Source of the DNA: an uncultured Pseudomonadota bacterium
GTDB lineage: Bacteria > Pseudomonadota > Alphaproteobacteria > RF32 > CAG-239
NCBI GenBank assembly: GCA_902494875.1
Contig: CABUUO010000002.1
Location: 32,547-96,546 of the forward strand
Reading direction: 5' to 3'
Length of the DNA stretch: 64,000 nt
Part shown: positions 1 through 64,000 of the stretch, piece after piece
Position numbering within the stretch: the first letter of the stretch is position 1
How the letters are laid out: every line of letters starts with the position of its first letter
Made by a program: the position numbers and the translations under genes
The notes under the pieces: generated by a model
What the model was told of the DNA's origin: nothing
What the model saw: the letters and a program-made list of their open reading frames with translations, nothing else
The model's database searches: none

Positions 1-1
1 C

Positions 2-316
2 GAAGAAAGCACTCCGCAAAACGGCGATGAGAACCTGGTTGAAGACCCGGTAGAAGATTGGCTTGCAGAAGAAGGCAAAACCCTGAAAACCCTGCTGACC
101 GAATGGAGCGACAAAGCCGGCTGGAGACTGATTTGGAACTCTAACCGCAATTATACATTGACTGCAGGCGCAATGTTCCGCGGACGCTTTGCCGACGTCA
201 GTTCAGCGCTGATCAGAGCTTTTGCAAGGGCGCGGCCGGCTCCGATTGCAACATTTTATAAAGGCAACCGCGTATTGGTTGTAGAGACACTGGAGGATGA
301 AAATGCATATGAATAA
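2..316 (+). CDS. C-terminal fragment of a pilus biogenesis protein encoded upstream of the secretin (PilM/TcpQ-like position)
   Basis: Reading frame 2 is open from the window edge to a TAA at 314-316 and overlaps the secretin start. The family assignment is by gene position only. Confidence 0.35.
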   Translation, partial: EESTPQNGDENLVEDPVEDWLAEEGKTLKTLLTEWSDKAGWRLIWNSNRNYTLTAGAMFRGRFADVSSALIRAFARARPAPIATFYKGNRVLVVETLEDENAYE

Positions 317-1919
317 TTATACCAAAGCGGTTTTGGGCTTTTTTGCCGCGGCAGCCATCGCCTCATGCTCCATGTCAACGCATCTGGACGCCGAAATTGA
401 ACGCGAAATCGAAACGGCGACCAAACTGAAAGAAGAATCAAAAGCTCCGGGAAAGCCGATTGCTGATGATATCGTACGGGTTAAGAACGACATCTGGCTC
501 GGAGACAAATCTCAAGTCGAATATGAAGGCGAACCCCTTCCCAGTTATCTGGAAGGCAAAGACGGCGTGACGCTTATCAGCAACAGGCCGATTACGCTGT
601 TTGAAATCGGTGACATGATTACCAAAATCACGTCCGTGGGCGTTCGTTATGCTTCTCATCTTGAGAAAGACATTCGCGACATGGCCAAGGAAAACAAGCC
701 GGATCCGGAAACGATTAATGCGGACTGGACCGAACCCGATAAAATGCTGGTTTCCTATAAAGGCCCTTTAAGCGGTTTGCTTGACGAAATTGCCACTCGG
801 TTCGGCATCTGGTGGAAGTATGAAAAAGGACAAATTTACTTCTACAAATATGAAAGCAGGACTTTCGTTCTCTACAGCTTGCCGACAAAACCCTCGCTCA
901 GCGTTTCCATGGGCGGAAGCTCCTCGGGCGAGAGCGGAAACGCGTCAACTACGCTTACCAGCCAGATTGACGTTGCTTTATGGGACAACATTGAAAAAGC
1001 CATTACATCCATGATCAGCGGCGATTCAAAGCTGACAATGGATCCGGCCAACGGAACGATTTCAGTTTTGGCGACACCGATCGAGGTTAAAAGAATTGCA
1101 AAATTCATCAACGAACAAAATGCAAGACTGTCCCGTCAGGTTGCCATCAGCGTAAAAGTCCTGCAGGTCACGGTTGCCGATTCAGACAAATACGGCCTGG
1201 ACATTGCCGCGGCGTTTAACGACGGCGTGACCAGCTTGGGCGTAGCCGGCGCATCCGGTTCGACCGGCGAAACGACCAATAACCTGCTGATGAGCATAGC
1301 CCCCGGCAACTGGAAAGTTGACAGCTTTATTCAGGCGCTGTCTACCAAAAACGATACGTCTTTGGTTACCAGCGGTACGGTTACGACGCTGAACAACAAG
1401 CCGGCGCCGATCCAGGTCACCAAAAAACAGAACTATATTTCCGAAATTACAAAAACAAACTCCGGCAGCAGCGACGGCAGCAGCGACTATGACATTTCAA
1501 CCACGACAGAAGAAATCGAAACGGGTTTCACGCTTGACGTTCTGCCGAGGATTCTGGAACACGGACGTTTGATGATGATGTTCAACCTGACTCTGTCAGA
1601 CCTGATTTCACTGGAGAAGGTTTATCTGACAACCAGCGAAAGCGGCGAAGCAGATTCAGGACAATACATTCAGAACCCGATTGTCGAAACCCGCGGCTTT
1701 ACGCAGGAAGTGGCGATGAAATCCGGTGAATCCCTGATTTTGAGCGGTTATGAACGCGTTGAAAGCAAAGCAGACAAAACCGGTGTCGGTTCGGCAGAAA
1801 ACTCTCTGCTCGGCGGAACGGCCAGCGCTGAAAAAACCAGAAGCATGCTGGTTATCATTTTGACGCCGGTGGTTTTGGAATCGCCGCTGACGCCGGAATC
1901 CAGAATGAAAACATACTAA
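297..1919 (+). CDS. Type IVb pilus secretin, lipoprotein (PilN of R64 / BfpB / TcpC family)
   Basis: N-terminal lipoprotein signal with lipobox (AAAIAS-C). C-terminal secretin-like region (VLATPIEVKRIAKFI...QVAISVKVLQV, Gly/Ser/Thr-rich beta-domain). It is the first gene of a pilus operon. Confidence 0.7.
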   Translation: MKMHMNNYTKAVLGFFAAAAIASCSMSTHLDAEIEREIETATKLKEESKAPGKPIADDIVRVKNDIWLGDKSQVEYEGEPLPSYLEGKDGVTLISNRPITLFEIGDMITKITSVGVRYASHLEKDIRDMAKENKPDPETINADWTEPDKMLVSYKGPLSGLLDEIATRFGIWWKYEKGQIYFYKYESRTFVLYSLPTKPSLSVSMGGSSSGESGNASTTLTSQIDVALWDNIEKAITSMISGDSKLTMDPANGTISVLATPIEVKRIAKFINEQNARLSRQVAISVKVLQVTVADSDKYGLDIAAAFNDGVTSLGVAGASGSTGETTNNLLMSIAPGNWKVDSFIQALSTKNDTSLVTSGTVTTLNNKPAPIQVTKKQNYISEITKTNSGSSDGSSDYDISTTTEEIETGFTLDVLPRILEHGRLMMMFNLTLSDLISLEKVYLTTSESGEADSGQYIQNPIVETRGFTQEVAMKSGESLILSGYERVESKADKTGVGSAENSLLGGTASAEKTRSMLVIILTPVVLESPLTPESRMKTY

Positions 1920-1939
1920 ACTTGATTTAGGAAAAAGCA

Positions 1940-3220
1940 ATGGCGCTTGAAGATGCTAATTTGACAGACATTAATCCTGATGCAGAAGGGAAACGCACTT
2001 GGGGAACCAAAATAACGGTTGACGGCACCAGTTATGCCACCAGTCTGTTCTGGCAGCCCCTGCAAAATCAGGAAGATCCGTTTACGGAAGTCGGAGAAGC
2101 GTCCGAAGGTATTCTGGAAGGCGCCGATTTGTTTTGTATCAAGCCGGGCAAGGCACCGCAGTTTGGTATCTGCGTTTCTCACGAAGGTTATAAGAGCGGA
2201 GAAAACGTCGCCGCGGTTGCTTTGGCAACCGCGCTGTCCGACCGTTCGTCTTTTGTGGCAGTTTTTCAAACCGACAAAGGCTGGTGGTATACCTGCGTCA
2301 GAAACGACATTATCCTTTCTGACGGCGATATGCTGTTTTTAAACGAAGAAGACGCCAAAAACCAATTTATTTCGATGTTGGCCGTACCGGACTGGGGACG
2401 TAAAATTGCACCGGCGGCTTGGGGTATTGAAGAAACCGAGGATATTGAGCTGGAAAAATTGATGCAGCGCGGATTACACTCCAAACTGCAAAAGATCAAA
2501 GGGCTCCGCGGCGCCAAACTGCTGATGGTTATCGGCATTTCGGCAGTAGTTGTTTTCTGGCTTTTGTCTAATATTATTAACGCATTGTTTTTTACCCCCA
2601 AAAAGCGTCCGGTCATTGTTCCGGTTCAGCCTAAAATAATCAAGCCGGTAGTGGAAAAAGCGCCGGAGGTTAAACCTTGGGAACGCTTAAACGATCCGTC
2701 TCAGGTTATGAGCGGATGCATGGCAAAAATCGAACAGCTGGTCAGAATTATGCCGCCCGGATGGCAAATTGGCAACCTCAGCTGCACTCCGACCGGCGTA
2801 TCAACCAGTTGGAACAGACAAATCGGACGTTTGTCCTGGGTAAAAAAAGCTTTGGACGTGTCGGGAATTCAGTTTTCATATCGGACGTTTTCCGATACGG
2901 GCGACAGTATAGCGGCGGGCGTATCGTTGGGAAAAATCGTTCAGATTTCTTCACCGCCGATGAAAAGTCCGACGGAGCTTCGGGAGATGCTGAACGACTT
3001 TTTCCAAGGCATTAACCAAAACGTCGCTTTGAGCGACGGTTCTTATACATCGCCGGAAAAGAATATATATCGCTTTATCGGCTTTCGGTTTTCATCAACG
3101 TACAATCCGGAAGTATGGAGCGGCTTGTTAACAAAATTTTCAGGACTTGAGATTAAAGTTATAAATTATTCACCCAGTACAAATGTCTGGACCTACGAGG
3201 GGGCTATTTATGCATTATAA
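1940..3220 (+). CDS. Pilus assembly protein, PilO(R64)-like, single transmembrane segment
   Basis: 426 aa with one central hydrophobic helix (LLMVIGISAVVVFWLLSNIINALFF). Its size and position after the secretin match R64 PilO / Bfp assembly components. Confidence 0.4.
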   Translation: MALEDANLTDINPDAEGKRTWGTKITVDGTSYATSLFWQPLQNQEDPFTEVGEASEGILEGADLFCIKPGKAPQFGICVSHEGYKSGENVAAVALATALSDRSSFVAVFQTDKGWWYTCVRNDIILSDGDMLFLNEEDAKNQFISMLAVPDWGRKIAPAAWGIEETEDIELEKLMQRGLHSKLQKIKGLRGAKLLMVIGISAVVVFWLLSNIINALFFTPKKRPVIVPVQPKIIKPVVEKAPEVKPWERLNDPSQVMSGCMAKIEQLVRIMPPGWQIGNLSCTPTGVSTSWNRQIGRLSWVKKALDVSGIQFSYRTFSDTGDSIAAGVSLGKIVQISSPPMKSPTELREMLNDFFQGINQNVALSDGSYTSPEKNIYRFIGFRFSSTYNPEVWSGLLTKFSGLEIKVINYSPSTNVWTYEGAIYAL

Positions 3221-4619
3221 TATGAAAAAAATATTTGTGACAACGGCGCTGGCGTTAATATTCGGTTTAACCTGTTCCGGAAATGTTATGGCACAGGCTG
3301 CCATTTCTTTGTCTGATGATGCAAAAAAAGCCGACACCCAATCTGCTGCCAACGAGATTCCAGATGAAATATCTCTGTTTGGCGATGACGGCGACGATAT
3401 TCTGACACCGCCGGCGAAAACCGAACCAGAAACAGCGAAAACCGAAAATAAACCGGAAGCAGCCAAAGATGACAAACAGGCTCCGTCGGAAACGGCAGCT
3501 CCGGGTCTGCCGGTTTTAGACATGCCGGCACAGCCCGAAAACGTTGAAAAGCCGCAAATTCCGGCCATTCCCGTTATCCCGGCCCCGGCGGCACAACAGG
3601 CCCCCCAGCCCGCAGCCATTCCCGAACCCAAACAGCAGGTTCCGGTCTTCAGCCAGTTGGGCAGTCAGATTATTGAAGACATTGACGACGACGTCTTTGC
3701 CAAAATGTCTGATCTTGAAAAAGAAACGGCAGTTTTGAATTTGGAACTGCGCAAAGAAAAAGTCAAAAACGACATTGAGGCTCTGCGCGCCATGCGCGAC
3801 AAAGCCCAAGAAGAGGAAGAAGCGCGCAAACACGCCGAAAAGCTTAAACAAATCGCTCTTGAAAAAGAGGAAGAGCGAAAAATCCTTTTGGAACAGCAAA
3901 AGTTAAAAAATCTTGAAATCGTTTATGAAAAAGAACGTCAGGAAAAGCTGTTAAAGGCATATAAAAACAAAATGCTGGAAGAAAGCCAGAAGTGGATAGA
4001 ACGCAATGCCGAAAATTATAAAGAAATCGCGGACTTGAAAAATGAACGGCAAAAACTTATTAATGACTTTAAGGGCAAGTTTGTCCAACTGACCAAAATG
4101 GCCGATGAAGCAACAAACGAGGCAATCCGGGTACGGGATAATTATGCCAAGACAATATCAGATCTGCAAACTCAGATATCTATTCTCAATGCTCGTCTGG
4201 AAGCAAGCGAGAAAACCAATCCGTTTGCGGAAAACGGCGGAGAACAAGCGGCTCCGCTTGAGGAAGAAGAGGCCTTAAAGCTTAGTGATTTGTATGCCGT
4301 TATGGAAATTCGCGGCAAAGGAAAAAATTTGAGCGCAAAATTGATTAACGAGAGCGGAGCACCATTCTTTGTCAAAGTGGGTACCGTGTTGCAAAGCGGA
4401 CATGTTGTTGACGAAATATCCTCAACTTATGTCCGGGCCGACAAAGAGGGCAGCAAAGATTATCTTTATTTCTCGGCCGGCGGCGTTCTTGATCAGGAAC
4501 CGGTGACCAACGAGGAGTTGAAAGTAAAGGTTTCCGATCCGGAGCAAGCTCCGGCGCCGAGCGGTATTGTTTCAAACCAAGGGATTCCCGGAATTGCTAG
4601 AGAAATGACCGTCAGATAG
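3210..4619 (+). CDS. Secreted pilus assembly protein with Pro-rich linker and long coiled-coil (PilP-like C-terminal domain)
   Basis: Signal peptide MKKIFVTTALALIFGLTCSGNVMA, preceded by a GAGGGGG ribosome-binding site. It has a Pro/Ala/Gln-rich segment, a Glu/Lys-rich heptad region and a C-terminal beta-rich domain. Confidence 0.4.
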   Translation: MHYNMKKIFVTTALALIFGLTCSGNVMAQAAISLSDDAKKADTQSAANEIPDEISLFGDDGDDILTPPAKTEPETAKTENKPEAAKDDKQAPSETAAPGLPVLDMPAQPENVEKPQIPAIPVIPAPAAQQAPQPAAIPEPKQQVPVFSQLGSQIIEDIDDDVFAKMSDLEKETAVLNLELRKEKVKNDIEALRAMRDKAQEEEEARKHAEKLKQIALEKEEERKILLEQQKLKNLEIVYEKERQEKLLKAYKNKMLEESQKWIERNAENYKEIADLKNERQKLINDFKGKFVQLTKMADEATNEAIRVRDNYAKTISDLQTQISILNARLEASEKTNPFAENGGEQAAPLEEEEALKLSDLYAVMEIRGKGKNLSAKLINESGAPFFVKVGTVLQSGHVVDEISSTYVRADKEGSKDYLYFSAGGVLDQEPVTNEELKVKVSDPEQAPAPSGIVSNQGIPGIAREMTVR

Positions 4620-4621
4620 TC

Positions 4622-6310
4622 ATGGCAGATGAGATGGAAAACGAACCGGAAGAGAAAGAAGTCAAGGATAGTCAGGAAAAACCGGCCGACGGAGTACCCA
4701 GCGTAGCGGTTTCAACCGGTCCTGTTGCGGCTCCGATTACCCAGTCTTTAGGCAAGCTGGAACTTTATTTTGCCAACGGACGAAAATTGCTCACCGTTCC
4801 CGGCGGAACTCTTAATATCAATGATGACACGCGCCGGCTTCTGGCCTTGTTCTCTGACGGAAGTTTTTTGGTAGCCGAATCACATAAGTTCGACGGACGC
4901 GTTTTGAGCTTTGAAGTTTTGGCACGCAGGAAACGGATTAACATCTTAAAACCGGTCTATCTGTCTCAAAACGAGCTTAACGCCATTTACAACTATGCCG
5001 AAAGAAACGTTGCCGACGCCGATGCCGACGAAGATCTTGACGCATTGCAAATGCAGAAAGACTTTGTGAACGTTATTGCCCGGGCCGCGGAAAAAAAGGT
5101 GTCCGATATTCACGTTGTGGTGGCAGACAGCACGCAGATTATGTTTCGCGTCAACGGCATGATGTCCATTGAAATGGAATATAACAAAGACTGGGGCGAA
5201 TCTTTTGTCCGCGCGGCCTTTGCTTCGGCGGACATTTCGGACTCCAACTATGCGCAGAACGAATTTCAGGGCGCACAGAAGCTGGGGTCGACCCCTCTGC
5301 GCGGGTCTAAAGGCAAGCTGATGCTGCCGCATAACGTTTTGGCCATCCGCTTACAGTTTAATCCGATTGCGTTTGGTTCTCAATATTTGGTCATGCGTCT
5401 GTTGTATGCCGACGACAATCCTAACGGCAGCGGCGATTTGGCATCGTTAGGACTGGGCGAATATGAAGAGAAGCTGTTTTACCGTCTGAGAGCGGTTCCG
5501 ACCGGAGTCAGCATCGTTTCCGGTCCGACCGGTTCCGGAAAATCAACGACCCTGCAAAGAAACATGATTAAACTTTTGCAGGAAAAGAATTACGAAATTA
5601 ATCTGATTACGGTGGAAGATCCGCCGGAATATCCCATTCCCGGCGCCAGACAGATGCCGGTGACAAACGCCAATACTGAAGAAGAAAAAGATGAACAGTT
5701 CACCAAAGCGCTATCGGCGGCGCTGCGTTCCGACCCTGACGTCATGATGGTCGGTGAAATTCGTTCGCTTTCGGCTGCACAATTGACTTTTAAGGGCGCT
5801 TTGTCCGGACACGGTATGTGGACCACGCTGCACGCCAACTCAGCGCCGGCAATTATCCCCCGTCTGCGCGATATGGGCGTGGAGACATTTAAGCTCGGCG
5901 ACCCGGAGCTGGTTAAAGGATTAATCGGTCAGCGTCTGTTCAGAAAGCTCTGCCCGCATTGCCGCAAATCAGTCAAGGAAATGCTTGACGAACCGGCAGT
6001 ACAGCGTCTGAAAGTAGCTTTGGGCGATTTTGGCATTGAAAACACCTATGTACGCGGTCCCGGCTGTAAGTTCTGCGGAGGTTCCGGAATCAAAGGACGT
6101 ATGAGCGTGCCAGAGATTATTCTGCCGGATGCCATGTTTTTGGAACTGATCATTAAAGGCGAAACCCGTAAAGCCATTGACTACTGGACCAGCGATCTGG
6201 GCGGCAGAACGATGAAAGACGCGGCTATCGAAAGAATGCTGAAGGGATATATTGATCTTGACGAAGTAGAACGCTGGTGCGGACTGATGGACCAGCGCCC
6301 GGTTTATTAA
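4622..6310 (+). CDS. Type IV pilus assembly ATPase (GspE/PilB/BfpD/R64-PilQ family)
   Basis: Walker A motif GPTGSGKSTT and Asp-box/His-box region. It has a C-terminal tetracysteine motif (CPHCRK...CKFCGGSG), typical of secretion ATPases. Confidence 0.85.
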   Translation: MADEMENEPEEKEVKDSQEKPADGVPSVAVSTGPVAAPITQSLGKLELYFANGRKLLTVPGGTLNINDDTRRLLALFSDGSFLVAESHKFDGRVLSFEVLARRKRINILKPVYLSQNELNAIYNYAERNVADADADEDLDALQMQKDFVNVIARAAEKKVSDIHVVVADSTQIMFRVNGMMSIEMEYNKDWGESFVRAAFASADISDSNYAQNEFQGAQKLGSTPLRGSKGKLMLPHNVLAIRLQFNPIAFGSQYLVMRLLYADDNPNGSGDLASLGLGEYEEKLFYRLRAVPTGVSIVSGPTGSGKSTTLQRNMIKLLQEKNYEINLITVEDPPEYPIPGARQMPVTNANTEEEKDEQFTKALSAALRSDPDVMMVGEIRSLSAAQLTFKGALSGHGMWTTLHANSAPAIIPRLRDMGVETFKLGDPELVKGLIGQRLFRKLCPHCRKSVKEMLDEPAVQRLKVALGDFGIENTYVRGPGCKFCGGSGIKGRMSVPEIILPDAMFLELIIKGETRKAIDYWTSDLGGRTMKDAAIERMLKGYIDLDEVERWCGLMDQRPVY

Positions 6311-6326
6311 AGTTTAGGAGAGAATT

Positions 6327-7460
6327 ATGGCAGGCGAACAGGAAAAAAGAAGCGCGTCCAATTCGATGCAAAAGGCTATGCGCAAGCTCAATACGGTTGA
6401 GGAATATTACGCTAAGCTGATTTGTAACTTTTCCAATGAAGCACGATTAAAACTCTATCGCAAAATCGCCTCGCTGATGAGAAACCGCTTTTCTCTGATG
6501 AGTGCTTTGGATATGCTTCATGACAGCGCCAGCGACGGCGGCAAAAGTCCGGGAGAACCGATGGCTATCGCCATTGCCTGCTGGGGTCGGGCGCTCAACA
6601 ACGGTTTGACGTTTTCCGACGCTCTGAAAGGCTGGGCTCCGGACCGTGAACGACTGATGCTGTCGGTCGGTGACGTCTCAGACCTGGAAGGCGCTCTGCT
6701 CAACCTTATTCGTGTTACCGAAGGTTCAACAAAGATGATCCGTCCGATTATCGGCGCAATTGCTTACCCGACCTTTTTGTTTTTGATGGCGGTTTTGATT
6801 ATTTACGGTATCGGCGTATATATGGTGCCGCCGATGTTGGATGCGGCGCCCGGCGTTCGTTGGCGAGGACTGGCAAAAGATCTGGTTGATGTTTCGGCCT
6901 GGATTCAACAATATTGGCTGGTTGCATTTTCAGCACTGCCGATCACAATGCTGGTCATCTACCTGACAATCGGACTCTGGACCGGACCTATCCGCGCCAT
7001 TGTCGATAATATGCCGCCTTATTCACTTTATAAGGTGTTCGTCGGCATCAGTTGGCTGCTGGCCTTGTCCGCACTGGTTAAGGGCGGTACGCCGGTATCA
7101 ACGGCGATGCGGGCCTTGAGGCGCGACGCGACCCGCTATTTGAAAGAAAGAATTGACAAGACGCTGGTCTTCATCAACAACGGTGACAACCTTGGTATTG
7201 CCCTGAAAAAAACCGGACTTGATTTTCCCGATAAGGAAGTTATTGCCGATTTAAAAATTTATTCGGAATTGGATAACTTTGAAGAAGCTCTGGAATCGCT
7301 GGCCAATCAATGGCTGGAGGAGTCCGTTTATCTGATTGAGCAGAAGGCGGCTTTGTTAAATATGGCGGCAATTCTAAGCGTCGGCGGCGTTATCGCCTGG
7401 GCCGTCATGGGCACCTTTGAAATGCAAGACCAAATTACCAGCAGTATGGGACAAGGCTGA
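6327..7460 (+). CDS. Pilus inner-membrane platform protein (GspF/PilC/BfpE/R64-PilR family)
   Basis: 377 aa polytopic membrane protein immediately after the ATPase. An AGGAG ribosome-binding site precedes it. Confidence 0.65.
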   Translation: MAGEQEKRSASNSMQKAMRKLNTVEEYYAKLICNFSNEARLKLYRKIASLMRNRFSLMSALDMLHDSASDGGKSPGEPMAIAIACWGRALNNGLTFSDALKGWAPDRERLMLSVGDVSDLEGALLNLIRVTEGSTKMIRPIIGAIAYPTFLFLMAVLIIYGIGVYMVPPMLDAAPGVRWRGLAKDLVDVSAWIQQYWLVAFSALPITMLVIYLTIGLWTGPIRAIVDNMPPYSLYKVFVGISWLLALSALVKGGTPVSTAMRALRRDATRYLKERIDKTLVFINNGDNLGIALKKTGLDFPDKEVIADLKIYSELDNFEEALESLANQWLEESVYLIEQKAALLNMAAILSVGGVIAWAVMGTFEMQDQITSSMGQG

Positions 7461-8047
7461 TGGAAAAGGCAAAAATAATTTTTAATAAAGCAATAAAAAT
7501 TTTTCATTCACCGGAAAGAATCGGCATTGCCGCGGCCGGAGCCGTTGTCATAATTGCCGCGGCAGCTTGGTTTTTGCTTAAAAGTCCGAAACCAGACGCC
7601 AATATTGTTACGGCCGGCAATCAAATCAGCCTGTTGACAGATAATGTACGAAAATTTTACCGTAATCGTCCCGATGCTTGGGGACTAAATACGCAATCTG
7701 TTTTGAAAAATGCAATTGCTCCCCAGGAAATGGTTCAAAACGGCAAATTGATTAACGCATTAGGAAAGGAAACCTTGGTCGGTGCGGATTCAAACGGCAC
7801 GACGGTTATGCCCGGCAGCAGAAATTTTGCCATTACTTTCAGAGGACTGGATTATGAAGAATGCGTTGAACTGTCCGCACTGGCTCCCGACGAAAAGACA
7901 GCATTGAGCCTTACTTCGGAAACGATTGCCAACGAGACAGAAACAATGTTTATCTGGGGCGGAGAACATCCGCTTCCGATAACAAGAAAAGCTGCGGAAG
8001 AATTCTGCAAACAACAAAATTCTCTCATTTGGAACATATTGTTATAG
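7460..8047 (+). CDS. Divergent pilin-like protein (minor pilin candidate)
   Basis: N-terminal hydrophobic helix. Its C-terminal region matches the pattern of the two downstream pilins (F-x-G-L-x-x-[DE]-x-C-V-x-L-[AS], with a second Cys near the C-terminus). Its start overlaps the platform gene's stop (TGATG). Confidence 0.4.
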   Translation: MEKAKIIFNKAIKIFHSPERIGIAAAGAVVIIAAAAWFLLKSPKPDANIVTAGNQISLLTDNVRKFYRNRPDAWGLNTQSVLKNAIAPQEMVQNGKLINALGKETLVGADSNGTTVMPGSRNFAITFRGLDYEECVELSALAPDEKTALSLTSETIANETETMFIWGGEHPLPITRKAAEEFCKQQNSLIWNILL

Positions 8048-8127
8048 TTTCTGTTTTACAGAATAAAGTTATATGTTTCAAAGCGTAATTATGACTAAAG
8101 ATAGGCTTATTTATCTTTTATTAATAA

Positions 8128-8142
8128 GTTATAGTTAAGATG
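8128..8142 (+). promoter_or_regulatory. Candidate -10 / conserved upstream motif gttataGttaAgatg for pilin gene 1
   Basis: Same 15-mer (2 mismatches) found upstream of pilin gene 2; contains TATAGT. Confidence 0.25.
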
Positions 8143-8183
8143 TGAGAAGAAAAAACTTTGAAGTGTGTTTTAGGAGAAAAGAG

Positions 8184-8798
8184 ATGAAGAGTTTATTCAA
8201 AAATGAGCAGAGCGGACGTTCCATGGTGGAAATGCTCGGCGTGCTCGCGATTATCGGCGTATTGTCGGTCGGCGGTATCTCCGGTTATTCGAAAGCCATG
8301 GCTAAATTTAAACTGACCAAGGCGCAAGACCAGTTGTCCATGATGATTATGAACATCAGAACCGCATTTGCAACCTCCCCTGGTTATCCGGGTTTAACAA
8401 CAAAAAATGCTATTGATTACAAGCTGGTATCTCAGGAAATGGTCGTTGCCGGAAGTACTTCGTTGATTAACGCATTTGGCGGCGATACGATTGTTGAAGC
8501 AATTAACGGAGCGGATGGTACTCCTAACGGTGCATTCCAGATTGTATTCTCCGGTCTCGGTAAAGATGTCTGCGTCAGCTTGGCTACCTCTGATTGGGGT
8601 ACTGACGGCTTAATTGGTATCGGCGTTGCCTCTACCAAAATCAGTAAAATTACAGGTACGCCGTCCGCTGCAGTTTCATTTGCAGGTGGCGGCAGTTTGA
8701 ACGGGCCTAAGGCTCTGCCGTTGTCTATTTCTGACGTTCGTAAGTCCAATGCCTGTGGTTCGGATAACACCAACTCGATTACCTGGGTTTATAACTAA
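8184..8798 (+). CDS. Type IV prepilin (major pilin candidate 1)
   Basis: Leader ...NEQSG followed by RSMVEMLGVLAIIGVLSVGG, with Glu at +5 after the predicted Gly cleavage site. An AGGAG ribosome-binding site precedes ATG 8184. An upstream in-frame GTG at 8142 is an alternative start. The C-terminus has a disulfide pair. Confidence 0.75.
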   Translation: MKSLFKNEQSGRSMVEMLGVLAIIGVLSVGGISGYSKAMAKFKLTKAQDQLSMMIMNIRTAFATSPGYPGLTTKNAIDYKLVSQEMVVAGSTSLINAFGGDTIVEAINGADGTPNGAFQIVFSGLGKDVCVSLATSDWGTDGLIGIGVASTKISKITGTPSAAVSFAGGGSLNGPKALPLSISDVRKSNACGSDNTNSITWVYN

Positions 8799-8824
8799 AG
8801 TTATAAGAGGCATAATTTTCTATA

Positions 8825-8856
8825 AAAAGGTGTGTTTTGACACACCTTTTTATTTT
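8825..8856 (+). terminator. Rho-independent terminator after pilin gene 1
   Basis: GC stem (ggtgtg...cacacc) followed by a T-run. Confidence 0.5.
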
Positions 8857-8874
8857 ACCCGAAATAAATCTATG

Positions 8875-8889
8875 TTATAATTAGGATGA
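8875..8889 (+). promoter_or_regulatory. Candidate -10 / conserved upstream motif gttataAttaGgatg for pilin gene 2
   Basis: Contains TATAAT. It is the paralogous motif to 8128-8142. Confidence 0.25.
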
Positions 8890-8915
8890 TATTATTTAAT
8901 TAAGAGGGGTCAAAA

Positions 8916-9503
8916 ATGAACAGAAACGAACAATCCGGAAGATCAATGGTTGAAATTCTCGGCGTTTTGGCCATTGTTGGTGTGCTTTCTGTCGGCGGTA
9001 TTGCCGGCTATTCAAAAGCGATGGCTAAATTTAAGCTGACAAAGGCACAAGACCAACTGCAGATGATGGTGATGAATATCCGCACGGCTTACGTCACTTC
9101 CCCGGGATTTCCGGATCTTAATACCGCGCATGTAATTGAATATAAACTGGCCTCCTCCGAAATGATGGTTGATTCAAAAAATCTGCTGAACGCCTTTGGC
9201 GGAAAGGTTTATGTTGAGGCAACCGAAAATCTGGAAAGAAATTCCGACGGCGCGTTTGCTATTCTTTATGCCGGTCTGGGGCGGGACTCTTGCGTCAGTC
9301 TGGCAACCTCCGACTGGGGTACGGACGGACTAATCGGGATTTACGTTGATTCGACGACCGACCCGATTAACAAGATCGAAAATCCTAACGCATTGTCCAA
9401 AGAACAACTCAAACAACCTTCAGAACTTCCCATTTCGCTGACAACGGCACGAGAAAAATGCAGTTCGGACAATAACAACCTTATAACCTGGTATTATCTT
9501 TAA
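8916..9503 (+). CDS. Type IV prepilin (pilin paralog 2)
   Basis: The N-terminal 60 aa are nearly identical to the upstream pilin (MNRNEQSGRSMVEILGVLAIVGVLSVGGIAGYSKAMAKFKLTKAQDQL). The C-terminal domain is diverged. Confidence 0.75.
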   Translation: MNRNEQSGRSMVEILGVLAIVGVLSVGGIAGYSKAMAKFKLTKAQDQLQMMVMNIRTAYVTSPGFPDLNTAHVIEYKLASSEMMVDSKNLLNAFGGKVYVEATENLERNSDGAFAILYAGLGRDSCVSLATSDWGTDGLIGIYVDSTTDPINKIENPNALSKEQLKQPSELPISLTTAREKCSSDNNNLITWYYL

Positions 9504-9510
9504 GACTGTA

Positions 9511-9538
9511 AAAGCACCGATTACGGTGCTTTTTTTAT
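9511..9538 (+). terminator. Rho-independent terminator after pilin gene 2
   Basis: agcaccg-atta-cggtgct followed by TTTTTTT. Confidence 0.6.
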
Positions 9539-9567
9539 GTCGTTCCGGTGCTTTCTTTTGTTCTGTT

Positions 9568-9745
9568 ATGCCGGACCTGATCCGGTATCCAGATCAAACA
9601 TTGATTCCTGCTTCCACTTGGACTCCGAGGCAAGCCCGGAGTGACCCAGCGTGGGCGTGCAGCGCATTATTTGTCATGTTTCGCTACGCTCAACATCCCA
9701 GCCGATTAACAAGGCTGAGGCCCTTCGACAAGCTCAGGGTGACAA
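9568..9745. repeat. Intergenic repeat element, copy A (resembles a small non-autonomous mobile element)
   Basis: Shares conserved blocks with 43268-43465: gccggacctgatccgg, tgacccagcgtgggcgtgc[ag]gcgcattatt, cagccgattaa, gctgag, ttcgaca, tcagggtgacaa. It starts with the palindrome ccggacctgatccgg. Confidence 0.6.
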
Positions 9746-9754
9746 CAAAGACAT

Positions 9755-11194
9755 CTAAAACAGACTATGTATGATTTTTACCATATCCGCCATTTCTATT
9801 TTTTGCGGCAAAGGGTTCACTTTTTGCGACTTGGAATAAACCAGCAGCGGAATATTCCGGTAGCCGAATTCTTCAACGCCGTGGTCTCCGTAAATGACAA
9901 ACAGCGAATCGTCCGGGCTGTTTTCGACCAGCCAACGCAATGACTGATCGACAAAGTTTACGGCATTGTAATAGTCATATTTCCGCTCCGGCGTTTTTGC
10001 AAACAGCGGACGCGGATTGTTTTTAACTTTATACTCGCTATGAGAACTGAGCGTAATGATAAAATTAAAAAGCTTATCATCCGAATGTTTTCGATTTTGT
10101 TTCAAGACAAAGTCAAACAGATCCCTGTCCGATATTCCCCAAAAATCGTCAGGATACCTGTCTTTCATATCCTCGTAGAAATAAATATCTTCATATTGCT
10201 GAGCTCTGACATGAGGACCGCGGTTGAAAAAGTCGGATTTAAAATTATGATAGAAACTCGTATGATATCCATTTGCTTTGGCTTTTTGCGACAGAGATTC
10301 CAAACGCGGCCAAACTTCCTTCGGAAGAAACATATGATAGATGATGGTAAACTCTTTTTCGGTAAAACCGCCGCTGTTCACAAAAAAATCGGTATTGGCA
10401 GAGGCGCCGTGAACCTTCTGGTTGACTTCGGCAAGCGTGCCTTCGGCGGCAAGACCGTTTAGAAACGGCGTCAATTCCCGTCCGTCAACTTTTTTATTGA
10501 TAACGTTATATGTCAGGCTCTCGGTTTGAATGACATAAATATGCCGACTTCCGGGGAAGCTGTATTTTATTTGCGGTTCACTTTCAGACAATTCAATAAT
10601 TTCATCTAAAATTTTACCGCTGCGTTTGCTTATTACCGTCTCATAAAGCCAGCAGGAGCGATAGCCGAAATTGAGGCAGGCATCATTAAAGAAACTCTGA
10701 GAAAAAAACAATATGGATACCGAGGCAAAGCTCGCATATATCAGCAAAGCCAGCGGAATAAGAAAAATCCAGAAAAAACGGCGATATTCTCTCAATATCG
10801 GATAGCAGCGGTTATAAAGCCCAAAATTGCCAAGACCGACAAGCAAAACTATCAAACTTTTATAATTTAAAACCGCTCCCGGAACCTTACTTAAAAACTC
10901 CGCCCCTTCACGATACTGAAACCAGATAATCGACAAAGACAGCGGCGGAACAAAATAGTTATGATACAGCAGCAGTCCCGAAGTTAAGACTATCTGAAAA
11001 GCTAGGGCCAGCCAGACCAAAATCCGGGGAAGAAAAAACAATATGCCCCAGAAACACATTCCGAAGATTAAAATAAAAAATCCGGCGGACATTATGTCCA
11101 AATCTGGAAAATACAATTTATTGGCTACAACGCCTTCCACACCCATCAAAAGTGCCAAAAGCAATATAAAAATGAACTTTTTATTATCTTTCAT
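9755..11194 (-). CDS. Membrane-anchored sulfatase-family transferase (LtaS / phosphoethanolamine- or phosphoglycerol-transferase-like)
   Basis: N-terminal domain with about 5 transmembrane helices. The C-terminal domain is alkaline-phosphatase/sulfatase-like (…LSSHSEYK…, VIYGDHG). It sits between the pilin genes and the PilT-like ATPase. Confidence 0.6.
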   Translation of the reverse strand: MKDNKKFIFILLLALLMGVEGVVANKLYFPDLDIMSAGFFILIFGMCFWGILFFLPRILVWLALAFQIVLTSGLLLYHNYFVPPLSLSIIWFQYREGAEFLSKVPGAVLNYKSLIVLLVGLGNFGLYNRCYPILREYRRFFWIFLIPLALLIYASFASVSILFFSQSFFNDACLNFGYRSCWLYETVISKRSGKILDEIIELSESEPQIKYSFPGSRHIYVIQTESLTYNVINKKVDGRELTPFLNGLAAEGTLAEVNQKVHGASANTDFFVNSGGFTEKEFTIIYHMFLPKEVWPRLESLSQKAKANGYHTSFYHNFKSDFFNRGPHVRAQQYEDIYFYEDMKDRYPDDFWGISDRDLFDFVLKQNRKHSDDKLFNFIITLSSHSEYKVKNNPRPLFAKTPERKYDYYNAVNFVDQSLRWLVENSPDDSLFVIYGDHGVEEFGYRNIPLLVYSKSQKVNPLPQKIEMADMVKIIHSLF

Positions 11195-11244
11195 ACTCTC
11201 TGCCGGCCTTTATTTAACAATTTATTTACTGAACTATATGACAA

Positions 11245-12252
11245 TTGAAAAAGATTGTACAGTTTATTTACAGAAAGTGTGATTATATGGTTAAACTAAA
11301 CAGTATCCGGTTTTCTGACATCTATATTACGCCGGACAAAACCTGCTTTATTCCCGACGGCGTGACCCAGAACGGTCTGGCCATTATCAAACCCGAAGAT
11401 TTTGACGTTTTTTATAATTTGATTGAGGAATCTTGGGACGGAGAAAATCCCAGCTATTCGGTACTGTATGAAAACATATTTTACCGCGTTGAACGCACCG
11501 TAGCCATTTACGGCGTTCAATACTGCGCCCGAAAGATGCCCGAGAAAGTGCCGCCGCTGGCGGCTCTTAACTTTCCGCGCGAACTGTGCCGTCATCTGCT
11601 TTCGCTCAGTTCGGCCAGCGGCCTGATTTTATGGTCAGGACCGACCGGCGCAGGAAAAACGACTTCCATCTCCGGACTGCTGAAAGAATATCTGACCATG
11701 GAAGGCGGTTTTGCCTATACTATCGAAGACCCAACCGAAATGCCTTTGGACGGCATTTACAAATCAATGAAAGGCGGCTTGGGACTTTGTAAACAAACCC
11801 AGCCGGTTAACGGCAACTGGGGTGCTTCGCTGAAGTCTGCCCTGCGTTCAAAACCACGTTTCATTTTCGTCGGCGAAATCCGCACGCCGGATACGGCCAG
11901 CGAAGTTCTGCGCGCCGCAACTTCAGGCCATCTGGTTTTATCGACCATCCACGCCAACAACATTGCCGACGCCATTAACTCGGTAGTTAAATATGCCTCT
12001 TCCACGACCATGAGCGAAGAACTGGCCTATGACCTGTTTTCACGCGGCATTCTCGGCGTAATGCACCAAACGCTGATCGGCGTTCATGACAAAAGACCGG
12101 CAATCAATTATCTATTTGCCAATCCGGATACGACCAAGGGCGACCAAGTCCGCGGCATTATCAAAGGCGGCAATCTCAATCTCGGAACATCCATTGAAAC
12201 GCAGATGACCAGAATGCGCAAAGGAATGAGCCTGTTTCCCGACTTGTCTTAA
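11245..12252 (+). CDS. PilT/PilU-like pilus retraction ATPase
   Basis: 335 aa with Walker A motif SGPTGAGKTTS and the conserved Asp/His boxes of PilT-class ATPases. An alternative start is at 11287. Confidence 0.7.
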   Translation: MKKIVQFIYRKCDYMVKLNSIRFSDIYITPDKTCFIPDGVTQNGLAIIKPEDFDVFYNLIEESWDGENPSYSVLYENIFYRVERTVAIYGVQYCARKMPEKVPPLAALNFPRELCRHLLSLSSASGLILWSGPTGAGKTTSISGLLKEYLTMEGGFAYTIEDPTEMPLDGIYKSMKGGLGLCKQTQPVNGNWGASLKSALRSKPRFIFVGEIRTPDTASEVLRAATSGHLVLSTIHANNIADAINSVVKYASSTTMSEELAYDLFSRGILGVMHQTLIGVHDKRPAINYLFANPDTTKGDQVRGIIKGGNLNLGTSIETQMTRMRKGMSLFPDLS

Positions 12253-12283
12253 AAAAAAGCCGCTTAAAAGCGGCTTTTTTTTA
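12251..12283. terminator. Bidirectional terminator between the PilT-like gene and gpt
   Basis: A-run, gccgc-ttaaaa-gcggc, then a T-run. Confidence 0.6.
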
Positions 12284-12712
12284 ATCCCAGGGGAAAACGA
12301 TCCATTCGTCCGGCATTTCTTTTTCATAGATATCGACAACCGGTGCTCCGGCAGATTTGGCATAAACCGTTACATATTTGGCCTGCGGATAAATGGCCCG
12401 CAAAATGCGAAACGTACGGCCGCTGTCTGACAAATCGTCGACAATCAGCGTTTTTTCGTTTACGGTACCGGGATGGCCGGAAATCTCAATATCTTCGTCG
12501 GCGCGGCGGTCATAGTTATTGTCATAGCTGGCAATATTGATTGACTGCGTATTGCGGATATTCAGCTCATAGGCTATTATACCGGCCGGCAGCAGACCGC
12601 CGCGGCTGATGGCGACAATTTTATCATATTCGCCGGAAGCTTTGATTTTTTGGCACAGTTTTTTGGTATGTTGATGAAATTCATCCCATTTAATATAAAT
12701 CTTATCAGTCAT
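12281..12712 (-). CDS. gpt: Xanthine-guanine phosphoribosyltransferase
   Basis: Full-length similarity to E. coli Gpt recalled from memory (IVAISRGGLLPAG..., VDDLSDSGRT...). 143 aa. Confidence 0.8.
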   Translation of the reverse strand: MTDKIYIKWDEFHQHTKKLCQKIKASGEYDKIVAISRGGLLPAGIIAYELNIRNTQSINIASYDNNYDRRADEDIEISGHPGTVNEKTLIVDDLSDSGRTFRILRAIYPQAKYVTVYAKSAGAPVVDIYEKEMPDEWIVFPWD

Positions 12713-12720
12713 AGGCAGTT

Positions 12721-13251
12721 TTATCCGTGTTGGGCTTTCAGTTTGTAAATATATTCAATAACATCTTCGTCATCCCAGTCTGCACTGCCGCGAATCCGGC
12801 CGATTTCCTCACCGCTTTTGTTGATGAGAACTGTATGCGGAGAGGTGAAAACACCGAGATCTTCCGCCAGCTTTCCGTCTTTGTCGGTATAAAACTCAAC
12901 ATCGGGAGCCTTGAATTTTTCAAGAAAACGACGCTGTTCTCCGGCATCGGCCCATTCTTCTTCCGGAGAAAGGAGAAGCAGACGAATGCCGTTGCCTTTG
13001 GTCTTTTGCGTAAATCCATTCAGGCTTTCAAGCTCTTTGATGCAGGGTGTGCAATGACGGGACCATAAATTGAGCAAAACAAAATCACCCTTGAAATCAG
13101 CTATTTTTACCTTGTGGCCGGCTTCGTCATAAATGGCACGGTCGGGCATCGGACGCGGGTAGTCAAAGATATTTACGGCATCTTTCGCAGACGCATCGAA
13201 ACAGAACAAAAAAGCCAATAAAATCCATTTTGCATATTTTTTGACTATCAT
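12721..13251 (-). CDS. Periplasmic thiol-disulfide oxidoreductase, TlpA/ResA-like thioredoxin fold
   Basis: Signal peptide and a WSRHCTPC (CxxC) active-site motif. Confidence 0.65.
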   Translation of the reverse strand: MIVKKYAKWILLAFLFCFDASAKDAVNIFDYPRPMPDRAIYDEAGHKVKIADFKGDFVLLNLWSRHCTPCIKELESLNGFTQKTKGNGIRLLLLSPEEEWADAGEQRRFLEKFKAPDVEFYTDKDGKLAEDLGVFTSPHTVLINKSGEEIGRIRGSADWDDEDVIEYIYKLKAQHG

Positions 13252-13325
13252 CTATTAATAACTTCTTTTTTTGGTTTTGATTAAACTCTGATTAAGAGTA
13301 TATAGGTATTATACCTAAATAAACA

Positions 13326-13478
13326 ATGAAAAAAGGCCTGATGATGAAAAAAATAATGCGATATATGCTGGCAGCCGTTGTAATTTCGACAATTTTTGCA
13401 ATTACGGCCTGCGGAAAAGTTTCCGGCGCAGTTCCGATTGAAGGCAGCGGCTATCCGCATACATATCCCCGCCGATAA
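13326..13478 (+). CDS. Small lipoprotein (50 aa) upstream of the vWA gene
   Basis: MKKGLMMKKIMRYMLAAVVISTIFAITACGK... with a lipobox. It is not in the ORF track because it is under 60 aa. Confidence 0.3.
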   Translation: MKKGLMMKKIMRYMLAAVVISTIFAITACGKVSGAVPIEGSGYPHTYPRR

Positions 13479-13497
13479 GACTTTTGAGGAGCGTAAT

Positions 13498-14190
13498 ATG
13501 GTTTCTGCCGACGATAATTTTATTGATGAGATGATTCCTTATGTGGAATTTGCCGATAACGCCAACGAACGGACTCCGTGCGTGCTGGTTTTGGACTGTT
13601 CGGGCTCAATGCGCGGCGAACCGATTAAACAGCTCAATGCCGGACTGAAAGCTCTGGAAAAGGAACTCAAAGAAGACATCGACGCCAGTTCGAGAGTGCA
13701 GCTCCTGATTATCAAAGCTTTCGGCAAAGATGAGGCTGTGGTCTCTTCCGACTGGATTGACGCCATGAACTTTACGGCTCCGACCATGGAAGCAGGCGGA
13801 CTGACCCCGCTCGGCAAAGCCATGGAGCTGGCATTGCAAAAGATTGAAGAACAAAAATGCCTGTATGACAGCTGCGGCATTACGTCTAAACGGCCGTGGA
13901 TTTTTCTTATCAGCGACGGAGAACCGACCGATTATGACTGGGAGATCATTGCTGAAAAATGCCGTTATGCCCAGCAGAACAAAAAGGTGGTCGTCCATGC
14001 CGTAGGCACGCAAGGCGCCAACCTTGAAAAACTGGCCAAATTTTCGATTATGTCGCCCAAACGTCTGACCGGACTGAAATTTACCGAATTTTTCCTCTGG
14101 CTCAGCCGCAGCGTTTCCTGCATATCCAAAGCGGCTCCGAATGTTCCGGATTTATTAGAAGATACTGGCGACTGGGATGAAGACAAATAA
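13498..14190 (+). CDS. von Willebrand factor A domain protein (YegL-like)
   Basis: Metal-binding motif DCSGSM, typical of vWA. The start was chosen at MVSADD because a GAGGAG ribosome-binding site lies 7 nt upstream. About 230 aa. Confidence 0.75.
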   Translation: MVSADDNFIDEMIPYVEFADNANERTPCVLVLDCSGSMRGEPIKQLNAGLKALEKELKEDIDASSRVQLLIIKAFGKDEAVVSSDWIDAMNFTAPTMEAGGLTPLGKAMELALQKIEEQKCLYDSCGITSKRPWIFLISDGEPTDYDWEIIAEKCRYAQQNKKVVVHAVGTQGANLEKLAKFSIMSPKRLTGLKFTEFFLWLSRSVSCISKAAPNVPDLLEDTGDWDEDK

Positions 14191-14920
14191 AATCAAAGTA
14201 ATTGCCTCAAGCATCCGCGGGCCTCTGCACATAAACAAGGGCCTGCCTTGTCAGGACTGCTTTCGTTATTCCCGCGGCGGAAAAAATTTCGTCGCGGTGG
14301 TTTCCGATGGTGCAGGTTCGGCAAAATTCGGCAGAAACGGTGCAAAAATCGTTTGCGAAACCCTGATTGACCTGCTGAAAAACGCTCCGTTTTCCGATGC
14401 TAAAAAACATATTCGGAAAGCCATAGGCATTGCACGGGAAAAACTGGAAAGGCACCGTTTCAACAAGACCAAAGACGAAAAGGGAATCATGGATTTTTCG
14501 GCAACCGTGGTCGGTGTCATCTGCAATAAGAATCAGGGCCTGTTTTTCCATATCGGCGACGGTGCGGCACTGGCTTTTCGGGACGGGGAATATGAAAGAT
14601 TTACCGCTTCTCCTCCCGAAAACGGCAATTTTTCATGCGAAACCTATTTTTATACCCAGCCTGACTGGGAAAGAAATCTGCGCTTTACGGCTTTTGAAAA
14701 CGCCGATACCGTTTTTCTGATGAGCGACGGGCTGACCAATTTTTCCTTTGCACAGGATTACCAAAGCATTGAAAAAGGATTTATTCTGCCGATTAACAAG
14801 TTTTTGAACGAAACCGGCAGCAAGCCCAAGGCTGAAAGAGCCTTGGCCAATACGCTGAACAACGCGGAAGCCAGAAGGCTGAATTCTGATGACAAGACTC
14901 TTTTATGGGCGAGGCTATAA
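14177..14920 (+). CDS. PP2C-family Ser/Thr phosphatase (YegK/PphC-like)
   Basis: PCQDCF..., VVSDGAGS, MSDGL are PP2C metal-binding motifs. The gene overlaps the vWA gene by 14 nt. Confidence 0.7.
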   Translation: MKTNKIKVIASSIRGPLHINKGLPCQDCFRYSRGGKNFVAVVSDGAGSAKFGRNGAKIVCETLIDLLKNAPFSDAKKHIRKAIGIAREKLERHRFNKTKDEKGIMDFSATVVGVICNKNQGLFFHIGDGAALAFRDGEYERFTASPPENGNFSCETYFYTQPDWERNLRFTAFENADTVFLMSDGLTNFSFAQDYQSIEKGFILPINKFLNETGSKPKAERALANTLNNAEARRLNSDDKTLLWARL

Positions 14921-14922
14921 TC

Positions 14923-16386
14923 ATGGAAAACAGCAACGAATCCGTTGAATATAATGCCATTTACGGCGACGGGCATTTCGAAAAAATCAAACTCGGCGAA
15001 CTCATCAATAAAGGCGGTGCGGCCGGCAAAATTTATCTTAACGCCAATAACCCCAATATGGTGGCCAAGATTTTTCATAATCGCGGCAAAAGTTCCACCA
15101 ACCGACAGAAGCTGGAGGCAATGCTCTTAAACCGGCCCCATTTTCCGGCTGCAGTCAAAGACGGCGTAAACTATGTGCAGATCGCCTGGCCAGAAGCGAT
15201 GCTTGAGGACGAAGACGGCTTTTGCGTCGGTTATCTGATGCCGCTGATTAAAATGAGTGACGCCGTTTCGCTTGACCACCTGATGCAAAAAGCCATTCGC
15301 AAAAAACTGAAACTGCCGGAAAGTTATGCCTACAGGATATTTGCAGCCTACAATCTGGCGTCAATGGTAACGGCACTGCATAAATGCGGACATTATATCG
15401 TCGATATGAAACCTTCCAACGTTTCGGTATACAAAGACAACATGATGGTGGCCATGGTTGACTGCGACGGCTTTTCCATAAAAGGGGAAAAGAACCGTTA
15501 TCCGGCCGAATTTGTCAGCGAAGAATACATTTACCCCGAGGGAATGGAACAATCCTGCGACGAAATGGGCGAGGAGCAGGATAAATTTGCCCTGGCAGTA
15601 ATCATTTTCAAACTTCTGAATAACGGCATTCATCCATTTTCAGGCGTTCCGCGCAAAAACGACGCCGAAATGCTGACCATTCAGAATCGGATTGAACAAT
15701 ATCATTACGCCTATGGCCTGTGGCCGGACACATATCAGGCGCCGCACCCCTACTCGATTCACGAATATTTTGACAAAGCTACGCTGGAATTGTTTGAACG
15801 GGCTTTTGCCAAAGGCGGAGAACGCCCCAGCGCCTACGAATGGCAGGAACATCTGTGGAAGCTGATGCATCATTTGAAAACCTGTAAAAAAGACGCCAAT
15901 CATGTTTATTTTACGTCCAAAGGCTGCGGCCTTTGCATGGTGGAAGAAAAATTTCATCATGACATGAGCGATCTACGCAGACAAAAATCAACCCCAGAGA
16001 CGGTTCGGGGGCTGGAAATCGAATCTCTGAAACTGGAAAATCTGCAAAAAAACAAAAAGGAAAAACTGGCTTTTGACAACAAAATGCAATTGATTTCCGG
16101 CGCGGCTCTGGTGATTTATATGTTGTTTTTTGCCTTTTTATACAAGCTGCTGCTGCCGGCGGCCGATCATATTTTGCAAATGGGGATCGGCCTACAGGCG
16201 ATTGTTGTTACCCTGACAATGCTCGGCATTAACAGTCTGTTTAAAAAATATTACGAACTGCTGCCGATTTTAAAAAATCGAACCATTACCCAGATGCTGC
16301 AGGTCTATGCGCTGATCTGCATCATCATTGCCTTAGTTTCAATTAACGATATTCCCAAAAATTTACTGGATTTAGCCGCCGATTAA
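14923..16386 (+). CDS. Hanks-type Ser/Thr protein kinase with C-terminal membrane region (YegI-like)
   Basis: Glycine-rich loop GGAAGKIY, a VAKIF lysine, catalytic loop VDMKPSN and a DCDGF segment in place of DFG. The C-terminal 120 aa have 3-4 hydrophobic helices. The start is immediately after the PP2C stop. Confidence 0.7.
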   Translation: MENSNESVEYNAIYGDGHFEKIKLGELINKGGAAGKIYLNANNPNMVAKIFHNRGKSSTNRQKLEAMLLNRPHFPAAVKDGVNYVQIAWPEAMLEDEDGFCVGYLMPLIKMSDAVSLDHLMQKAIRKKLKLPESYAYRIFAAYNLASMVTALHKCGHYIVDMKPSNVSVYKDNMMVAMVDCDGFSIKGEKNRYPAEFVSEEYIYPEGMEQSCDEMGEEQDKFALAVIIFKLLNNGIHPFSGVPRKNDAEMLTIQNRIEQYHYAYGLWPDTYQAPHPYSIHEYFDKATLELFERAFAKGGERPSAYEWQEHLWKLMHHLKTCKKDANHVYFTSKGCGLCMVEEKFHHDMSDLRRQKSTPETVRGLEIESLKLENLQKNKKEKLAFDNKMQLISGAALVIYMLFFAFLYKLLLPAADHILQMGIGLQAIVVTLTMLGINSLFKKYYELLPILKNRTITQMLQVYALICIIIALVSINDIPKNLLDLAAD

Positions 16387-16491
16387 AAAAATGCCGTAAT
16401 TTTTTTTCGCATATAGTTGATTTTTGACTCTACAAAAAATATTATTATGGTATTGTAACACAGTTAAAAATATAAATTAGAGGATAAAACT

Positions 16492-17880
16492 TTGAAGACA
16501 CTAAATCCCATAATGATTTCCGGCAAGGAAGTCCTGCCTCTGGTAGAAGGCGGCAAAGGCATCAACGGTTCTGACGGCAGAAGCAGCGGCGCCTGGGCAC
16601 ACGAAAACTGCGTCGGCACTTTTTCCGGCGTCAGCCCTGACTACTATGACGGTTTCGGAAACGTTATTTTGGAAAAATATTTTAAGAAAAGCCGCAAAGA
16701 GCGTCATGACGAAATGATTGAACAATCCATCAAAGGCGGCATTGCCCAAGCACAGATTGCGCACGAAGTTTCCGGCGGAAACGGACGCATTCACATGAAT
16801 ATGCTGTGGGAACTCGGCGGCTCCGAACAGATTTTAACCGGCGTTCTGGAAAAGGCCAAAGGACTGATTCACGGCGTTACCTGCGGAGCCGGCCTGCCCT
16901 ACAAACTGGGGGAAATCGCTTCCCGCTTCGGCGTCTATTATTACCCGATTGTCTCTTCGGCACGCGCTTTTCAGGTTTTATGGAAAAGAGCCTATGCCAA
17001 TTTCAAAGAGTTTTTGGGCGGCGTGGTTTATGAAGATCCATGGCTGGCCGGCGGACATAACGGCCTTTCCAATGCCGAAGACCCAAACAAACCGCAGTCT
17101 CCGTACGAACGCCTGGTTGAGCTGCGCAGAGTTATGAACAATCTGGGCCTCAGCAATCTGCCGATTATCATGGCCGGCGGCATCTGGTCGCTGAAAGATT
17201 GGGAAGACTACATCGACAATCCGGACATCGGCAAAATCGCGTTTCAGTTCGGCACCCGACCGATGATCACCAAAGAAAGTCCCATCAGCGAAGCCTGGAA
17301 AAAGGTGATGATGCAAGTGAAAAAAGGCGACGTTATTTTACAAAAATTCAGTCCGACCGGTTTTTTCTCTTCGGCAATAAAAAATACATTCCTTGAAAAA
17401 CTGATTGAGCGCAAAAACGGTGAAATTGCATATTCAACGGAACAAAATCCCGAATTTTGCTTCCCGTTGAAAATCAGCGAAAACAAAACCTATTACATTC
17501 GCGCCGAAGACGTTGAAAAAGCTAACCGACAGAAACAGGCAGGGCTGACCGAAATAAAGGAAACGCCGGACAACACGGTGGTCTTTATGACGCCGGAAGA
17601 CTGGAAACAGATGAAAGAAGACCGCGCCAACTGCGTAGGCTGCCTGTCACAGTGCCAGTTTTCAACATGGTCACAGGCACACGGCACGACCGGAAAAATT
17701 CCGGATCCGCGTTCCTACTGCATTCACAAGACGCTTTATGAGGTCAGCCACAACGGCAGCATTAAAGACAACCTTCTGTTTGCCGGACATCAGGTTTACC
17801 GTTTTGCAACGGATCCATTGTATCGCAACGGCATTCCTTCGGTAAAAGAACTGATTGAAAAAATCAAATCAGGAGAATAG
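16492..17880 (+). CDS. FMN-dependent oxidoreductase, nitronate monooxygenase / FabK-like (PF03060-like), long form
   Basis: TIM-barrel flavoenzyme motifs (VTCGAGLPY, IMAGGIWS). 462 aa with a TTG or downstream ATG start. Confidence 0.4.
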   Translation: MKTLNPIMISGKEVLPLVEGGKGINGSDGRSSGAWAHENCVGTFSGVSPDYYDGFGNVILEKYFKKSRKERHDEMIEQSIKGGIAQAQIAHEVSGGNGRIHMNMLWELGGSEQILTGVLEKAKGLIHGVTCGAGLPYKLGEIASRFGVYYYPIVSSARAFQVLWKRAYANFKEFLGGVVYEDPWLAGGHNGLSNAEDPNKPQSPYERLVELRRVMNNLGLSNLPIIMAGGIWSLKDWEDYIDNPDIGKIAFQFGTRPMITKESPISEAWKKVMMQVKKGDVILQKFSPTGFFSSAIKNTFLEKLIERKNGEIAYSTEQNPEFCFPLKISENKTYYIRAEDVEKANRQKQAGLTEIKETPDNTVVFMTPEDWKQMKEDRANCVGCLSQCQFSTWSQAHGTTGKIPDPRSYCIHKTLYEVSHNGSIKDNLLFAGHQVYRFATDPLYRNGIPSVKELIEKIKSGE

Positions 17881-17887
17881 TTCCGAT

Positions 17888-17919
17888 AAAAAAGCCCTGA
17901 ATTATCAGGGCTTTTTTTA
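17888..17919. terminator. Bidirectional Rho-independent terminator
   Basis: aaaaaagccctga-atta-tcagggcttttttt. Confidence 0.65.
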
Positions 17920-18423
17920 ATCAATTACTTCATTCGGATAAACGCCGAAAAGGTTGCTTTTGGGAATCCAGCCTTCGACACTGGCAAACTGAACCCGGCA
18001 AAAAGCATTGTCTGCCGGACATTTTATCACCTCGCCGACAACTTCGTCTTCAACCTTGGCAATGATCCGGGACTTATAGTCAGCTTTATTGTAAATGTTG
18101 TTTTCTCCGGGCGTAATAACCTTAACAAAACGCTTGCCGGCAAGCATGGACTTGTGCACCCAGGATTCCGACCCTTGCCAGTCTTTTATTTTGCGCCACA
18201 GTTCAAATTCAGCCCGGATTTCAACCGGAGCGTTTTTCTGCATGTAAACCCATTCTATCGGGTAACGGGCACCGGGACCGGAACGGGCATTGATATAATT
18301 TGAGCGCAGAGACGCAAAACGCGGCAGCGCCAAACCGCTTTCGCCGTCATCGGGGAGGGTTTGCGCCTGAGCGGACGTCATCGCCAGCATCAGGCTGAAA
18401 ATTGCCGTAAAAACCGCCTTCAT
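17917..18423 (-). CDS. Secreted protein with two bacterial SH3-like domains
   Basis: Signal peptide ending AQA. It has two repeats of an ...ARSGPG... / ...GW(V/I)...S.L pattern. Confidence 0.5.
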   Translation of the reverse strand: MKAVFTAIFSLMLAMTSAQAQTLPDDGESGLALPRFASLRSNYINARSGPGARYPIEWVYMQKNAPVEIRAEFELWRKIKDWQGSESWVHKSMLAGKRFVKVITPGENNIYNKADYKSRIIAKVEDEVVGEVIKCPADNAFCRVQFASVEGWIPKSNLFGVYPNEVID

Positions 18424-18508
18424 TTGATCCTCTTTTAATTATTTATTATTTTATTTGAGATAATTATAACTACATATATTAAACAAAACGTAAAAAATTG
18501 AGAGAGGA

Positions 18509-19630
18509 ATGAAAATAATGAACGTTATCGAGCTGGCCCAGACGCTGATGAAATTTCGCACCGAAACCGGAAACGCAGAAGAAATCCGCAAATGTCTGGA
18601 ATATATTACGAATCTGTTCAGGGATACCGGCGCCAAGGGCGGCATTTTCGAATACCAGGGCGTCTCTCCGGTACTGTTTCTGCACAACGGCGAAAGCAGC
18701 GAATATGACGTCTTGTGTCTGGGACATTTGGATGTGGTTCCGGCCGCAGACGAAATGTTCAGCCCGTATATCCGGGACGGAAAACTTTTCGGCCGCGGCT
18801 CTCTTGACATGAAGTCTTTTGCCGCCGTTGCCCTTAATTCGCTGGAACACGTATTGAAAAACAAGCTGCCGATAAAGTTCGGCGTCATTCTTTCAACCGA
18901 CGAAGAAAAAGGTTCCAAAAGCACGCATGCCTTTATGGAAGCGCATCCTGACCTGCGGGCGAAAATCGTTTTGGACAACGACGTCGGCGGCGATATTTTG
19001 AAAATCATTACCAAATGCAAAAATCCGGTCTTTGTCAAAATATCGGCCCAAGGCGAGGCTGCGCACGGTTCAACGCCGTGGGACGGCGTGGATGCCAACG
19101 AACTTTTGATGCAGACCCTGTCTAACATCCGCAAAATATATCCTTATTATTCCAAAGGCGGCGTTCAGCCCCAAGACCAGTGGATTGACACGGTTCACGT
19201 TGCCATCATGAAAGGCGGCGAAGTTTCCAACATCATCGCCGGCGAAGCCGAGGCGGTTCTTGACTTTCGTCTGACAGAAAACTCCAGCGTTGAAAACCTT
19301 AAGAAAAATCTGGACCGTTGCATGGTTCCGGGCGTCAGCTACAAAATCGCTTCGGAAAGCACGCCGGTAGTTATGGATGAGAGCAATCCCCATATTTTGG
19401 AATATAAACGTTTTGCCGAGCAAATACTGGGACGCGAAATAGAATTTGAGCATATCGGCGGCGCAACAGACTCCCGCGCATTTGCCGTCCGCGGTTCAAC
19501 CGTCATTATGCATTCCGGCAGCGGCGAAGGCATGCATGCGCCGGGCGAATATGTTGAGGTCGACAGCGTGGAAAAAATCGCCGACATTCAGATCCGCTTT
19601 TTAGACAAGCTGGCCGGAAAACATTCCTAA
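18509..19630 (+). CDS. M20-family metallopeptidase (ArgE/DapE/carboxypeptidase-like)
   Basis: LGHLDVVPA, GRGSLDMKS and a C-terminal dimerisation region. 373 aa. Confidence 0.75.
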   Translation: MKIMNVIELAQTLMKFRTETGNAEEIRKCLEYITNLFRDTGAKGGIFEYQGVSPVLFLHNGESSEYDVLCLGHLDVVPAADEMFSPYIRDGKLFGRGSLDMKSFAAVALNSLEHVLKNKLPIKFGVILSTDEEKGSKSTHAFMEAHPDLRAKIVLDNDVGGDILKIITKCKNPVFVKISAQGEAAHGSTPWDGVDANELLMQTLSNIRKIYPYYSKGGVQPQDQWIDTVHVAIMKGGEVSNIIAGEAEAVLDFRLTENSSVENLKKNLDRCMVPGVSYKIASESTPVVMDESNPHILEYKRFAEQILGREIEFEHIGGATDSRAFAVRGSTVIMHSGSGEGMHAPGEYVEVDSVEKIADIQIRFLDKLAGKHS

Positions 19631-19634
19631 CGCA

Positions 19635-19670
19635 ACAAAGCCGCCGAAACATTTCGGCGGCTTTGTTTTT
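19635..19670. terminator. Rho-independent terminator
   Basis: caaagccgccgaaa-cattt-cggcggctttg followed by TTTTT. Confidence 0.6.
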
Positions 19671-19686
19671 ACAGAGATTTGCCCGC

Positions 19687-21237
19687 TCAGAGAAGCGGTT
19701 CGTGTTTTTTGGTTTCCGGCGGCAGAACATATTGCCGATTCCGATGCGAAACAACAACAGGCGTTTCGCCGAAATTATACATACACAGAATGTTATTCTC
19801 ACCGGTTTCGTCCGAACGAATAAACGATATGACATCCGGACAACCGGGAACATCAAGAAAAGTAATGTTTCCGGGACAGGAAAATATGCTTTTCCGACGG
19901 TTCTTAATTGCCTCCCGCACCTGATTAAGCGTTGAATAAGGATCTTTCTCCTGTGCTTCAATGCAAAACGAGATCTGTCGTTCATCCGGATGAAGAGCCA
20001 TATTGCCATGGGAAGCCGCATTCACGCAAAAGCCGGCACGCGCACCGTCCCAGGGATTGTTTGCAATCGACCAGACATTGCGCGGATCGCGGGCGGGATT
20101 TTTGCAGGCTTGCAAATCCAGCGGATTAGGCATTCCCAATTCATCACCCTGAAAAATGCAGACACTGCCCGGCAAAGTCAGCAGCAGATCCATCAGCATG
20201 GCGCTTTTGGCTGCGGAAAAATCATTTTTCCACAAGCGGGTAACCGCACGCTCCATATCATGGTTGCTAAACGCCCAGTTGAGCTTTTTGCCCTGCGGCG
20301 AAACCTCCAGCGCTTTAGTTACGCGGCGGCGGAAATCTTCCAGCGTTCCGCGCAGCGACCCGATATAAAACGAATCGCAGACGCTTTCCCTTACCGTTTG
20401 CACGCCTTTGTTATTGCCGTATTTTCCTTTGTCAAAAACATATTCAGCCAACAGCGTCTTAGCCGGGGCATAAGAACCGGCCAAAGCTTTCAGCGCGTCC
20501 AAAAACTCGGCACCGATACGGTTATTGATGTCATAAATACGCTTCTGTTCACCGTTTTCATCCAGCGGATTGTCCCGGAACAGCTCATCGCAACCATAAT
20601 GCGTTGTCGCATCAAGACGAAAACCGTCAACTCCCAAATCAAACCAATATTCGGAAATTTTCAACAGTTCCCGCCGGACTTCGGAGTGGTTAATGTTCAG
20701 ATTAGGCATGGTATAATCAAAACTGTGCAGATAAAACTGCCCGCGTTTTTCATTCCAAGTCCAAGCGCTTTCGCCGGAGGAATCCCATTTTGACGGCCAG
20801 TTGTTCGGCGCGACAGGATTTCCTTCATCATCAAAGCCAACGGCATCATGCCAGACAAAATAGTCGGCGTAAGGCCCGCTCCTTTTAATGCTTTGCCGAA
20901 ACCACGGATGATTGGCGGAACAGTGATTATACACCTGATCTATGAACACCTTAACACCGCGGTCATGATAAACCGTGCACAACTCTCTGAAATCATCCAA
21001 AGAGCCAAACATTGGATCAATCCGGTAATAGTCGGTAATATCATAGCCAAAACCATTGCGATCCCAGCGGAAAAACGGTGCAATCCATACGGCGTCCACA
21101 CCCAGCGAGGCGACGTAGTCCGCCATGGCCGTAATGCCTTTCAAATTGCCGTAACACCCAGGATAAGGATCACTTTTGCTACCCGGCGCATAATTAAACG
21201 TCAACGGATAGATCTCATAAATAACTTCGTTGTACAT
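19687..21237 (-). CDS. GH13-family alpha-glucosidase / trehalose-synthase-like glycoside hydrolase
   Basis: VIYEIYPLTF start, GVDAVWIAPFF, GVDGFRLDATTHYG and FSNHDMER are GH13 conserved regions I-IV. The start was moved to the MYNEVIYEIYP Met. Confidence 0.75.
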   Translation of the reverse strand: MYNEVIYEIYPLTFNYAPGSKSDPYPGCYGNLKGITAMADYVASLGVDAVWIAPFFRWDRNGFGYDITDYYRIDPMFGSLDDFRELCTVYHDRGVKVFIDQVYNHCSANHPWFRQSIKRSGPYADYFVWHDAVGFDDEGNPVAPNNWPSKWDSSGESAWTWNEKRGQFYLHSFDYTMPNLNINHSEVRRELLKISEYWFDLGVDGFRLDATTHYGCDELFRDNPLDENGEQKRIYDINNRIGAEFLDALKALAGSYAPAKTLLAEYVFDKGKYGNNKGVQTVRESVCDSFYIGSLRGTLEDFRRRVTKALEVSPQGKKLNWAFSNHDMERAVTRLWKNDFSAAKSAMLMDLLLTLPGSVCIFQGDELGMPNPLDLQACKNPARDPRNVWSIANNPWDGARAGFCVNAASHGNMALHPDERQISFCIEAQEKDPYSTLNQVREAIKNRRKSIFSCPGNITFLDVPGCPDVISFIRSDETGENNILCMYNFGETPVVVSHRNRQYVLPPETKKHEPLL

Positions 21238-21417
21238 AAAAATAAAAGTTAAAATTATACAATCAGAAAATAGTCTCAAGCGGGTTTGAAAATAGCATAA
21301 TTTTAACAGGTTGACAATAAAAATATGTCGATCCCCGCGGCCATCGCACGATTAATGCCGGGCGGCGCAAATAGAGCTTGAACTTTCGGCAAAATAAAAT
21401 TATAAGAAAACTGTTGC

Positions 21418-21494
21418 GCCGGCGTAGCTCATCAGGATAGAGCAACAGTTTCCTAAACTGTGGGTAGTGGGTTCGAGTCCCGCCGCTGGCGCCA
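21418..21494 (+). tRNA. tRNA-Arg (anticodon CCT)
   Basis: The cloverleaf was folded by hand: acceptor GCCGGCG/CGCTGGC, D-stem GCTC/GAGC, anticodon loop TTCCTAA, T-loop TTCGAGT, with CCA encoded. Confidence 0.8.
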
Positions 21495-21516
21495 TTGATT
21501 TTTTAGCGAGAATGCC

Positions 21517-22404
21517 ATGGCAAAACGTAACGCCCCTGTTGTTGTCGGAATCGGCGAACTGTTATGGGATATGCTGCCCGGCGGAAAACGTGCCGGCGGA
21601 GCACCTGTCAACTTTGTATATCACGCGGCGCAAAACGGCGCCGACGGCTATGCGGTTAGTGCTATAGGAAAAGACGATTTCGGCCGAGAAATCATTGCCG
21701 AGCTGGATAAGAAAAAAATTCTGCATATTGTTGAAGCTACTGATTACCCGACCGGATATGTTGACGTGATGCTTGAAAACGGCATTCCCTCTTATACGAT
21801 TGTCGAAAACGTAGCCTGGGACCATATTCCCTTTACCTTCAGGGCACAAAATATCCTGCGTCAGGCCGATGCCGTATGTTTCGGCACACTGGCGCTGAGA
21901 CACAAAGAATCCCGGCAAAACATTTTGAGGCTGATTGACGAAAGCAATCCGTCCGCCCTGAAGTTTTTTGACATCAACCTGCGTCGCGGGTATTATTCTC
22001 GGGAACTGGTCGGAAAGCTGCTGCAAAAGTCCAACGTATTCAAAATCAATGATGAAGAAATTCTGACGGTTTGCAGTATGTTTGAGCTTGACGGCAGCGA
22101 TGAAGAAATCTGCCGCTTACTGCTGAAAAAATATAACCTGCGGTACTTGATTTTCACGGCCGGCGAAAAATACAGCATTATTTATACCGCCGACGAAACG
22201 TCTTATCTGGAAACGCCGCGGGTAAAAGTCGCTGACACGGTTGGCGCCGGCGATGCCTTTTCCGGAACATTTATTTGCAGCATTCTTAAAGGCAAAAACC
22301 TGCGCGAGGCGCATCAAAACGCTACTGACGTTGCGGCCTACGTATGTACGCAACACGGCGCCTGGCCCGATTATCCGCCGGAACTTAAAATCAAAATCAG
22401 TTAA
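21517..22404 (+). CDS. PfkB-family carbohydrate kinase (fructokinase-like)
   Basis: N-terminal GELLWD...GGAPVN region and the C-terminal DTVGAGDAF signature. Confidence 0.75.
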   Translation: MAKRNAPVVVGIGELLWDMLPGGKRAGGAPVNFVYHAAQNGADGYAVSAIGKDDFGREIIAELDKKKILHIVEATDYPTGYVDVMLENGIPSYTIVENVAWDHIPFTFRAQNILRQADAVCFGTLALRHKESRQNILRLIDESNPSALKFFDINLRRGYYSRELVGKLLQKSNVFKINDEEILTVCSMFELDGSDEEICRLLLKKYNLRYLIFTAGEKYSIIYTADETSYLETPRVKVADTVGAGDAFSGTFICSILKGKNLREAHQNATDVAAYVCTQHGAWPDYPPELKIKIS

Positions 22405-22453
22405 AAAAAATACCGTTACGCCAGATATCGGGAGGCATCATCTTCAAAAATTT

Positions 22454-23581
22454 TTAAAAGCGGAAACCCACGCCCGTAACCACCGCGTACCCGCGATTAT
22501 TGTCATCGCCGGCACGGGAAAGCCCCTTGGCGTTCAGATAAGAGCCGACCAGATAAAGCTCAAAATGCTCCGTCAAGGCATAAAGGTTGGAAAATACCCA
22601 GAGATCGTCGCGATTGCGCGTATTGTCGGCTTTGGTATGCAGATAGGCCAAATTGCTTTTCCAGGCGCCGTATTGACAGCCGATGCTGAAGTTCCAGGCC
22701 TGGGATTCTCTGAAATTGTCAAAATATGCCGGTGTCTGCGGATTATCGGAGACGGTGGTAATCGGATTTTTATTCCCGTCAATATAGGCTTTTTTATAGC
22801 CCATTCCCATATTCCAATGCCCGCGGATCAGCGTGAGACCGAAAGAGGCTTCCTTATCGGTTCGGTTGAAAATGCCGTAGCCGAACGAAGTATAAATTTC
22901 GGTATCCTTTACCTGCCATTTGTTTTGCATGGCGGCAACATAGCCGTCTTCCGGCGTTTCGTAGTCAAGATAGCGGCTGCCGGTGCCTCGGCGGCTGGCA
23001 TTGTCCGGCGCATAAGAAAAACCCAACACAGTATTACCCAGTCTGGGCGTAAAATAGCTGAACTTGACAGCACGTCCGTCATTCATAATCGAGGTGGACT
23101 TCGGCGTCTGATAGCTGACAGATTTGCGGCCGTTGCTCCAGTTCGGATTACTCAGAAAATAGGTCATATTGGAATCGTCAATTTTAAAAAACGTAATATC
23201 CCGCGCGCCTTTATGCAAAAGATATGCGGCATTATAGGTATAACCGGCGGTAAATTTTCCCCAAGGGGATTCATCGACTAGATACGGATAGAATCGCCAA
23301 TCGCCGTGCGGATAAGAAGTGTCCGGATCCCGCAAAACCAGCGTATTGCTGGTATGCAGCCCCAAATAGTGTTCTTCGGAAAGACGGTAATTGAGCTTTA
23401 CGGAGACATCTGCGCGATAAACCCAACGGTAGGGATTATTTTTGACATTATCGTGTTTGCGGGTTTGGGCTATGCCGTAGTAGCCGCCCATCAGTCCGGA
23501 CGCATCAAACTCAAAATGTCCGGCCCAGAGCGAAGATGGGAATGATACCAGAAAACCGGCAATCATCAAAAGTCTTTTCAT
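22454..23581 (-). CDS. Outer-membrane beta-barrel porin (candidate sugar/glucan porin)
   Basis: Signal peptide, alternating amphipathic strands rich in Tyr and Gly, and a C-terminal ...GVGFRF ending in Phe. Confidence 0.5.
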   Translation of the reverse strand: MKRLLMIAGFLVSFPSSLWAGHFEFDASGLMGGYYGIAQTRKHDNVKNNPYRWVYRADVSVKLNYRLSEEHYLGLHTSNTLVLRDPDTSYPHGDWRFYPYLVDESPWGKFTAGYTYNAAYLLHKGARDITFFKIDDSNMTYFLSNPNWSNGRKSVSYQTPKSTSIMNDGRAVKFSYFTPRLGNTVLGFSYAPDNASRRGTGSRYLDYETPEDGYVAAMQNKWQVKDTEIYTSFGYGIFNRTDKEASFGLTLIRGHWNMGMGYKKAYIDGNKNPITTVSDNPQTPAYFDNFRESQAWNFSIGCQYGAWKSNLAYLHTKADNTRNRDDLWVFSNLYALTEHFELYLVGSYLNAKGLSRAGDDNNRGYAVVTGVGFRF

Positions 23582-23686
23582 AGTAAGCGTTCTCATCAAT
23601 TTAACTTATGGTCAGAGAATACAGAACAAACCTTAATATTTTATGTATTCAAAAAGAAAGCGCCCAAACGGCGCTTAGACTGAATG

Positions 23687-25897
23687 TCAACTCCGCTCGG
23701 CGCGGATGACATCAAAAATTGAGCGGAAACGCCCGTCGGCATCCATATCTTCAATATTGACATTCAATTTCACACGCCAGTTCGGATACTCGTGCGTGGT
23801 ACCGGGAACGTTTTCCATCACCACCTGACCGTATATATCTTCTATGCGTTGTAAAAAGATGGCGCTTTTGGTACGGGCGACATACTGGTTGACGGCATAC
23901 TCCAAACGGTCGGGAACACTGTTTCCGTCAAGCTTGGCTTTCGCATCTTCAAGGCACTTTTCATCACAGAAGGTATTTTGTTCGCTGAAAGCCTTGATAA
24001 GCAGCGCCCGTTCAGACGCACGCGTGGCCAGATTGCTTTTAAACTGTTCTTCGTTTACATACAGGCTGCAGCCGTTAAAAGTGTTGATGTCTTCGTCCAG
24101 CCAGTAGCCGTAAGCCGTGGCCTGATCATGCGTACTGGCCTGCGCCAGAGACAAATACTGATATTTATCAGGCGCAAGATAAGAACCGTCTTTGTCTTTC
24201 TGACGGAAGAAAACCTTGTTGGAAAGCAAGCCGTGTTCAAACATATATTCCCGGAATCCCGGCGGCACGGTTCCCAGATCTTCACCGATGACCATACATT
24301 TGGCGCGGTGGCTTTCAATGGAAAGAATGGCGACCATCTCTTTCATATTATAATAGACGTAAGCCCCCTGAACCACCGGATTATTCTGAACGAAATAAAC
24401 CCAAAACAGACGCATCAACCCCATGGCGTGGTCTATACGCAACGCTTTGGCGTGTTTCATATTTTCGCGAATCAGATGAATGAAAGGCTCATAATAGGCC
24501 ATGCGGAGTTTTTGGGGATGATACGGTGCAAATCCCCAGCTTTGACCGCGCGGACGCATGGGATCGGCCGGCGCGCCGATACCCATATTTTCGGCAAAAA
24601 TGCTGCGGTTTTCCCAAACCTCGACACCGCTGGAGGCCGCTCCGATCGGCGAATCGAGATATAAGCCGACCTTCATGCCCAGCTTTTGGCACAGTTCGGC
24701 CGCTTCAGCCAACTGGACATCCGCCAGCCAATGACAATAAGCATAAAAATCCATCAGTTCTCGGTTCATTTTAGCAAATTCGCGAGTATGGAAAGAACGG
24801 ATTTTATCATAATTATACGGCCAGTAACGCCAGTCGTTGCGGGTACCGTCAATGCCGTGTTTTTCCAGAAGCGCTTCAAACAAGCATATATTCTCAAACT
24901 TTTCGCCTTTTTCCTTTACAAAATCAAGGAAAGTGCGGCCGCGAGGCGAAATGCCTTTCTCCGCATCCAAATGCTCGGCGCGAAAATAGCCGAACATGGC
25001 TTTCAACAATTGCAATTTGAGCTTAAAGATACCGTAATAGTCAACCTTGTCCAAACGGCGGAGACGTTCAATTTCGGCTTTGACATCCGGCGTTTCAACC
25101 AAAATCCGAACCTGCGGCGCCTCCTGATATTCGGGCACAGCGGTCAGGTCAACATAAGCATAGTTTAAATAGACTCGGCTTAAAGTGCGGTATGGGGAAA
25201 CATCCGTACGACTTTCGGGAAACATGGCGCCGAGCGGATTAACGCCAACAATGTCGCCGCCGTTTTCCGCCACCTGTTTAATAATGTTTTTCAAATCGGT
25301 AAAATCGCCGATGCCCATGTTGCTTTTAGAACGCAAGGCATAGAGTTGTATCGCAAGACCGTATACGCGAAACTTTTCCTCAGCCACGCCGTCTACCAGA
25401 TAGCATTTCGGCAGCGCCATAATAATCATGCTCTGATACTTCTGCTCGCCGACGGTGACCGTCAGATGATAATAGCCGGGAGCAAGCTTGGCAAAAAAGA
25501 CCGGCGCCAGCATCACATACTCCACTCCGTCAATGGTTTTGCGCGCCAAAACCGGCAGGGAAGAAAGTTCTGTCCGCCCTTCGATAATACGGCCGTTTTC
25601 ATCTTCAAGTTCAAAAACGGCGGTATTTGTTCTGGCCGTTTCAGGAAGGCACAATTTAACCGAAGTGTCTTGTTCATCAGTGAAAAAAGAGTTTACACAG
25701 TCCAGACCTTCCCGCCACAGAGTTTCGTCAAGTTTTTTTATCGTTGCGTCAATTTCCGAATCCGAATCGCACGGATATCCCATATCTTTCAAAAAACACT
25801 TTCTGACTTCATCTGTCGTATAGTGAATCTGTCCAACTTTATCGGTATATTCTGATGATATGCCGGCAATTTTGGCTAATTCCTCAATTTTAGACAT
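23687..25897 (-). CDS. malQ: 4-alpha-glucanotransferase (amylomaltase, GH77)
   Basis: 736 aa with GH77 conserved regions (…YALRS..NMGIGDF.., …DHAMGL.R…, ..GEDLGTVP..). Confidence 0.7.
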   Translation of the reverse strand: MSKIEELAKIAGISSEYTDKVGQIHYTTDEVRKCFLKDMGYPCDSDSEIDATIKKLDETLWREGLDCVNSFFTDEQDTSVKLCLPETARTNTAVFELEDENGRIIEGRTELSSLPVLARKTIDGVEYVMLAPVFFAKLAPGYYHLTVTVGEQKYQSMIIMALPKCYLVDGVAEEKFRVYGLAIQLYALRSKSNMGIGDFTDLKNIIKQVAENGGDIVGVNPLGAMFPESRTDVSPYRTLSRVYLNYAYVDLTAVPEYQEAPQVRILVETPDVKAEIERLRRLDKVDYYGIFKLKLQLLKAMFGYFRAEHLDAEKGISPRGRTFLDFVKEKGEKFENICLFEALLEKHGIDGTRNDWRYWPYNYDKIRSFHTREFAKMNRELMDFYAYCHWLADVQLAEAAELCQKLGMKVGLYLDSPIGAASSGVEVWENRSIFAENMGIGAPADPMRPRGQSWGFAPYHPQKLRMAYYEPFIHLIRENMKHAKALRIDHAMGLMRLFWVYFVQNNPVVQGAYVYYNMKEMVAILSIESHRAKCMVIGEDLGTVPPGFREYMFEHGLLSNKVFFRQKDKDGSYLAPDKYQYLSLAQASTHDQATAYGYWLDEDINTFNGCSLYVNEEQFKSNLATRASERALLIKAFSEQNTFCDEKCLEDAKAKLDGNSVPDRLEYAVNQYVARTKSAIFLQRIEDIYGQVVMENVPGTTHEYPNWRVKLNVNIEDMDADGRFRSIFDVIRAERS

Positions 25898-26013
25898 AAA
25901 AAACTCCCAATTTTGTCATTTTATCAACATTTTTGATTTTTTTCGCAAAATTATGTTGAAATCCTGTGGATTCATTCTAATTTAGACTCATTATAATCAA
26001 TAGGAGAGATTTT

Positions 26014-27633
26014 ATGAAAGGAAATAATGAACTTATTAACTACATTCATTCCCAGCGGTGGTGCGGTTTTAAGCAAGCCATTGCCGACGGTCAGGTAGTT
26101 GATATTCAACTGGACTCGATTCCGTTTGATAACGGGCAGAAATTTTTCACCCTGGGCACAGCCAAACTTAACGACGGCTCGGAACGAACGTTCTTTATGC
26201 CGATGGCCCGGGGACATTTGGACGACGTTGAAAGCGTGATGATCAACGGCGAAGAAATGTATGATGCCATGAAGGCGCCAGATTACTGGTCTGCGTTGAT
26301 GGACTTTTTCAAAGAAAACCGCAATGAAGTTACTTTCAACAACGGTGCGGTTGTTCATTATCATAATATCGGCGACAGAAAAATCATTCAGGACAATATG
26401 CATTCGGTTTCCAAACCTCTGAACGTCGAACAAAGCAACACCACCATCAAGGTCGGCGACAATGCCATTGCCTTCAAGCAGGACCGCATGATTGAAAGCG
26501 ATTTCGGCGTCAGCACCGAGGTCGAAATGAACGCCAAGCTGATGGAGGCCGAATGTTCGGCCATGCCGAAAACCTATGGCGCGTTTATTATGAAAGAACC
26601 CGGCGGGAAAATTGCCACGCTGGGAATCGTACAGGAATTTGTTCCCAACCGCGGCGACCTTTGGGAGTTTGCCAACAATTATCTGGTCGGCGCTTTGAAC
26701 GAAGCTCAGGCTAACGGGCAGGATGAAATTGATGTTAACGATCATCCGGCATTTGTGGAAATGATGAGAAACCTCGGACACAAAACGACGGAAATGTCCG
26801 AATGTCTGTCCCGCCCCAACGGAAATCCGGACTTTGAACCGCAGCCGGTAGACGCCGATTATCTGCACGGATATGAAAAGAATCTGAATGTTCTGCTCTA
26901 TCAGACAAAGAGAACCATTGAGCAGAACATTCAAAATCTGGACGGTGAAACCAGAGAACAGACCGAAAAGCTGATTGAAAACTGGGACAAGCTGACGCAA
27001 AACTTTGTAAAACGCAATATCAGCCTGCTCAGCAGCGGCGAAAAACAAAGCAACATTGTCCGCGTTCACGGCGATTTTCATCTGGGACAGGTCCTGGTTA
27101 CCAAAGACGGCGATTTGAAGTTTTTGGATTTTGCCGGCGAACCGGGTCTTTCGATTACCGAACGCAAAAAGAAACACCCAGAAACCCGTGACATTGCCGG
27201 AATGTACCGTTCCATCAGCGGCTATCTGGGACCGGTGGTCGCAGAAACCTTTGCCGCAACCGGAGAAATTGTCAAACGCGCCAACGGCACAGACAAAAAT
27301 GTAACCAATCCGGAAAAGGAAGCCTGGGCCAACCGTGCCGTGGCTCCGATGATTGAGGTTGCCACACGTTCTTTTCTGGACGGCCGCAGTGAAGCCGAAC
27401 CGATGCTGGCTCTGGAAATTCTGCGCAAGAATCTGTATGAAGTCGGTTATGAAGTCAGCAACCGTCCGGATATGGCGCATATTCCGGTCAAAGGACTGGT
27501 CAGCCTGCTCAACAGCGGCGAAGAATTGGCTCAAAAGAGAACCAAACAGCAAGGCGGCGTGGACATATACGGCGCAGCCAACAGCAACTTGGCCGGCAAA
27601 ATACTGGCGGAAAAGTTCGGCAATAGTTTATAA
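26014..27633 (+). CDS. Maltokinase-like (Mak/Pep2 family) aminoglycoside-phosphotransferase-fold kinase
   Basis: Catalytic loop VHGDFHLGQVLV and DFAGEP (a DFG-like motif). An AGGAGA ribosome-binding site precedes it. 539 aa. Confidence 0.55.
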   Translation: MKGNNELINYIHSQRWCGFKQAIADGQVVDIQLDSIPFDNGQKFFTLGTAKLNDGSERTFFMPMARGHLDDVESVMINGEEMYDAMKAPDYWSALMDFFKENRNEVTFNNGAVVHYHNIGDRKIIQDNMHSVSKPLNVEQSNTTIKVGDNAIAFKQDRMIESDFGVSTEVEMNAKLMEAECSAMPKTYGAFIMKEPGGKIATLGIVQEFVPNRGDLWEFANNYLVGALNEAQANGQDEIDVNDHPAFVEMMRNLGHKTTEMSECLSRPNGNPDFEPQPVDADYLHGYEKNLNVLLYQTKRTIEQNIQNLDGETREQTEKLIENWDKLTQNFVKRNISLLSSGEKQSNIVRVHGDFHLGQVLVTKDGDLKFLDFAGEPGLSITERKKKHPETRDIAGMYRSISGYLGPVVAETFAATGEIVKRANGTDKNVTNPEKEAWANRAVAPMIEVATRSFLDGRSEAEPMLALEILRKNLYEVGYEVSNRPDMAHIPVKGLVSLLNSGEELAQKRTKQQGGVDIYGAANSNLAGKILAEKFGNSL

Positions 27634-27712
27634 TTATAAAAAAAATTCAACATCGCTCATAAATTTGCTTGCTTTTAATTTTTAAGTATGCTTAATTGTT
27701 GGCGATGTGAAT

Positions 27713-27803
27713 GGATAGATGGCCGAGTGGTCGAAGGCGCACGATTGGAAATCGTGTGTACGCCTAAAGCGTACCGTGAGTTCGAATCTCACTCTATCCG
27801 CCA
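27713..27803 (+). tRNA. tRNA-Ser (anticodon GGA)
   Basis: GGATAGATGGCCGAGTGG start, a long variable arm, anticodon loop TTGGAAA, with CCA encoded. Confidence 0.8.
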
Positions 27804-27810
27804 TTTTATA

Positions 27811-27842
27811 AAAATACCCTCCAAAGCGGAGGGTATTTTTTT
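27811..27842 (+). terminator. Rho-independent terminator after tRNA-Ser
   Basis: taccctcc-aaag-cggagggta followed by a T-run. Confidence 0.6.
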
Positions 27843-27853
27843 ACCGTTTTCAT

Positions 27854-28483
27854 TCAACGAATGAAGTTGGTGCGGGCTCCGTTTTCCGGTTGCGGCGTTT
27901 CAAGGCCGCAAGTTTTACCGTTTTCAATTATTTTAAGCAACCAGGCCATATTTCGGCCAATATTGCGCATAGTTTGAAGTCCTTCCTGATCCTGAGACAC
28001 ATCTTCGGTTTTGGTACCGTGGACCATATTCCAATAAGTGGAAGAAACAACCGGCATTTTGTTGATAGTGAAATATTTATTGATAACATCAATCGAAGCC
28101 GTGGTTCCGGCACGGCGGGCCGAAACTACCGCAGCACCGGGTTTGAAGGCAAAAGCCTCGCCGCCGGCGTAAAACGCACGGTCCAAAACCGAAAGCAAGC
28201 GGCCGGACGGATGCGCATAATAAACCGGCGAACCGAAAACAAAACCGTCAGCGGTTCTGGCTTTGTCAATAATCGTATTAACAATATCATCATTAAAAAC
28301 ACATTTGCCGCTGCAGGTTTTCCGACAGGTACCGCAACCAACACAATCGCGGTACGGCAGTTTTCCGAGTTGAACGATTTCACTTTCAACGCCCTCTTGA
28401 CGCAGGACTTCCGCCACTGTTTCCAAAGCCTTATTGGTGCAGCCTTTTTCATTGCAGCTTCCGTTTATCATCAGAACTTTCAT
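27854..28483 (-). CDS. Iron-sulfur flavoprotein / NADPH-dependent FMN reductase family (flavodoxin-like)
   Basis: MKVLMINGSCNEKGCT plus a Cys cluster (CVGCGTCRKTCSGKC). The start was moved to MKVLMING. Confidence 0.65.
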   Translation of the reverse strand: MKVLMINGSCNEKGCTNKALETVAEVLRQEGVESEIVQLGKLPYRDCVGCGTCRKTCSGKCVFNDDIVNTIIDKARTADGFVFGSPVYYAHPSGRLLSVLDRAFYAGGEAFAFKPGAAVVSARRAGTTASIDVINKYFTINKMPVVSSTYWNMVHGTKTEDVSQDQEGLQTMRNIGRNMAWLLKIIENGKTCGLETPQPENGARTNFIR

Positions 28484-28600
28484 AGACACCTCCCATATAT
28501 TTTCTAAAATTAATATATGTTTTTTTCTTCTATAATTCAATCGGAATAAAAAAAGAGCTGCTTCCCGTAAGGAAACAACCCTGTTTTTTTATCCCGGCTT

Positions 28601-38524: not shown

Positions 38525-39173
38525 TCACCTCGCAGGCTTGGTTAAAAACATCTTCTATACTTAATTTCGAAGTGTCAAAAATAACCGCGTCCGCCGCCGG
38601 CTTCATCGGCGCCGTCGAACGGGTCGCATCCCGCTCGTCACGGGTTTTGACATCAGCCAGAACGTCATTATAATTTACACTCATTCCCCGGGCAACAAAC
38701 TCTTTATAGCGGCGTTCAGCCCGCACTTCCGGCGAAGCGGTGATGAAAAACTTGACATCGGCCTGCGGACAGACGACCGTTCCGGTATCGCGACCGTCAT
38801 AAACCACACCCAAAGCCGGCGTACCGTCGGCAAAAACCGGGGCGGCAGCAAAATCCTGCTGCATTTTCAGCAATGCGGCACGAACAGACGGATAGGCAGA
38901 AACGACCGATGCGTTCTTACCGCCGATTTGAGAACGGAATTCCGGGTGCACGGACAGTTCCATCATCTTGGAAAAAGTCAGACGGCGAGCAACGGCGGTC
39001 GCGGCCGTTTCGCTGTTCAAATCCTGGCCGCTTAAAAACATTTCCAAACCGACGGCACGGTAAACCATCCCGGTGTCAAAATAGGCAAATTTATATTTTT
39101 GGGCCAGACTTGATGCCAGCGTTCCCTTTCCGGCTGCGGCCGGACCGTCAATGGTAATGATCATTTCTCTCAA
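38505..39173 (-). CDS. cmk: Cytidylate kinase
   Basis: IITIDGPAAAGKGTLAS P-loop; full-length similarity to Cmk. Confidence 0.85.
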   Translation of the reverse strand: MREMIITIDGPAAAGKGTLASSLAQKYKFAYFDTGMVYRAVGLEMFLSGQDLNSETAATAVARRLTFSKMMELSVHPEFRSQIGGKNASVVSAYPSVRAALLKMQQDFAAAPVFADGTPALGVVYDGRDTGTVVCPQADVKFFITASPEVRAERRYKEFVARGMSVNYNDVLADVKTRDERDATRSTAPMKPAADAVIFDTSKLSIEDVFNQACEVIDAKKN

Positions 39174-39307
39174 AGCCTTCAGAAAAGTTGATATTTGTAA
39201 CGAAAAGTTTACTTTATCCGCTGTATTATTTGTACTATAATGGTTATTATAAGTATAACAGATTTTACGCTTTATGCAGAATTTTTAGACCTCAAACGGA
39301 GACAACG

Positions 39308-40015
39308 ATGAAACTGCCTCATTTTAAGATTTTGCCGTACACCGCCTTATGCCTGCTTTTGGCAGGGACGCCCCCGGCTCAGGCTGTGGTGGCACAGAGC
39401 GCAAACGATGCGCTGAGCAGCGATATTTTCGTCGGCGGAAAAAAAGACACTTCCAACGCCAAGGCTATTGCCGATTCAAATAAGAAAAACCGAGACGAAG
39501 AGACTCGACGAAAGGCCGATGCGGCAAGAAGGAAAGCCGAAAGAGAAAAACGCGAAGCCGCTCAAAAAGCGTCCGGCGGCACCGTATTTTTGCCGGGAAG
39601 CCAAAGCGTCAACACCCAAAACATCAGTCTTCCGGCGGCAGGCCGAAAGAACAGCGTTTCCGATGCGGATGATGCAGCGGCCGCCGACATCAACAAACAT
39701 TACGCTTCAAAGCTCTTTTCCAGCCTGAGCGGGCACATCACCATCGAACAAAAGAATATTCCCAGAAGAATCAGCGTAACCCAAGGTTCAACCGTTCAGC
39801 TCAATTTGGAAAACGATCCCGATACCCTGTGGTATTTCAGCTTTGACAAAGAGATTGCCAGAATCAAAAGCGACAAAACGTCAGGAAATCTCAGAACAGT
39901 CGTTTTTGAAACGGTCGGCCGCGGCAAGACCAGAATCATCATGGATTACATTTCAACAAAAACTTCCGCTTACAAGGTTATTTTCACCAAGCGGATGTTG
40001 CTTATGGTGGATTGA
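39308..40015 (+). CDS. Secreted Lys/Arg/Glu-rich hypothetical protein
   Basis: Signal peptide MKLPHFKILPYTALCLLLAGTPPAQA. The start was moved to this Met, which has a GGAG ribosome-binding site. Confidence 0.4.
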   Translation: MKLPHFKILPYTALCLLLAGTPPAQAVVAQSANDALSSDIFVGGKKDTSNAKAIADSNKKNRDEETRRKADAARRKAEREKREAAQKASGGTVFLPGSQSVNTQNISLPAAGRKNSVSDADDAAAADINKHYASKLFSSLSGHITIEQKNIPRRISVTQGSTVQLNLENDPDTLWYFSFDKEIARIKSDKTSGNLRTVVFETVGRGKTRIIMDYISTKTSAYKVIFTKRMLLMVD

Positions 40016-40021
40016 CAGACG

Positions 40022-40783
40022 GTGAGAAAAACTCCGAAGGCACGATTATATTATCCGCAGCCCCTGAACAACCGCAGCGAGGCAACGCTCAGCGACGCAC
40101 CGGCGCATTATCTGTTGAACGTGCTGAGAATGAACTGCGGCGACGAAGTCCGGCTCTTTGACGGCAGCAGCGGCGAATATACTGCCCGAATTGAGGCCTG
40201 CGGCAAAAAAAGCTGTATGCTCCGCATTTTGGAAAAAAGCGCCGATTTCAGGCAGTCTCCCGACTTGTGGCTGTTGTTTGCGCCGGTAAAGAAAGACAAG
40301 ACCGACTTTATCATTGCCGGCGCCACCGAACTCGGCGTCCGCAAAATCATACCGACAATTACCAAGAGAACCATCAGTGAAAAAATCAAAAAAGAACGCT
40401 ATGAAGCTCAGGTGATCGAAGCGGCGGAACAATCCCGTCGAACCGACATTCCGCAGGTAGAGGATGCTCAATCGCTGGAAAAGATTTTAAAAAACTGGGA
40501 TTCTGCCCGAATTTTATATTTTATGGACGAGACCGGAAACGGCGGCAGCATCTGTCCGGTCTTTGCCAAAGGGCCGCAAAGCGCGGCGATTTTGGTCGGT
40601 CCGGAGGGCGGATTTGAACCCGGCGAACTGGAAGTGCTCCGCGGCTTGCCTTATGCCCGCGGCGTTTCCATGGGCAGAAGAATTCTGCGGGCGGAAACGG
40701 CCGTGATGGCGGCCTTGTCCTGCTGGCAGGCTTTGTGCGGAGACTGGCCGGAAGACAAACCGGTCGCTTTTGAGGAGAAATGA
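40022..40783 (+). CDS. rsmE: 16S rRNA (uracil1498-N3)-methyltransferase
   Basis: 253 aa with PUA-like N-terminal and SPOUT C-terminal regions (FMDETGNGGSI..., ILVGPEGGFEPGE). GTG start. Confidence 0.65.
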   Translation: MRKTPKARLYYPQPLNNRSEATLSDAPAHYLLNVLRMNCGDEVRLFDGSSGEYTARIEACGKKSCMLRILEKSADFRQSPDLWLLFAPVKKDKTDFIIAGATELGVRKIIPTITKRTISEKIKKERYEAQVIEAAEQSRRTDIPQVEDAQSLEKILKNWDSARILYFMDETGNGGSICPVFAKGPQSAAILVGPEGGFEPGELEVLRGLPYARGVSMGRRILRAETAVMAALSCWQALCGDWPEDKPVAFEEK

Positions 40784-40784
40784 A

Positions 40785-41468
40785 GTGAAAATTTTAGTTG
40801 CCGACGACCATGAACTGTTTCTTAAAGGCCTGGAGCTGATTTTAAGCGACATCGACGAAAACGTAGAACTTACCTTTGCTCACAACTATACCGACATATT
40901 CAACATTATTGAGCAAAAGCAGGACTTTAATCTGGTCTTGACGGATTTGGCAATGCCCGGCGCCAACTGGCTGGAGGCGATAAAAAGAATTCACGAAAAG
41001 CTCCCGGAAACGCCCATCATTATTTTATCCGCCGTTTTTGACAAGGAAATCGTGCAGAAGACCATTGAAATCGGCGCGGCCGGATATGTTCCCAAAACGT
41101 CTTCCAACGCGGTCATCCTCGGCGCGGTCAAACTGGTGCTTTCCGGCGGCGCATATATTCCGCCCGAACTGTTAAACAATTCGCTCAAAAACGAATTTGA
41201 CATCTTAAAACAAGTGGAAACGATTTCTGACGACGAAAGCGTCAGCGAAAACGTCAAAACCCTCACCCCGCGCCAGATTGACGTCATCAGACTCATTGCC
41301 AAAGGCCGCTCCAACAAACAGATTGCCTATGAACTGGGATTGACGGAAGGAACTGTCAAGCTTCACGTTACCGCCATTTTGAAAATCTTCAACGTCTATA
41401 ACCGCACCGGCGCGGTGATGGAAGCCACGCGCCTGGGGCTAATCAAGGAAAACGAAAATGAACATTGA
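40785..41468 (+). CDS. Response regulator, NarL/FixJ (LuxR-type HTH) family
   Basis: Receiver domain (ILVADDH..., with Asp in LTDLAMPG). C-terminal LuxR HTH (LTPRQIDVIRLIAKGRSNKQIAYEL). GTG start with a GAGGAG ribosome-binding site. Confidence 0.8.
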   Translation: MKILVADDHELFLKGLELILSDIDENVELTFAHNYTDIFNIIEQKQDFNLVLTDLAMPGANWLEAIKRIHEKLPETPIIILSAVFDKEIVQKTIEIGAAGYVPKTSSNAVILGAVKLVLSGGAYIPPELLNNSLKNEFDILKQVETISDDESVSENVKTLTPRQIDVIRLIAKGRSNKQIAYELGLTEGTVKLHVTAILKIFNVYNRTGAVMEATRLGLIKENENEH

Positions 41469-41778
41469 CCGCGAAACTCTGGAACAATACAAATCAATTT
41501 TCGGCGCTGAAAAAATGCGGTCCTTATGGAACGACTTTATTGATGATGCCGGAAAAAAGTTGGATAAAATCGAAAATGCGGACAATGAGGCACAGCGGCT
41601 CGCTTACCACAGCCTGCGCTCGTCAAGCCTGGTTTTCGGCCTTAAGGAATTTGCCGAACTGTGCACCGTTTATGAAGACAAAGTACTCGGCGGCGGACGC
41701 ATTACGCCCGACGAGGCCGCGGCCAGCCGCAGGATGCTGAAGCAAAACATTGCCGAAGCGGATACCTATTTGAAATGA
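41458..41778 (+). CDS. Hpt (histidine phosphotransfer) domain protein
   Basis: AYHSLRSSSLVFG matches the Hpt HxLKGSSxxxG motif. 106 aa. It overlaps the 3' end of the response regulator gene. Confidence 0.5.
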   Translation: MNIDRETLEQYKSIFGAEKMRSLWNDFIDDAGKKLDKIENADNEAQRLAYHSLRSSSLVFGLKEFAELCTVYEDKVLGGGRITPDEAAASRRMLKQNIAEADTYLK

Positions 41779-41787
41779 GGTAAAACT

Positions 41788-42516
41788 ATGAGCAGCCCGA
41801 ATACAAACAAAAAACTGCCGGTCTATCTGAAAGAAATTTACGGAGACTTTTACAACAACAAGAAGTTATGCGCCTGGGCCGACAAGCCATGGCTGCGAAC
41901 GCTGTTAAGCCTTGGCAACAATCTGCGGCTGGTCGACGCTTCCCTGCGCGAAATTGCTCAGGGTGACAAGGTTTTGCAGATGGGAGCCACTTTCGGCGAA
42001 CAGATGGACAAGGTTGCCATGCGGGTCAGCCGCTACGGACAATATGACGTTTTGGACGTCAGCAACATTCAGATACGGCGTTGCAAGGAGAAATACGGAA
42101 AACTCTATAGCCAGATGAATTTTATCTGCCAGAACGCCAACACGCCGGTTAAAGGCGATTATGACGTGGTGCTTTTATATATGCTGCTGCATGAGGTTCC
42201 GCATATCCAGAAAGCCAAAATTCTCAAAGCGGCGCTGGACAGCGCACGCGAGGGCGGAAAAGTGGTGGTCATTGATTATCACGAACCGCAGAAATGGCAT
42301 CCGCTGAAATATTTTGCAAGAATGTTCAACCGCCTGTACCAACCTTTTGCCGAAGTTCTGTGGGACCGGGAAATCCCGACTTTTATCAAGGACAAGACAC
42401 CCTACGCTTTCCGGCGGTCGTTGTATTTCGGCGGTATGTATCAAAAGGTCGTCATCGAAAAGAAATATACCGATATGCCGCAGCAGCCGATGCCGGCATA
42501 CAATCCCTGGAACTGA
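41788..42516 (+). CDS. Class I SAM-methyltransferase-fold protein with degenerate motif I (RquA-like candidate)
   Basis: VLQMGATFG in place of the GxGxG motif I. It carries DVVLLYMLLHEVP post-I/II motifs like the UbiE/UbiG family. 242 aa. Confidence 0.4.
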   Translation: MSSPNTNKKLPVYLKEIYGDFYNNKKLCAWADKPWLRTLLSLGNNLRLVDASLREIAQGDKVLQMGATFGEQMDKVAMRVSRYGQYDVLDVSNIQIRRCKEKYGKLYSQMNFICQNANTPVKGDYDVVLLYMLLHEVPHIQKAKILKAALDSAREGGKVVVIDYHEPQKWHPLKYFARMFNRLYQPFAEVLWDREIPTFIKDKTPYAFRRSLYFGGMYQKVVIEKKYTDMPQQPMPAYNPWN

Positions 42517-42759
42517 ATGCCCTGTAACAAAAATTTCATTAAACCGACGGCTACTATATTTTGACAGCAGGCTTAAAATTCGCTATACTGAAAGTGTTAT
42601 TTTAAGTCGTTGTTTATTATTTGTCTTGTTTTCTTTTGCGGAAAACAATGAATTATTATTATAAAAAAACGACTTCATAATCAAAAAAATAAAAAAAATA
42701 AATAGCGGATATGGCTTAAAACACTCAGAACGCCCTCTATTCCATAAAAAATTAAAATT

Positions 42760-43215
42760 ATGAAGACCTTAAAAAAATTTTTCGTAGTTTGTGTCTGTGT
42801 TCTGGGTTTGTCATCTTGCGGAACACTCGGCGGATCGCTTGGTTCAGGAACGGTTGGCGGCGCTTTGACTGACATTTTTGTCGGCAATCTCGGCACCAAC
42901 AATACCCCGATCGGTGACGCGATGGACAACGTTTCCGGACGCTGGTATGACCGTACCCGCAACGCAACCATCACCACCACGGCACAAACGGCAACCAAAG
43001 GTATTTATCAGGTTGCCAACCGTGACGGACGTTATCTGCTTTATCTGGCACCATTCAGCGAGCAGATGAAAGCCATCCCGTATGGTGTCAGCGTTATTCA
43101 GTATAAACCGGCTTTCGACGGCAAAAGGCTTTACTGGAAAGTTAACACCACGCGCGGCGTCTATACCATCAGCCCGGCCAGCGGACAATGGTATGGGAGC
43201 ACGGACAAGTATTAA
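42760..43215 (+). CDS. Lipoprotein, hypothetical
   Basis: Lipobox VLGLSSC followed by Gly-rich linkers. Confidence 0.4.
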   Translation: MKTLKKFFVVCVCVLGLSSCGTLGGSLGSGTVGGALTDIFVGNLGTNNTPIGDAMDNVSGRWYDRTRNATITTTAQTATKGIYQVANRDGRYLLYLAPFSEQMKAIPYGVSVIQYKPAFDGKRLYWKVNTTRGVYTISPASGQWYGSTDKY

Positions 43216-43246
43216 AAAGAAGCACCCTTGTGGTGCTTCTTTTGTT
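43215..43246 (+). terminator. Rho-independent terminator
   Basis: gaagcacc-cttg-tggtgcttc followed by a T-run. Confidence 0.55.
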
Positions 43247-43267
43247 ATTGATTCCATATTAAACCTG

Positions 43268-43465
43268 GATGCCGGACCTGATCCGGCATGACCCAGCGTG
43301 GGCGTGCGGCGCATTATTTTCATGTTGAGCGGAACGAAGTGCAGTCGAAACATCTCAGCCGATTAATATTGCTGAGATGGAGTTCGACAACTACGTTGCT
43401 CACTCACTTCGTTGCTTCACTTCGTTCAGGATGACAGTTTACGTTTGACGGGTTCAGGGTGACAA
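43268..43465. repeat. Intergenic repeat element, copy B (resembles a small non-autonomous mobile element)
   Basis: The same conserved blocks as copy A at 9568-9745. It has an internal cacttcgttgcttcacttcgttc mini-tandem. Confidence 0.6.
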
Positions 43466-43469
43466 TGTT

Positions 43470-43511
43470 AAAAGAAGCCCCAGATTTCGTTGTTGAAATC
43501 TGGGGCTTTTT
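43470..43511. terminator. Terminator downstream of tsf
   Basis: agccccagatttc-gttgttg-aaatctggggct followed by a T-run. Confidence 0.55.
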
Positions 43512-43532
43512 AGTATTGCAAAATTGCGCGGC

Positions 43533-44459
43533 TTATTTATTCAGCTGGGCGGCAACTTCGGCAGCGAAGTCTTCTTCTTTTTTCTGAAGACCTTCGCCCA
43601 AACGGAAGCATACAAAGTCTTTCAAAACAATGTCAGCGCCGAACTCTTTGGCGGCATCGGCAATAACCTGTTTGACTTTCTTGTCAGGATCCATAATGTA
43701 AGCCTGTTCTTCAAGAACAACTTCGTCATAATATTTCTTAATGCGGCCTTCAACCATTTTTTCAACGATATTGGCCGGTTTGCCGGAAGCGGCAGCCTGC
43801 TCGGCAAAGATTGATTTTTCATGTTCGACGGCAGCCGGATCGACATCGGCAATGCTTTTGAACAGCGGCGCAGAAGCGGCAATGTGCATAGCGATATGTT
43901 TGCCGAGTTCTTTCAACTTGGCTTTGTCGGCCGTTGATTCCAAAGCAACCAGAACGCCGATTTTGCCGATGTTGGGACCGGCGGCATTGTGGATGTAAGA
44001 AGCAACCACACCGTCATTGACTTCAACCATGGCGGCACGGCGCAAGCTCATATTTTCGCCGATTTTGGCAATCATATCGGTCAGGCGCTCTTCAAAAGAC
44101 TTGTGAACTTTCGGGCACTGGAAAGTTTTCATGTCGCATACGCTGCCGTTATGCATTAAAGCAACCAAAGCGGCGTCGGCAACATACTCCTGGAAAGTCT
44201 CGTTTTTGGCAACAAAGTCGGTTTCGGAGTTAACTTCAACAATAGCACCTTTGTTACCTTCCACGGCAACCGCGACCAGTCCTTCGGCAGCGATACGGCT
44301 TGCTTTTTTGGCGGCTGAGGCCAAACCTTTTTTGCGCAGCCAGTCAACAGCAGCTTCCATATCCCCGTTGCATTCAGTCAAAGCTTTTTTGCAGTCTAAC
44401 ATACCGGCGCTTGTTGATTCGCGCAGTTCTTTTACCATAGCGGCTGTAATATTTGTCAT
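43533..44459 (-). CDS. tsf: Elongation factor Ts
   Basis: [27 protein letters not shown]... is a canonical EF-Ts N-terminus. 308 aa. Confidence 0.9.
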
Positions 44460-44566
44460 TAATAAAAATCCCCTTTTGAATTTGAATATGGCGATATTCT
44501 AAGAAACCATCCTTAAAATACCGCCATGATTTTCTTGATAATATCTGAAATTAAAGTCGTCAGAAA

Positions 44567-45370
44567 CTATTCTTCAGTTTTTTCTTCGGCTTTAGCGGCT
44601 TTTTTCGGAGCTCTTTTCTTCGGAGCTTTTTCAGCAGCGGCTTCAACCATTTCTTCGACTTTAACGCCCTGAGCAGCGATTTCGGCGGACATACCGTCCA
44701 AAACTGCGCCGGAAACCAGTTCCGAATAGAATTGGATGGCACGGATCGCATCGTCGTTGCCCGGTACCGGGAAGTCTACGGCATTGGGGTCTGCATTGGT
44801 ATCGCAGATACCGATTACAGGAATGCCCAATTTTTTAGCTTCTTTAATGGCCAGGCTTTCTTTCGGCGTGTCGATAACGAACAGCAGGTCAGGCTGACCG
44901 CCCATATTCATAATGCCGCCGAGTTCCAGAGCCAGTTTTTCCTGTTCTTTTTTCAGGTTCAAAACTTCTTTCTTGGTGTAACCCTCGTAAGAGTTTTTCT
45001 CAGCCATTTCGTTTAATTTAGCAAGGCGGGAGATTGATTTGTAAACAGTCTTCCAGTTGGTGAGCATACCGCCCAGCCAACGGTGGTTTACATAGTACTG
45101 TCCGCAACGCTCGGCGTTTTCCTTGATGATGTCCTGAGCCTGTCTTTTGGTGCCGACAAACAAAACCTTACCGCCGTTGGCAGCGATCTCGCGAGCCGCA
45201 TTCAGGGCAGAATACAGCATCGGGTAGGTTTTCTGCAGGTCGATAATATGAATGTTGTCTTTTTTACCGTAAATGAACGGAGCCATTTTCGGGTTCCAGC
45301 GACGGGCATGGTGACCAAAGTGAACGCCAGCTTCAACCATCTGACGCAATGTAAATGTTGGAATTGTCAT
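44567..45370 (-). CDS. rpsB: 30S ribosomal protein S2
   Basis: GVHFGHHARRWNPKM signature; upstream of tsf. Confidence 0.9.
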   Translation of the reverse strand: MTIPTFTLRQMVEAGVHFGHHARRWNPKMAPFIYGKKDNIHIIDLQKTYPMLYSALNAAREIAANGGKVLFVGTKRQAQDIIKENAERCGQYYVNHRWLGGMLTNWKTVYKSISRLAKLNEMAEKNSYEGYTKKEVLNLKKEQEKLALELGGIMNMGGQPDLLFVIDTPKESLAIKEAKKLGIPVIGICDTNADPNAVDFPVPGNDDAIRAIQFYSELVSGAVLDGMSAEIAAQGVKVEEMVEAAAEKAPKKRAPKKAAKAEEKTEE

Positions 45371-45670
45371 ATTTTTTATCCTATTTTTCCAGTTAAACCT
45401 CCGCAGACTCTGAACCGCTTGCGCGGCACCGGAGCGAAATGAGAAACATTCCGTTTATCTGCGTGTGAATTACGGCGCGACTCAAAAAGGCGCGTCCGGA
45501 ACTCTTTTTATACGTATCTATTGATAAATGCAAGCATTTTTTACGTTCCGGCATAAAAAACGCCGCGGGACAGACGGCGCTTAAAATTTGTTTGTATTTG
45601 CAGTTTATTCCTTGCAAAACCCGCGGAAATACTGTAGTTTATCGCTAAATTTGAAAGTTTTGAGGATAAA

Positions 45671-47662
45671 ATGAGCGATTTATTTGAAACGACAACCGCG
45701 CCCGCAGTCAAGGAATACAGCGCGCAAAGCATTGAGGTTCTGGAAGGACTGGAACCGGTCAGACACCGTCCCGGCATGTATATCGGCGGCACCGACGAAA
45801 CGGCTTTGCACCACCTGGTAGCTGAAATTCTCGACAACTCCATGGACGAGGCGGTGGCCGGTTTTGCCAACCATATCGACGTGACGCTGAATGCCGATTA
45901 TTCGGTTACGATTGCCGACAACGGCCGCGGCATTCCGGTAGACCCGCATCCCAAATATCCAAATATGTCGGCTTTGGAAGTGATTATGACCATGCTGCAT
46001 TCGGGCGGAAAGTTCGGCGGCGGCGCCTATAAGGTTTCCGGCGGTCTGCACGGCGTGGGCCTGTCGGTTGTCAACGCCTTGTCCGAAAAGCTGGTGGTTG
46101 AAATCGCCCGCGACAAGAAGCTTTATCGGCAGGAATATGCCAAAGGCAAGCCGCTGACGGCGCTGGAACTTGTTGGCAACGCTCCCAACCGCCGCGGCAC
46201 GTCCATTACGTTTAAGCCGGATCCGGAAATCTTCGGCGTCAATTCCAACCTGTCGCCGAATCGAATTTACCGCATGGCACGCTCCAAGGCCTTTTTGTTC
46301 AAAGGAATCCTGATTAACTGGAAATGCGCGCCGGAAGTTCTGGGCGAAGGCGAAGCCACGCCGCCGGAAGCGGAGCTGCATTTTCCCAACGGACTGAAAG
46401 ACTTCTTAAATTATCAAATCGGCGCCCGCACCACCATCAACCGCACCATGTTTGCCGGTGATGCCGAACTGGCCAATGACGAAGGCAAAGTCGAGTGGGC
46501 CATTACCTGGCCGGAAGACGAAAGCGGCTTTTGTTACTCTTACTGCAACACGGTTATCACGCCGCAGGGCGGAACGCATGAAATGGGCTTCAAATCCGCT
46601 CTTGTCCGCGGTCTTAAGGAATACGGCGAAATGGCCAACATCAAAAAGGCCGCCGGCATCACCGCCGAAGACTTTTTGAGCGACGCCTGCATTATGCTTT
46701 CGGTTTTTATCCGCGACCCGCAGTTTCAGGGACAAACCAAAGACAAGCTGACTTCCACCAAAGCCATTCGTCTGGTGGAACAGGCGGTTAAGGATTCTTT
46801 CGACCACTGGCTGACTTCCGACACGGAGAACGCCGGCGCTTTGCTGGAATATGTCATTGACCGTGCCGAAGCCCGCAAGAAAAAGAAAGAGGAAAAAGTA
46901 CAGAGCCGCAAGACGCCGACCAAAAAACTGCGTCTGCCCGGCAAACTGGCCGATTGTTCGCAGGCGGCGGCCGAAGGCACCGAAATCTTTATCGTTGAGG
47001 GAGATTCTGCCGGCGGGGCGGCCAAACAGGGCCGTGACCGCTTTACGCAGGCGATTTTGCCTTTGCGCGGAAAAATCCTGAACGTGGCCAGCGCTTCTCT
47101 TGACAAGATTCTGCAAAATCAGGAAATCAAAGACATGTGCGAAGCTTTAGGCTGCGGTGTTAAGGAAAATTACAAGGAAGAGAATCTGCGTTATGAAAAA
47201 ATCATCATCATGACCGATGCCGATGTTGACGGCGCGCATATCGCTTCACTGCTGATGACTTTCTTTTACCAGCAGATGCCGAAACTGATTGAAAACGGGC
47301 ATTTGTTTATCGCCACGCCGCCGTTGTATAAAATCGTGGTCGGCGCCAACAACTATTATGCTTTGGACGATGACGACAAGGACAAAATTCTGGCCAAGGT
47401 GGTGAAAGGCAATCAAAAGCCTGACATCAGCCGCTTCAAAGGTTTGGGAGAAATGAGCGCCCAACAGCTCAAAGAAACCACCATGGACAAGAAAAACCGG
47501 ATGCTTTTGAAAGTTCTGCTGCCCAACACCAATACCGAAGAAGGCAAAGAAGAAGCTTTTGAAACGCGCCGTCAGGTCGAGCGTCTGATGGGCAAGAATC
47601 CGGAAACCCGTTTCAAATTCATTATTGAGCGTGCCAAATTCGTCGACGATTTGGACATTTGA
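45671..47662 (+). CDS. parE: DNA topoisomerase IV subunit B (GyrB/ParE family; length favours ParE)
   Basis: GHKL ATPase motifs (EILDNSMDEA, DNGRGIP, GGLHGVG), a TOPRIM domain (EGDSAGG) and PLRGKILN. 663 aa is too short for GyrB. Confidence 0.75.
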   Translation: MSDLFETTTAPAVKEYSAQSIEVLEGLEPVRHRPGMYIGGTDETALHHLVAEILDNSMDEAVAGFANHIDVTLNADYSVTIADNGRGIPVDPHPKYPNMSALEVIMTMLHSGGKFGGGAYKVSGGLHGVGLSVVNALSEKLVVEIARDKKLYRQEYAKGKPLTALELVGNAPNRRGTSITFKPDPEIFGVNSNLSPNRIYRMARSKAFLFKGILINWKCAPEVLGEGEATPPEAELHFPNGLKDFLNYQIGARTTINRTMFAGDAELANDEGKVEWAITWPEDESGFCYSYCNTVITPQGGTHEMGFKSALVRGLKEYGEMANIKKAAGITAEDFLSDACIMLSVFIRDPQFQGQTKDKLTSTKAIRLVEQAVKDSFDHWLTSDTENAGALLEYVIDRAEARKKKKEEKVQSRKTPTKKLRLPGKLADCSQAAAEGTEIFIVEGDSAGGAAKQGRDRFTQAILPLRGKILNVASASLDKILQNQEIKDMCEALGCGVKENYKEENLRYEKIIIMTDADVDGAHIASLLMTFFYQQMPKLIENGHLFIATPPLYKIVVGANNYYALDDDDKDKILAKVVKGNQKPDISRFKGLGEMSAQQLKETTMDKKNRMLLKVLLPNTNTEEGKEEAFETRRQVERLMGKNPETRFKFIIERAKFVDDLDI

Positions 47663-47703
47663 GCCGGGCGGCCTCTTTATCTATAATGCAGGTTTGACAC
47701 AGC

Positions 47704-48168
47704 ATGATCAGAAAAGCAACAAAGCAAGACACGGACAAGATTATGAAAATCTGGCTGGATGCCTGCGTGAAAGCACATCGTTTCATTAGCGAAGAATTTT
47801 GGAAGGCGCACATGAACGAGGTGCGCGATGTTTATCTGCCGCAGGCCGAAACCTTTGTTTATGAAGACCGCCACCAACTTAAAGGCTTTATCAGCGTGAT
47901 ATTGGACAACTTTATCGGCGCATTGTTCGTCGATACGGAAAACCAAAATCAGGGAATCGGCACCAAGTTGCTGGAATATGTGCGGCAAAACCGCTCTTCG
48001 CTGACCTTAAAAGTATATACACAGAACGAAAAAGCGCTGAATTTTTATCAGAAAAACGACTTTAAAATCGTTGCCGAAAAAAAAGACGAACAGACCGGCG
48101 CCGAAGAACTTATTCTGAGCTGGGCGCAGGGCTGCAAAAACAACCGCCGTCTCAAATCCGGACAATAA
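47704..48168 (+). CDS. GNAT-family N-acetyltransferase
   Basis: 154 aa. Its acetyl-CoA binding motif QNQGIGTKLL fits the Q/RxxGxG/A pattern. Confidence 0.7.
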   Translation: MIRKATKQDTDKIMKIWLDACVKAHRFISEEFWKAHMNEVRDVYLPQAETFVYEDRHQLKGFISVILDNFIGALFVDTENQNQGIGTKLLEYVRQNRSSLTLKVYTQNEKALNFYQKNDFKIVAEKKDEQTGAEELILSWAQGCKNNRRLKSGQ

Positions 48169-48373
48169 ATTTATTTTGATCTTGCAGGCGTTTGATAAAG
48201 TCAAGCGGATCAAAACCGACGGCTTCGGCAATTTTAAGAAATTCTATCAAATCCAGACGGCGCTCGCCTTTTTCATATTTGGAAACATAAGTCTGATTTA
48301 CTCCCAGCTTATCAGCAACCAAAGCTGGGGAAAGCTTTGCCTTTTCCCTTTCGGCCTTCAGCATTTCACGCAT
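48152..48373 (-). CDS. XRE-family helix-turn-helix transcriptional regulator
   Basis: LSPALVADKLGVNQTYVSKYEKGERRLDLIEF is a Cro/cI-type HTH. 73 aa. Confidence 0.6.
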   Translation of the reverse strand: MREMLKAEREKAKLSPALVADKLGVNQTYVSKYEKGERRLDLIEFLKIAEAVGFDPLDFIKRLQDQNKFIVRI

Positions 48374-48538
48374 TTTTTAATATGCAGGAGAATAAATAGA
48401 CTTTGTCATTTAGGTTCTTTTTAAAAGTTTCGCTGGACTTTGCACGCGTTTTGGCGGCGGCCGGAATGTGGAAAATGCATTTGGATGATTAAAAGTGTTG
48501 ACAGAAGCAAAAAGTTTTTTTATATTGCGTTTGTTCTT

Positions 48539-48614
<76 letters not shown>

Positions 48615-48620
48615 ATTCCT

Positions 48621-48648
48621 AAAGCACCGCCAAGCGCGGTGCTTTTTT
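48621..48648 (+). terminator. Terminator between the two tRNA-Ala genes
   Basis: gcaccgc-caa-gcgcggtgc followed by TTTTTT. Confidence 0.5.
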
Positions 48649-48654
48649 ACAAAC

Positions 48655-48730
48655 GGGGTCATAGCTCAGTTGGGAGAGCGATTGGTTCGCAATCAATAGG
48701 TCGGGAGTTCGATCCTCCCTGGCTCCACCA
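48655..48730 (+). tRNA. tRNA-Ala (anticodon CGC)
   Basis: GGGGTCATAGCTCAGTTGGGAGAGC, G3:U70, anticodon loop TTCGCAA, with CCA encoded. Confidence 0.8.
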
Positions 48731-48837
48731 ATTTTTCAAAAGCACTGTTTCTTTCGGCAGTGCTTTTTTGTCAGCCGCTCAAACTTCGCTTAACGCTCGT
48801 TTTCCCGGGGGAGGATCACTTCGGCATCTAATTGCGC
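48717..48837 (+). repeat. Direct repeat copy 1: the last 14 nt of tRNA-Ala(CGC) plus 107 bp of downstream flank, including the terminator hairpin
   Basis: It is about 97% identical to 48929-49050 (2-3 differences). The two copies are separated by a 91 bp spacer. Confidence 0.8.
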
Positions 48838-48928
48838 CGTCATTGCTTTTGCAATCCCGTCTCAATAAGATGTTACGAAGAACTGGCAGAACCCAAACAC
48901 CATACACAGGTGTTTGGGTCTTAGCGTT

Positions 48929-49050
48929 CCCTGGCTCCACCAATTTTTTAAAAGCACTGTTTCTTTCGGCAGTGCTTTTTTTGTCAGCCGCTCAAACTTC
49001 GCTTAACGCTCGTTTTCCCGGGGGAGGATCTCTTCGGCATCTAATTGCGC
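48929..49050 (+). repeat. Direct repeat copy 2: a duplicated tRNA-Ala 3' end (ccctggctccacca) plus flank
   Basis: Tandem duplicate of 48717-48837. It has the shape of an att site generated by site-specific integration into a tRNA gene. Confidence 0.8.
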
Positions 49051-49153
49051 TTATTTTATCTTCCCGGTTAATCACACCCTCGCAAATTCACTCTTTTATT
49101 TTTCGCTTTAGCTCTTAATATATTTATCAGACAATAAAATAAGGAGAAAAACG

Positions 49154-49747
49154 ATGATAAAAAAACTAGTGTTTACGCTGATGATGACCGCCGCATTGCC
49201 GGTTTGGGCAGCAGACAGCGCCGTGAAACTTCCCGCTCCCGATACGCAGGGCGGCATACCTTTAATGGAGGCGATTTCGGCCCGTAAATCAACCCGGGAA
49301 TTCAGCGCCAAAAAAATTGAAGACAAAGATTTGAGCAACATTTTATATGCCGCCTGGGGAATTTCGCATGACGGCAAAAGGACAATTCCAACCGCAAAAA
49401 ACGAACAGGATTTGAACGTCTATGTTACCAAAAATGACGGCATCTGGAGATATGACGCCGAAGAGCATGCCCTGAAATTTGTCAGCAATGTTAACATACA
49501 GCCATTCGTCGCTTTACAGGATTATGTCAAGGATGCGCCGCTGACGCTGATTTACACCGGCAAAAACGCCAAAGACGCCGGTATGAATGCCGCGGCGGCA
49601 TATCAGAATGTCGGCCTTTACTGTGCTTCCAAGGGATTGCACAATGTTGTCCGCGGCTATATCGACCGTGAAAAAATCGCTAAGGCGTTAAAGCTTGACG
49701 GCGAAGAGGTAATTATCAGCCAGACTGTCGGTTGGCCTTATATGTAG
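49154..49747 (+). CDS. Secreted nitroreductase-fold protein
   Basis: Signal peptide ...ALPVWAADS. EAISARKSTREF resembles the nitroreductase RRSxRxF motif. Confidence 0.45.
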   Translation: MIKKLVFTLMMTAALPVWAADSAVKLPAPDTQGGIPLMEAISARKSTREFSAKKIEDKDLSNILYAAWGISHDGKRTIPTAKNEQDLNVYVTKNDGIWRYDAEEHALKFVSNVNIQPFVALQDYVKDAPLTLIYTGKNAKDAGMNAAAAYQNVGLYCASKGLHNVVRGYIDREKIAKALKLDGEEVIISQTVGWPYM

Positions 49748-49753
49748 TTTCCC

Positions 49754-49797
49754 AAAAAAACAAAAGCCTGATTTTAAATCAGGCTTTTGTTTTTTTA
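49754..49797. terminator. Bidirectional terminator
   Basis: caaaagcctgattt-taa-aatcaggcttttg flanked by A- and T-runs. Confidence 0.6.
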
Positions 49798-50625
49798 ACG
49801 ATTTTGAGTTTGGGAAGCTAATTGCAAAAAAGTTTCCGACGACATGGTTTTATTAGCCTTAAGCTCTTTGTTTACCTCTTTTTCAATGCTGCAGTCATAG
49901 CTTTTGCAAAAAGATTTTGCCTGCTGATAGGTCTCAGTCATGAATTCAGAATCTATCTGTGCCGCCTTGGCGGGGTTTTTCATGACAGACAGAATATCTT
50001 TGCGGAAATCCTGCGTCTCACGTTCCGCACCGGCAGCTTTAATTTTTTGTCCCAGAGACAGTCCATTATTGCCGTTTAACTCCGACACCTCCATTTGATT
50101 CGCCACCCTTTGAAGAAGTTCCGCCACATCCATCATGGCAGTATTCATAAAACCAGATATTTTTACGCCTAATCCCTCACCCAAGAGAGCCATATCATCG
50201 CCGGGTGCAGCGGTTCCGTCTTTCAAATTTTGCTTATGTTCTTCATAGCTTTGCACAAAAGACTGACATATTTCATAATGTCCGGTTTCCATATCTTCCT
50301 TAGTATAGGAAATATCCGGACTTTTCAGGGACTGTGGAGAAATTTTATCCTGAAACGGCGTTGATTGCGGACTGTAAGCGGCCGGACTTAAAGGCGGCAT
50401 ATCTTTTTCAACATTAACAGAATCGATAACAGGAGTTACAATCGGCTTATCAACAACGGGACTGACATTCGGCGCAGTCGGCATTTCCTTTGTATCAAGC
50501 TTGGGCTGCGGTTGTTTGATACCGGCAGTTTTTCCGTCGCCGATACTTAAAGACGCGGCCAGCATAGCTGCCACCGTACACCCTCGCAGAGCAGCCAGAT
50601 TTTTTATTTCCTTCATGTCGCTCAT
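49795..50625 (-). CDS. Secreted hypothetical protein
   Basis: N-terminal signal-like segment CTVAAMLAASLSIG. No recognisable domain. Confidence 0.3.
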   Translation of the reverse strand: MSDMKEIKNLAALRGCTVAAMLAASLSIGDGKTAGIKQPQPKLDTKEMPTAPNVSPVVDKPIVTPVIDSVNVEKDMPPLSPAAYSPQSTPFQDKISPQSLKSPDISYTKEDMETGHYEICQSFVQSYEEHKQNLKDGTAAPGDDMALLGEGLGVKISGFMNTAMMDVAELLQRVANQMEVSELNGNNGLSLGQKIKAAGAERETQDFRKDILSVMKNPAKAAQIDSEFMTETYQQAKSFCKSYDCSIEKEVNKELKANKTMSSETFLQLASQTQNR

Positions 50626-50795
50626 AGATTTTCTCTCCTGTTTGTTCTTATTTTATCACAAATTTGTCTAAAAATGAACTTATTTCTCAAATAGGATATT
50701 TTTTAATTTAACTACTTATGGCTTTCGCATAAAAAAATGCCCCGCTTTCCATTTATCATAGAATCCGGGGCGAGTTTTTGGCAGATTATACTTAC

Positions 50796-51902
50796 TTATT
50801 TTACAAAAATCTGTACTTCGGCAGAATTGGCTGCACTGCTGGTTTTGGAAGAAAGGGCAATCCTTTCCGGACCGACACCCATATCAATCATATCCTGAAA
50901 GATACGAGACGCATTGTTTTTGGCCGAAGTCTGCGCCAAAACATTGCCGTTGGACGGCGAAACGGCCACGACTTCAAACATTACGCCGGGCTTTTTTTCA
51001 ATGGCGCGGCTGACGGCCTGTTTTAAGCCATCATGATATTTGACGTCGGTCTTGTTAAACTTGGCAACAAACAAAGGCGAACCGGAAGCCGCCGCTTTGC
51101 CGCCGAAACTGCCGGCGTTTTTGTAGGCAACACCAGAAGCCAACGGAACATTGTTAACACCGTAGCTGCCGGCTTTGATGGCGCCGCTCAAATCAACAAT
51201 GTAGTTGCGGGCGGTTTCGATATACTGCTGCTGACGGGCGGCATCTGAGTTAATCTCGTTCAACAGACTGCCGATTAAAATCGAGGTCTGATTGGTTTCG
51301 TTTTCCAAAATGCGGAGCTGTCTGTGATCTTCGTCAACGGCACCGGAAACACTATAGGCGGCGCGAATCGAATCCAGCAGATAACTGGTCATGGCCGAAT
51401 CAGAGGAAACTCTGGTTGCCAGCTGATTTAAGGCTATGGTATTGGCATTCATAACCTGAATATTGTTCTGCGCAGACTGGAGCATACCAAACATCTGCGG
51501 ATTTCCCGGCGTGGTGCCGACCTGAAGTTTGGCTTCAATCGTGCCAATCAGCTTATGATACTGCAAGGCATTGTTAATGACGGAAGCACGAATCTTCTGC
51601 AAATCCTCGTTATGTTTGCGAATGGCACTTTGCAGCTGAGCCAGTTCATTGCGGAAAGTAACTACTTTCTGGCCGACAAAAGTGCCGGTATTACCGCCCT
51701 GAGAAATTTCCAAAGGTTTGAAATTGGTAGAACCGAGTTCCGGAATATCTGCGCTTTTAACATCGGAAGAAGCCTGTGCGGAAATCTCTTCCGACGAATC
51801 CATACCTACCAGCGAAGGAAACAAGGCGTCTTGCGAATACGTGCATCCGCCGAACGCGAATATGGATAAAGAAGCCAAGGACAGTTTGATTATGTGTTTC
51901 AT
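50796..51902 (-). CDS. Lipoprotein with OmpA-like C-terminal peptidoglycan-binding-like region
   Basis: Lipobox FAFGGC. The C-terminus (...NASRIFQDMIDMGVGPERIALSS...) resembles an OmpA_C motif. Confidence 0.4.
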   Translation of the reverse strand: MKHIIKLSLASLSIFAFGGCTYSQDALFPSLVGMDSSEEISAQASSDVKSADIPELGSTNFKPLEISQGGNTGTFVGQKVVTFRNELAQLQSAIRKHNEDLQKIRASVINNALQYHKLIGTIEAKLQVGTTPGNPQMFGMLQSAQNNIQVMNANTIALNQLATRVSSDSAMTSYLLDSIRAAYSVSGAVDEDHRQLRILENETNQTSILIGSLLNEINSDAARQQQYIETARNYIVDLSGAIKAGSYGVNNVPLASGVAYKNAGSFGGKAAASGSPLFVAKFNKTDVKYHDGLKQAVSRAIEKKPGVMFEVVAVSPSNGNVLAQTSAKNNASRIFQDMIDMGVGPERIALSSKTSSAANSAEVQIFVK

Positions 51903-52140
51903 TTAACAAAGTACCTTTTTTTGTGAATTTGTTTATAACTTGTTTTACAACTTCATTATCGTTTGTAAAGAATTTTATGCAAAAAAACAAGCCATAAATA
52001 AAGCTTAATACATTAAATAATTATCTGTTGTTCAAAGAATAGGCAAAATAGATTAAAATTCTTTTAAATTTATTGAAAATTTTACTTGCAAAAAAAAATA
52101 ATTCGCTGTATTAAAGCTCTTGTTGTTACGAGTTGATTAT

Positions 52141-52217
52141 GCGCCCGTAGCTCAATTGGATAGAGCATCTGACTACGGATCAGAAGGTTGTAAGTTCGAA
52201 TCCTGCCGGGCGCGCCA
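52141..52217 (+). tRNA. tRNA-Arg (anticodon ACG)
   Basis: GCGCCCGTAGCTCAATTGGATAGAGC, anticodon loop CTACGGA, acceptor GCGCCCG/CGGGCGC, with CCA encoded. There is one A-C mismatch in the T-stem. Confidence 0.75.
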
Positions 52218-52223
52218 GTTTTT

Positions 52224-52256
52224 AAAGGCTTCCTTAATCTTAAGGAAGCCTTTTTC
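52224..52256 (+). terminator. Terminator after tRNA-Arg
   Basis: ggcttcctta-atc-ttaaggaagcc followed by a T-run. Confidence 0.6.
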
Positions 52257-52440
52257 ATTTAACACCCGCAGTATTCGAATCAAGGTTCGTTCTATCTCAT
52301 AAGTTCGCAAAGCTCACTAACTCGCGGCGGTCACTCCACTTGTATCGCTTGATACACTTCGTTTCTCTTGCTTTCAAGCTAACAAATTGTCACCTGCCGG
52401 GCGCACCATCAGGAGTTTTTTATGGTGGGAAATTTTCCGC

Positions 52441-52737
52441 CTAGACCTTTTCACACTGCGGATATACGCGATCCCTGATAATCAGCGTATTCTCATCACC
52501 CTTGTTCCAAAAGACTACCCCGGTGGCTTCATTTTCATATTTAGCTCCCGAGGCCGCAATCGTTTGAATCAAAAGATTATTGACGCCGTTTATTCTCAAG
52601 ACCATTGAATCGCCGTTAAAGGCCTGAACAGAAACAATCTGATCTCCGCATTTCCAGTCCACATGTTTTTCCACTTCAGGCTTATGCGCGCAACCAGCCA
52701 GCAAAACCGGGAGCATCAACAGTAAAAACTTATTCAT
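52441..52737 (-). CDS. mliC: Membrane-bound lysozyme inhibitor of C-type lysozyme
   Basis: Lipobox LPVLLAGC. AASGAKY and VFWNKGDE...IRDR closely match E. coli MliC (SASGARY, VFWSKGDEA...RDR), and the two Cys are conserved. Confidence 0.8.
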   Translation of the reverse strand: MNKFLLLMLPVLLAGCAHKPEVEKHVDWKCGDQIVSVQAFNGDSMVLRINGVNNLLIQTIAASGAKYENEATGVVFWNKGDENTLIIRDRVYPQCEKV

Positions 52738-52839
52738 ACCTTATCCTTTCCGTCCATAACTTTTACTTAGATGTATTCCTTAAACTTCAAAAATCAAGGT
52801 ATAAAAAAAACGCCGGTCATTGGAGACGGCGTTTGAATG

Positions 52840-53991
52840 TCAGGCAACGAACAAATCTTTGATTTTATCCAAAAAGCTTTTGGATTCCGGCTGGCAGGCA
52901 TCATCTTTGCTGATAGCGCGAAACTCTTCCAAAAGCTCTTTCTGGCGGGCCGAAAGATTGACCGGCGTTTCAACCCGGAGTTTGACAAACAGGTCGCCGC
53001 GGCGGGTCGAACGCAGCATGGTCATTCCCTGACCTTTTATTTTGGCAACCTGATCATTTTGGGTTCCGGGTTCAATGTCCAGTTCAATCTTTTCGCCGTC
53101 TATTGAAGGAATATTCACTTTTCCGCCCAGAGCGGCACAAGTCATCGAAATCGGTACCGAAGCGTAGAGGTTAGCGCCCTCGCGACTGTAAAGCTTGTGA
53201 TCTTTGATGTTGATAAAGACATAAAGGTCTCCGTTTTCGCCGCCGCGCAGACCGGCCGTTCCTTCGCCGGAGATACGCATTCTGGTGTCGTCTTCGATTC
53301 CGGCCGGAATTTTAACTTTCAGCGTTTTTTCCTGAGCAATGAAGCCATCTCCGCCGCAGGTTTTGCATTTGTCTTTTACCAGACGGCCGCTGCCGCCGCA
53401 TTTGGGGCATGTGGTTTCAACAATGAAAAAACCGCCCTGCTGACGACGGATTTTGCCGCTGCCGCGGCAATCGGGACAAACCGGCGCCTCTTTGCCGTCG
53501 GCGGTTCCGTGACCGTGACAGTCTTCGCAAACCCTGGTGGTCGGAATTTTAATTTCCTTTTCAACACCGGCAAAAGCTTCTTCCAGAGAAATTTCCAGAT
53601 TATAGCGCAGATCCGAACCGCGTTCGGCCGAACTGCGCGGATGGGCACCGCGACCGCCGCCCATAAACTCGGAAAAAATGTCGGAAAAGACATCGGAAAA
53701 ACCACCGGCTCCGAAATTGAACTCAAAACCGCCGAACGGATTGCCGCCGGCGCCGTTCATACCGCCGGCAAAAGCCTGATGCCCGTAACGGTCATAGGCC
53801 GCTCGCTTCTGTTCGTCTTTCAAAACCTCATAGGCTTCGTTAATTTCTTTGAATTTGGTTTCCGCTTCCTGATTGCCGGGGTTGCGGTCCGGATGATATT
53901 TCATGGCCAGACGACGGTACGATTTTTTGATTTCCTCACCGCTGGCCGTTTTGCTTACTTCCAAAAGTTCGTAATAATCTTTTTCGGTCAT
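52840..53991 (-). CDS. dnaJ: Chaperone protein DnaJ
   Basis: J-domain YYELLEVSKTASGEEIKKSYRRLAMKYHPDRN, a Gly/Phe region and four CxxCxGxG zinc-finger repeats. Confidence 0.9.
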   Translation of the reverse strand: MTEKDYYELLEVSKTASGEEIKKSYRRLAMKYHPDRNPGNQEAETKFKEINEAYEVLKDEQKRAAYDRYGHQAFAGGMNGAGGNPFGGFEFNFGAGGFSDVFSDIFSEFMGGGRGAHPRSSAERGSDLRYNLEISLEEAFAGVEKEIKIPTTRVCEDCHGHGTADGKEAPVCPDCRGSGKIRRQQGGFFIVETTCPKCGGSGRLVKDKCKTCGGDGFIAQEKTLKVKIPAGIEDDTRMRISGEGTAGLRGGENGDLYVFINIKDHKLYSREGANLYASVPISMTCAALGGKVNIPSIDGEKIELDIEPGTQNDQVAKIKGQGMTMLRSTRRGDLFVKLRVETPVNLSARQKELLEEFRAISKDDACQPESKSFLDKIKDLFVA

Positions 53992-54202
53992 TTCTCTTAC
54001 ACTGCAAAAAAAATTAATTAAAAGCTAGTTGTTATTTAAGGTTTTTAGAGAAAGAAAGCAAGCTTTTTGAATAACTAATTAAAAATTAAGCATTTAATAT
54101 TACACTTTTGTTAAAAGAGATTCTGTTGGACAAAAATATTTGCCAAAATTGCAAAATGATGGTAATATGTGTTCATATATATAAATATTTTGGAGACTTG
54201 AA

Positions 54203-57200
54203 ATGGCCAGATATACCAATGATAACGTTAGAAACGACACCGACTTTCTGAATTTTATCAAAAACGAATACGGATATGACAGCACCGAGGCCATTCCGGC
54301 ATTTGAATACAATGCGATTCTGTATAGATTCAAAGCAAAAGAAAATGACTTTGACGACGAAGATTTTGCCGCTCTGGAAGCTTATGCGGACAATGAAAAG
54401 CTTCAGGACATTGTAGACATTTACTATCCGGAAAAAACAGTCAAAGACTTGAGTATGGAAGACACTGCTTTTGTCCAGGCCATTGCCCGGGAAACGGCCA
54501 ACAACCCCGACGTCTCCCTTGATATAATCAGAGAATCGCGCCGCCAGAAAAAAATGCGGGCGATAGATGAATCAATAAACGAAAGTGCACCTCAACAATT
54601 GGATGCAATAAAAGATGGCAAAAATGTCACTCTAATCGTGGATGACTCCGAATTTTCCAAAGCACAGATTTCATACTACGGAAAAGACAATGGGGATAAG
54701 GATCTGATCAAAATTGAATTATTTGATCTGGAAAGCAAAAATATTGGTTATGCCATTATGCCATTTACAGGCGGAGAATCTTTCGGTGAAATAAATGGTC
54801 ATAAATTTGAAGTCAGATCCCCTGACGAAAAGCAGACGACCTTTAAATTAGACAATATTCAGAAAAATCTAACAAATACCTCTCTTGGCAATATGGTTGG
54901 ACTTATTGATGATGCCTTTAAGGAAGAATCCCGAGAAATACAAGAGGTTGCACATTATGTTGCCATGGCAGAACGCGCAACAAGTCTTGCCGCTTTTAAT
55001 TTTTGGCGAGATGATTTTAGAGAATTAAAACACTACTCCAAAGAAGAACTTGACGGCATTATGAAAGCCCATGAGGTTTATCTGCAGGCTCCCGACGAGG
55101 TTCAAAACCACGAAACGCTGAAAGCCATGGACGCCAATTATGAAAGTACGCACGGCGATCTGTTTGTCGAGACAGTTGAAACCGCCGAAAAAGACATTGC
55201 CGCCTATGCCGACGGAACCTTAACCATTGACGCCGACGCTTATGACAGCATGGAACAATATATTTCCACTTTCGGGCGCGGCACCAGAAAAGACGCCAAC
55301 GGCGAGTTTATCTACACGCCGACAGCATTAAAAGCGCTTGAAAGACTTAAAACCGACCGTGAAAAGGCACCGGCCCAAAGAACGGTTTCCGGCGCCGACA
55401 AAGAAGCAACGCTGGCCGGGATTGTTTCCGGCCTTCAGAGAAACGCCCAAGAACGCGAAAAGCAACAAAACCGCGGCGCGGCTGGAATTATAATTAATGA
55501 AACGGCAGAAAAAGAACTGCAAAAAGACGAACGCAAAAGCGGCATTGACAAACTGCAGCAAAATGAAGGCGAAAACGCCCGCATCCGCAGTGACCACAAC
55601 CTTTCCAACGAGCAGAAACTGGCTGCAGTCAGACTTTTGGTCATGTCCAACATGGAAGTCATTTCCGCCGAAGACTACCAAAAATATTCAACCGACATTC
55701 GCAGCGAAGATATTCAAAAAGCTCAGGAAGCCTTTGAATTTGTCGACAATGCCGAAGAAAAGGTCAAAAAGCCCGAAGAATATAAGAATCAAATGGTTGA
55801 CGTGCTGCTGAACCGGGATTTGGCCGAGCTGATGACACCGGAAATGACGACCGTCGCCTATGACAATCTGCAAAAACGAATCGCCGAGGCGGAAAAGCAG
55901 GCAAAGAAAGAAAAATCCGACGAAGCAGACCAAAACGTTGCCGCTCTCAATACTAAACTGGAAGACGTTTTATCCCGCATGGACAGCCTGCAGGGCGATT
56001 TCAAAAACAAACGCGGCTTTTATCTTTTAGACATTACAAATGCCGCCGACGCCTATGACGGCTATATGCATATGTTTGATGTTCGCCAGAAAGACCTGGA
56101 CGCCAAAAACAAGGCTTTGGAGCAGGACAAAAAAGAACTTGACGCCGAAGCAGACAAAGAGCGGATTGCCGAAATTGACAAGGAAATGGCGGCAAACGAA
56201 GCGGTTAAAAACGAATACGGACAATCTCAGCAGGATATGGACGAGATTATTGCCACCTATGATGAAAGATGGAATATTCCGAGCGGCAAGAATCCCCGCG
56301 ATACGGCGATCAGCTTTAACGACCGCATCAAAACCGGCAGCAAGATTCTCGACGAGCTCAAATTTGACGAAGAAACGCTCGGCAGCGAACTTTTGACCGA
56401 AGTCAGCAAATTCAAGTTCAATGACAAAGACGGCAAACCGATTCCGCAGTTTATCGACCCCCAAAATCCGGAAACCAAGAGCGACGTATGGCGCGAGGGC
56501 CTGGAAGTTGATCCGAACGGACAACTGGCTACGGTTTTGAAACTGGCAGGAAACGACTCCCTGATGGAAAATCTGGGTTCAAAAGAAAAAATCACCAAAG
56601 AAAAAATGGTTGAAGAACTCAAGAGCAACGTTCCGTTCAAGCTGTTTGAAATATACAACGCCGAGGAAACCATCCGCGGCGCGGTTGAAGATCCGGAAAA
56701 ATTCACAACAAAAAAAGAACAGTATCTGGCTGAATTTCAGGCCAAGCTGAATAATCCGGAAATTCCGCTCGGCATTTCTCCGGAAGGCTATAACGCGGCA
56801 ATCGACGATCAGGTCAACAAGGTTGAGGTTTATGCCAACCGCCTGGACCGCAAACTCGGCAAAGCCAACACCGAATTTACCAAAGCAGTATTGTTTGAGC
56901 AGGTGCAGAAGATTGACCGACAGGCTCCGAATCGCGGCAAGAAGAGCAAAGACATTAAGAAAGGCGCCATGAAACGCGCCTTGTGGGGCGTGGCAATGGG
57001 CGGAACCATGGCTTATGTCGGTTCGCGTCTGGTTACCAACGCTGTCGCTACCGGAGGCATTTCCGTTATCGGAAGCTCTGCCTTGGCACTGGGCACCGCC
57101 GTTACCGTCGGCGCCGCAGCGACGGCCATGCAAATATGGTCCCGTAAGAAAGCCGCCAAAAAACGCGGTGAAAAATACGGTTGGAAAGAATTCAAAAAAG

Positions 57201-58891
57201 ACAAAATGCTGCACGCTTCCATCTTAACGACAACCTTGGCTTGCGCTTCAGCCGCATTCGCCATGTCCAACGCACCGGAACTGTCAATCCCGGCCGCCGC
57301 CTGCGCTATCGGCTCGTTCGGCATGGGCGCCGGCCTGCGTTTTGCCCAGCCGTATCGAGAAATGCGCCTGAAAGGCCACGGCAAAGTTGCAGCCTTTGCT
57401 CTCGGCGCCGCCAACGCCGCTGCCGTTTTTGCCGGAGGATATCTGGGCAGACAACATGGTTTGGGCGACATTACGCCGACGCAGCATGAAGAAATCACCG
57501 GATATAAAGACGTTAAGGTCGGTGAGGTGAAAACCTACAGCGAAGACCAGATTGCCAAGGTTACCGAACGCAACAATACTGACAGTATGTGGGAATACCG
57601 CGGCGAAGGACCGCATGACATTCCGGCATACCGCAATCCGGACAATTATTCAAACGAAGCCTGGTGGACACCGGAACAGCATGACAAGGCCATTGCCGCT
57701 TTGAAAGAGCAGATGCCGAAACTGGGCTGGAAAGAAGGCGTCGGCAACGAAGAGGTTATGCTGCGCAAGCTGGCTTCTTTTGAAAGGCTGCACCGCAACA
57801 GCGATTTTGTGTTGCCGGACGGTCAAACCGTCGGCGAAAAGTTCGGCGACTACAAAGCCCTGCTGGACGGGCTGCTGGAAGGCAAACTGACGCCGGAAGG
57901 CGCCAAACAGCTTGACGTTATTCAGTATAACGTTGGCGAAAACGGCCACTCCAAAATTTTGGACAGCCTCGGCGGCGAACTGTATTCTTATCAGGACCAT
58001 CCGCACGGAATCCACAGCGAAGACGTTATGGATAAAGTGCCGGTCAAGACCATGGTTGACGACAAAGTCAACGCTCCCGGCGGCGGCGTTTTCGGATGGG
58101 TGGTATCTTCCTGGAACAAGCTGAAAGACAAAATTCGTCCGGGAACCAAAGCCGACAAGGTAGAGAAAAAGGAAAAGCCGAAACCCGAGCCCGAAAAGCC
58201 GATTATCCCGGTGATTGTTCCCGAGAAGCCGAAGCCGGAACCGGAAAAACCGGTTGTGGTACCGGTACAGCAGGAAGAGAAACCAAATAATCTGATGCTT
58301 GACGAATATAAAATCGTTTACGGCATAGAACCGGAAACGACCCCCGGCAAAGACAAGGCCTGGAAAGAATATTGCCAGCGCGTGGAAGAAGAACGCAAAG
58401 CTGCCGCTCCTGACAAGGATATGAACACGTTTCTGCTTGACCGCCGTCAGAAGCTTGACGAAACCATTATGAACAATGTTGTCAGCGAAAACGACGTCAC
58501 GGAAGCAGGCAAACCTATTCGCAGCGATTATATGGTCAAAAAAGCCAAAGATGACCGCGGCAAGGCCGGCGTTGTCATGGAAGCACGTCAGAATCTGATG
58601 CAGAGCAACCTGACCAAAGACAATTTTCTGCACAAGATTACGCTAAGCCACTTTACCAAGTTTATGGAGCACTTTGTCAAGCACGACGAAGTCGTAGCTG
58701 ACGGTTCGCGCAACATTGCCCTTAATCCGAAGCTTAAAGACAAGTATAAAAAAGAGGGCAGCAAAGTTGCCATTGTCGACCTGAACCAATATCTGGTCGA
58801 AGATAAACCTTTGGACACGGCCAAACAAAAAGTCAGCGGCAAAGATGCCCGTCAGGCCATGACAGACCTGAAAAAGACTTATGAGCGTTAA
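54203..58891 (+). CDS. Giant hypothetical protein (1562 aa): acidic/coiled-coil regions, a central Gly/Ala-rich hydrophobic block and Pro/Lys/Glu repeats; candidate secreted effector or surface protein
   Basis: Uninterrupted ORF with a GGAGA ribosome-binding site and no signal peptide. It has KPKPEPEKP(I/V) repeats near residue 1320. Residues about 910-1090 contain 4-5 hydrophobic Gly/Ala-rich segments. Confidence 0.55.
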   Translation: MARYTNDNVRNDTDFLNFIKNEYGYDSTEAIPAFEYNAILYRFKAKENDFDDEDFAALEAYADNEKLQDIVDIYYPEKTVKDLSMEDTAFVQAIARETANNPDVSLDIIRESRRQKKMRAIDESINESAPQQLDAIKDGKNVTLIVDDSEFSKAQISYYGKDNGDKDLIKIELFDLESKNIGYAIMPFTGGESFGEINGHKFEVRSPDEKQTTFKLDNIQKNLTNTSLGNMVGLIDDAFKEESREIQEVAHYVAMAERATSLAAFNFWRDDFRELKHYSKEELDGIMKAHEVYLQAPDEVQNHETLKAMDANYESTHGDLFVETVETAEKDIAAYADGTLTIDADAYDSMEQYISTFGRGTRKDANGEFIYTPTALKALERLKTDREKAPAQRTVSGADKEATLAGIVSGLQRNAQEREKQQNRGAAGIIINETAEKELQKDERKSGIDKLQQNEGENARIRSDHNLSNEQKLAAVRLLVMSNMEVISAEDYQKYSTDIRSEDIQKAQEAFEFVDNAEEKVKKPEEYKNQMVDVLLNRDLAELMTPEMTTVAYDNLQKRIAEAEKQAKKEKSDEADQNVAALNTKLEDVLSRMDSLQGDFKNKRGFYLLDITNAADAYDGYMHMFDVRQKDLDAKNKALEQDKKELDAEADKERIAEIDKEMAANEAVKNEYGQSQQDMDEIIATYDERWNIPSGKNPRDTAISFNDRIKTGSKILDELKFDEETLGSELLTEVSKFKFNDKDGKPIPQFIDPQNPETKSDVWREGLEVDPNGQLATVLKLAGNDSLMENLGSKEKITKEKMVEELKSNVPFKLFEIYNAEETIRGAVEDPEKFTTKKEQYLAEFQAKLNNPEIPLGISPEGYNAAIDDQVNKVEVYANRLDRKLGKANTEFTKAVLFEQVQKIDRQAPNRGKKSKDIKKGAMKRALWGVAMGGTMAYVGSRLVTNAVATGGISVIGSSALALGTAVTVGAAATAMQIWSRKKAAKKRGEKYGWKEFKKDKMLHASILTTTLACASAAFAMSNAPELSIPAAACAIGSFGMGAGLRFAQPYREMRLKGHGKVAAFALGAANAAAVFAGGYLGRQHGLGDITPTQHEEITGYKDVKVGEVKTYSEDQIAKVTERNNTDSMWEYRGEGPHDIPAYRNPDNYSNEAWWTPEQHDKAIAALKEQMPKLGWKEGVGNEEVMLRKLASFERLHRNSDFVLPDGQTVGEKFGDYKALLDGLLEGKLTPEGAKQLDVIQYNVGENGHSKILDSLGGELYSYQDHPHGIHSEDVMDKVPVKTMVDDKVNAPGGGVFGWVVSSWNKLKDKIRPGTKADKVEKKEKPKPEPEKPIIPVIVPEKPKPEPEKPVVVPVQQEEKPNNLMLDEYKIVYGIEPETTPGKDKAWKEYCQRVEEERKAAAPDKDMNTFLLDRRQKLDETIMNNVVSENDVTEAGKPIRSDYMVKKAKDDRGKAGVVMEARQNLMQSNLTKDNFLHKITLSHFTKFMEHFVKHDEVVADGSRNIALNPKLKDKYKKEGSKVAIVDLNQYLVEDKPLDTAKQKVSGKDARQAMTDLKKTYER

Positions 58892-58902
58892 GGATCGCGT
58901 CA

Positions 58903-60900
58903 ATGAAAAAAACGGAAATTTCTTCCGAAGAAATTGAAGTCATTCGGAACAGTGCGCCTTATCGGGAATTTGTCAAGGCGCACCCCGATGCTTCGCCGGA
59001 AAAATTTATTGAAGAACAGATCAAAGATCTTCAAGGGTATTTGTTTAAGAAAAAATATAACCGCGCGTTGACGCCGCTGCAACATTATTTATCGCTCGGA
59101 TCCGCCCGACGTCAGGAACTGCTGGCGGAATGGGGCGCTTCTGCATCTGCGGTTGCGGACAACGTGCGGACGGATGAAGCGCCAAACAGTCCGGCCGAAG
59201 AAAAAAACATGACCGACAGAGAGAAAACGGAAGAAAAAAGCAGTGCTGAACATCCGCTGCCGGCGGAACATAACAACCAAAAAGAAAAAGAGAAAGCGCC
59301 GCGACAGGAAATTCGCCGTTATCTGAAAATGGATCCGGCCGAACTGCTGGTTAATGCATTTGATTATGTCGTTGATGACAAAGGTTACATTTTGGCCGCG
59401 GACAAACCGATGGTTCTACGGTTGTGGAACAATGAAAAATTCCGCACCGGATGGGATAATTTCATTCAAAAAGTCGAAAATGCCGAAATTGCCCTGCCCC
59501 GCTCAAAGCTTTATACGGCGGCAGTCGCGTATATTTGTGAACGGTTGGGCAGAGAACAGGCGCCGAAAGAACATTTGCAGGCTGACCGCCTTATTGATTT
59601 TTCAACCGACAGGCTGCTTAAGGACTTGGCGGAAAACATTCCCGAACTGGCTCGGGACAAAGACGGCAATACACCGGAAAACCGCCAGAGAATCGTCGAT
59701 TTTATGCGTTTTACGGAAAGCGGCAAAAAAAGCCGCGAGGCGATAAGGAACAAGGACTGGGATTTTCTGCGCAAAGAATACATCCGGTTTCCGAAAGTCC
59801 CGACGCAGATTTTATTTAACATATACCAAAACCAGCTGCAAAAAGAGCAAAATGACGAACATTTCAACTATCTGCTGGAAAAATTTACTGCCGATTCCGA
59901 TGACAAGGAAAGGCTTCTTGTTCTGTTGAAAGCCGTATACAAAGACGATGCCGGCCATGGCGGCGACCGTGCCGAAATGTTGCGCCGGATTATCCTCATG
60001 CGTTTTGAAGACATCCGCCGCGGAAAATGGAAAATAAGCAACGATGACGAACTGAAAGCGATCGAAGACTTCATCAGGGCGGAAAAAGAAAGAAATGCAG
60101 ATTTTGCCGCCAAGCTTGAAATTAATCAGGCAATAGCAAATTACAAAAAGAAAAAGGCAGAGAAACCGGTGCCGGAGGAAGCGGAAGACACGGCAGCAGT
60201 CATCGTGCGCGAAGGTATTGCCGCAAAAGGCGATGAATCGCCACAAGCGGCAAAGCCGGTTTCAACAGAGTGTACCGAAGCGGCGGCAGAGGCCGAAACC
60301 ACCGGCAAACCAGAGCATCTTTCCACAGAAGAAAAGGCGGAAACAAAAGCCGTCAAAACGGCCTCCGAAGCTTCAGACGCCCATGAAAGCTCAGATGACC
60401 AAGCTACTGCCGTCTGGCAGAAAAAAACCGTTCTCTCATGGAAAAAATGGGCGCAAAAAAATGACAAGACCGTTGCGGAATATGTGCCGGAAGAAGATCC
60501 GCAGGCTCTGGGTATAAAAATATACAAGGACGAAGCCGCCCAAAAAGCCGAACAGGCCGAAACGGACATTTTATATAAGAACCCGAAAGAAATCGTCGTT
60601 ACCGGAAAAACCGACGTCAGCCTTTTTGAAAACATTGTTGCCGAAGCCAAGAAAAACAGTCCGGAAATTAAGTTCGGCGAGATAAAATCTCCTGACTTCA
60701 AAGCCAAATTATGGCTGGCCTGCCTGCGGGACAAAGATATTAAAATTATTGATGCACCCAAAATAAAAGACTTGCAGGGCGCCGATCCGGCGATTGTCGA
60801 GGAAATAAAAAAAATCAAAGCCGAGAGATACAAACATTATACGGAAACCAAAAACAAGAAAGACAAAACCGTTCCGATGCCTCAGAGAGACGGCCGCTGA
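58903..60900 (+). CDS. Large hypothetical protein (665 aa), Lys/Glu-rich
   Basis: Uninterrupted ORF 12 bp after the giant gene. No recognisable domain. The terminator at 60917-60945 follows it. Confidence 0.45.
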   Translation: MKKTEISSEEIEVIRNSAPYREFVKAHPDASPEKFIEEQIKDLQGYLFKKKYNRALTPLQHYLSLGSARRQELLAEWGASASAVADNVRTDEAPNSPAEEKNMTDREKTEEKSSAEHPLPAEHNNQKEKEKAPRQEIRRYLKMDPAELLVNAFDYVVDDKGYILAADKPMVLRLWNNEKFRTGWDNFIQKVENAEIALPRSKLYTAAVAYICERLGREQAPKEHLQADRLIDFSTDRLLKDLAENIPELARDKDGNTPENRQRIVDFMRFTESGKKSREAIRNKDWDFLRKEYIRFPKVPTQILFNIYQNQLQKEQNDEHFNYLLEKFTADSDDKERLLVLLKAVYKDDAGHGGDRAEMLRRIILMRFEDIRRGKWKISNDDELKAIEDFIRAEKERNADFAAKLEINQAIANYKKKKAEKPVPEEAEDTAAVIVREGIAAKGDESPQAAKPVSTECTEAAAEAETTGKPEHLSTEEKAETKAVKTASEASDAHESSDDQATAVWQKKTVLSWKKWAQKNDKTVAEYVPEEDPQALGIKIYKDEAAQKAEQAETDILYKNPKEIVVTGKTDVSLFENIVAEAKKNSPEIKFGEIKSPDFKAKLWLACLRDKDIKIIDAPKIKDLQGADPAIVEEIKKIKAERYKHYTETKNKKDKTVPMPQRDGR

Positions 60901-60916
60901 ATCTTCATCTTGCAAT

Positions 60917-60945
60917 AAAAAACCCCGTCATATGACGGGGTTTTT
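60917..60945. terminator. Rho-independent terminator (serves the 665-aa gene; also lies downstream of dnaK on the other strand)
   Basis: aaaaaaccccgtca-tatg-acggggttttt. Confidence 0.65.
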
Positions 60946-60962
60946 CCGTAACGAAAGATTGT

Positions 60963-62873
60963 TTACTTCACTTCTTCAAAGTCAGCATCAACGACTTTTT
61001 CGTCTTTCGGCTGCTCTGCGGAAGCTCCGGCTTCAGGACCTGCGGCGCCTTGGGTTCCGGCCGCACCTTCTGCCTGTTTGTACATAGCTTCGCCAAGCTT
61101 CATGGAAGCCTGCATCAAACTTTCGGTCTTGGCTTTGATATTGCTCAAATCATCGCCTTCCAGAGCGGATTTCAGAGTTTTGATTTCTTCTTCAATTTTG
61201 CTCTTTTCAGCCGGGCTCAGCTTGTCACCGTGTTCTTTGAGCGTTTTCTCGGTGCTCAAGACCAAAGATTCACCCTGGTTTTTGGCTTCAACCAATTCCT
61301 TGCGCTTTTTATCGGCTTCGGCATTGGCTTCGGCATCCTTAACCATCTTTTCGATATCGGCATCGGACAAGCCGCCGGAAGCCTGAATGCGAATGGTCTG
61401 TTCTTTGTTGGTCGCCTTATCTTTAGCCGAAACGTTGACAATGCCGTTGGCGTCAATATCAAAGGTTACTTCAATCTGCGGCATACCGCGCGGTGCAGGG
61501 GGAATACCGACCAAATCGAACTGGCCAAGCAGCTTGTTGTCCGCAGCCATTTCGCGTTCGCCTTGGAAAACACGAATGGTTACGGCACTCTGACCGTCTT
61601 CGGCAGTTGAAAAAACCTGAGACTTACGGGTCGGAATGGTGGTGTTGCGGTCAATCAGGCGCGTAAAGACACCGCCCAACGTTTCAATACCCAGAGACAG
61701 CGGGGTAACGTCCAGCAGCAATACGTCTTTCACATCGCCCATCAGAACACCGCCCTGAATGGCGGCACCGACGGCAACGACTTCATCGGGGTTAACGCCT
61801 TTGTGCGGCTCTTTACCGAAAATTTCCTTTACCTTTTCCTGAACTTTCGGCATACGGGTCATACCGCCGACCAGAATAACTTCGCTGATTTCGTTGGCTT
61901 TCAGACCGGCATCGGCCAAAGCTTTTTTGCAGGGCTCGACGGTTCTTTCAATCAAATCGCCGACCAAGTCTTCCAGTTTGGCACGGGTCAGTTTGATGTT
62001 CAGGTGTTTCGGACCGGTTGCATCAGCCGTAATAAACGGCAGATTGATTTCGGTCTGAGTGGTTGAAGACAATTCGATTTTGGCTTTTTCGGCCGCCTCT
62101 TTCAAGCGCTGCAAAGCCAGACGGTCATTTTTCAGATCAATACCGGATTCTTTTTTAAATTCTTCAACCAAGTAGTCCAAAATACGACGGTCAAAGTCTT
62201 CACCGCCGAGGAAAGTATCGCCGTTGGTGGATTTTACTTCAAAAACGCCGTCACCGATTTCCAAAATGGAAATATCAAAGGTACCGCCGCCAAGGTCATA
62301 AACGGCAATGGTGCCGGAAGCCTTTTTATCCATACCATAAGCCAAAGCCGCAGCCGTCGGCTCGTTAATGATACGCAAAACGTCAAGACCGGCAATTTTA
62401 CCGGCATCTTTAGTGGCTTGGCGCTGGGAATCGTTAAAATATGCCGGAACGGTAATGACGGCTTTTTCAATTTTCTCGCCAAGATAACTTTCGGCATATT
62501 CTTTAATCTTTTGCAAAACAATTGCCGAAATCTGCGAAGGCGCATATTTTTGGCCTTTGACTTCGACCCAGGCATCACCGTTGTCACCTTCAACAATTTT
62601 ATAAGGAACGATGTTTTTGTCTTTGCTGACTTCCGGCGAATCAAAACGACGGCCGATCAACCTTTTAATGGCAAACAGCGTGTTTTCCGGGTTGGTTACG
62701 GCCTGACGTTTGGCCGGAAAGCCGACCAGGCGCTCCGTATCCGTAAAGGCAACCATTGAAGGGGTAGTTCTGGCACCTTCAGAGTTTTCCAAAACCTTAG
62801 CTTCTCCGCCTTCCATTACGGCAAAGCAGGAGTTGGTGGTACCAAGGTCAATACCGATTACTTTATTGCTCAT
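60963..62873 (-). CDS. dnaK: Chaperone protein DnaK (Hsp70)
   Basis: [19 protein letters not shown] and the C-terminal EEVK-type tail. 636 aa. Confidence 0.95.
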
Positions 62874-62994
62874 ATTTTTATTTCCTTTTGTTATAAACTT
62901 ATATCTAAAATCTTTCTATAAGCTTATATAGGGAGACAAAACGAGCTATGCAAGTCTGCAAGACTAAATTTTGCAATTTTTTTGGAAACGGCGT

Positions 62995-64000
62995 TTAATA
63001 TTTGGTGCGGCCGGAAATTTCATAACCGGTATAACCGTCAACCACAGAATTGGCAAAAGCAAAATCCGTCGAATTAACGGCATGGACACGATAAAGCGTT
63101 TCTCCCTGTTCTACGCGATCGCCGACCTTTTTCAACAAATCAAGCCCAGCACCCGGATATTGCGCCGCGCCGGCCAACACGCCGATGCGGTTGATGCGTT
63201 CGTTGTCTATGCTTTCCACCACACCGCTGATGTTGGATACGATATCGCGAGTCAGATGTCCCAACTGCGGCTGCGGCGCCTTGCCCTGAGCATGAATAAT
63301 CTTGTTAATGGCTTCCAGCGCGCGACCGGACGACAGAATTTCCTTGGCGACATGATATCCCTGTCCGCCGCGGAGTTTAGGATCAAACTCCAAGATACGG
63401 CCGGCCAGAAAAAGCGACTTTTCTTTCAAGTCCTGCGGCGCATCTTCCTTATTGCGCAAAACCTTCATAACGTCTCTGGCTTCCAGAACCGCGCCGACGC
63501 CGTTGCCAATCGGTTCGCTGCCGTCGGTAATGACTGCGTCAATTTCAATGGAAAGCATATCCCCGACATATTCTATCAGTTTGCGCAGGCGCATGGCTTC
63601 GCCGGTGCGTTTAATACGGGAATTGGGACCAACCGGAATGTCTATGACCAAATGGGTTACGCCGGCGGCCAGCTTGATGGCCAGAATAGAAGCGGCAATA
63701 TGGTGAAGCTGAGTCAGACCGATGTTGCGTTCAACCGAAGACACCAATTTGTTGGCCGCAGCGATGGACAGGCCTTCATAATTGACAATGGCGCCGCGGT
63801 TTTCCTTAATCAGGCGTTTCAAATCCGCTTCATCCAAATCTACATTGGCCAAAACCGCCATAGTATCCGCCACGCCGGCGCAGGACGTCAGCGAACGGGA
63901 AGCTGTTTTGGGCATCGGCAAACCATAGGCCGAAACAATCGCGGTAATGATGATGTCGGTCTTGTTGCCGGGAACGCCTCCCAGGCAATGGTGGTCAACC
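62995..64000 (-). CDS. Thymidine/AMP phosphorylase family protein (glycosyltransferase family 3), C-terminal part; the N-terminus lies beyond the window end
   Basis: The frame stays open to the window edge. Its regions resemble the pyrimidine-nucleoside phosphorylase core and C-terminal domain. Confidence 0.65.
   Translation of the reverse strand, partial: VDHHCLGGVPGNKTDIIITAIVSAYGLPMPKTASRSLTSCAGVADTMAVLANVDLDEADLKRLIKENRGAIVNYEGLSIAAANKLVSSVERNIGLTQLHHIAASILAIKLAAGVTHLVIDIPVGPNSRIKRTGEAMRLRKLIEYVGDMLSIEIDAVITDGSEPIGNGVGAVLEARDVMKVLRNKEDAPQDLKEKSLFLAGRILEFDPKLRGGQGYHVAKEILSSGRALEAINKIIHAQGKAPQPQLGHLTRDIVSNISGVVESIDNERINRIGVLAGAAQYPGAGLDLLKKVGDRVEQGETLYRVHAVNSTDFAFANSVVDGYTGYEISGRTKY

Follow-up and report, generated by a model that had tools for sequence, protein, structure and literature searches.

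An inherited two-gene operon encoding a large predicted membrane protein separates dnaK from dnaJ in a group of small-genome gut Alphaproteobacteria

INTRODUCTION

The chaperone genes dnaK and dnaJ form a canonical heat-shock operon in E. coli and in many Alphaproteobacteria. Proteins of the TonB/TolA type are built from a membrane anchor, a rigid Pro-rich or helical periplasmic spacer, and a C-terminal contact domain. Here, we analyzed a locus that can be compared with both systems. It lies in a 64,000-nucleotide stretch (the window) of contig CABUUO010000002.1 from an uncultured alphaproteobacterium (assembly GCA_902494875.1; forward strand, positions 32,547 to 96,546), in which two large genes, here called A and B, are found between dnaJ and dnaK. 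An earlier, sequence-only reading had taken these genes for a horizontal insertion into the chaperone operon. More distant members of the A family occur in Candidatus Enterousia. The order of this candidate genus, Rs-D84, has reduced genomes and has been proposed to be partner-dependent (PMC12306168).

RESULTS

Organization of the locus

As the sequence-only reading had it, dnaK and dnaJ both lie on the minus strand, in this order, and are split by two plus-strand genes; all coordinates were confirmed (Table 1). The two chaperone genes are bona fide orthologues, with the DnaJ, CXXCXGXG, and DnaJ_C domains all above cutoff, and they resemble the canonical operon in being full-length, orthodox, and in the same order on one strand, and in the good sigma-32-like promoter of dnaK. 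They differ from it in the 6,971-bp (6.97-kb) gap, which holds two opposite-strand genes and a bidirectional terminator in place of the adjacent, co-directional arrangement, in that dnaJ has its own conserved sigma-32-like promoter, and in that relatives of the window show additional layouts with the deoA-dnaK block inverted. The gene neighbours are housekeeping genes (tsf, rpsB, a GyrB/ParE-type topoisomerase subunit, MliC, and thymidine phosphorylase), and an Rfam search over positions 52000 to 64000 returned only a tRNA and no other known RNA element.

The AT-rich stretch described ahead of A corresponds to the dnaJ-A spacer (53992 to 54202; GC 0.23), with candidate promoters in both directions. 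Upstream of dnaJ, the pattern CTTG-N16-18-CYTWHNT occurs in 8 out of 9 loci of the window type and recurs in L053, L059, L020, L029, and L047; the dnaK promoter matches it in the window, L007, L008, and L009, while L001 has a variant with ATTG at -35. We take these elements to be putative sigma-32 promoters, judging from the consensus. In alphaproteobacterial RpoH promoters, TTG is conserved at -35 (PMC3441632). A conserved sigma-32-like promoter ahead of dnaK and another ahead of dnaJ would explain how the chaperone genes cope with being split. On the opposite strand, the sigma-70-like promoter is followed by GGAG at 54192 to 54195. The terminator noted after B proved to be a perfect 14-bp hairpin in the spacer where B and dnaK converge, and a comparable hairpin was visible in most other loci where the B-dnaK spacer was available. 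A and B are best explained as an operon of two genes that is equipped with a promoter and a terminator of its own.

Table 1. Features of the dnaJ-A-B-dnaK locus (window positions; aa numbers refer to the proteins)
Feature	Coordinates	Strand	Description
dnaJ	52840..53991	-	383 aa; full-length type I J-protein; Pfam DnaJ 7e-30, DnaJ_CXXCXGXG 3e-14, DnaJ_C 1e-47
Sigma-32-like promoter of dnaJ	54034..54062	-	CTTGCTTT-N-CCTTAAAT; 42 nt upstream of ATG; consensus match
AT-rich block	54073..54095		AACTAATTAAAAATTAAGCATTT; between the divergent promoters; putative UP element or operator
Sigma-70-like promoter of A-B	54140..54168	+	TTGCCA-17-TAATAT, extended TG; consensus match only
ORF A	54203..58891	+	1562 aa
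A aa 1-125	54203..54577	+	Variable N-terminal module, 'MARYT' type
A aa 126-275	54578..55027	+	Optional module, present or absent among strains of one species
A aa 470-927	55610..56983	+	Conserved cytoplasmic all-alpha core (predicted); small beta element at aa 737-760
A aa 928-1082	56984..57448	+	Five Gly/Ala-rich hydrophobic helices, predicted membrane domain; AF2 models five long helices
A aa 1083-1300	57449..58102	+	Post-membrane domain, predicted periplasmic; 'type I' allele in the window; AF2 confidence low
A aa 1323-1363	58169..58291	+	Pro/Lys/Glu spacer, KPKPEPEKP..., 29% Pro over 41 aa
A aa 1365-1562	58295..58888	+	C-terminal domain, conserved in the subclade
ORF B	58903..60900	+	665 aa; soluble (predicted); starts 12 nt past the A stop
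Domains of B	58903..60900	+	N-domain aa ~190-400, acidic linker 401-499, C-domain 500-630, basic tail
Recombination tract in B	59077..60036	+	~1 kb
Bidirectional intrinsic terminator	60918..60945		14-nt arms, 100% complementary; A5 and T5 runs on either side
dnaK	60963..62873	-	636 aa; Pfam HSP70 1.5e-283
Sigma-32-like promoter of dnaK	62926..62954	-	CTTGCATAG-N-CCCTATAT; putative, from consensus

A and B are genuine, inherited genes

The sequence-only reading had left room for the ORFs being frameshift artefacts of assembly. They are not artefacts, since both ORFs are intact in 13 loci, clustering at 90% identity gathers 46 members for A and 52 for B (those listed come from NCBI, ENA, and Logan), and dN/dS ranges from 0.08 to 0.35 for A and from 0.15 to 0.24 for B (0.01 to 0.08 for dnaK and dnaJ). 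Both genes are thus under purifying selection.

We then considered whether A and B could form a recent horizontal island in the dnaK-dnaJ operon that encodes an effector or surface protein, as had been proposed. This reading draws on the orphan status of both proteins and on the way in which genes of the opposite strand, with an AT-rich spacer on one side and a terminator on the other, break up a canonical operon. However, the composition of the two genes (GC 0.485 and GC3 0.545 for A; 0.473 and 0.505 for B) equals the mean of the window (39 genes; GC 0.487 ± 0.025, GC3 0.540 ± 0.049), so the comparison of GC and GC3 with the window went against an insertion. No flanking or terminal repeats were found around A-B, no tRNA lies at its borders (the nearest is at 52141 to 52217), and no integrase, transposase, or other mobility function was present among the neighbouring genes scanned. 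The order dnaJ-A-B-dnaK recurs in related loci, with A and B present in 13 out of 13 and no empty site in the subclade; relatives with DnaK 90 to 99% and DnaJ 80 to 98% identical all carry both genes between dnaJ and dnaK, and synteny is kept in relatives down to 27% identity in A. The horizontal-insertion reading is refuted by relatives that carry homologous A and B genes in the same place with no compositional difference, and we regard it as very improbable.

More widely, 47 of 66 related loci have an A-family gene upstream of dnaJ in divergent orientation. In a midpoint-rooted neighbor-joining tree built from DnaJ alone, these loci are found throughout. This junction reaches lineages in which DnaJ is only 69 to 77% identical, and the orientation of the deoA-dnaK block flips among relatives; their layouts are best explained by inversion of this block and not by gain of foreign DNA. 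The distribution of the A family in the lineage is broad and apparently vertical. One layout in which A, deoA, dnaK, and dnaJ were all co-linear (L087) was set aside, as blastn matched its contig to L022 up to a point within dnaK and then to unrelated sequence, indicating a probable chimera. We conclude that A-B is an old, inherited feature of a small-genome gut Alphaproteobacteria group and not a recent foreign insertion.

The persistence of the A-dnaJ junction in these 47 loci while deoA-dnaK flips could also mean that A is functionally tied to DnaK/DnaJ, for example as a membrane platform or a client, and that the junction is conserved because the genes are co-regulated through a shared divergent promoter region. 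The spacer of ~210 bp does contain blocks conserved across species: in a 9-locus alignment, the stretch from position 75 to position 116 (numbered by the first sequence) has 24 invariant columns, and the AT-rich block is mostly invariant while the rest of the spacer varies. These blocks are, however, explained by the sigma-32-like promoter of dnaJ together with the AT-rich element upstream of it, and a sigma-70-like promoter distinct from these precedes A. The Ca. Enterousia homologue of A is located elsewhere, unlinked from dnaJ and without B, and several lineages have dnaJ with no A nearby (L029, L032, L033, L047, L050, and L057). Linkage in small, slowly rearranging genomes can also be inertia, and a functional tie to the chaperones seems distinctly unlikely to us.

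Protein A belongs to a large family with no detectable relatives outside it

At E≤1e-3, the A family has at least 173 representatives clustered at 50% identity, of which 123 also pass E≤1e-30. Most of the 150 best hits listed span the entire core of A. Its members are 900 to 2200 aa long and predicted to be polytopic membrane proteins. Named genome hits were all uncultured gut Alphaproteobacteria, and in a genome scan, A was found only in MAGs labelled uncultured Alphaproteobacteria, proteobacterium, or Ca. Enterousia.

The proteins had been called unrecognisable, and this was true of A and B in every library tried: single-sequence, per-member, and profile searches against Pfam, NCBIfam, PHROG, PADLOC, and PDB sequences gave no match above threshold, and the PADLOC anti-phage models gave none for either protein at E≤1. 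With Pfam, 34 diverse A members yielded only three isolated single-member hits, none of them shared between members, and seven members of the A subclade yielded no hit at E≤0.1. A Wtap hit of 24 bits, below the cutoff of 35, was discarded as coiled-coil noise. The novelty claimed here lies in the lack of a detectable relative and does not extend to mechanism.

The further claim that A consists only of low-complexity regions fails for aa 470 to 930, which have a deep alignment and which AF2 (70-sequence MSA) modelled with pLDDT >90 as ~460 aa of all-alpha structure. Foldseek found no match for this core fold among solved or viral structures. Confidence was lower downstream, with a pLDDT of 44 for aa 900 to 1562 (8-sequence MSA) and up to 78 for the C-terminal domain, from a shallow MSA.

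A predicted membrane domain and its comparison with known architectures

The hydrophobic helices of A are borderline by the Kyte-Doolittle scale (1.0 to 1.65), with medians of 1.26 to 1.58 for the best 19-residue window in 70 homologues. In these homologues, the five helices are uncharged and the loops alternately K/R-rich: K+R per sequence is 9.2 before helix 1, whereas loop 2-3 has 8.1 and loop 4-5 has 2.4. The region after helix 5 is net acidic. By the positive-inside rule, this charge pattern suggests an N-in, C-out topology. Of the earlier proposal of a surface or effector protein, a membrane protein with a probable extracytoplasmic part remains; an effector role is unsupported, as there is no secretion signal, known effector domain, or adjacent secretion machinery.

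The architecture may recall TonB/TolA, with a predicted membrane anchor followed by a predicted extracytoplasmic region that contains a (K/E)P-rich spacer and a conserved C-terminal domain. A Pro-rich stretch at the position of the spacer is family-wide in the consensus, and no tandem repeat in the DNA lies behind it. The likeness is one of architecture only: neither A nor its homologues hit a TonB_C or TolA domain (Pfam, NCBIfam), A has five predicted membrane helices where TonB and TolA have one, and these proteins lack its ~930-aa, predicted cytoplasmic region with a large folded core. No ExbBD or TolQR partner genes lie next to A.

As in the type III secretion translocators YopB, IpaB, and AopB, a helical coiled-coil region precedes Gly/Ala-rich hydrophobic hairpins in A. 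It can be asked whether A is exported and inserts, as a translocator-, pore-former-, or Inc-like protein, into a partner or host membrane, with B as its cytoplasmic chaperone or co-effector. The A profile did match the first hairpin of AopB (E 0.0022, 19 bits), but this hit covers little sequence, is biased in composition, and lies close to the threshold. Neither Pfam SseC nor any other translocator model matches a member (no hit at E≤0.1 in the seven subclade members, nor at E≤0.001 in the 34 diverse ones), A is three to four times longer than the translocators, and an acidic N-terminal region of 930 aa that holds a well-folded core is not typical of secreted ones. Neither a type III secretion gene nor a class II chaperone gene lies next to A, whose neighbours are dnaJ, dnaK, MliC, and deoA; no T3SS or T4SS is adjacent, and a type IVb pilus cluster 45 kb away is the only secretion-type machinery in the scanned part of the window. 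We consider export of A unlikely.

A also shares with phage tail tape-measure proteins its length, mostly helical nature, and internal Gly-rich hydrophobic segments, and could in principle be a prophage tail remnant, with B as an associated phage gene. In a Foldseek search of viral structures, the top-ranked entries are tape-measure proteins, and a weak PHROG hit covers the hydrophobic region (E 0.09). However, the viral (BFVD) hits are non-significant (best E 0.084, TM <0.13), A has no significant sequence or fold match to these proteins, no phage genes lie nearby, and A occupies a fixed chromosomal position in many species under purifying selection. A prophage origin was rejected as extremely improbable.

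Protein B is restricted to the subclade

B was found only in the window-type subclade. It has no hydrophobic segment, and no B-like domain was found in other A-family proteins. An origin of B as a duplicate or split-off part of A was dismissed (hhalign probability 0.3%), and a word-indexed protein search with its C-domain returned nothing. Since the A homologue in Ca. Enterousia lacks B, B is not essential to the function of the A family.

A is a mosaic, and B carries a recombination tract

Among relatives, A has two unrelated N-terminal types, with 13 to 20% identity between them. The module at aa 126 to 275 is absent from A variants of 1412, 1336, and 1195 aa, of which the 1412-aa variant (P0002) is otherwise 99.5% identical; strain-level in-frame indels affect aa 126-275, 309-384, and 122-488. 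In the post-membrane domain (aa 1083 to 1300), the window and the other type I loci L008, L001, L007, and L009 are 82 to 89% identical, compared with 67 to 69% between these loci and L006, and 17 to 21% to the type II loci. This split holds even between species with DnaJ 95 to 96% identical. At that level of DnaJ identity, L001 and L003/L004 share only 17 to 33% identity over aa 470 to 1300 of A, and L001 groups with the window, L007, and L009. The C-terminal domain is 58 to 97% identical among all window-type loci except L011. A is thus a mosaic whose deeply separated allelic types do not follow the species tree.

In an 11.9-kb comparison of the window with L002, 65 of the 91 mismatches fall in the tract in B. 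There, dS is 0.205, compared with 0.005 in the flanking sequence, and L002 comes closer to L008.

DISCUSSION

An orphan pair splitting an operon thought to be universally conserved looked horizontal from sequence alone, and comparative data turned it into an ancestral arrangement; similar cases call for the same caution. The account that we hold to be, on balance, marginally probable as a whole is that of a vertically inherited A-B operon whose first gene encodes a member of a large, lineage-specific family, guessed to act as an envelope-spanning scaffold. According to this model, A-B would long have resided near dnaK and dnaJ, passed on vertically, within a clade of uncultured gut Alphaproteobacteria. 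A would consist, in order, of exchangeable cytoplasmic N-terminal modules, the ~460-aa core of unmatched fold, five membrane helices running N-in to C-out, extracytoplasmic domain alleles that have deeply diverged, a TonB-like proline-rich spacer, and the C-terminal domain. It could thereby couple a cytoplasmic assembly to the periplasm and outer layers, a scaffold role that is our best guess from the architecture. B may be a co-transcribed, soluble partner in the cytoplasmic assembly in this subclade. We propose that recombination maintains the diversity of the variable parts of A, as these would be exposed to an external partner such as the host, a phage, or a partner cell. Some of the variable modules are cytoplasmic, however, and for these an external-partner model has no obvious explanation.

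A bolder and, in our view, doubtful extension of the scaffold model is that A forms the core of an undescribed envelope apparatus of reduced-genome, partner-dependent gut Alphaproteobacteria (Rs-D84 and relatives). Such an apparatus would be an alpha-helical cytoplasmic machine wired through the five membrane helices to an exchangeable outer domain, which may recognise or contact partner cells, host, or phages. Recombination would move its allelic cassettes from species to species, and B would be a subclade-specific cytoplasmic adaptor.

The group to which the A family belongs includes the uncultured gut Alphaproteobacteria of Rs-D84, with reduced genomes and an apparent dependence on partners (PMC12306168). 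In genomes of possibly only ~1 Mb, a 6.7-kb operon is retained under purifying selection. This retention, together with the size of the A family, a confidently predicted fold without a match among solved structures, and allelic cassettes shuffled across species, singles out A-B as a concrete candidate for envelope or interaction biology specific to the lineage.

A conserved pair of genes between dnaJ and dnaK

The sequence-only reading had described a dnaK-dnaJ pair split by two plus-strand ORFs, here A and B, and this description was accurate in coordinates and strands. The AT-rich stretch beside the two genes was found in the 211-bp dnaJ-A spacer (GC 0.23), and the terminator following them as a perfect hairpin at the point where B and dnaK converge. 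Both proteins had been called unrecognisable, and indeed neither had a match above threshold in Pfam, NCBIfam, PHROGs, PADLOC or PDB sequences.

Features of the window discussed here (nucleotide positions; aa positions refer to A)
Feature	Position	Strand	Remarks
Secretin	297-1919		type IVb-pilus-like cluster (297-9503)
R64-type PilO	1940-3220		same cluster
T2SSE ATPase	4622-6310		same cluster
T2SSF platform protein	6327-7460		same cluster
Two PilS/bundlin-like pilins	8142-8798, 8916-9503		same cluster
Second T2SSE-type ATPase	11245-12252		noted together with that cluster
Two tRNA-Ala genes	48539-48730		GGC and CGC anticodons
Mechanical ORF	48570-49118		probably not a gene
MliC-type inhibitor	52441-52737		directly 3' of dnaJ
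dnaJ	52840-53991	-	full-length, orthodox by Pfam
AT-rich block	54073-54095		AACTAATTAAAAATTAAGCATTT; two AATTAA half-sites; in the dnaJ-A divergent spacer, immediately 5' of the sigma-32-like -35 element of dnaJ
Sigma-70-like promoter	54140-54168		5' of A; GGAG also precedes A
A	54203-58891	+	1562 aa, between dnaJ and dnaK
B	58903-60900	+	665 aa; starts 12 nt past the A stop
Hairpin	60918-60945		14 bp, flanked by A and T runs
dnaK	60963-62873	-	full-length, orthodox by Pfam
Domain downstream of the five helices	aa 1083-1300
(K/E)P spacer	aa 1323-1363		29% Pro
C-terminal domain	after the spacer		conserved in the subclade

The two ORFs were intact in 13/13 loci, and clusters at 90% identity held 46 (A) and 52 (B) member sequences. 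Judged from dN/dS (A, 0.08-0.35; B, 0.15-0.24; dnaK and dnaJ, 0.01-0.08), both are under purifying selection, about ten-fold looser than that on the chaperones.

The pair had been read as an insertion into the dnaK-dnaJ operon, with the profile of a horizontally acquired effector or surface protein. GC and GC3 of A (0.485/0.545) and B (0.473/0.505) did not differ from the mean over 39 long genes of the window (0.487 ± 0.025 and 0.540 ± 0.049). No repeats flanking the segment and no tRNA at either border were found, and the surrounding genes are of the housekeeping kind (tsf, rpsB, a GyrB/ParE-type topoisomerase subunit, the MliC lysozyme inhibitor and thymidine phosphorylase). Moreover, the order dnaJ(-), A(+), B(+), dnaK(-) was kept in every relative of A placeable in the window's subclade, 13 loci in all, across which identity was 90-99% for DnaK, 80-98% for DnaJ, 27-96% for A and 26-95% for B. 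Relatives thus carry homologous genes at the same place and composition does not differ, the very combination that the sequence-only reading had named as its refutation. The horizontal-transfer and effector interpretation is not supported, and A-B is an ancestral, native, expressed-looking operon rather than a recent insertion. Recent horizontal transfer and a prophage remnant are both weaker explanations.

Two further observations concern the neighbourhood. The MliC-type gene, for an inhibitor of c-type (animal) lysozyme, has the same place in nine relatives (tblastn), in keeping with residence in an animal host. The two adjacent tRNA-Ala genes overlap a mechanical ORF with no Pfam match.

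Gene order and candidate promoters of the separated chaperone genes

A metagenome scan seeded with DnaJ gave 71 further loci. In 66 loci dnaJ could be recognised, and in 47 of these an A-family gene lay divergently, just 5' of it. The window's subclade has the layout deoA> dnaK> <B <A dnaJ>, and locus L053 has deoA> dnaK> <A dnaJ>. The L022 and L046 groups show <dnaK <deoA <A dnaJ>, with or without two small genes, the L029 group <dnaK <deoA dnaJ>, the L047 group deoA> dnaK> small ORFs dnaJ>, and L056 A> dnaJ>. Most of the variation among these layouts is inversion of the deoA-dnaK block. In a neighbour-joining tree of DnaJ, loci in the <A dnaJ> state were spread over each of the two main branches, and those with the layout of the window formed a single monophyletic subclade.

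The conserved A-dnaJ junction suggests a function of A tied to DnaJ, a reading that we consider weaker than the envelope role proposed below. In L005 and L012-L017 (Candidatus Enterousia and related MAGs), the A-family homologues (1271-1551 aa) had contexts that were not conserved, for example between rpmG and rplU-rpmA in L005, and neither B nor dnaJ was nearby.

A human-gut metagenome contig of 9270 nt (L087) appeared to place a canonical dnaK-dnaJ adjacency beside A. It was 97% identical to L022 over nt 1-8585, as far as inside dnaK; beyond this the L022 match ended, and the dnaK 3' end was followed 241 bp on by the start of dnaJ. L087 was discarded as probably an assembly chimera joined in the highly conserved dnaK.

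A CTTG-N17-CC(C/T)TAAAT motif was found about 40 nt 5' of dnaJ in 8/9 window-type loci, and several further lineages carry it too; CTTG-N17-CCTATAT lay ahead of dnaK in the window and three relatives (L007, L008 and L009). Both agree with the sigma-32 consensus and are candidate promoters. The split would thus be accommodated by a sigma-32-like motif ahead of each gene. In alphaproteobacterial RpoH promoters, the -35 TTG is conserved (PMC3441632). The AT-rich block beside the dnaJ motif, kept in 9 species, may be an UP element or operator.

A belongs to a lineage-specific family with an unmatched predicted fold

An exhaustive HMM search with a profile of A aa 470-1100 returned 173 cluster representatives (50% identity), of which 123 reached E<=1e-30. 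Full-length matches were mostly 900-2245 aa and covered the whole core; shorter fragments were also listed. In a genome scan, the family occurred only in MAGs of uncultured Alphaproteobacteria, "proteobacterium" and Candidatus Enterousia. Rs-D84/Enterousia live in the gut and have genomes of 0.67-1.6 Mb; for Rs-D84, dependence on partner organisms has been proposed (PMC12306168). Given this proposed dependence on partner cells, the type IVb-pilus-like cluster of the window is notable.

Pfam searches of 34 members, taken from the longest and most divergent, yielded only three isolated single-member matches, none common to members. AlphaFold2 modelling of A aa 470-1300 (70-sequence alignment; mean pLDDT 81.8, pTM 0.71, pLDDT >90 across aa 470-930) predicted an all-alpha domain that includes a small beta element; five long helices come after it. 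Foldseek found no counterpart of the model in PDB (best E 0.16) or BFVD (best E 0.084). The family to which A belongs is large, lineage-specific and uncharacterised, no relatives of it were detected, and the predicted fold is unmatched.

Across 70 homologues, the five helices were uncharged and moderately hydrophobic, and K/R-rich segments lay before helix 1 (K+R per sequence, 9.2), in loop 2-3 (8.1) and in loop 4-5 (2.4); the segment past helix 5 was net acidic. This distribution, together with an acidic N-terminus of 930 aa in which no signal peptide was found, points to an N-in, C-out topology by the positive-inside rule. We infer that A is a polytopic inner-membrane protein whose C-terminal third, borne on a TonB-like spacer, is extracytoplasmic.

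The family profile also gave a weak match to AopB, a T3SS translocator, over its first hydrophobic hairpin (PDB 3wxx_B; E 0.0022, 19 bits; window 56900-57150, A aa ~900-980). This match, which may be compositional, is the sole point for an exported, membrane-inserting A, a weaker reading than the envelope role proposed below.

Mosaic alleles and a proposed role

Allelic mosaicism and recombination were evident in the operon. By DnaJ (95-96% identity), L001, L003 and L004 are sister species. Over aa 470-1300, A of L001 was 65-89% identical to that of the window, L007 and L009, and 17-33% identical to that of L003 and L004, which grouped with L011 over aa 470-1085. The N-terminus of A came in two unrelated types, and the window's own species held in-frame variants of 1412, 1336 and 1195 aa, lacking aa 126-275, aa 126-275 plus 309-384, and aa 122-488, respectively, with every deletion upstream of the conserved core (window 54578-55670).

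B, found only in the window's subclade and unrelated to A, consists of two conserved domains with an acidic linker between them and of a basic tail. When the window was compared with the near-identical contig L002, 65/91 differences in 11.9 kb fell within B codons 59-378 (window 59077-60036; dS 0.205 versus 0.005), where L002 was closer to L008. The clustering and the likeness to L008 indicate an inter-strain recombination tract of about 1 kb.

Most likely, A would be an envelope-spanning scaffold with B as its putative cytoplasmic partner, and interaction with something external would keep the variable parts of A diverse. A-B is a solid candidate for envelope or interaction biology peculiar to its lineage, in a gut clade about which little is known.

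Follow-up and report, generated by a model that had tools for sequence, protein, structure and literature searches.

Within the window, a 64,000-nt stretch of DNA from an uncultured alphaproteobacterium, a single ORF encodes a 1562-aa protein that belongs to an undescribed family confined to uncultured gut alphaproteobacteria. This protein is tentatively explained as a resident inner-membrane, envelope-spanning scaffold, with a cytoplasmic helical core and a periplasmic TonB-like spacer that ends in a new C-terminal domain. It appears to be a core membrane protein specific to its lineage rather than an accessory effector. The first-pass annotation, whose ORF limits were confirmed, had compared its architecture with that of translocon, pore-forming or effector proteins. 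That interpretation is supported in part; a tie to such families is not supported, as Pfam, NCBIfam, PADLOC, PHROGs and PDB searches by sequence or fold gave no match to such proteins, and no secretion-system or chaperone gene adjoins the gene. The locus contains the following features:

54140..54168, + strand: sigma-70-like promoter match (TTGCCA, 17-nt spacer, TAATAT, extended TG), by consensus only
54192..54195, + strand: GGAG as Shine-Dalgarno sequence, 7 nt ahead of the ATG, read directly
54203..58891, + strand: CDS of the 1562-aa protein, ATG start, founder of the family and under purifying selection
58903..60900, + strand: co-directional 665-aa ORF, starting 12 nt past the stop codon, with its own AGGA ribosome-binding site
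60917..60945, no strand: hairpin A6-CCCCGTC-ATAT-GACGGGG-T5, a bidirectional intrinsic terminator where the 665-aa ORF and dnaK converge

The gene and the 665-aa ORF form an apparent operon, an insertion that separates dnaJ from dnaK and lies on the other strand. The promoter match, which does not exceed shuffle expectation for its region, lies in the 211-bp AT-rich segment that the gene shares with the divergently oriented dnaJ. The terminator hairpin folds as RNA at -20.1 kcal/mol (z = -5.0), and none of 200 shuffles was equally stable. The 665-aa product is acidic and devoid of hydrophobic segments, and is a candidate soluble partner of the 1562-aa protein. In L001 and L003-L007 its ORF is kept beside the larger gene with no more than 28-33% identity, and it shows a dN/dS of 0.19; family searches gave no match and just three homolog clusters were retrieved. 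Homologs of the 1562-aa gene have housekeeping genes as neighbours at the MAG loci examined, and in one distant family member parC and zapA adjoin the gene. Elsewhere in the window there is a type IVb-pilus-like cluster.

Comparison with the L004 ortholog, from a 96%-identical strain, yielded a dN/dS of 0.076 (143 synonymous and 45 nonsynonymous differences), close to that of dnaJ (0.080), thus indicating a real gene under purifying selection. At a 50% identity cut the family falls into 179 representative clusters; 129 reach E<=1e-30, and nearly all are 1000-1500 aa long and match the whole profile. A uniform layout of N-domain, 145-aa block and C-tail occurs in the 124 long members. Paralogs, which the earlier annotation had proposed to look for, were not found in the window, and each of the 11 MAGs in which the gene was located has a single locus. 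The family had no match in the phages, plasmids or viral contigs searched. The protein is divided as follows:

54203..55609, + strand: variable modular N-terminal region (residues 1-469), hydrophilic and without signal peptide
54578..55027, + strand: in-frame presence/absence module 1 (residues 126-275), missing in 1412-aa and 1336-aa variants
55118..55345, + strand: in-frame presence/absence module 2 (residues 306-381), missing in 1336-aa variants
55610..56947, + strand: conserved core made up of helices (residues 470-915), which with the membrane block gives the family signature
56030..56065, + strand: most conserved polar motif, D-x-T-N-x-x-D-x-Y-D-G-Y (DITNAADAYDGY, residues 610-621)
56411..56452, + strand: conserved motif F-K-F-x-D-x-x-G-x-x-x-P-Q-F (residues 737-750)
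56978..57052, + strand: helix H1 (residues 926-950), after a Lys/Arg-rich flank; dGapp +1.76
57059..57139, + strand: helix H2 (residues 953-979), after the short uncharged H1-H2 loop; dGapp +0.97
57209..57268, + strand: helix H3 (residues 1003-1022), after the H2-H3 loop (residues 980-1002), which is strongly basic; dGapp +1.10
57284..57337, + strand: helix H4 (residues 1028-1045), preceded by a conserved tight turn, G/N-x-P-E; dGapp +1.62
57392..57448, + strand: helix H5 (residues 1064-1082), after the basic loop Y-R/K-D/E-A-R-x-x-G; dGapp +1.84
57473..58162, + strand: middle domain (residues 1091-1320), ending in a G-x-G-x-x-G ... K-L-K-x-R-x-G-A-x-x-D motif
58163..58282, + strand: Lys/Glu/Pro-rich spacer (residues 1321-1360), two units of 16-17 residues each
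58172-58222, + strand: spacer unit 1, EKPKPEPEKP-IIPVIVP (decapeptide residues 1324-1333, nt 58172-58201)
58223-58270, + strand: spacer unit 2, EKPKPEPEKP-VVVPVQ (decapeptide residues 1341-1350, nt 58223-58252, followed by VVVPVQQ)
58283..58888, + strand: C-terminal domain (residues 1361-1562), compact and largely helical

The lack of a signal peptide was borne out by direct reading of the N-terminus, MARYTNDNVRNDTDFLNFIKNEYGYDS, which is hydrophilic and acidic. The N-terminal region shows 22-53% identity in homologs whose other regions reach 55-88%, and single-sequence phmmer recovered its pieces in just 4-19 of 157 relatives. In-frame indels change its modules within one species, the 1412-aa and 1336-aa variants being members of the same 90%-identity cluster as the 1562-aa protein; a 1195-aa variant wholly lacks residues 122-488, the L004 ortholog lacks residues 149-368, and homolog comparison revealed mosaic alleles at this single locus. 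The helical core was matched in 121 of the 157 relatives, and AlphaFold2 models residues 470-820 as helices with pLDDT around 75-89. Its near-invariant residues are P546, D610, N613, D616, G620, Y686, and F739. Across 49 sequences, D610, N613, D616, and G620 reach a conservation of at least 90%. They are invariant in other comparisons, and so are F739, D741, G744, P748, Q749, and F750 of the second motif, which served as search pattern in the genome scan for family loci.

The central hydrophobic block (residues 926-1082) consists of five charge-free, small-residue- and Gly/Ala-rich helices. All five strings quoted for it by the first-pass annotation were located (residues 929-944, 952-976, 1007-1021, 1031-1045, and 1063-1079; nt 56987-57439), AlphaFold2 DSSP agrees with their helical character, and Kyte-Doolittle peaks fall at residues 943-979, 1002-1021, 1027-1045, and 1060-1082. 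Chance does not account for the block, which is conserved and charge-free in 49 aligned family members at identities down to 15-30% and was matched by phmmer in 116 of the 157 relatives. Conserved Gly/Ala/Ser residues occupy one face of each helix with small-xxx-small periodicity.

In the 49 sequences, mean K/R and D/E counts are 7.0 and 3.1 in the N-flank of H1, 0.5 and 0.4 in the H1-H2 loop (mean length 12.9 residues), 8.2 and 2.5 in the H2-H3 loop, 0.2 and 0.3 in the H3-H4 loop (mean length 7.1 residues), 3.7 and 1.7 in the H4-H5 loop, and 3.3 and 5.0, thus net acidic, after H5. This alternation of Lys/Arg-rich and uncharged loops suggests an N-in/C-out topology. By the positive-inside rule, the N-terminal ~915 residues, comprising the variable region (1-469) and the core (470-915), would be cytoplasmic, and the middle domain would be periplasmic; the span parity, and with it the side of the C-terminus, is read from charge statistics only, which counts against the resident scaffold proposed below.

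The middle domain, where D1318 of the terminal motif is near-invariant, shows 69-88% identity among type-A homologs, pLDDT 70-92 at residues 1149-1249, and a family profile match running through it in most members; in close homologs this domain and the membrane block are the best conserved parts (74-88% identity). The tandem near-identical repeat of the earlier annotation was recovered as EKPKPEPEKP, present twice in the spacer. The two 30-nt stretches encoding it have six differences, all synonymous, and therefore the repeat is not a recent DNA duplication. Homologs have proline-rich spacers at this place as well, differing in length and sequence, and 39% of the long members have at least 10 prolines in a 40-residue window of the C-terminal tail. 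The C-terminal domain has no recognisable fold relative.

The purifying selection, the uniform family, the charge pattern, the core-gene behaviour, the conservation profile, and the recurring spacers were counted in favour of a resident scaffold. Such a protein would stay in the producer's own cytoplasmic membrane and link the cytoplasm to the cell envelope. The five helices would form a tightly packed bundle with glycine-zipper-like Gly/Ala/Ser faces, which possibly oligomerises. The last ~480 residues would be periplasmic, the middle domain being followed by the TonB-like Lys/Glu/Pro spacer, which may keep the compact new alpha domain off the membrane and nearer to the wall or outer membrane. 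Exchangeable cytoplasmic adaptors would be provided by the variable N-terminal modules and by the 665-aa protein, which is apparently co-transcribed. Candidate processes are envelope organisation, cell-cell contact, or transport; Ca. Enterousia (order Rs-D84), relatives of the source lineage, depend metabolically on partners.

Against the resident scaffold count the N-terminal indels and mosaic alleles, not obviously explained if this end is cytoplasmic, and the failure of domain searches to recognise any peptidoglycan-binding or outer-membrane-binding domain. The intermediate hydrophobicity also counts against it, because in resident polytopic proteins one helix or more is as a rule strongly hydrophobic and serves for targeting. 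With re-typed predictor parameters, none of the five helices is predicted to insert autonomously (dGapp +0.97 to +1.84 kcal/mol). The best 12-17-residue targeting window reaches +0.19, and the family-wide best segment has a median of +0.26, being below -2 in just 6 of 124 members; membrane proteins encoded in the 64,000-nt window reach -3.0 (T2SSF) and -5.0 (EptA-like), and soluble ones +1.3 to +3.8. Translocation of ~480 residues would be left to H5 alone, which counts against a periplasmic C-terminal part.

A possible but rather unlikely alternative is a hairpin-anchored cytoplasmic scaffold, in which H1-H2 and H3-H4 insert as two reticulon- or Inc-like 'bilobed' hairpins, H5 is non-crossing or re-entrant, and both large hydrophilic parts are cytoplasmic, where the protein would organise or shape the inner membrane, for instance in a division, polarity, or cytoskeletal role. 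The tiny, uncharged H1-H2 and H3-H4 loops (<=0.5 K/R) fit such hairpins, and H5, the least hydrophobic helix family-wide (median KD 1.29), would be ill suited as signal-anchor of a domain of 480 residues. Proline-rich linkers occur also within the cytoplasmic parts of FtsK and ZipA, and the parC and zapA neighbours of the distant member agree with this role. However, the post-H5 segment is net acidic, unlike the three basic loops, AlphaFold2 packs H5 into the bundle as a fifth long helix, and searches revealed no homology to division or polarity proteins.

It is quite unlikely that the protein is exported and inserts its block into a partner or host membrane as a translocon, pore, or membrane-resident effector. 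Its hydrophobicity, intermediate between same-window membrane and soluble proteins, overlaps family-wide the range of T3SS and T4BSS transmembrane substrates, which peak near -1, T4BSS ones lying mostly at -3 to +2 kcal/mol, as compared with -2 to -5 kcal/mol for single-span membrane proteins (PMC6110835); its own helices (+1 to +1.8), however, fall at the soluble end of that range. The missing signal peptide and the type IVb-pilus-like cluster also speak for export, and so do the intraspecific in-frame indels of modules and the mosaic alleles, which resemble those of contact-dependent or surface proteins, and the proposal that related Rs-D84 bacteria, with genomes <1 Mb and without standard transporters, depend on partner cells via contacts (PMC12306168). 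Yet translocator, pore-forming toxin, and effector families remained unmatched by sequence or fold, adjacent positions hold no secretion apparatus or chaperone genes, the gene is single-copy per MAG where located and conserved lineage-wide under dnaJ-like purifying selection, and conservation peaks in the block and middle domain, not in a delivery signal.

Slightly less probable is a regulated homo-oligomeric channel in the producer's own membrane, in which the small-xxx-small faces drive oligomerisation into a pore gated by the large cytoplasmic domain; compatible with the resident scaffold as a more specific version of it, such a channel would give the reduced genomes a means of transport that is otherwise missing from them. 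Very unlikely is a soluble protein, the Gly/Ala-rich helices being a buried core without membrane role, as the overlap of its dGapp with the most hydrophobic segments of soluble proteins (DnaK, +1.33) might suggest.

Among known systems, the type III/IVB secreted transmembrane substrates (SipB/IpaB, SseF, Tir, and Legionella TMD-effectors) and chlamydial Inc proteins share with the 1562-aa protein the lack of a signal peptide, paired helices with very short loops (bilobed hairpins), and intermediate hydrophobicity. The 1562-aa protein is much larger and showed no sequence or fold similarity to them and, in contrast to typical accessory effector repertoires, its gene is single per MAG, lineage-conserved, and under purifying selection, with no secretion system or chaperone nearby. 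Glycine-zipper helices (VacA, MscL/MscS, and the Pfam Gly-zipper families) have the same small-xxx-small Gly/Ala/Ser face, but here five helices stand centrally in a protein of 1000-1500 residues, and the Pfam Gly-zipper families gave no match even at E<=5.

PodJ, FimV/HubP, and TipN, landmark scaffolds of the pole or envelope in Proteobacteria, resemble the protein in architecture alone: they are likewise large, helix-rich, fast-evolving, low-complexity proteins of lineage-restricted sequence, which are anchored in the membrane and have linkers rich in proline or acidic residues and a small domain at one end. They span the membrane once or twice and carry recognisable modules (LysM, TPR, or peptidoglycan-binding), none of which domain searches found here. 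In the envelope-spanning TonB and TolA, too, an inner-membrane anchor is followed by a rigid spacer rich in Lys/Glu/Pro and by a small domain at the C-terminus. The doubled spacer resembles the (EP)n-(KP)n region of E. coli TonB in composition, and distant family members have long Lys/Glu-rich helices past the spacer that recall TolA domain II. Domain searches found no TonB_C or TolA domain, and ExbBD or TolQR genes are not adjacent. TonB and TolA have one N-terminal span, hardly any cytoplasmic part, and ExbBD or TolQR partners, whereas the 1562-aa protein would combine a cytoplasmic domain of ~915 residues with five helices.

The open reading frame at 54203-58891 (+) was confirmed as a gene with an ATG start encoding 1562 residues, and a Shine-Dalgarno GGAG was read directly 7 nt 5' of the ATG. 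The gene is flanked by dnaJ and dnaK, both on the opposite strand.

Features of the locus
52840-53991, minus strand: dnaJ
54140-54168: sigma-70-like match upstream of the large gene
54203-58891, plus strand: the large gene
58903-60900, plus strand: 665-aa open reading frame with its own ribosome-binding site, starting 12 nt past the stop of the large gene
60917-60945: bidirectional terminator hairpin (-20.1 kcal/mol, z = -5) between the 665-aa frame and the converging dnaK
60963-62873, minus strand: dnaK

The dnaK and dnaJ genes are usually adjacent. Here a unit of two genes (6.9 kb), carried on the other strand, separates them (52840-62873), an arrangement also present in six related loci (L001 and L003-L007) and kept in at least six related species. 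Given this split, dnaJ must have its own promoter, located in the 211-bp AT-rich region that it has in common with the large gene. The product of the 665-aa frame is acidic, has no hydrophobic segment, and is 28-33% identical to its counterparts at related loci. It is absent from the family loci outside the close clade, where the neighborhoods are of housekeeping type (rpmG/rplU-rpmA/parC, bamA-rseP-cdsA-uppS-frr, and typA/ndk), and no conserved operon partner was found in the distant clade. The sole recurring neighbor in that clade is an unannotated signal-peptide protein of about 185 aa (cluster c3; MRKFLPVLLVCFVSSAFA...), which lies within a few genes of the large gene in four loci of Candidatus Enterousia and related bacteria (L008, L009, L011, and L012). 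A look for paralogs, which the first-pass annotation had advised, yielded none within the 64-kb window.

The large gene is a real, constrained protein-coding gene, as comparison with a 96%-identical strain (locus L004) demonstrated.

Substitutions relative to the 96%-identical strain
Large gene: dN/dS 0.076 (143 synonymous, 45 nonsynonymous)
dnaJ: dN/dS 0.080 (33 synonymous, 10 nonsynonymous)
dnaK: dN/dS 0.011 (90 synonymous, 4 nonsynonymous)
665-aa frame: dN/dS 0.19 (64 synonymous, 49 nonsynonymous)

Diversifying selection between close strains was rejected, with dN/dS of 0.076 overall and no more than 0.26 in any region. In species whose DnaK and DnaJ are 95% and 80-86% identical to those of the window, respectively, the large protein is 65-71% identical, and the protein of locus L007 shows only 26% identity, across residues 437-1488.

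Six regions were defined from an alignment of 49 family members sharing 15-66% identity; percentages in the list are identities among "type A" homologs.

Regions of the large protein
Residues 1-469: variable modular N-terminus (22-53%)
Residues 470-915: conserved all-helical core, pLDDT 75-89 for 470-820 (55-75%)
Residues 610-621, within the core: nearly invariant polar motif DxTNxxDxYDGY
Residues 737-750, within the core: nearly invariant polar motif FKFxDxxGxxxPQF
Residues 926-1082: membrane block (74-84%), with helices H1 (926-950), H2 (953-979), H3 (1003-1022), H4 (1028-1045), and H5 (1064-1082)
Residues 1091-1320: middle domain (69-88%)
Residues 1321-1360: Lys/Glu/Pro spacer, differing in length and sequence among homologs
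Residues 1361-1562: compact C-terminal alpha domain (61-74%)

The two core motifs suggest that the core has a specific site for binding or catalysis and is more than a coiled coil. With its acidic, hydrophilic N-terminus the protein has no signal peptide, as had been noted earlier; the five hydrophobic strings quoted in the first-pass annotation are likewise all present where it placed them. The tandem repeat described there is also real: EKPKPEPEKP is found twice, at residues 1324-1333 and 1341-1350, and a short run of Ile, Val, and Pro follows each copy (nt 58172-58270). The DNA copies carry six synonymous differences, indicating that the protein sequence of the repeat is maintained and that the repeat did not arise by recent duplication, and because of this divergence the KPEPEKP repeat was not reported by Tandem Repeats Finder.

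Within one cluster at 90% identity, length variants of 1562, 1412, 1336, and 1195 aa were found (P0161, P0164, P0165, and P0170), the shorter ones lacking, cleanly and in frame, residues 126-275, residues 126-275 together with 306-381, or residues 122-488. The modules 126-275 and 306-381 lie within 54578-55345 of the window. The N-terminal region is thus modular and partly dispensable, with the core, block, and middle domain constrained. At the same locus there are also "type B" alleles (P0005, P0006, P0008, and L006), which share the C-terminal domain alone (71% identity), the remainder being 24-36% identical, so that the alleles at this locus are mosaic.

A word-indexed search of 5.8 billion proteins returned only nine relatives, all unnamed and all metagenomic, and a second such search with the 49-sequence alignment gave fewer matches than the first. 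A family profile of residues 430-1320, run against 1.84 billion cluster representatives, matched 179 clusters at E<=1e-3, of which 129 reached E<=1e-30; almost all are 1000-1500 aa long and align across the whole profile. Some members of 1350-1550 aa (P0064, P0070, P0072, P0081, P0089, P0095, P0097, P0102, and P0111) have an extra hydrophobic segment, located some 150-250 residues from the C-terminal end, which would change the predicted site of their extreme C-termini. Among 185,579 species, scanned as one genome each, 11 loci were found, one per MAG, a lower bound since the scan relied on two peptide patterns. The hosts are all uncultured gut Alphaproteobacteria or proteobacteria, three of them Candidatus Enterousia MAGs. 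Ca. Enterousia belongs to the order Rs-D84, with genomes under about 1 Mb, whose members are without biosynthetic pathways, respiration, and standard uptake transporters and have been proposed to depend on partner cells (PMC12306168); this order is that of the distant family members and may not be that of the window organism. Phages, plasmids, and viral contigs gave no match to the family, and a mobile-element origin was rejected on these grounds.

The five central helices are almost devoid of charged residues in every aligned member and have conserved Gly/Ala/Ser at positions i, i+3/4, and i+7.

Mean charged residues around the helices
Before H1: K/R 7.0, D/E 3.1
H1-H2 loop: K/R 0.5, D/E 0.4
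H2-H3 loop: K/R 8.2, D/E 2.5
H3-H4 loop: K/R 0.2, D/E 0.3
H4-H5 loop: K/R 3.7, D/E 1.7
After H5: K/R 3.3, D/E 5.0

By the established positive-inside rule, the predicted topology has five spans, with the N-terminus inside and the C-terminus outside. With several charge-free helices of about 20 residues and a positive-inside bias of the loops, conserved among homologs, the protein has features of the generic class of integral alpha-helical membrane proteins.

Hydrophobicity was estimated with a re-implementation of the Hessa 2007 predictor with re-typed parameters, so that the dGapp values are approximate; checks were sensible (19 Leu, -7.5; 19 Ala, +1.46). For H1-H5, dGapp(18-35) was +0.97 to +1.84 kcal/mol and dG(12-17) was at least +0.19, compared with -3.0 kcal/mol for a T2SSF platform protein and -5.0 for an EptA-like protein, both encoded in the window; soluble proteins (DnaK, DnaJ, ParE, and others) gave +1.3 to +3.8 kcal/mol. 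No segment of the protein is predicted to be hydrophobic enough for autonomous Sec/SRP insertion (dGapp < 0), the best being +0.97. When each of the 124 long family members was represented by its best segment, the median was +0.26; the value fell below 0 in 52 and below -2 in six. Marginally hydrophobic helices are known in ordinary polytopic proteins too, and intermediate hydrophobicity is not exclusive to effectors. Transmembrane substrates of type III and type IVB secretion systems have been placed in an "intermediate niche", with a peak near -1 or from -3 to +2, single-span membrane proteins lying at -2 to -5 and soluble proteins at +2 to +4 (Krampen et al.; PMC6110835). The helices studied here fall at the soluble end of that niche, and the protein shares with secreted transmembrane effectors an intermediate hydrophobicity under the SRP-targeting threshold. 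Of the evidence against a simple resident-membrane reading this is the most important piece, and it keeps the exported-effector idea alive. With five conserved helices of marginal hydrophobicity, in some 1500 residues with no signal peptide, the protein poses a puzzle for membrane insertion and a general question of membrane biogenesis.

We infer the function of the protein from these features. The preferred reading, held tentatively, is that of a resident inner-membrane protein with a periplasmic arm, favored because of the loop-charge pattern, core-gene behavior, purifying selection, and uniform architecture. A cytoplasmic helical domain would lead into a tightly packed five-helix bundle and then into a periplasmic arm made of the middle domain, the TonB-like proline spacer, and the new terminal domain. 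In a rather unlikely variant, both hydrophilic parts would be cytoplasmic, and H1-H2 and H3-H4 would serve as anchoring hairpins. The first-pass annotation favored a translocon, pore-forming, or membrane-insertion-type effector; export of such a protein is supported by the niche into which its hydrophobicity falls, by the missing signal peptide, by the dependence on partners that has been proposed for related Rs-D84 bacteria, and by the modular variation, but no link to a secretion system or known effector family was found, and this reading is improbable. A more specific form of the resident-membrane reading, a glycine-zipper channel, would suit the conserved small residues and is still more doubtful. 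The Pfam profiles Gly-zipper_Omp, Gly-zipper_YMGG, and Rick_17kDa_Anti gave no match, and the block alone at E<=5 gave only noise (RPS31 0.048, DUF624 0.16). Of similarly low probability is a conserved contact or feeding device of a gut alphaproteobacterial lineage whose known relatives (Ca. Enterousia, Rs-D84) are partner-dependent and reduced in genome size, in which an exported glycine-zipper block would be planted in the membrane of a partner cell as a conduit or anchor; helices kept slightly too weakly hydrophobic to insert into the cell's own membrane would permit export, and the interchangeable N-terminal modules and the mosaic alleles would reflect differences among partners. A buried soluble core is unlikely, since charge-free helices with Lys/Arg caps are conserved at 15-30% identity.

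For the lineage-specific biology of envelope or contacts in gut Alphaproteobacteria with reduced genomes, the protein is a concrete and testable candidate. Members of Rs-D84 have been proposed to live off partner cells (PMC12306168), and in each of the 11 MAGs recovered by the genome scan the gene (4-4.7 kb) turned up once. Under purifying selection and with no relative in curated databases, it is one of few concrete candidates for lineage-specific envelope or contact machinery. If it were only a structural scaffold, its main value would lie in the family definition and as a lineage marker.

Other features of the window were also recorded, among them a cluster at 297-8047 (+) resembling a type IVb pilus or R64 thin-pilus machine.

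Additional features of the window
297-1919, plus strand: secretin of the pilus-like cluster
1940-3220, plus strand: PilO-like accessory protein of the cluster
3183-4619, plus strand: unknown open reading frame of the cluster
4622-6310, plus strand: T2SSE-family ATPase of the cluster
6327-7460, plus strand: T2SSF platform protein of the cluster
14905-16386, plus strand: 493-aa frame with a eukaryote-type Ser/Thr protein kinase domain (Pfam Pkinase, E 3.7e-10)
45374-45467, minus strand: rpsB leader/sRNA element RF01815 (Rfam, 44.3 bits vs gathering score 40), directly upstream of the frame at 44567-45370 (minus strand), presumably rpsB
48539-48614: tRNA-Ala (GGC)
48655-48730: tRNA-Ala (CGC)
48570-49118, plus strand: 182-aa frame overlapping both tRNA-Ala genes (region 48539-49118)
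50796-51902, minus strand: 368-aa frame with a weak NCBIfam match to MakB, an alpha-pore-forming toxin subunit

In a reduced-genome bacterium, pili of type IVb could serve partner attachment. At least the 5' part of the 182-aa frame is unlikely to be coding, because of the overlap. The MakB match is far below threshold (E 2e-5; 24 bits, where the cutoff is 240) and is probably compositional; orthologs of the 368-aa frame in L003 and L007 (78% identity) start with a lipoprotein-like signal ending in GGC.

Comparison with known systems gave no support to the translocon, pore-forming, or effector membership proposed earlier: there was no family match, and no secretion or chaperone genes lie alongside. 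SseC, IpaB_EvcA, and related type III translocator models of Pfam and NCBIfam did not match the protein, its sub-regions, or 34 diverse family members, and neither sequence nor fold searches of the PDB gave a match to it. Type III translocators (SseC/IpaB/YopB type) have a class II chaperone and injectisome genes alongside, whereas the large gene has dnaJ, dnaK, and the orphan 665-aa frame. Other family loci have housekeeping genes at their flanks, and no type III or type IV secretion genes occur within the 64-kb window. The C-terminal tail is modestly basic, which is not diagnostic of a secretion signal. The fold and sequence families of alpha-pore-forming toxins (ClyA/MakA/Hbl/Smh and the colicin pore domain), with a hydrophobic hairpin shielded in a soluble helical bundle, were not recovered.

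More generally, Pfam, NCBIfam, PHROGs, and PADLOC searches of the protein and its neighbors gave only a sub-threshold WTAP coiled-coil match, and Pfam had none in 34 diverse members or in five sub-regions at E<=5. A PDB sequence search with two family profiles and three sub-regions found nothing below E=0.01. Foldseek searches of the PDB with two AlphaFold2 models revealed no recognizable relative; model 1, built from eight sequences (pLDDT 49), matched designed helical repeats only, and the C-terminal domain, modeled at pLDDT 90-97, had no recognizable fold match. The protein differs from the polar/envelope scaffolds PodJ and FimV/HubP in having no LysM, TPR/Sel1, or peptidoglycan-binding module and no FimV C-terminal motif; Pfam and NCBIfam found no module of PodJ/FimV type in it or in 34 relatives. 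Unlike TonB, it has no TonB_C match, five central helices instead of a single N-terminal span, and no adjacent exbBD. It does resemble TonB in the Glu-Pro/Lys-Pro spacer that follows a membrane anchor (residues 1321-1360, with two EKPKPEPEKP units), a likeness that is compositional only; proline-rich spacers of this type have equivalents in the homologs. As every test of membership in a named family failed, the family and its fold are new, with no Pfam, DUF, or NCBIfam model; newness here denotes distance from known families, and no new mechanism is claimed. What the protein shares with known systems are generic features, namely an alpha-helical membrane block, a proline-rich spacer, and intermediate hydrophobicity, and beside these it defines at least three domains of its own, the helical core, the middle domain, and the C-terminal domain, which have no known structural relative.
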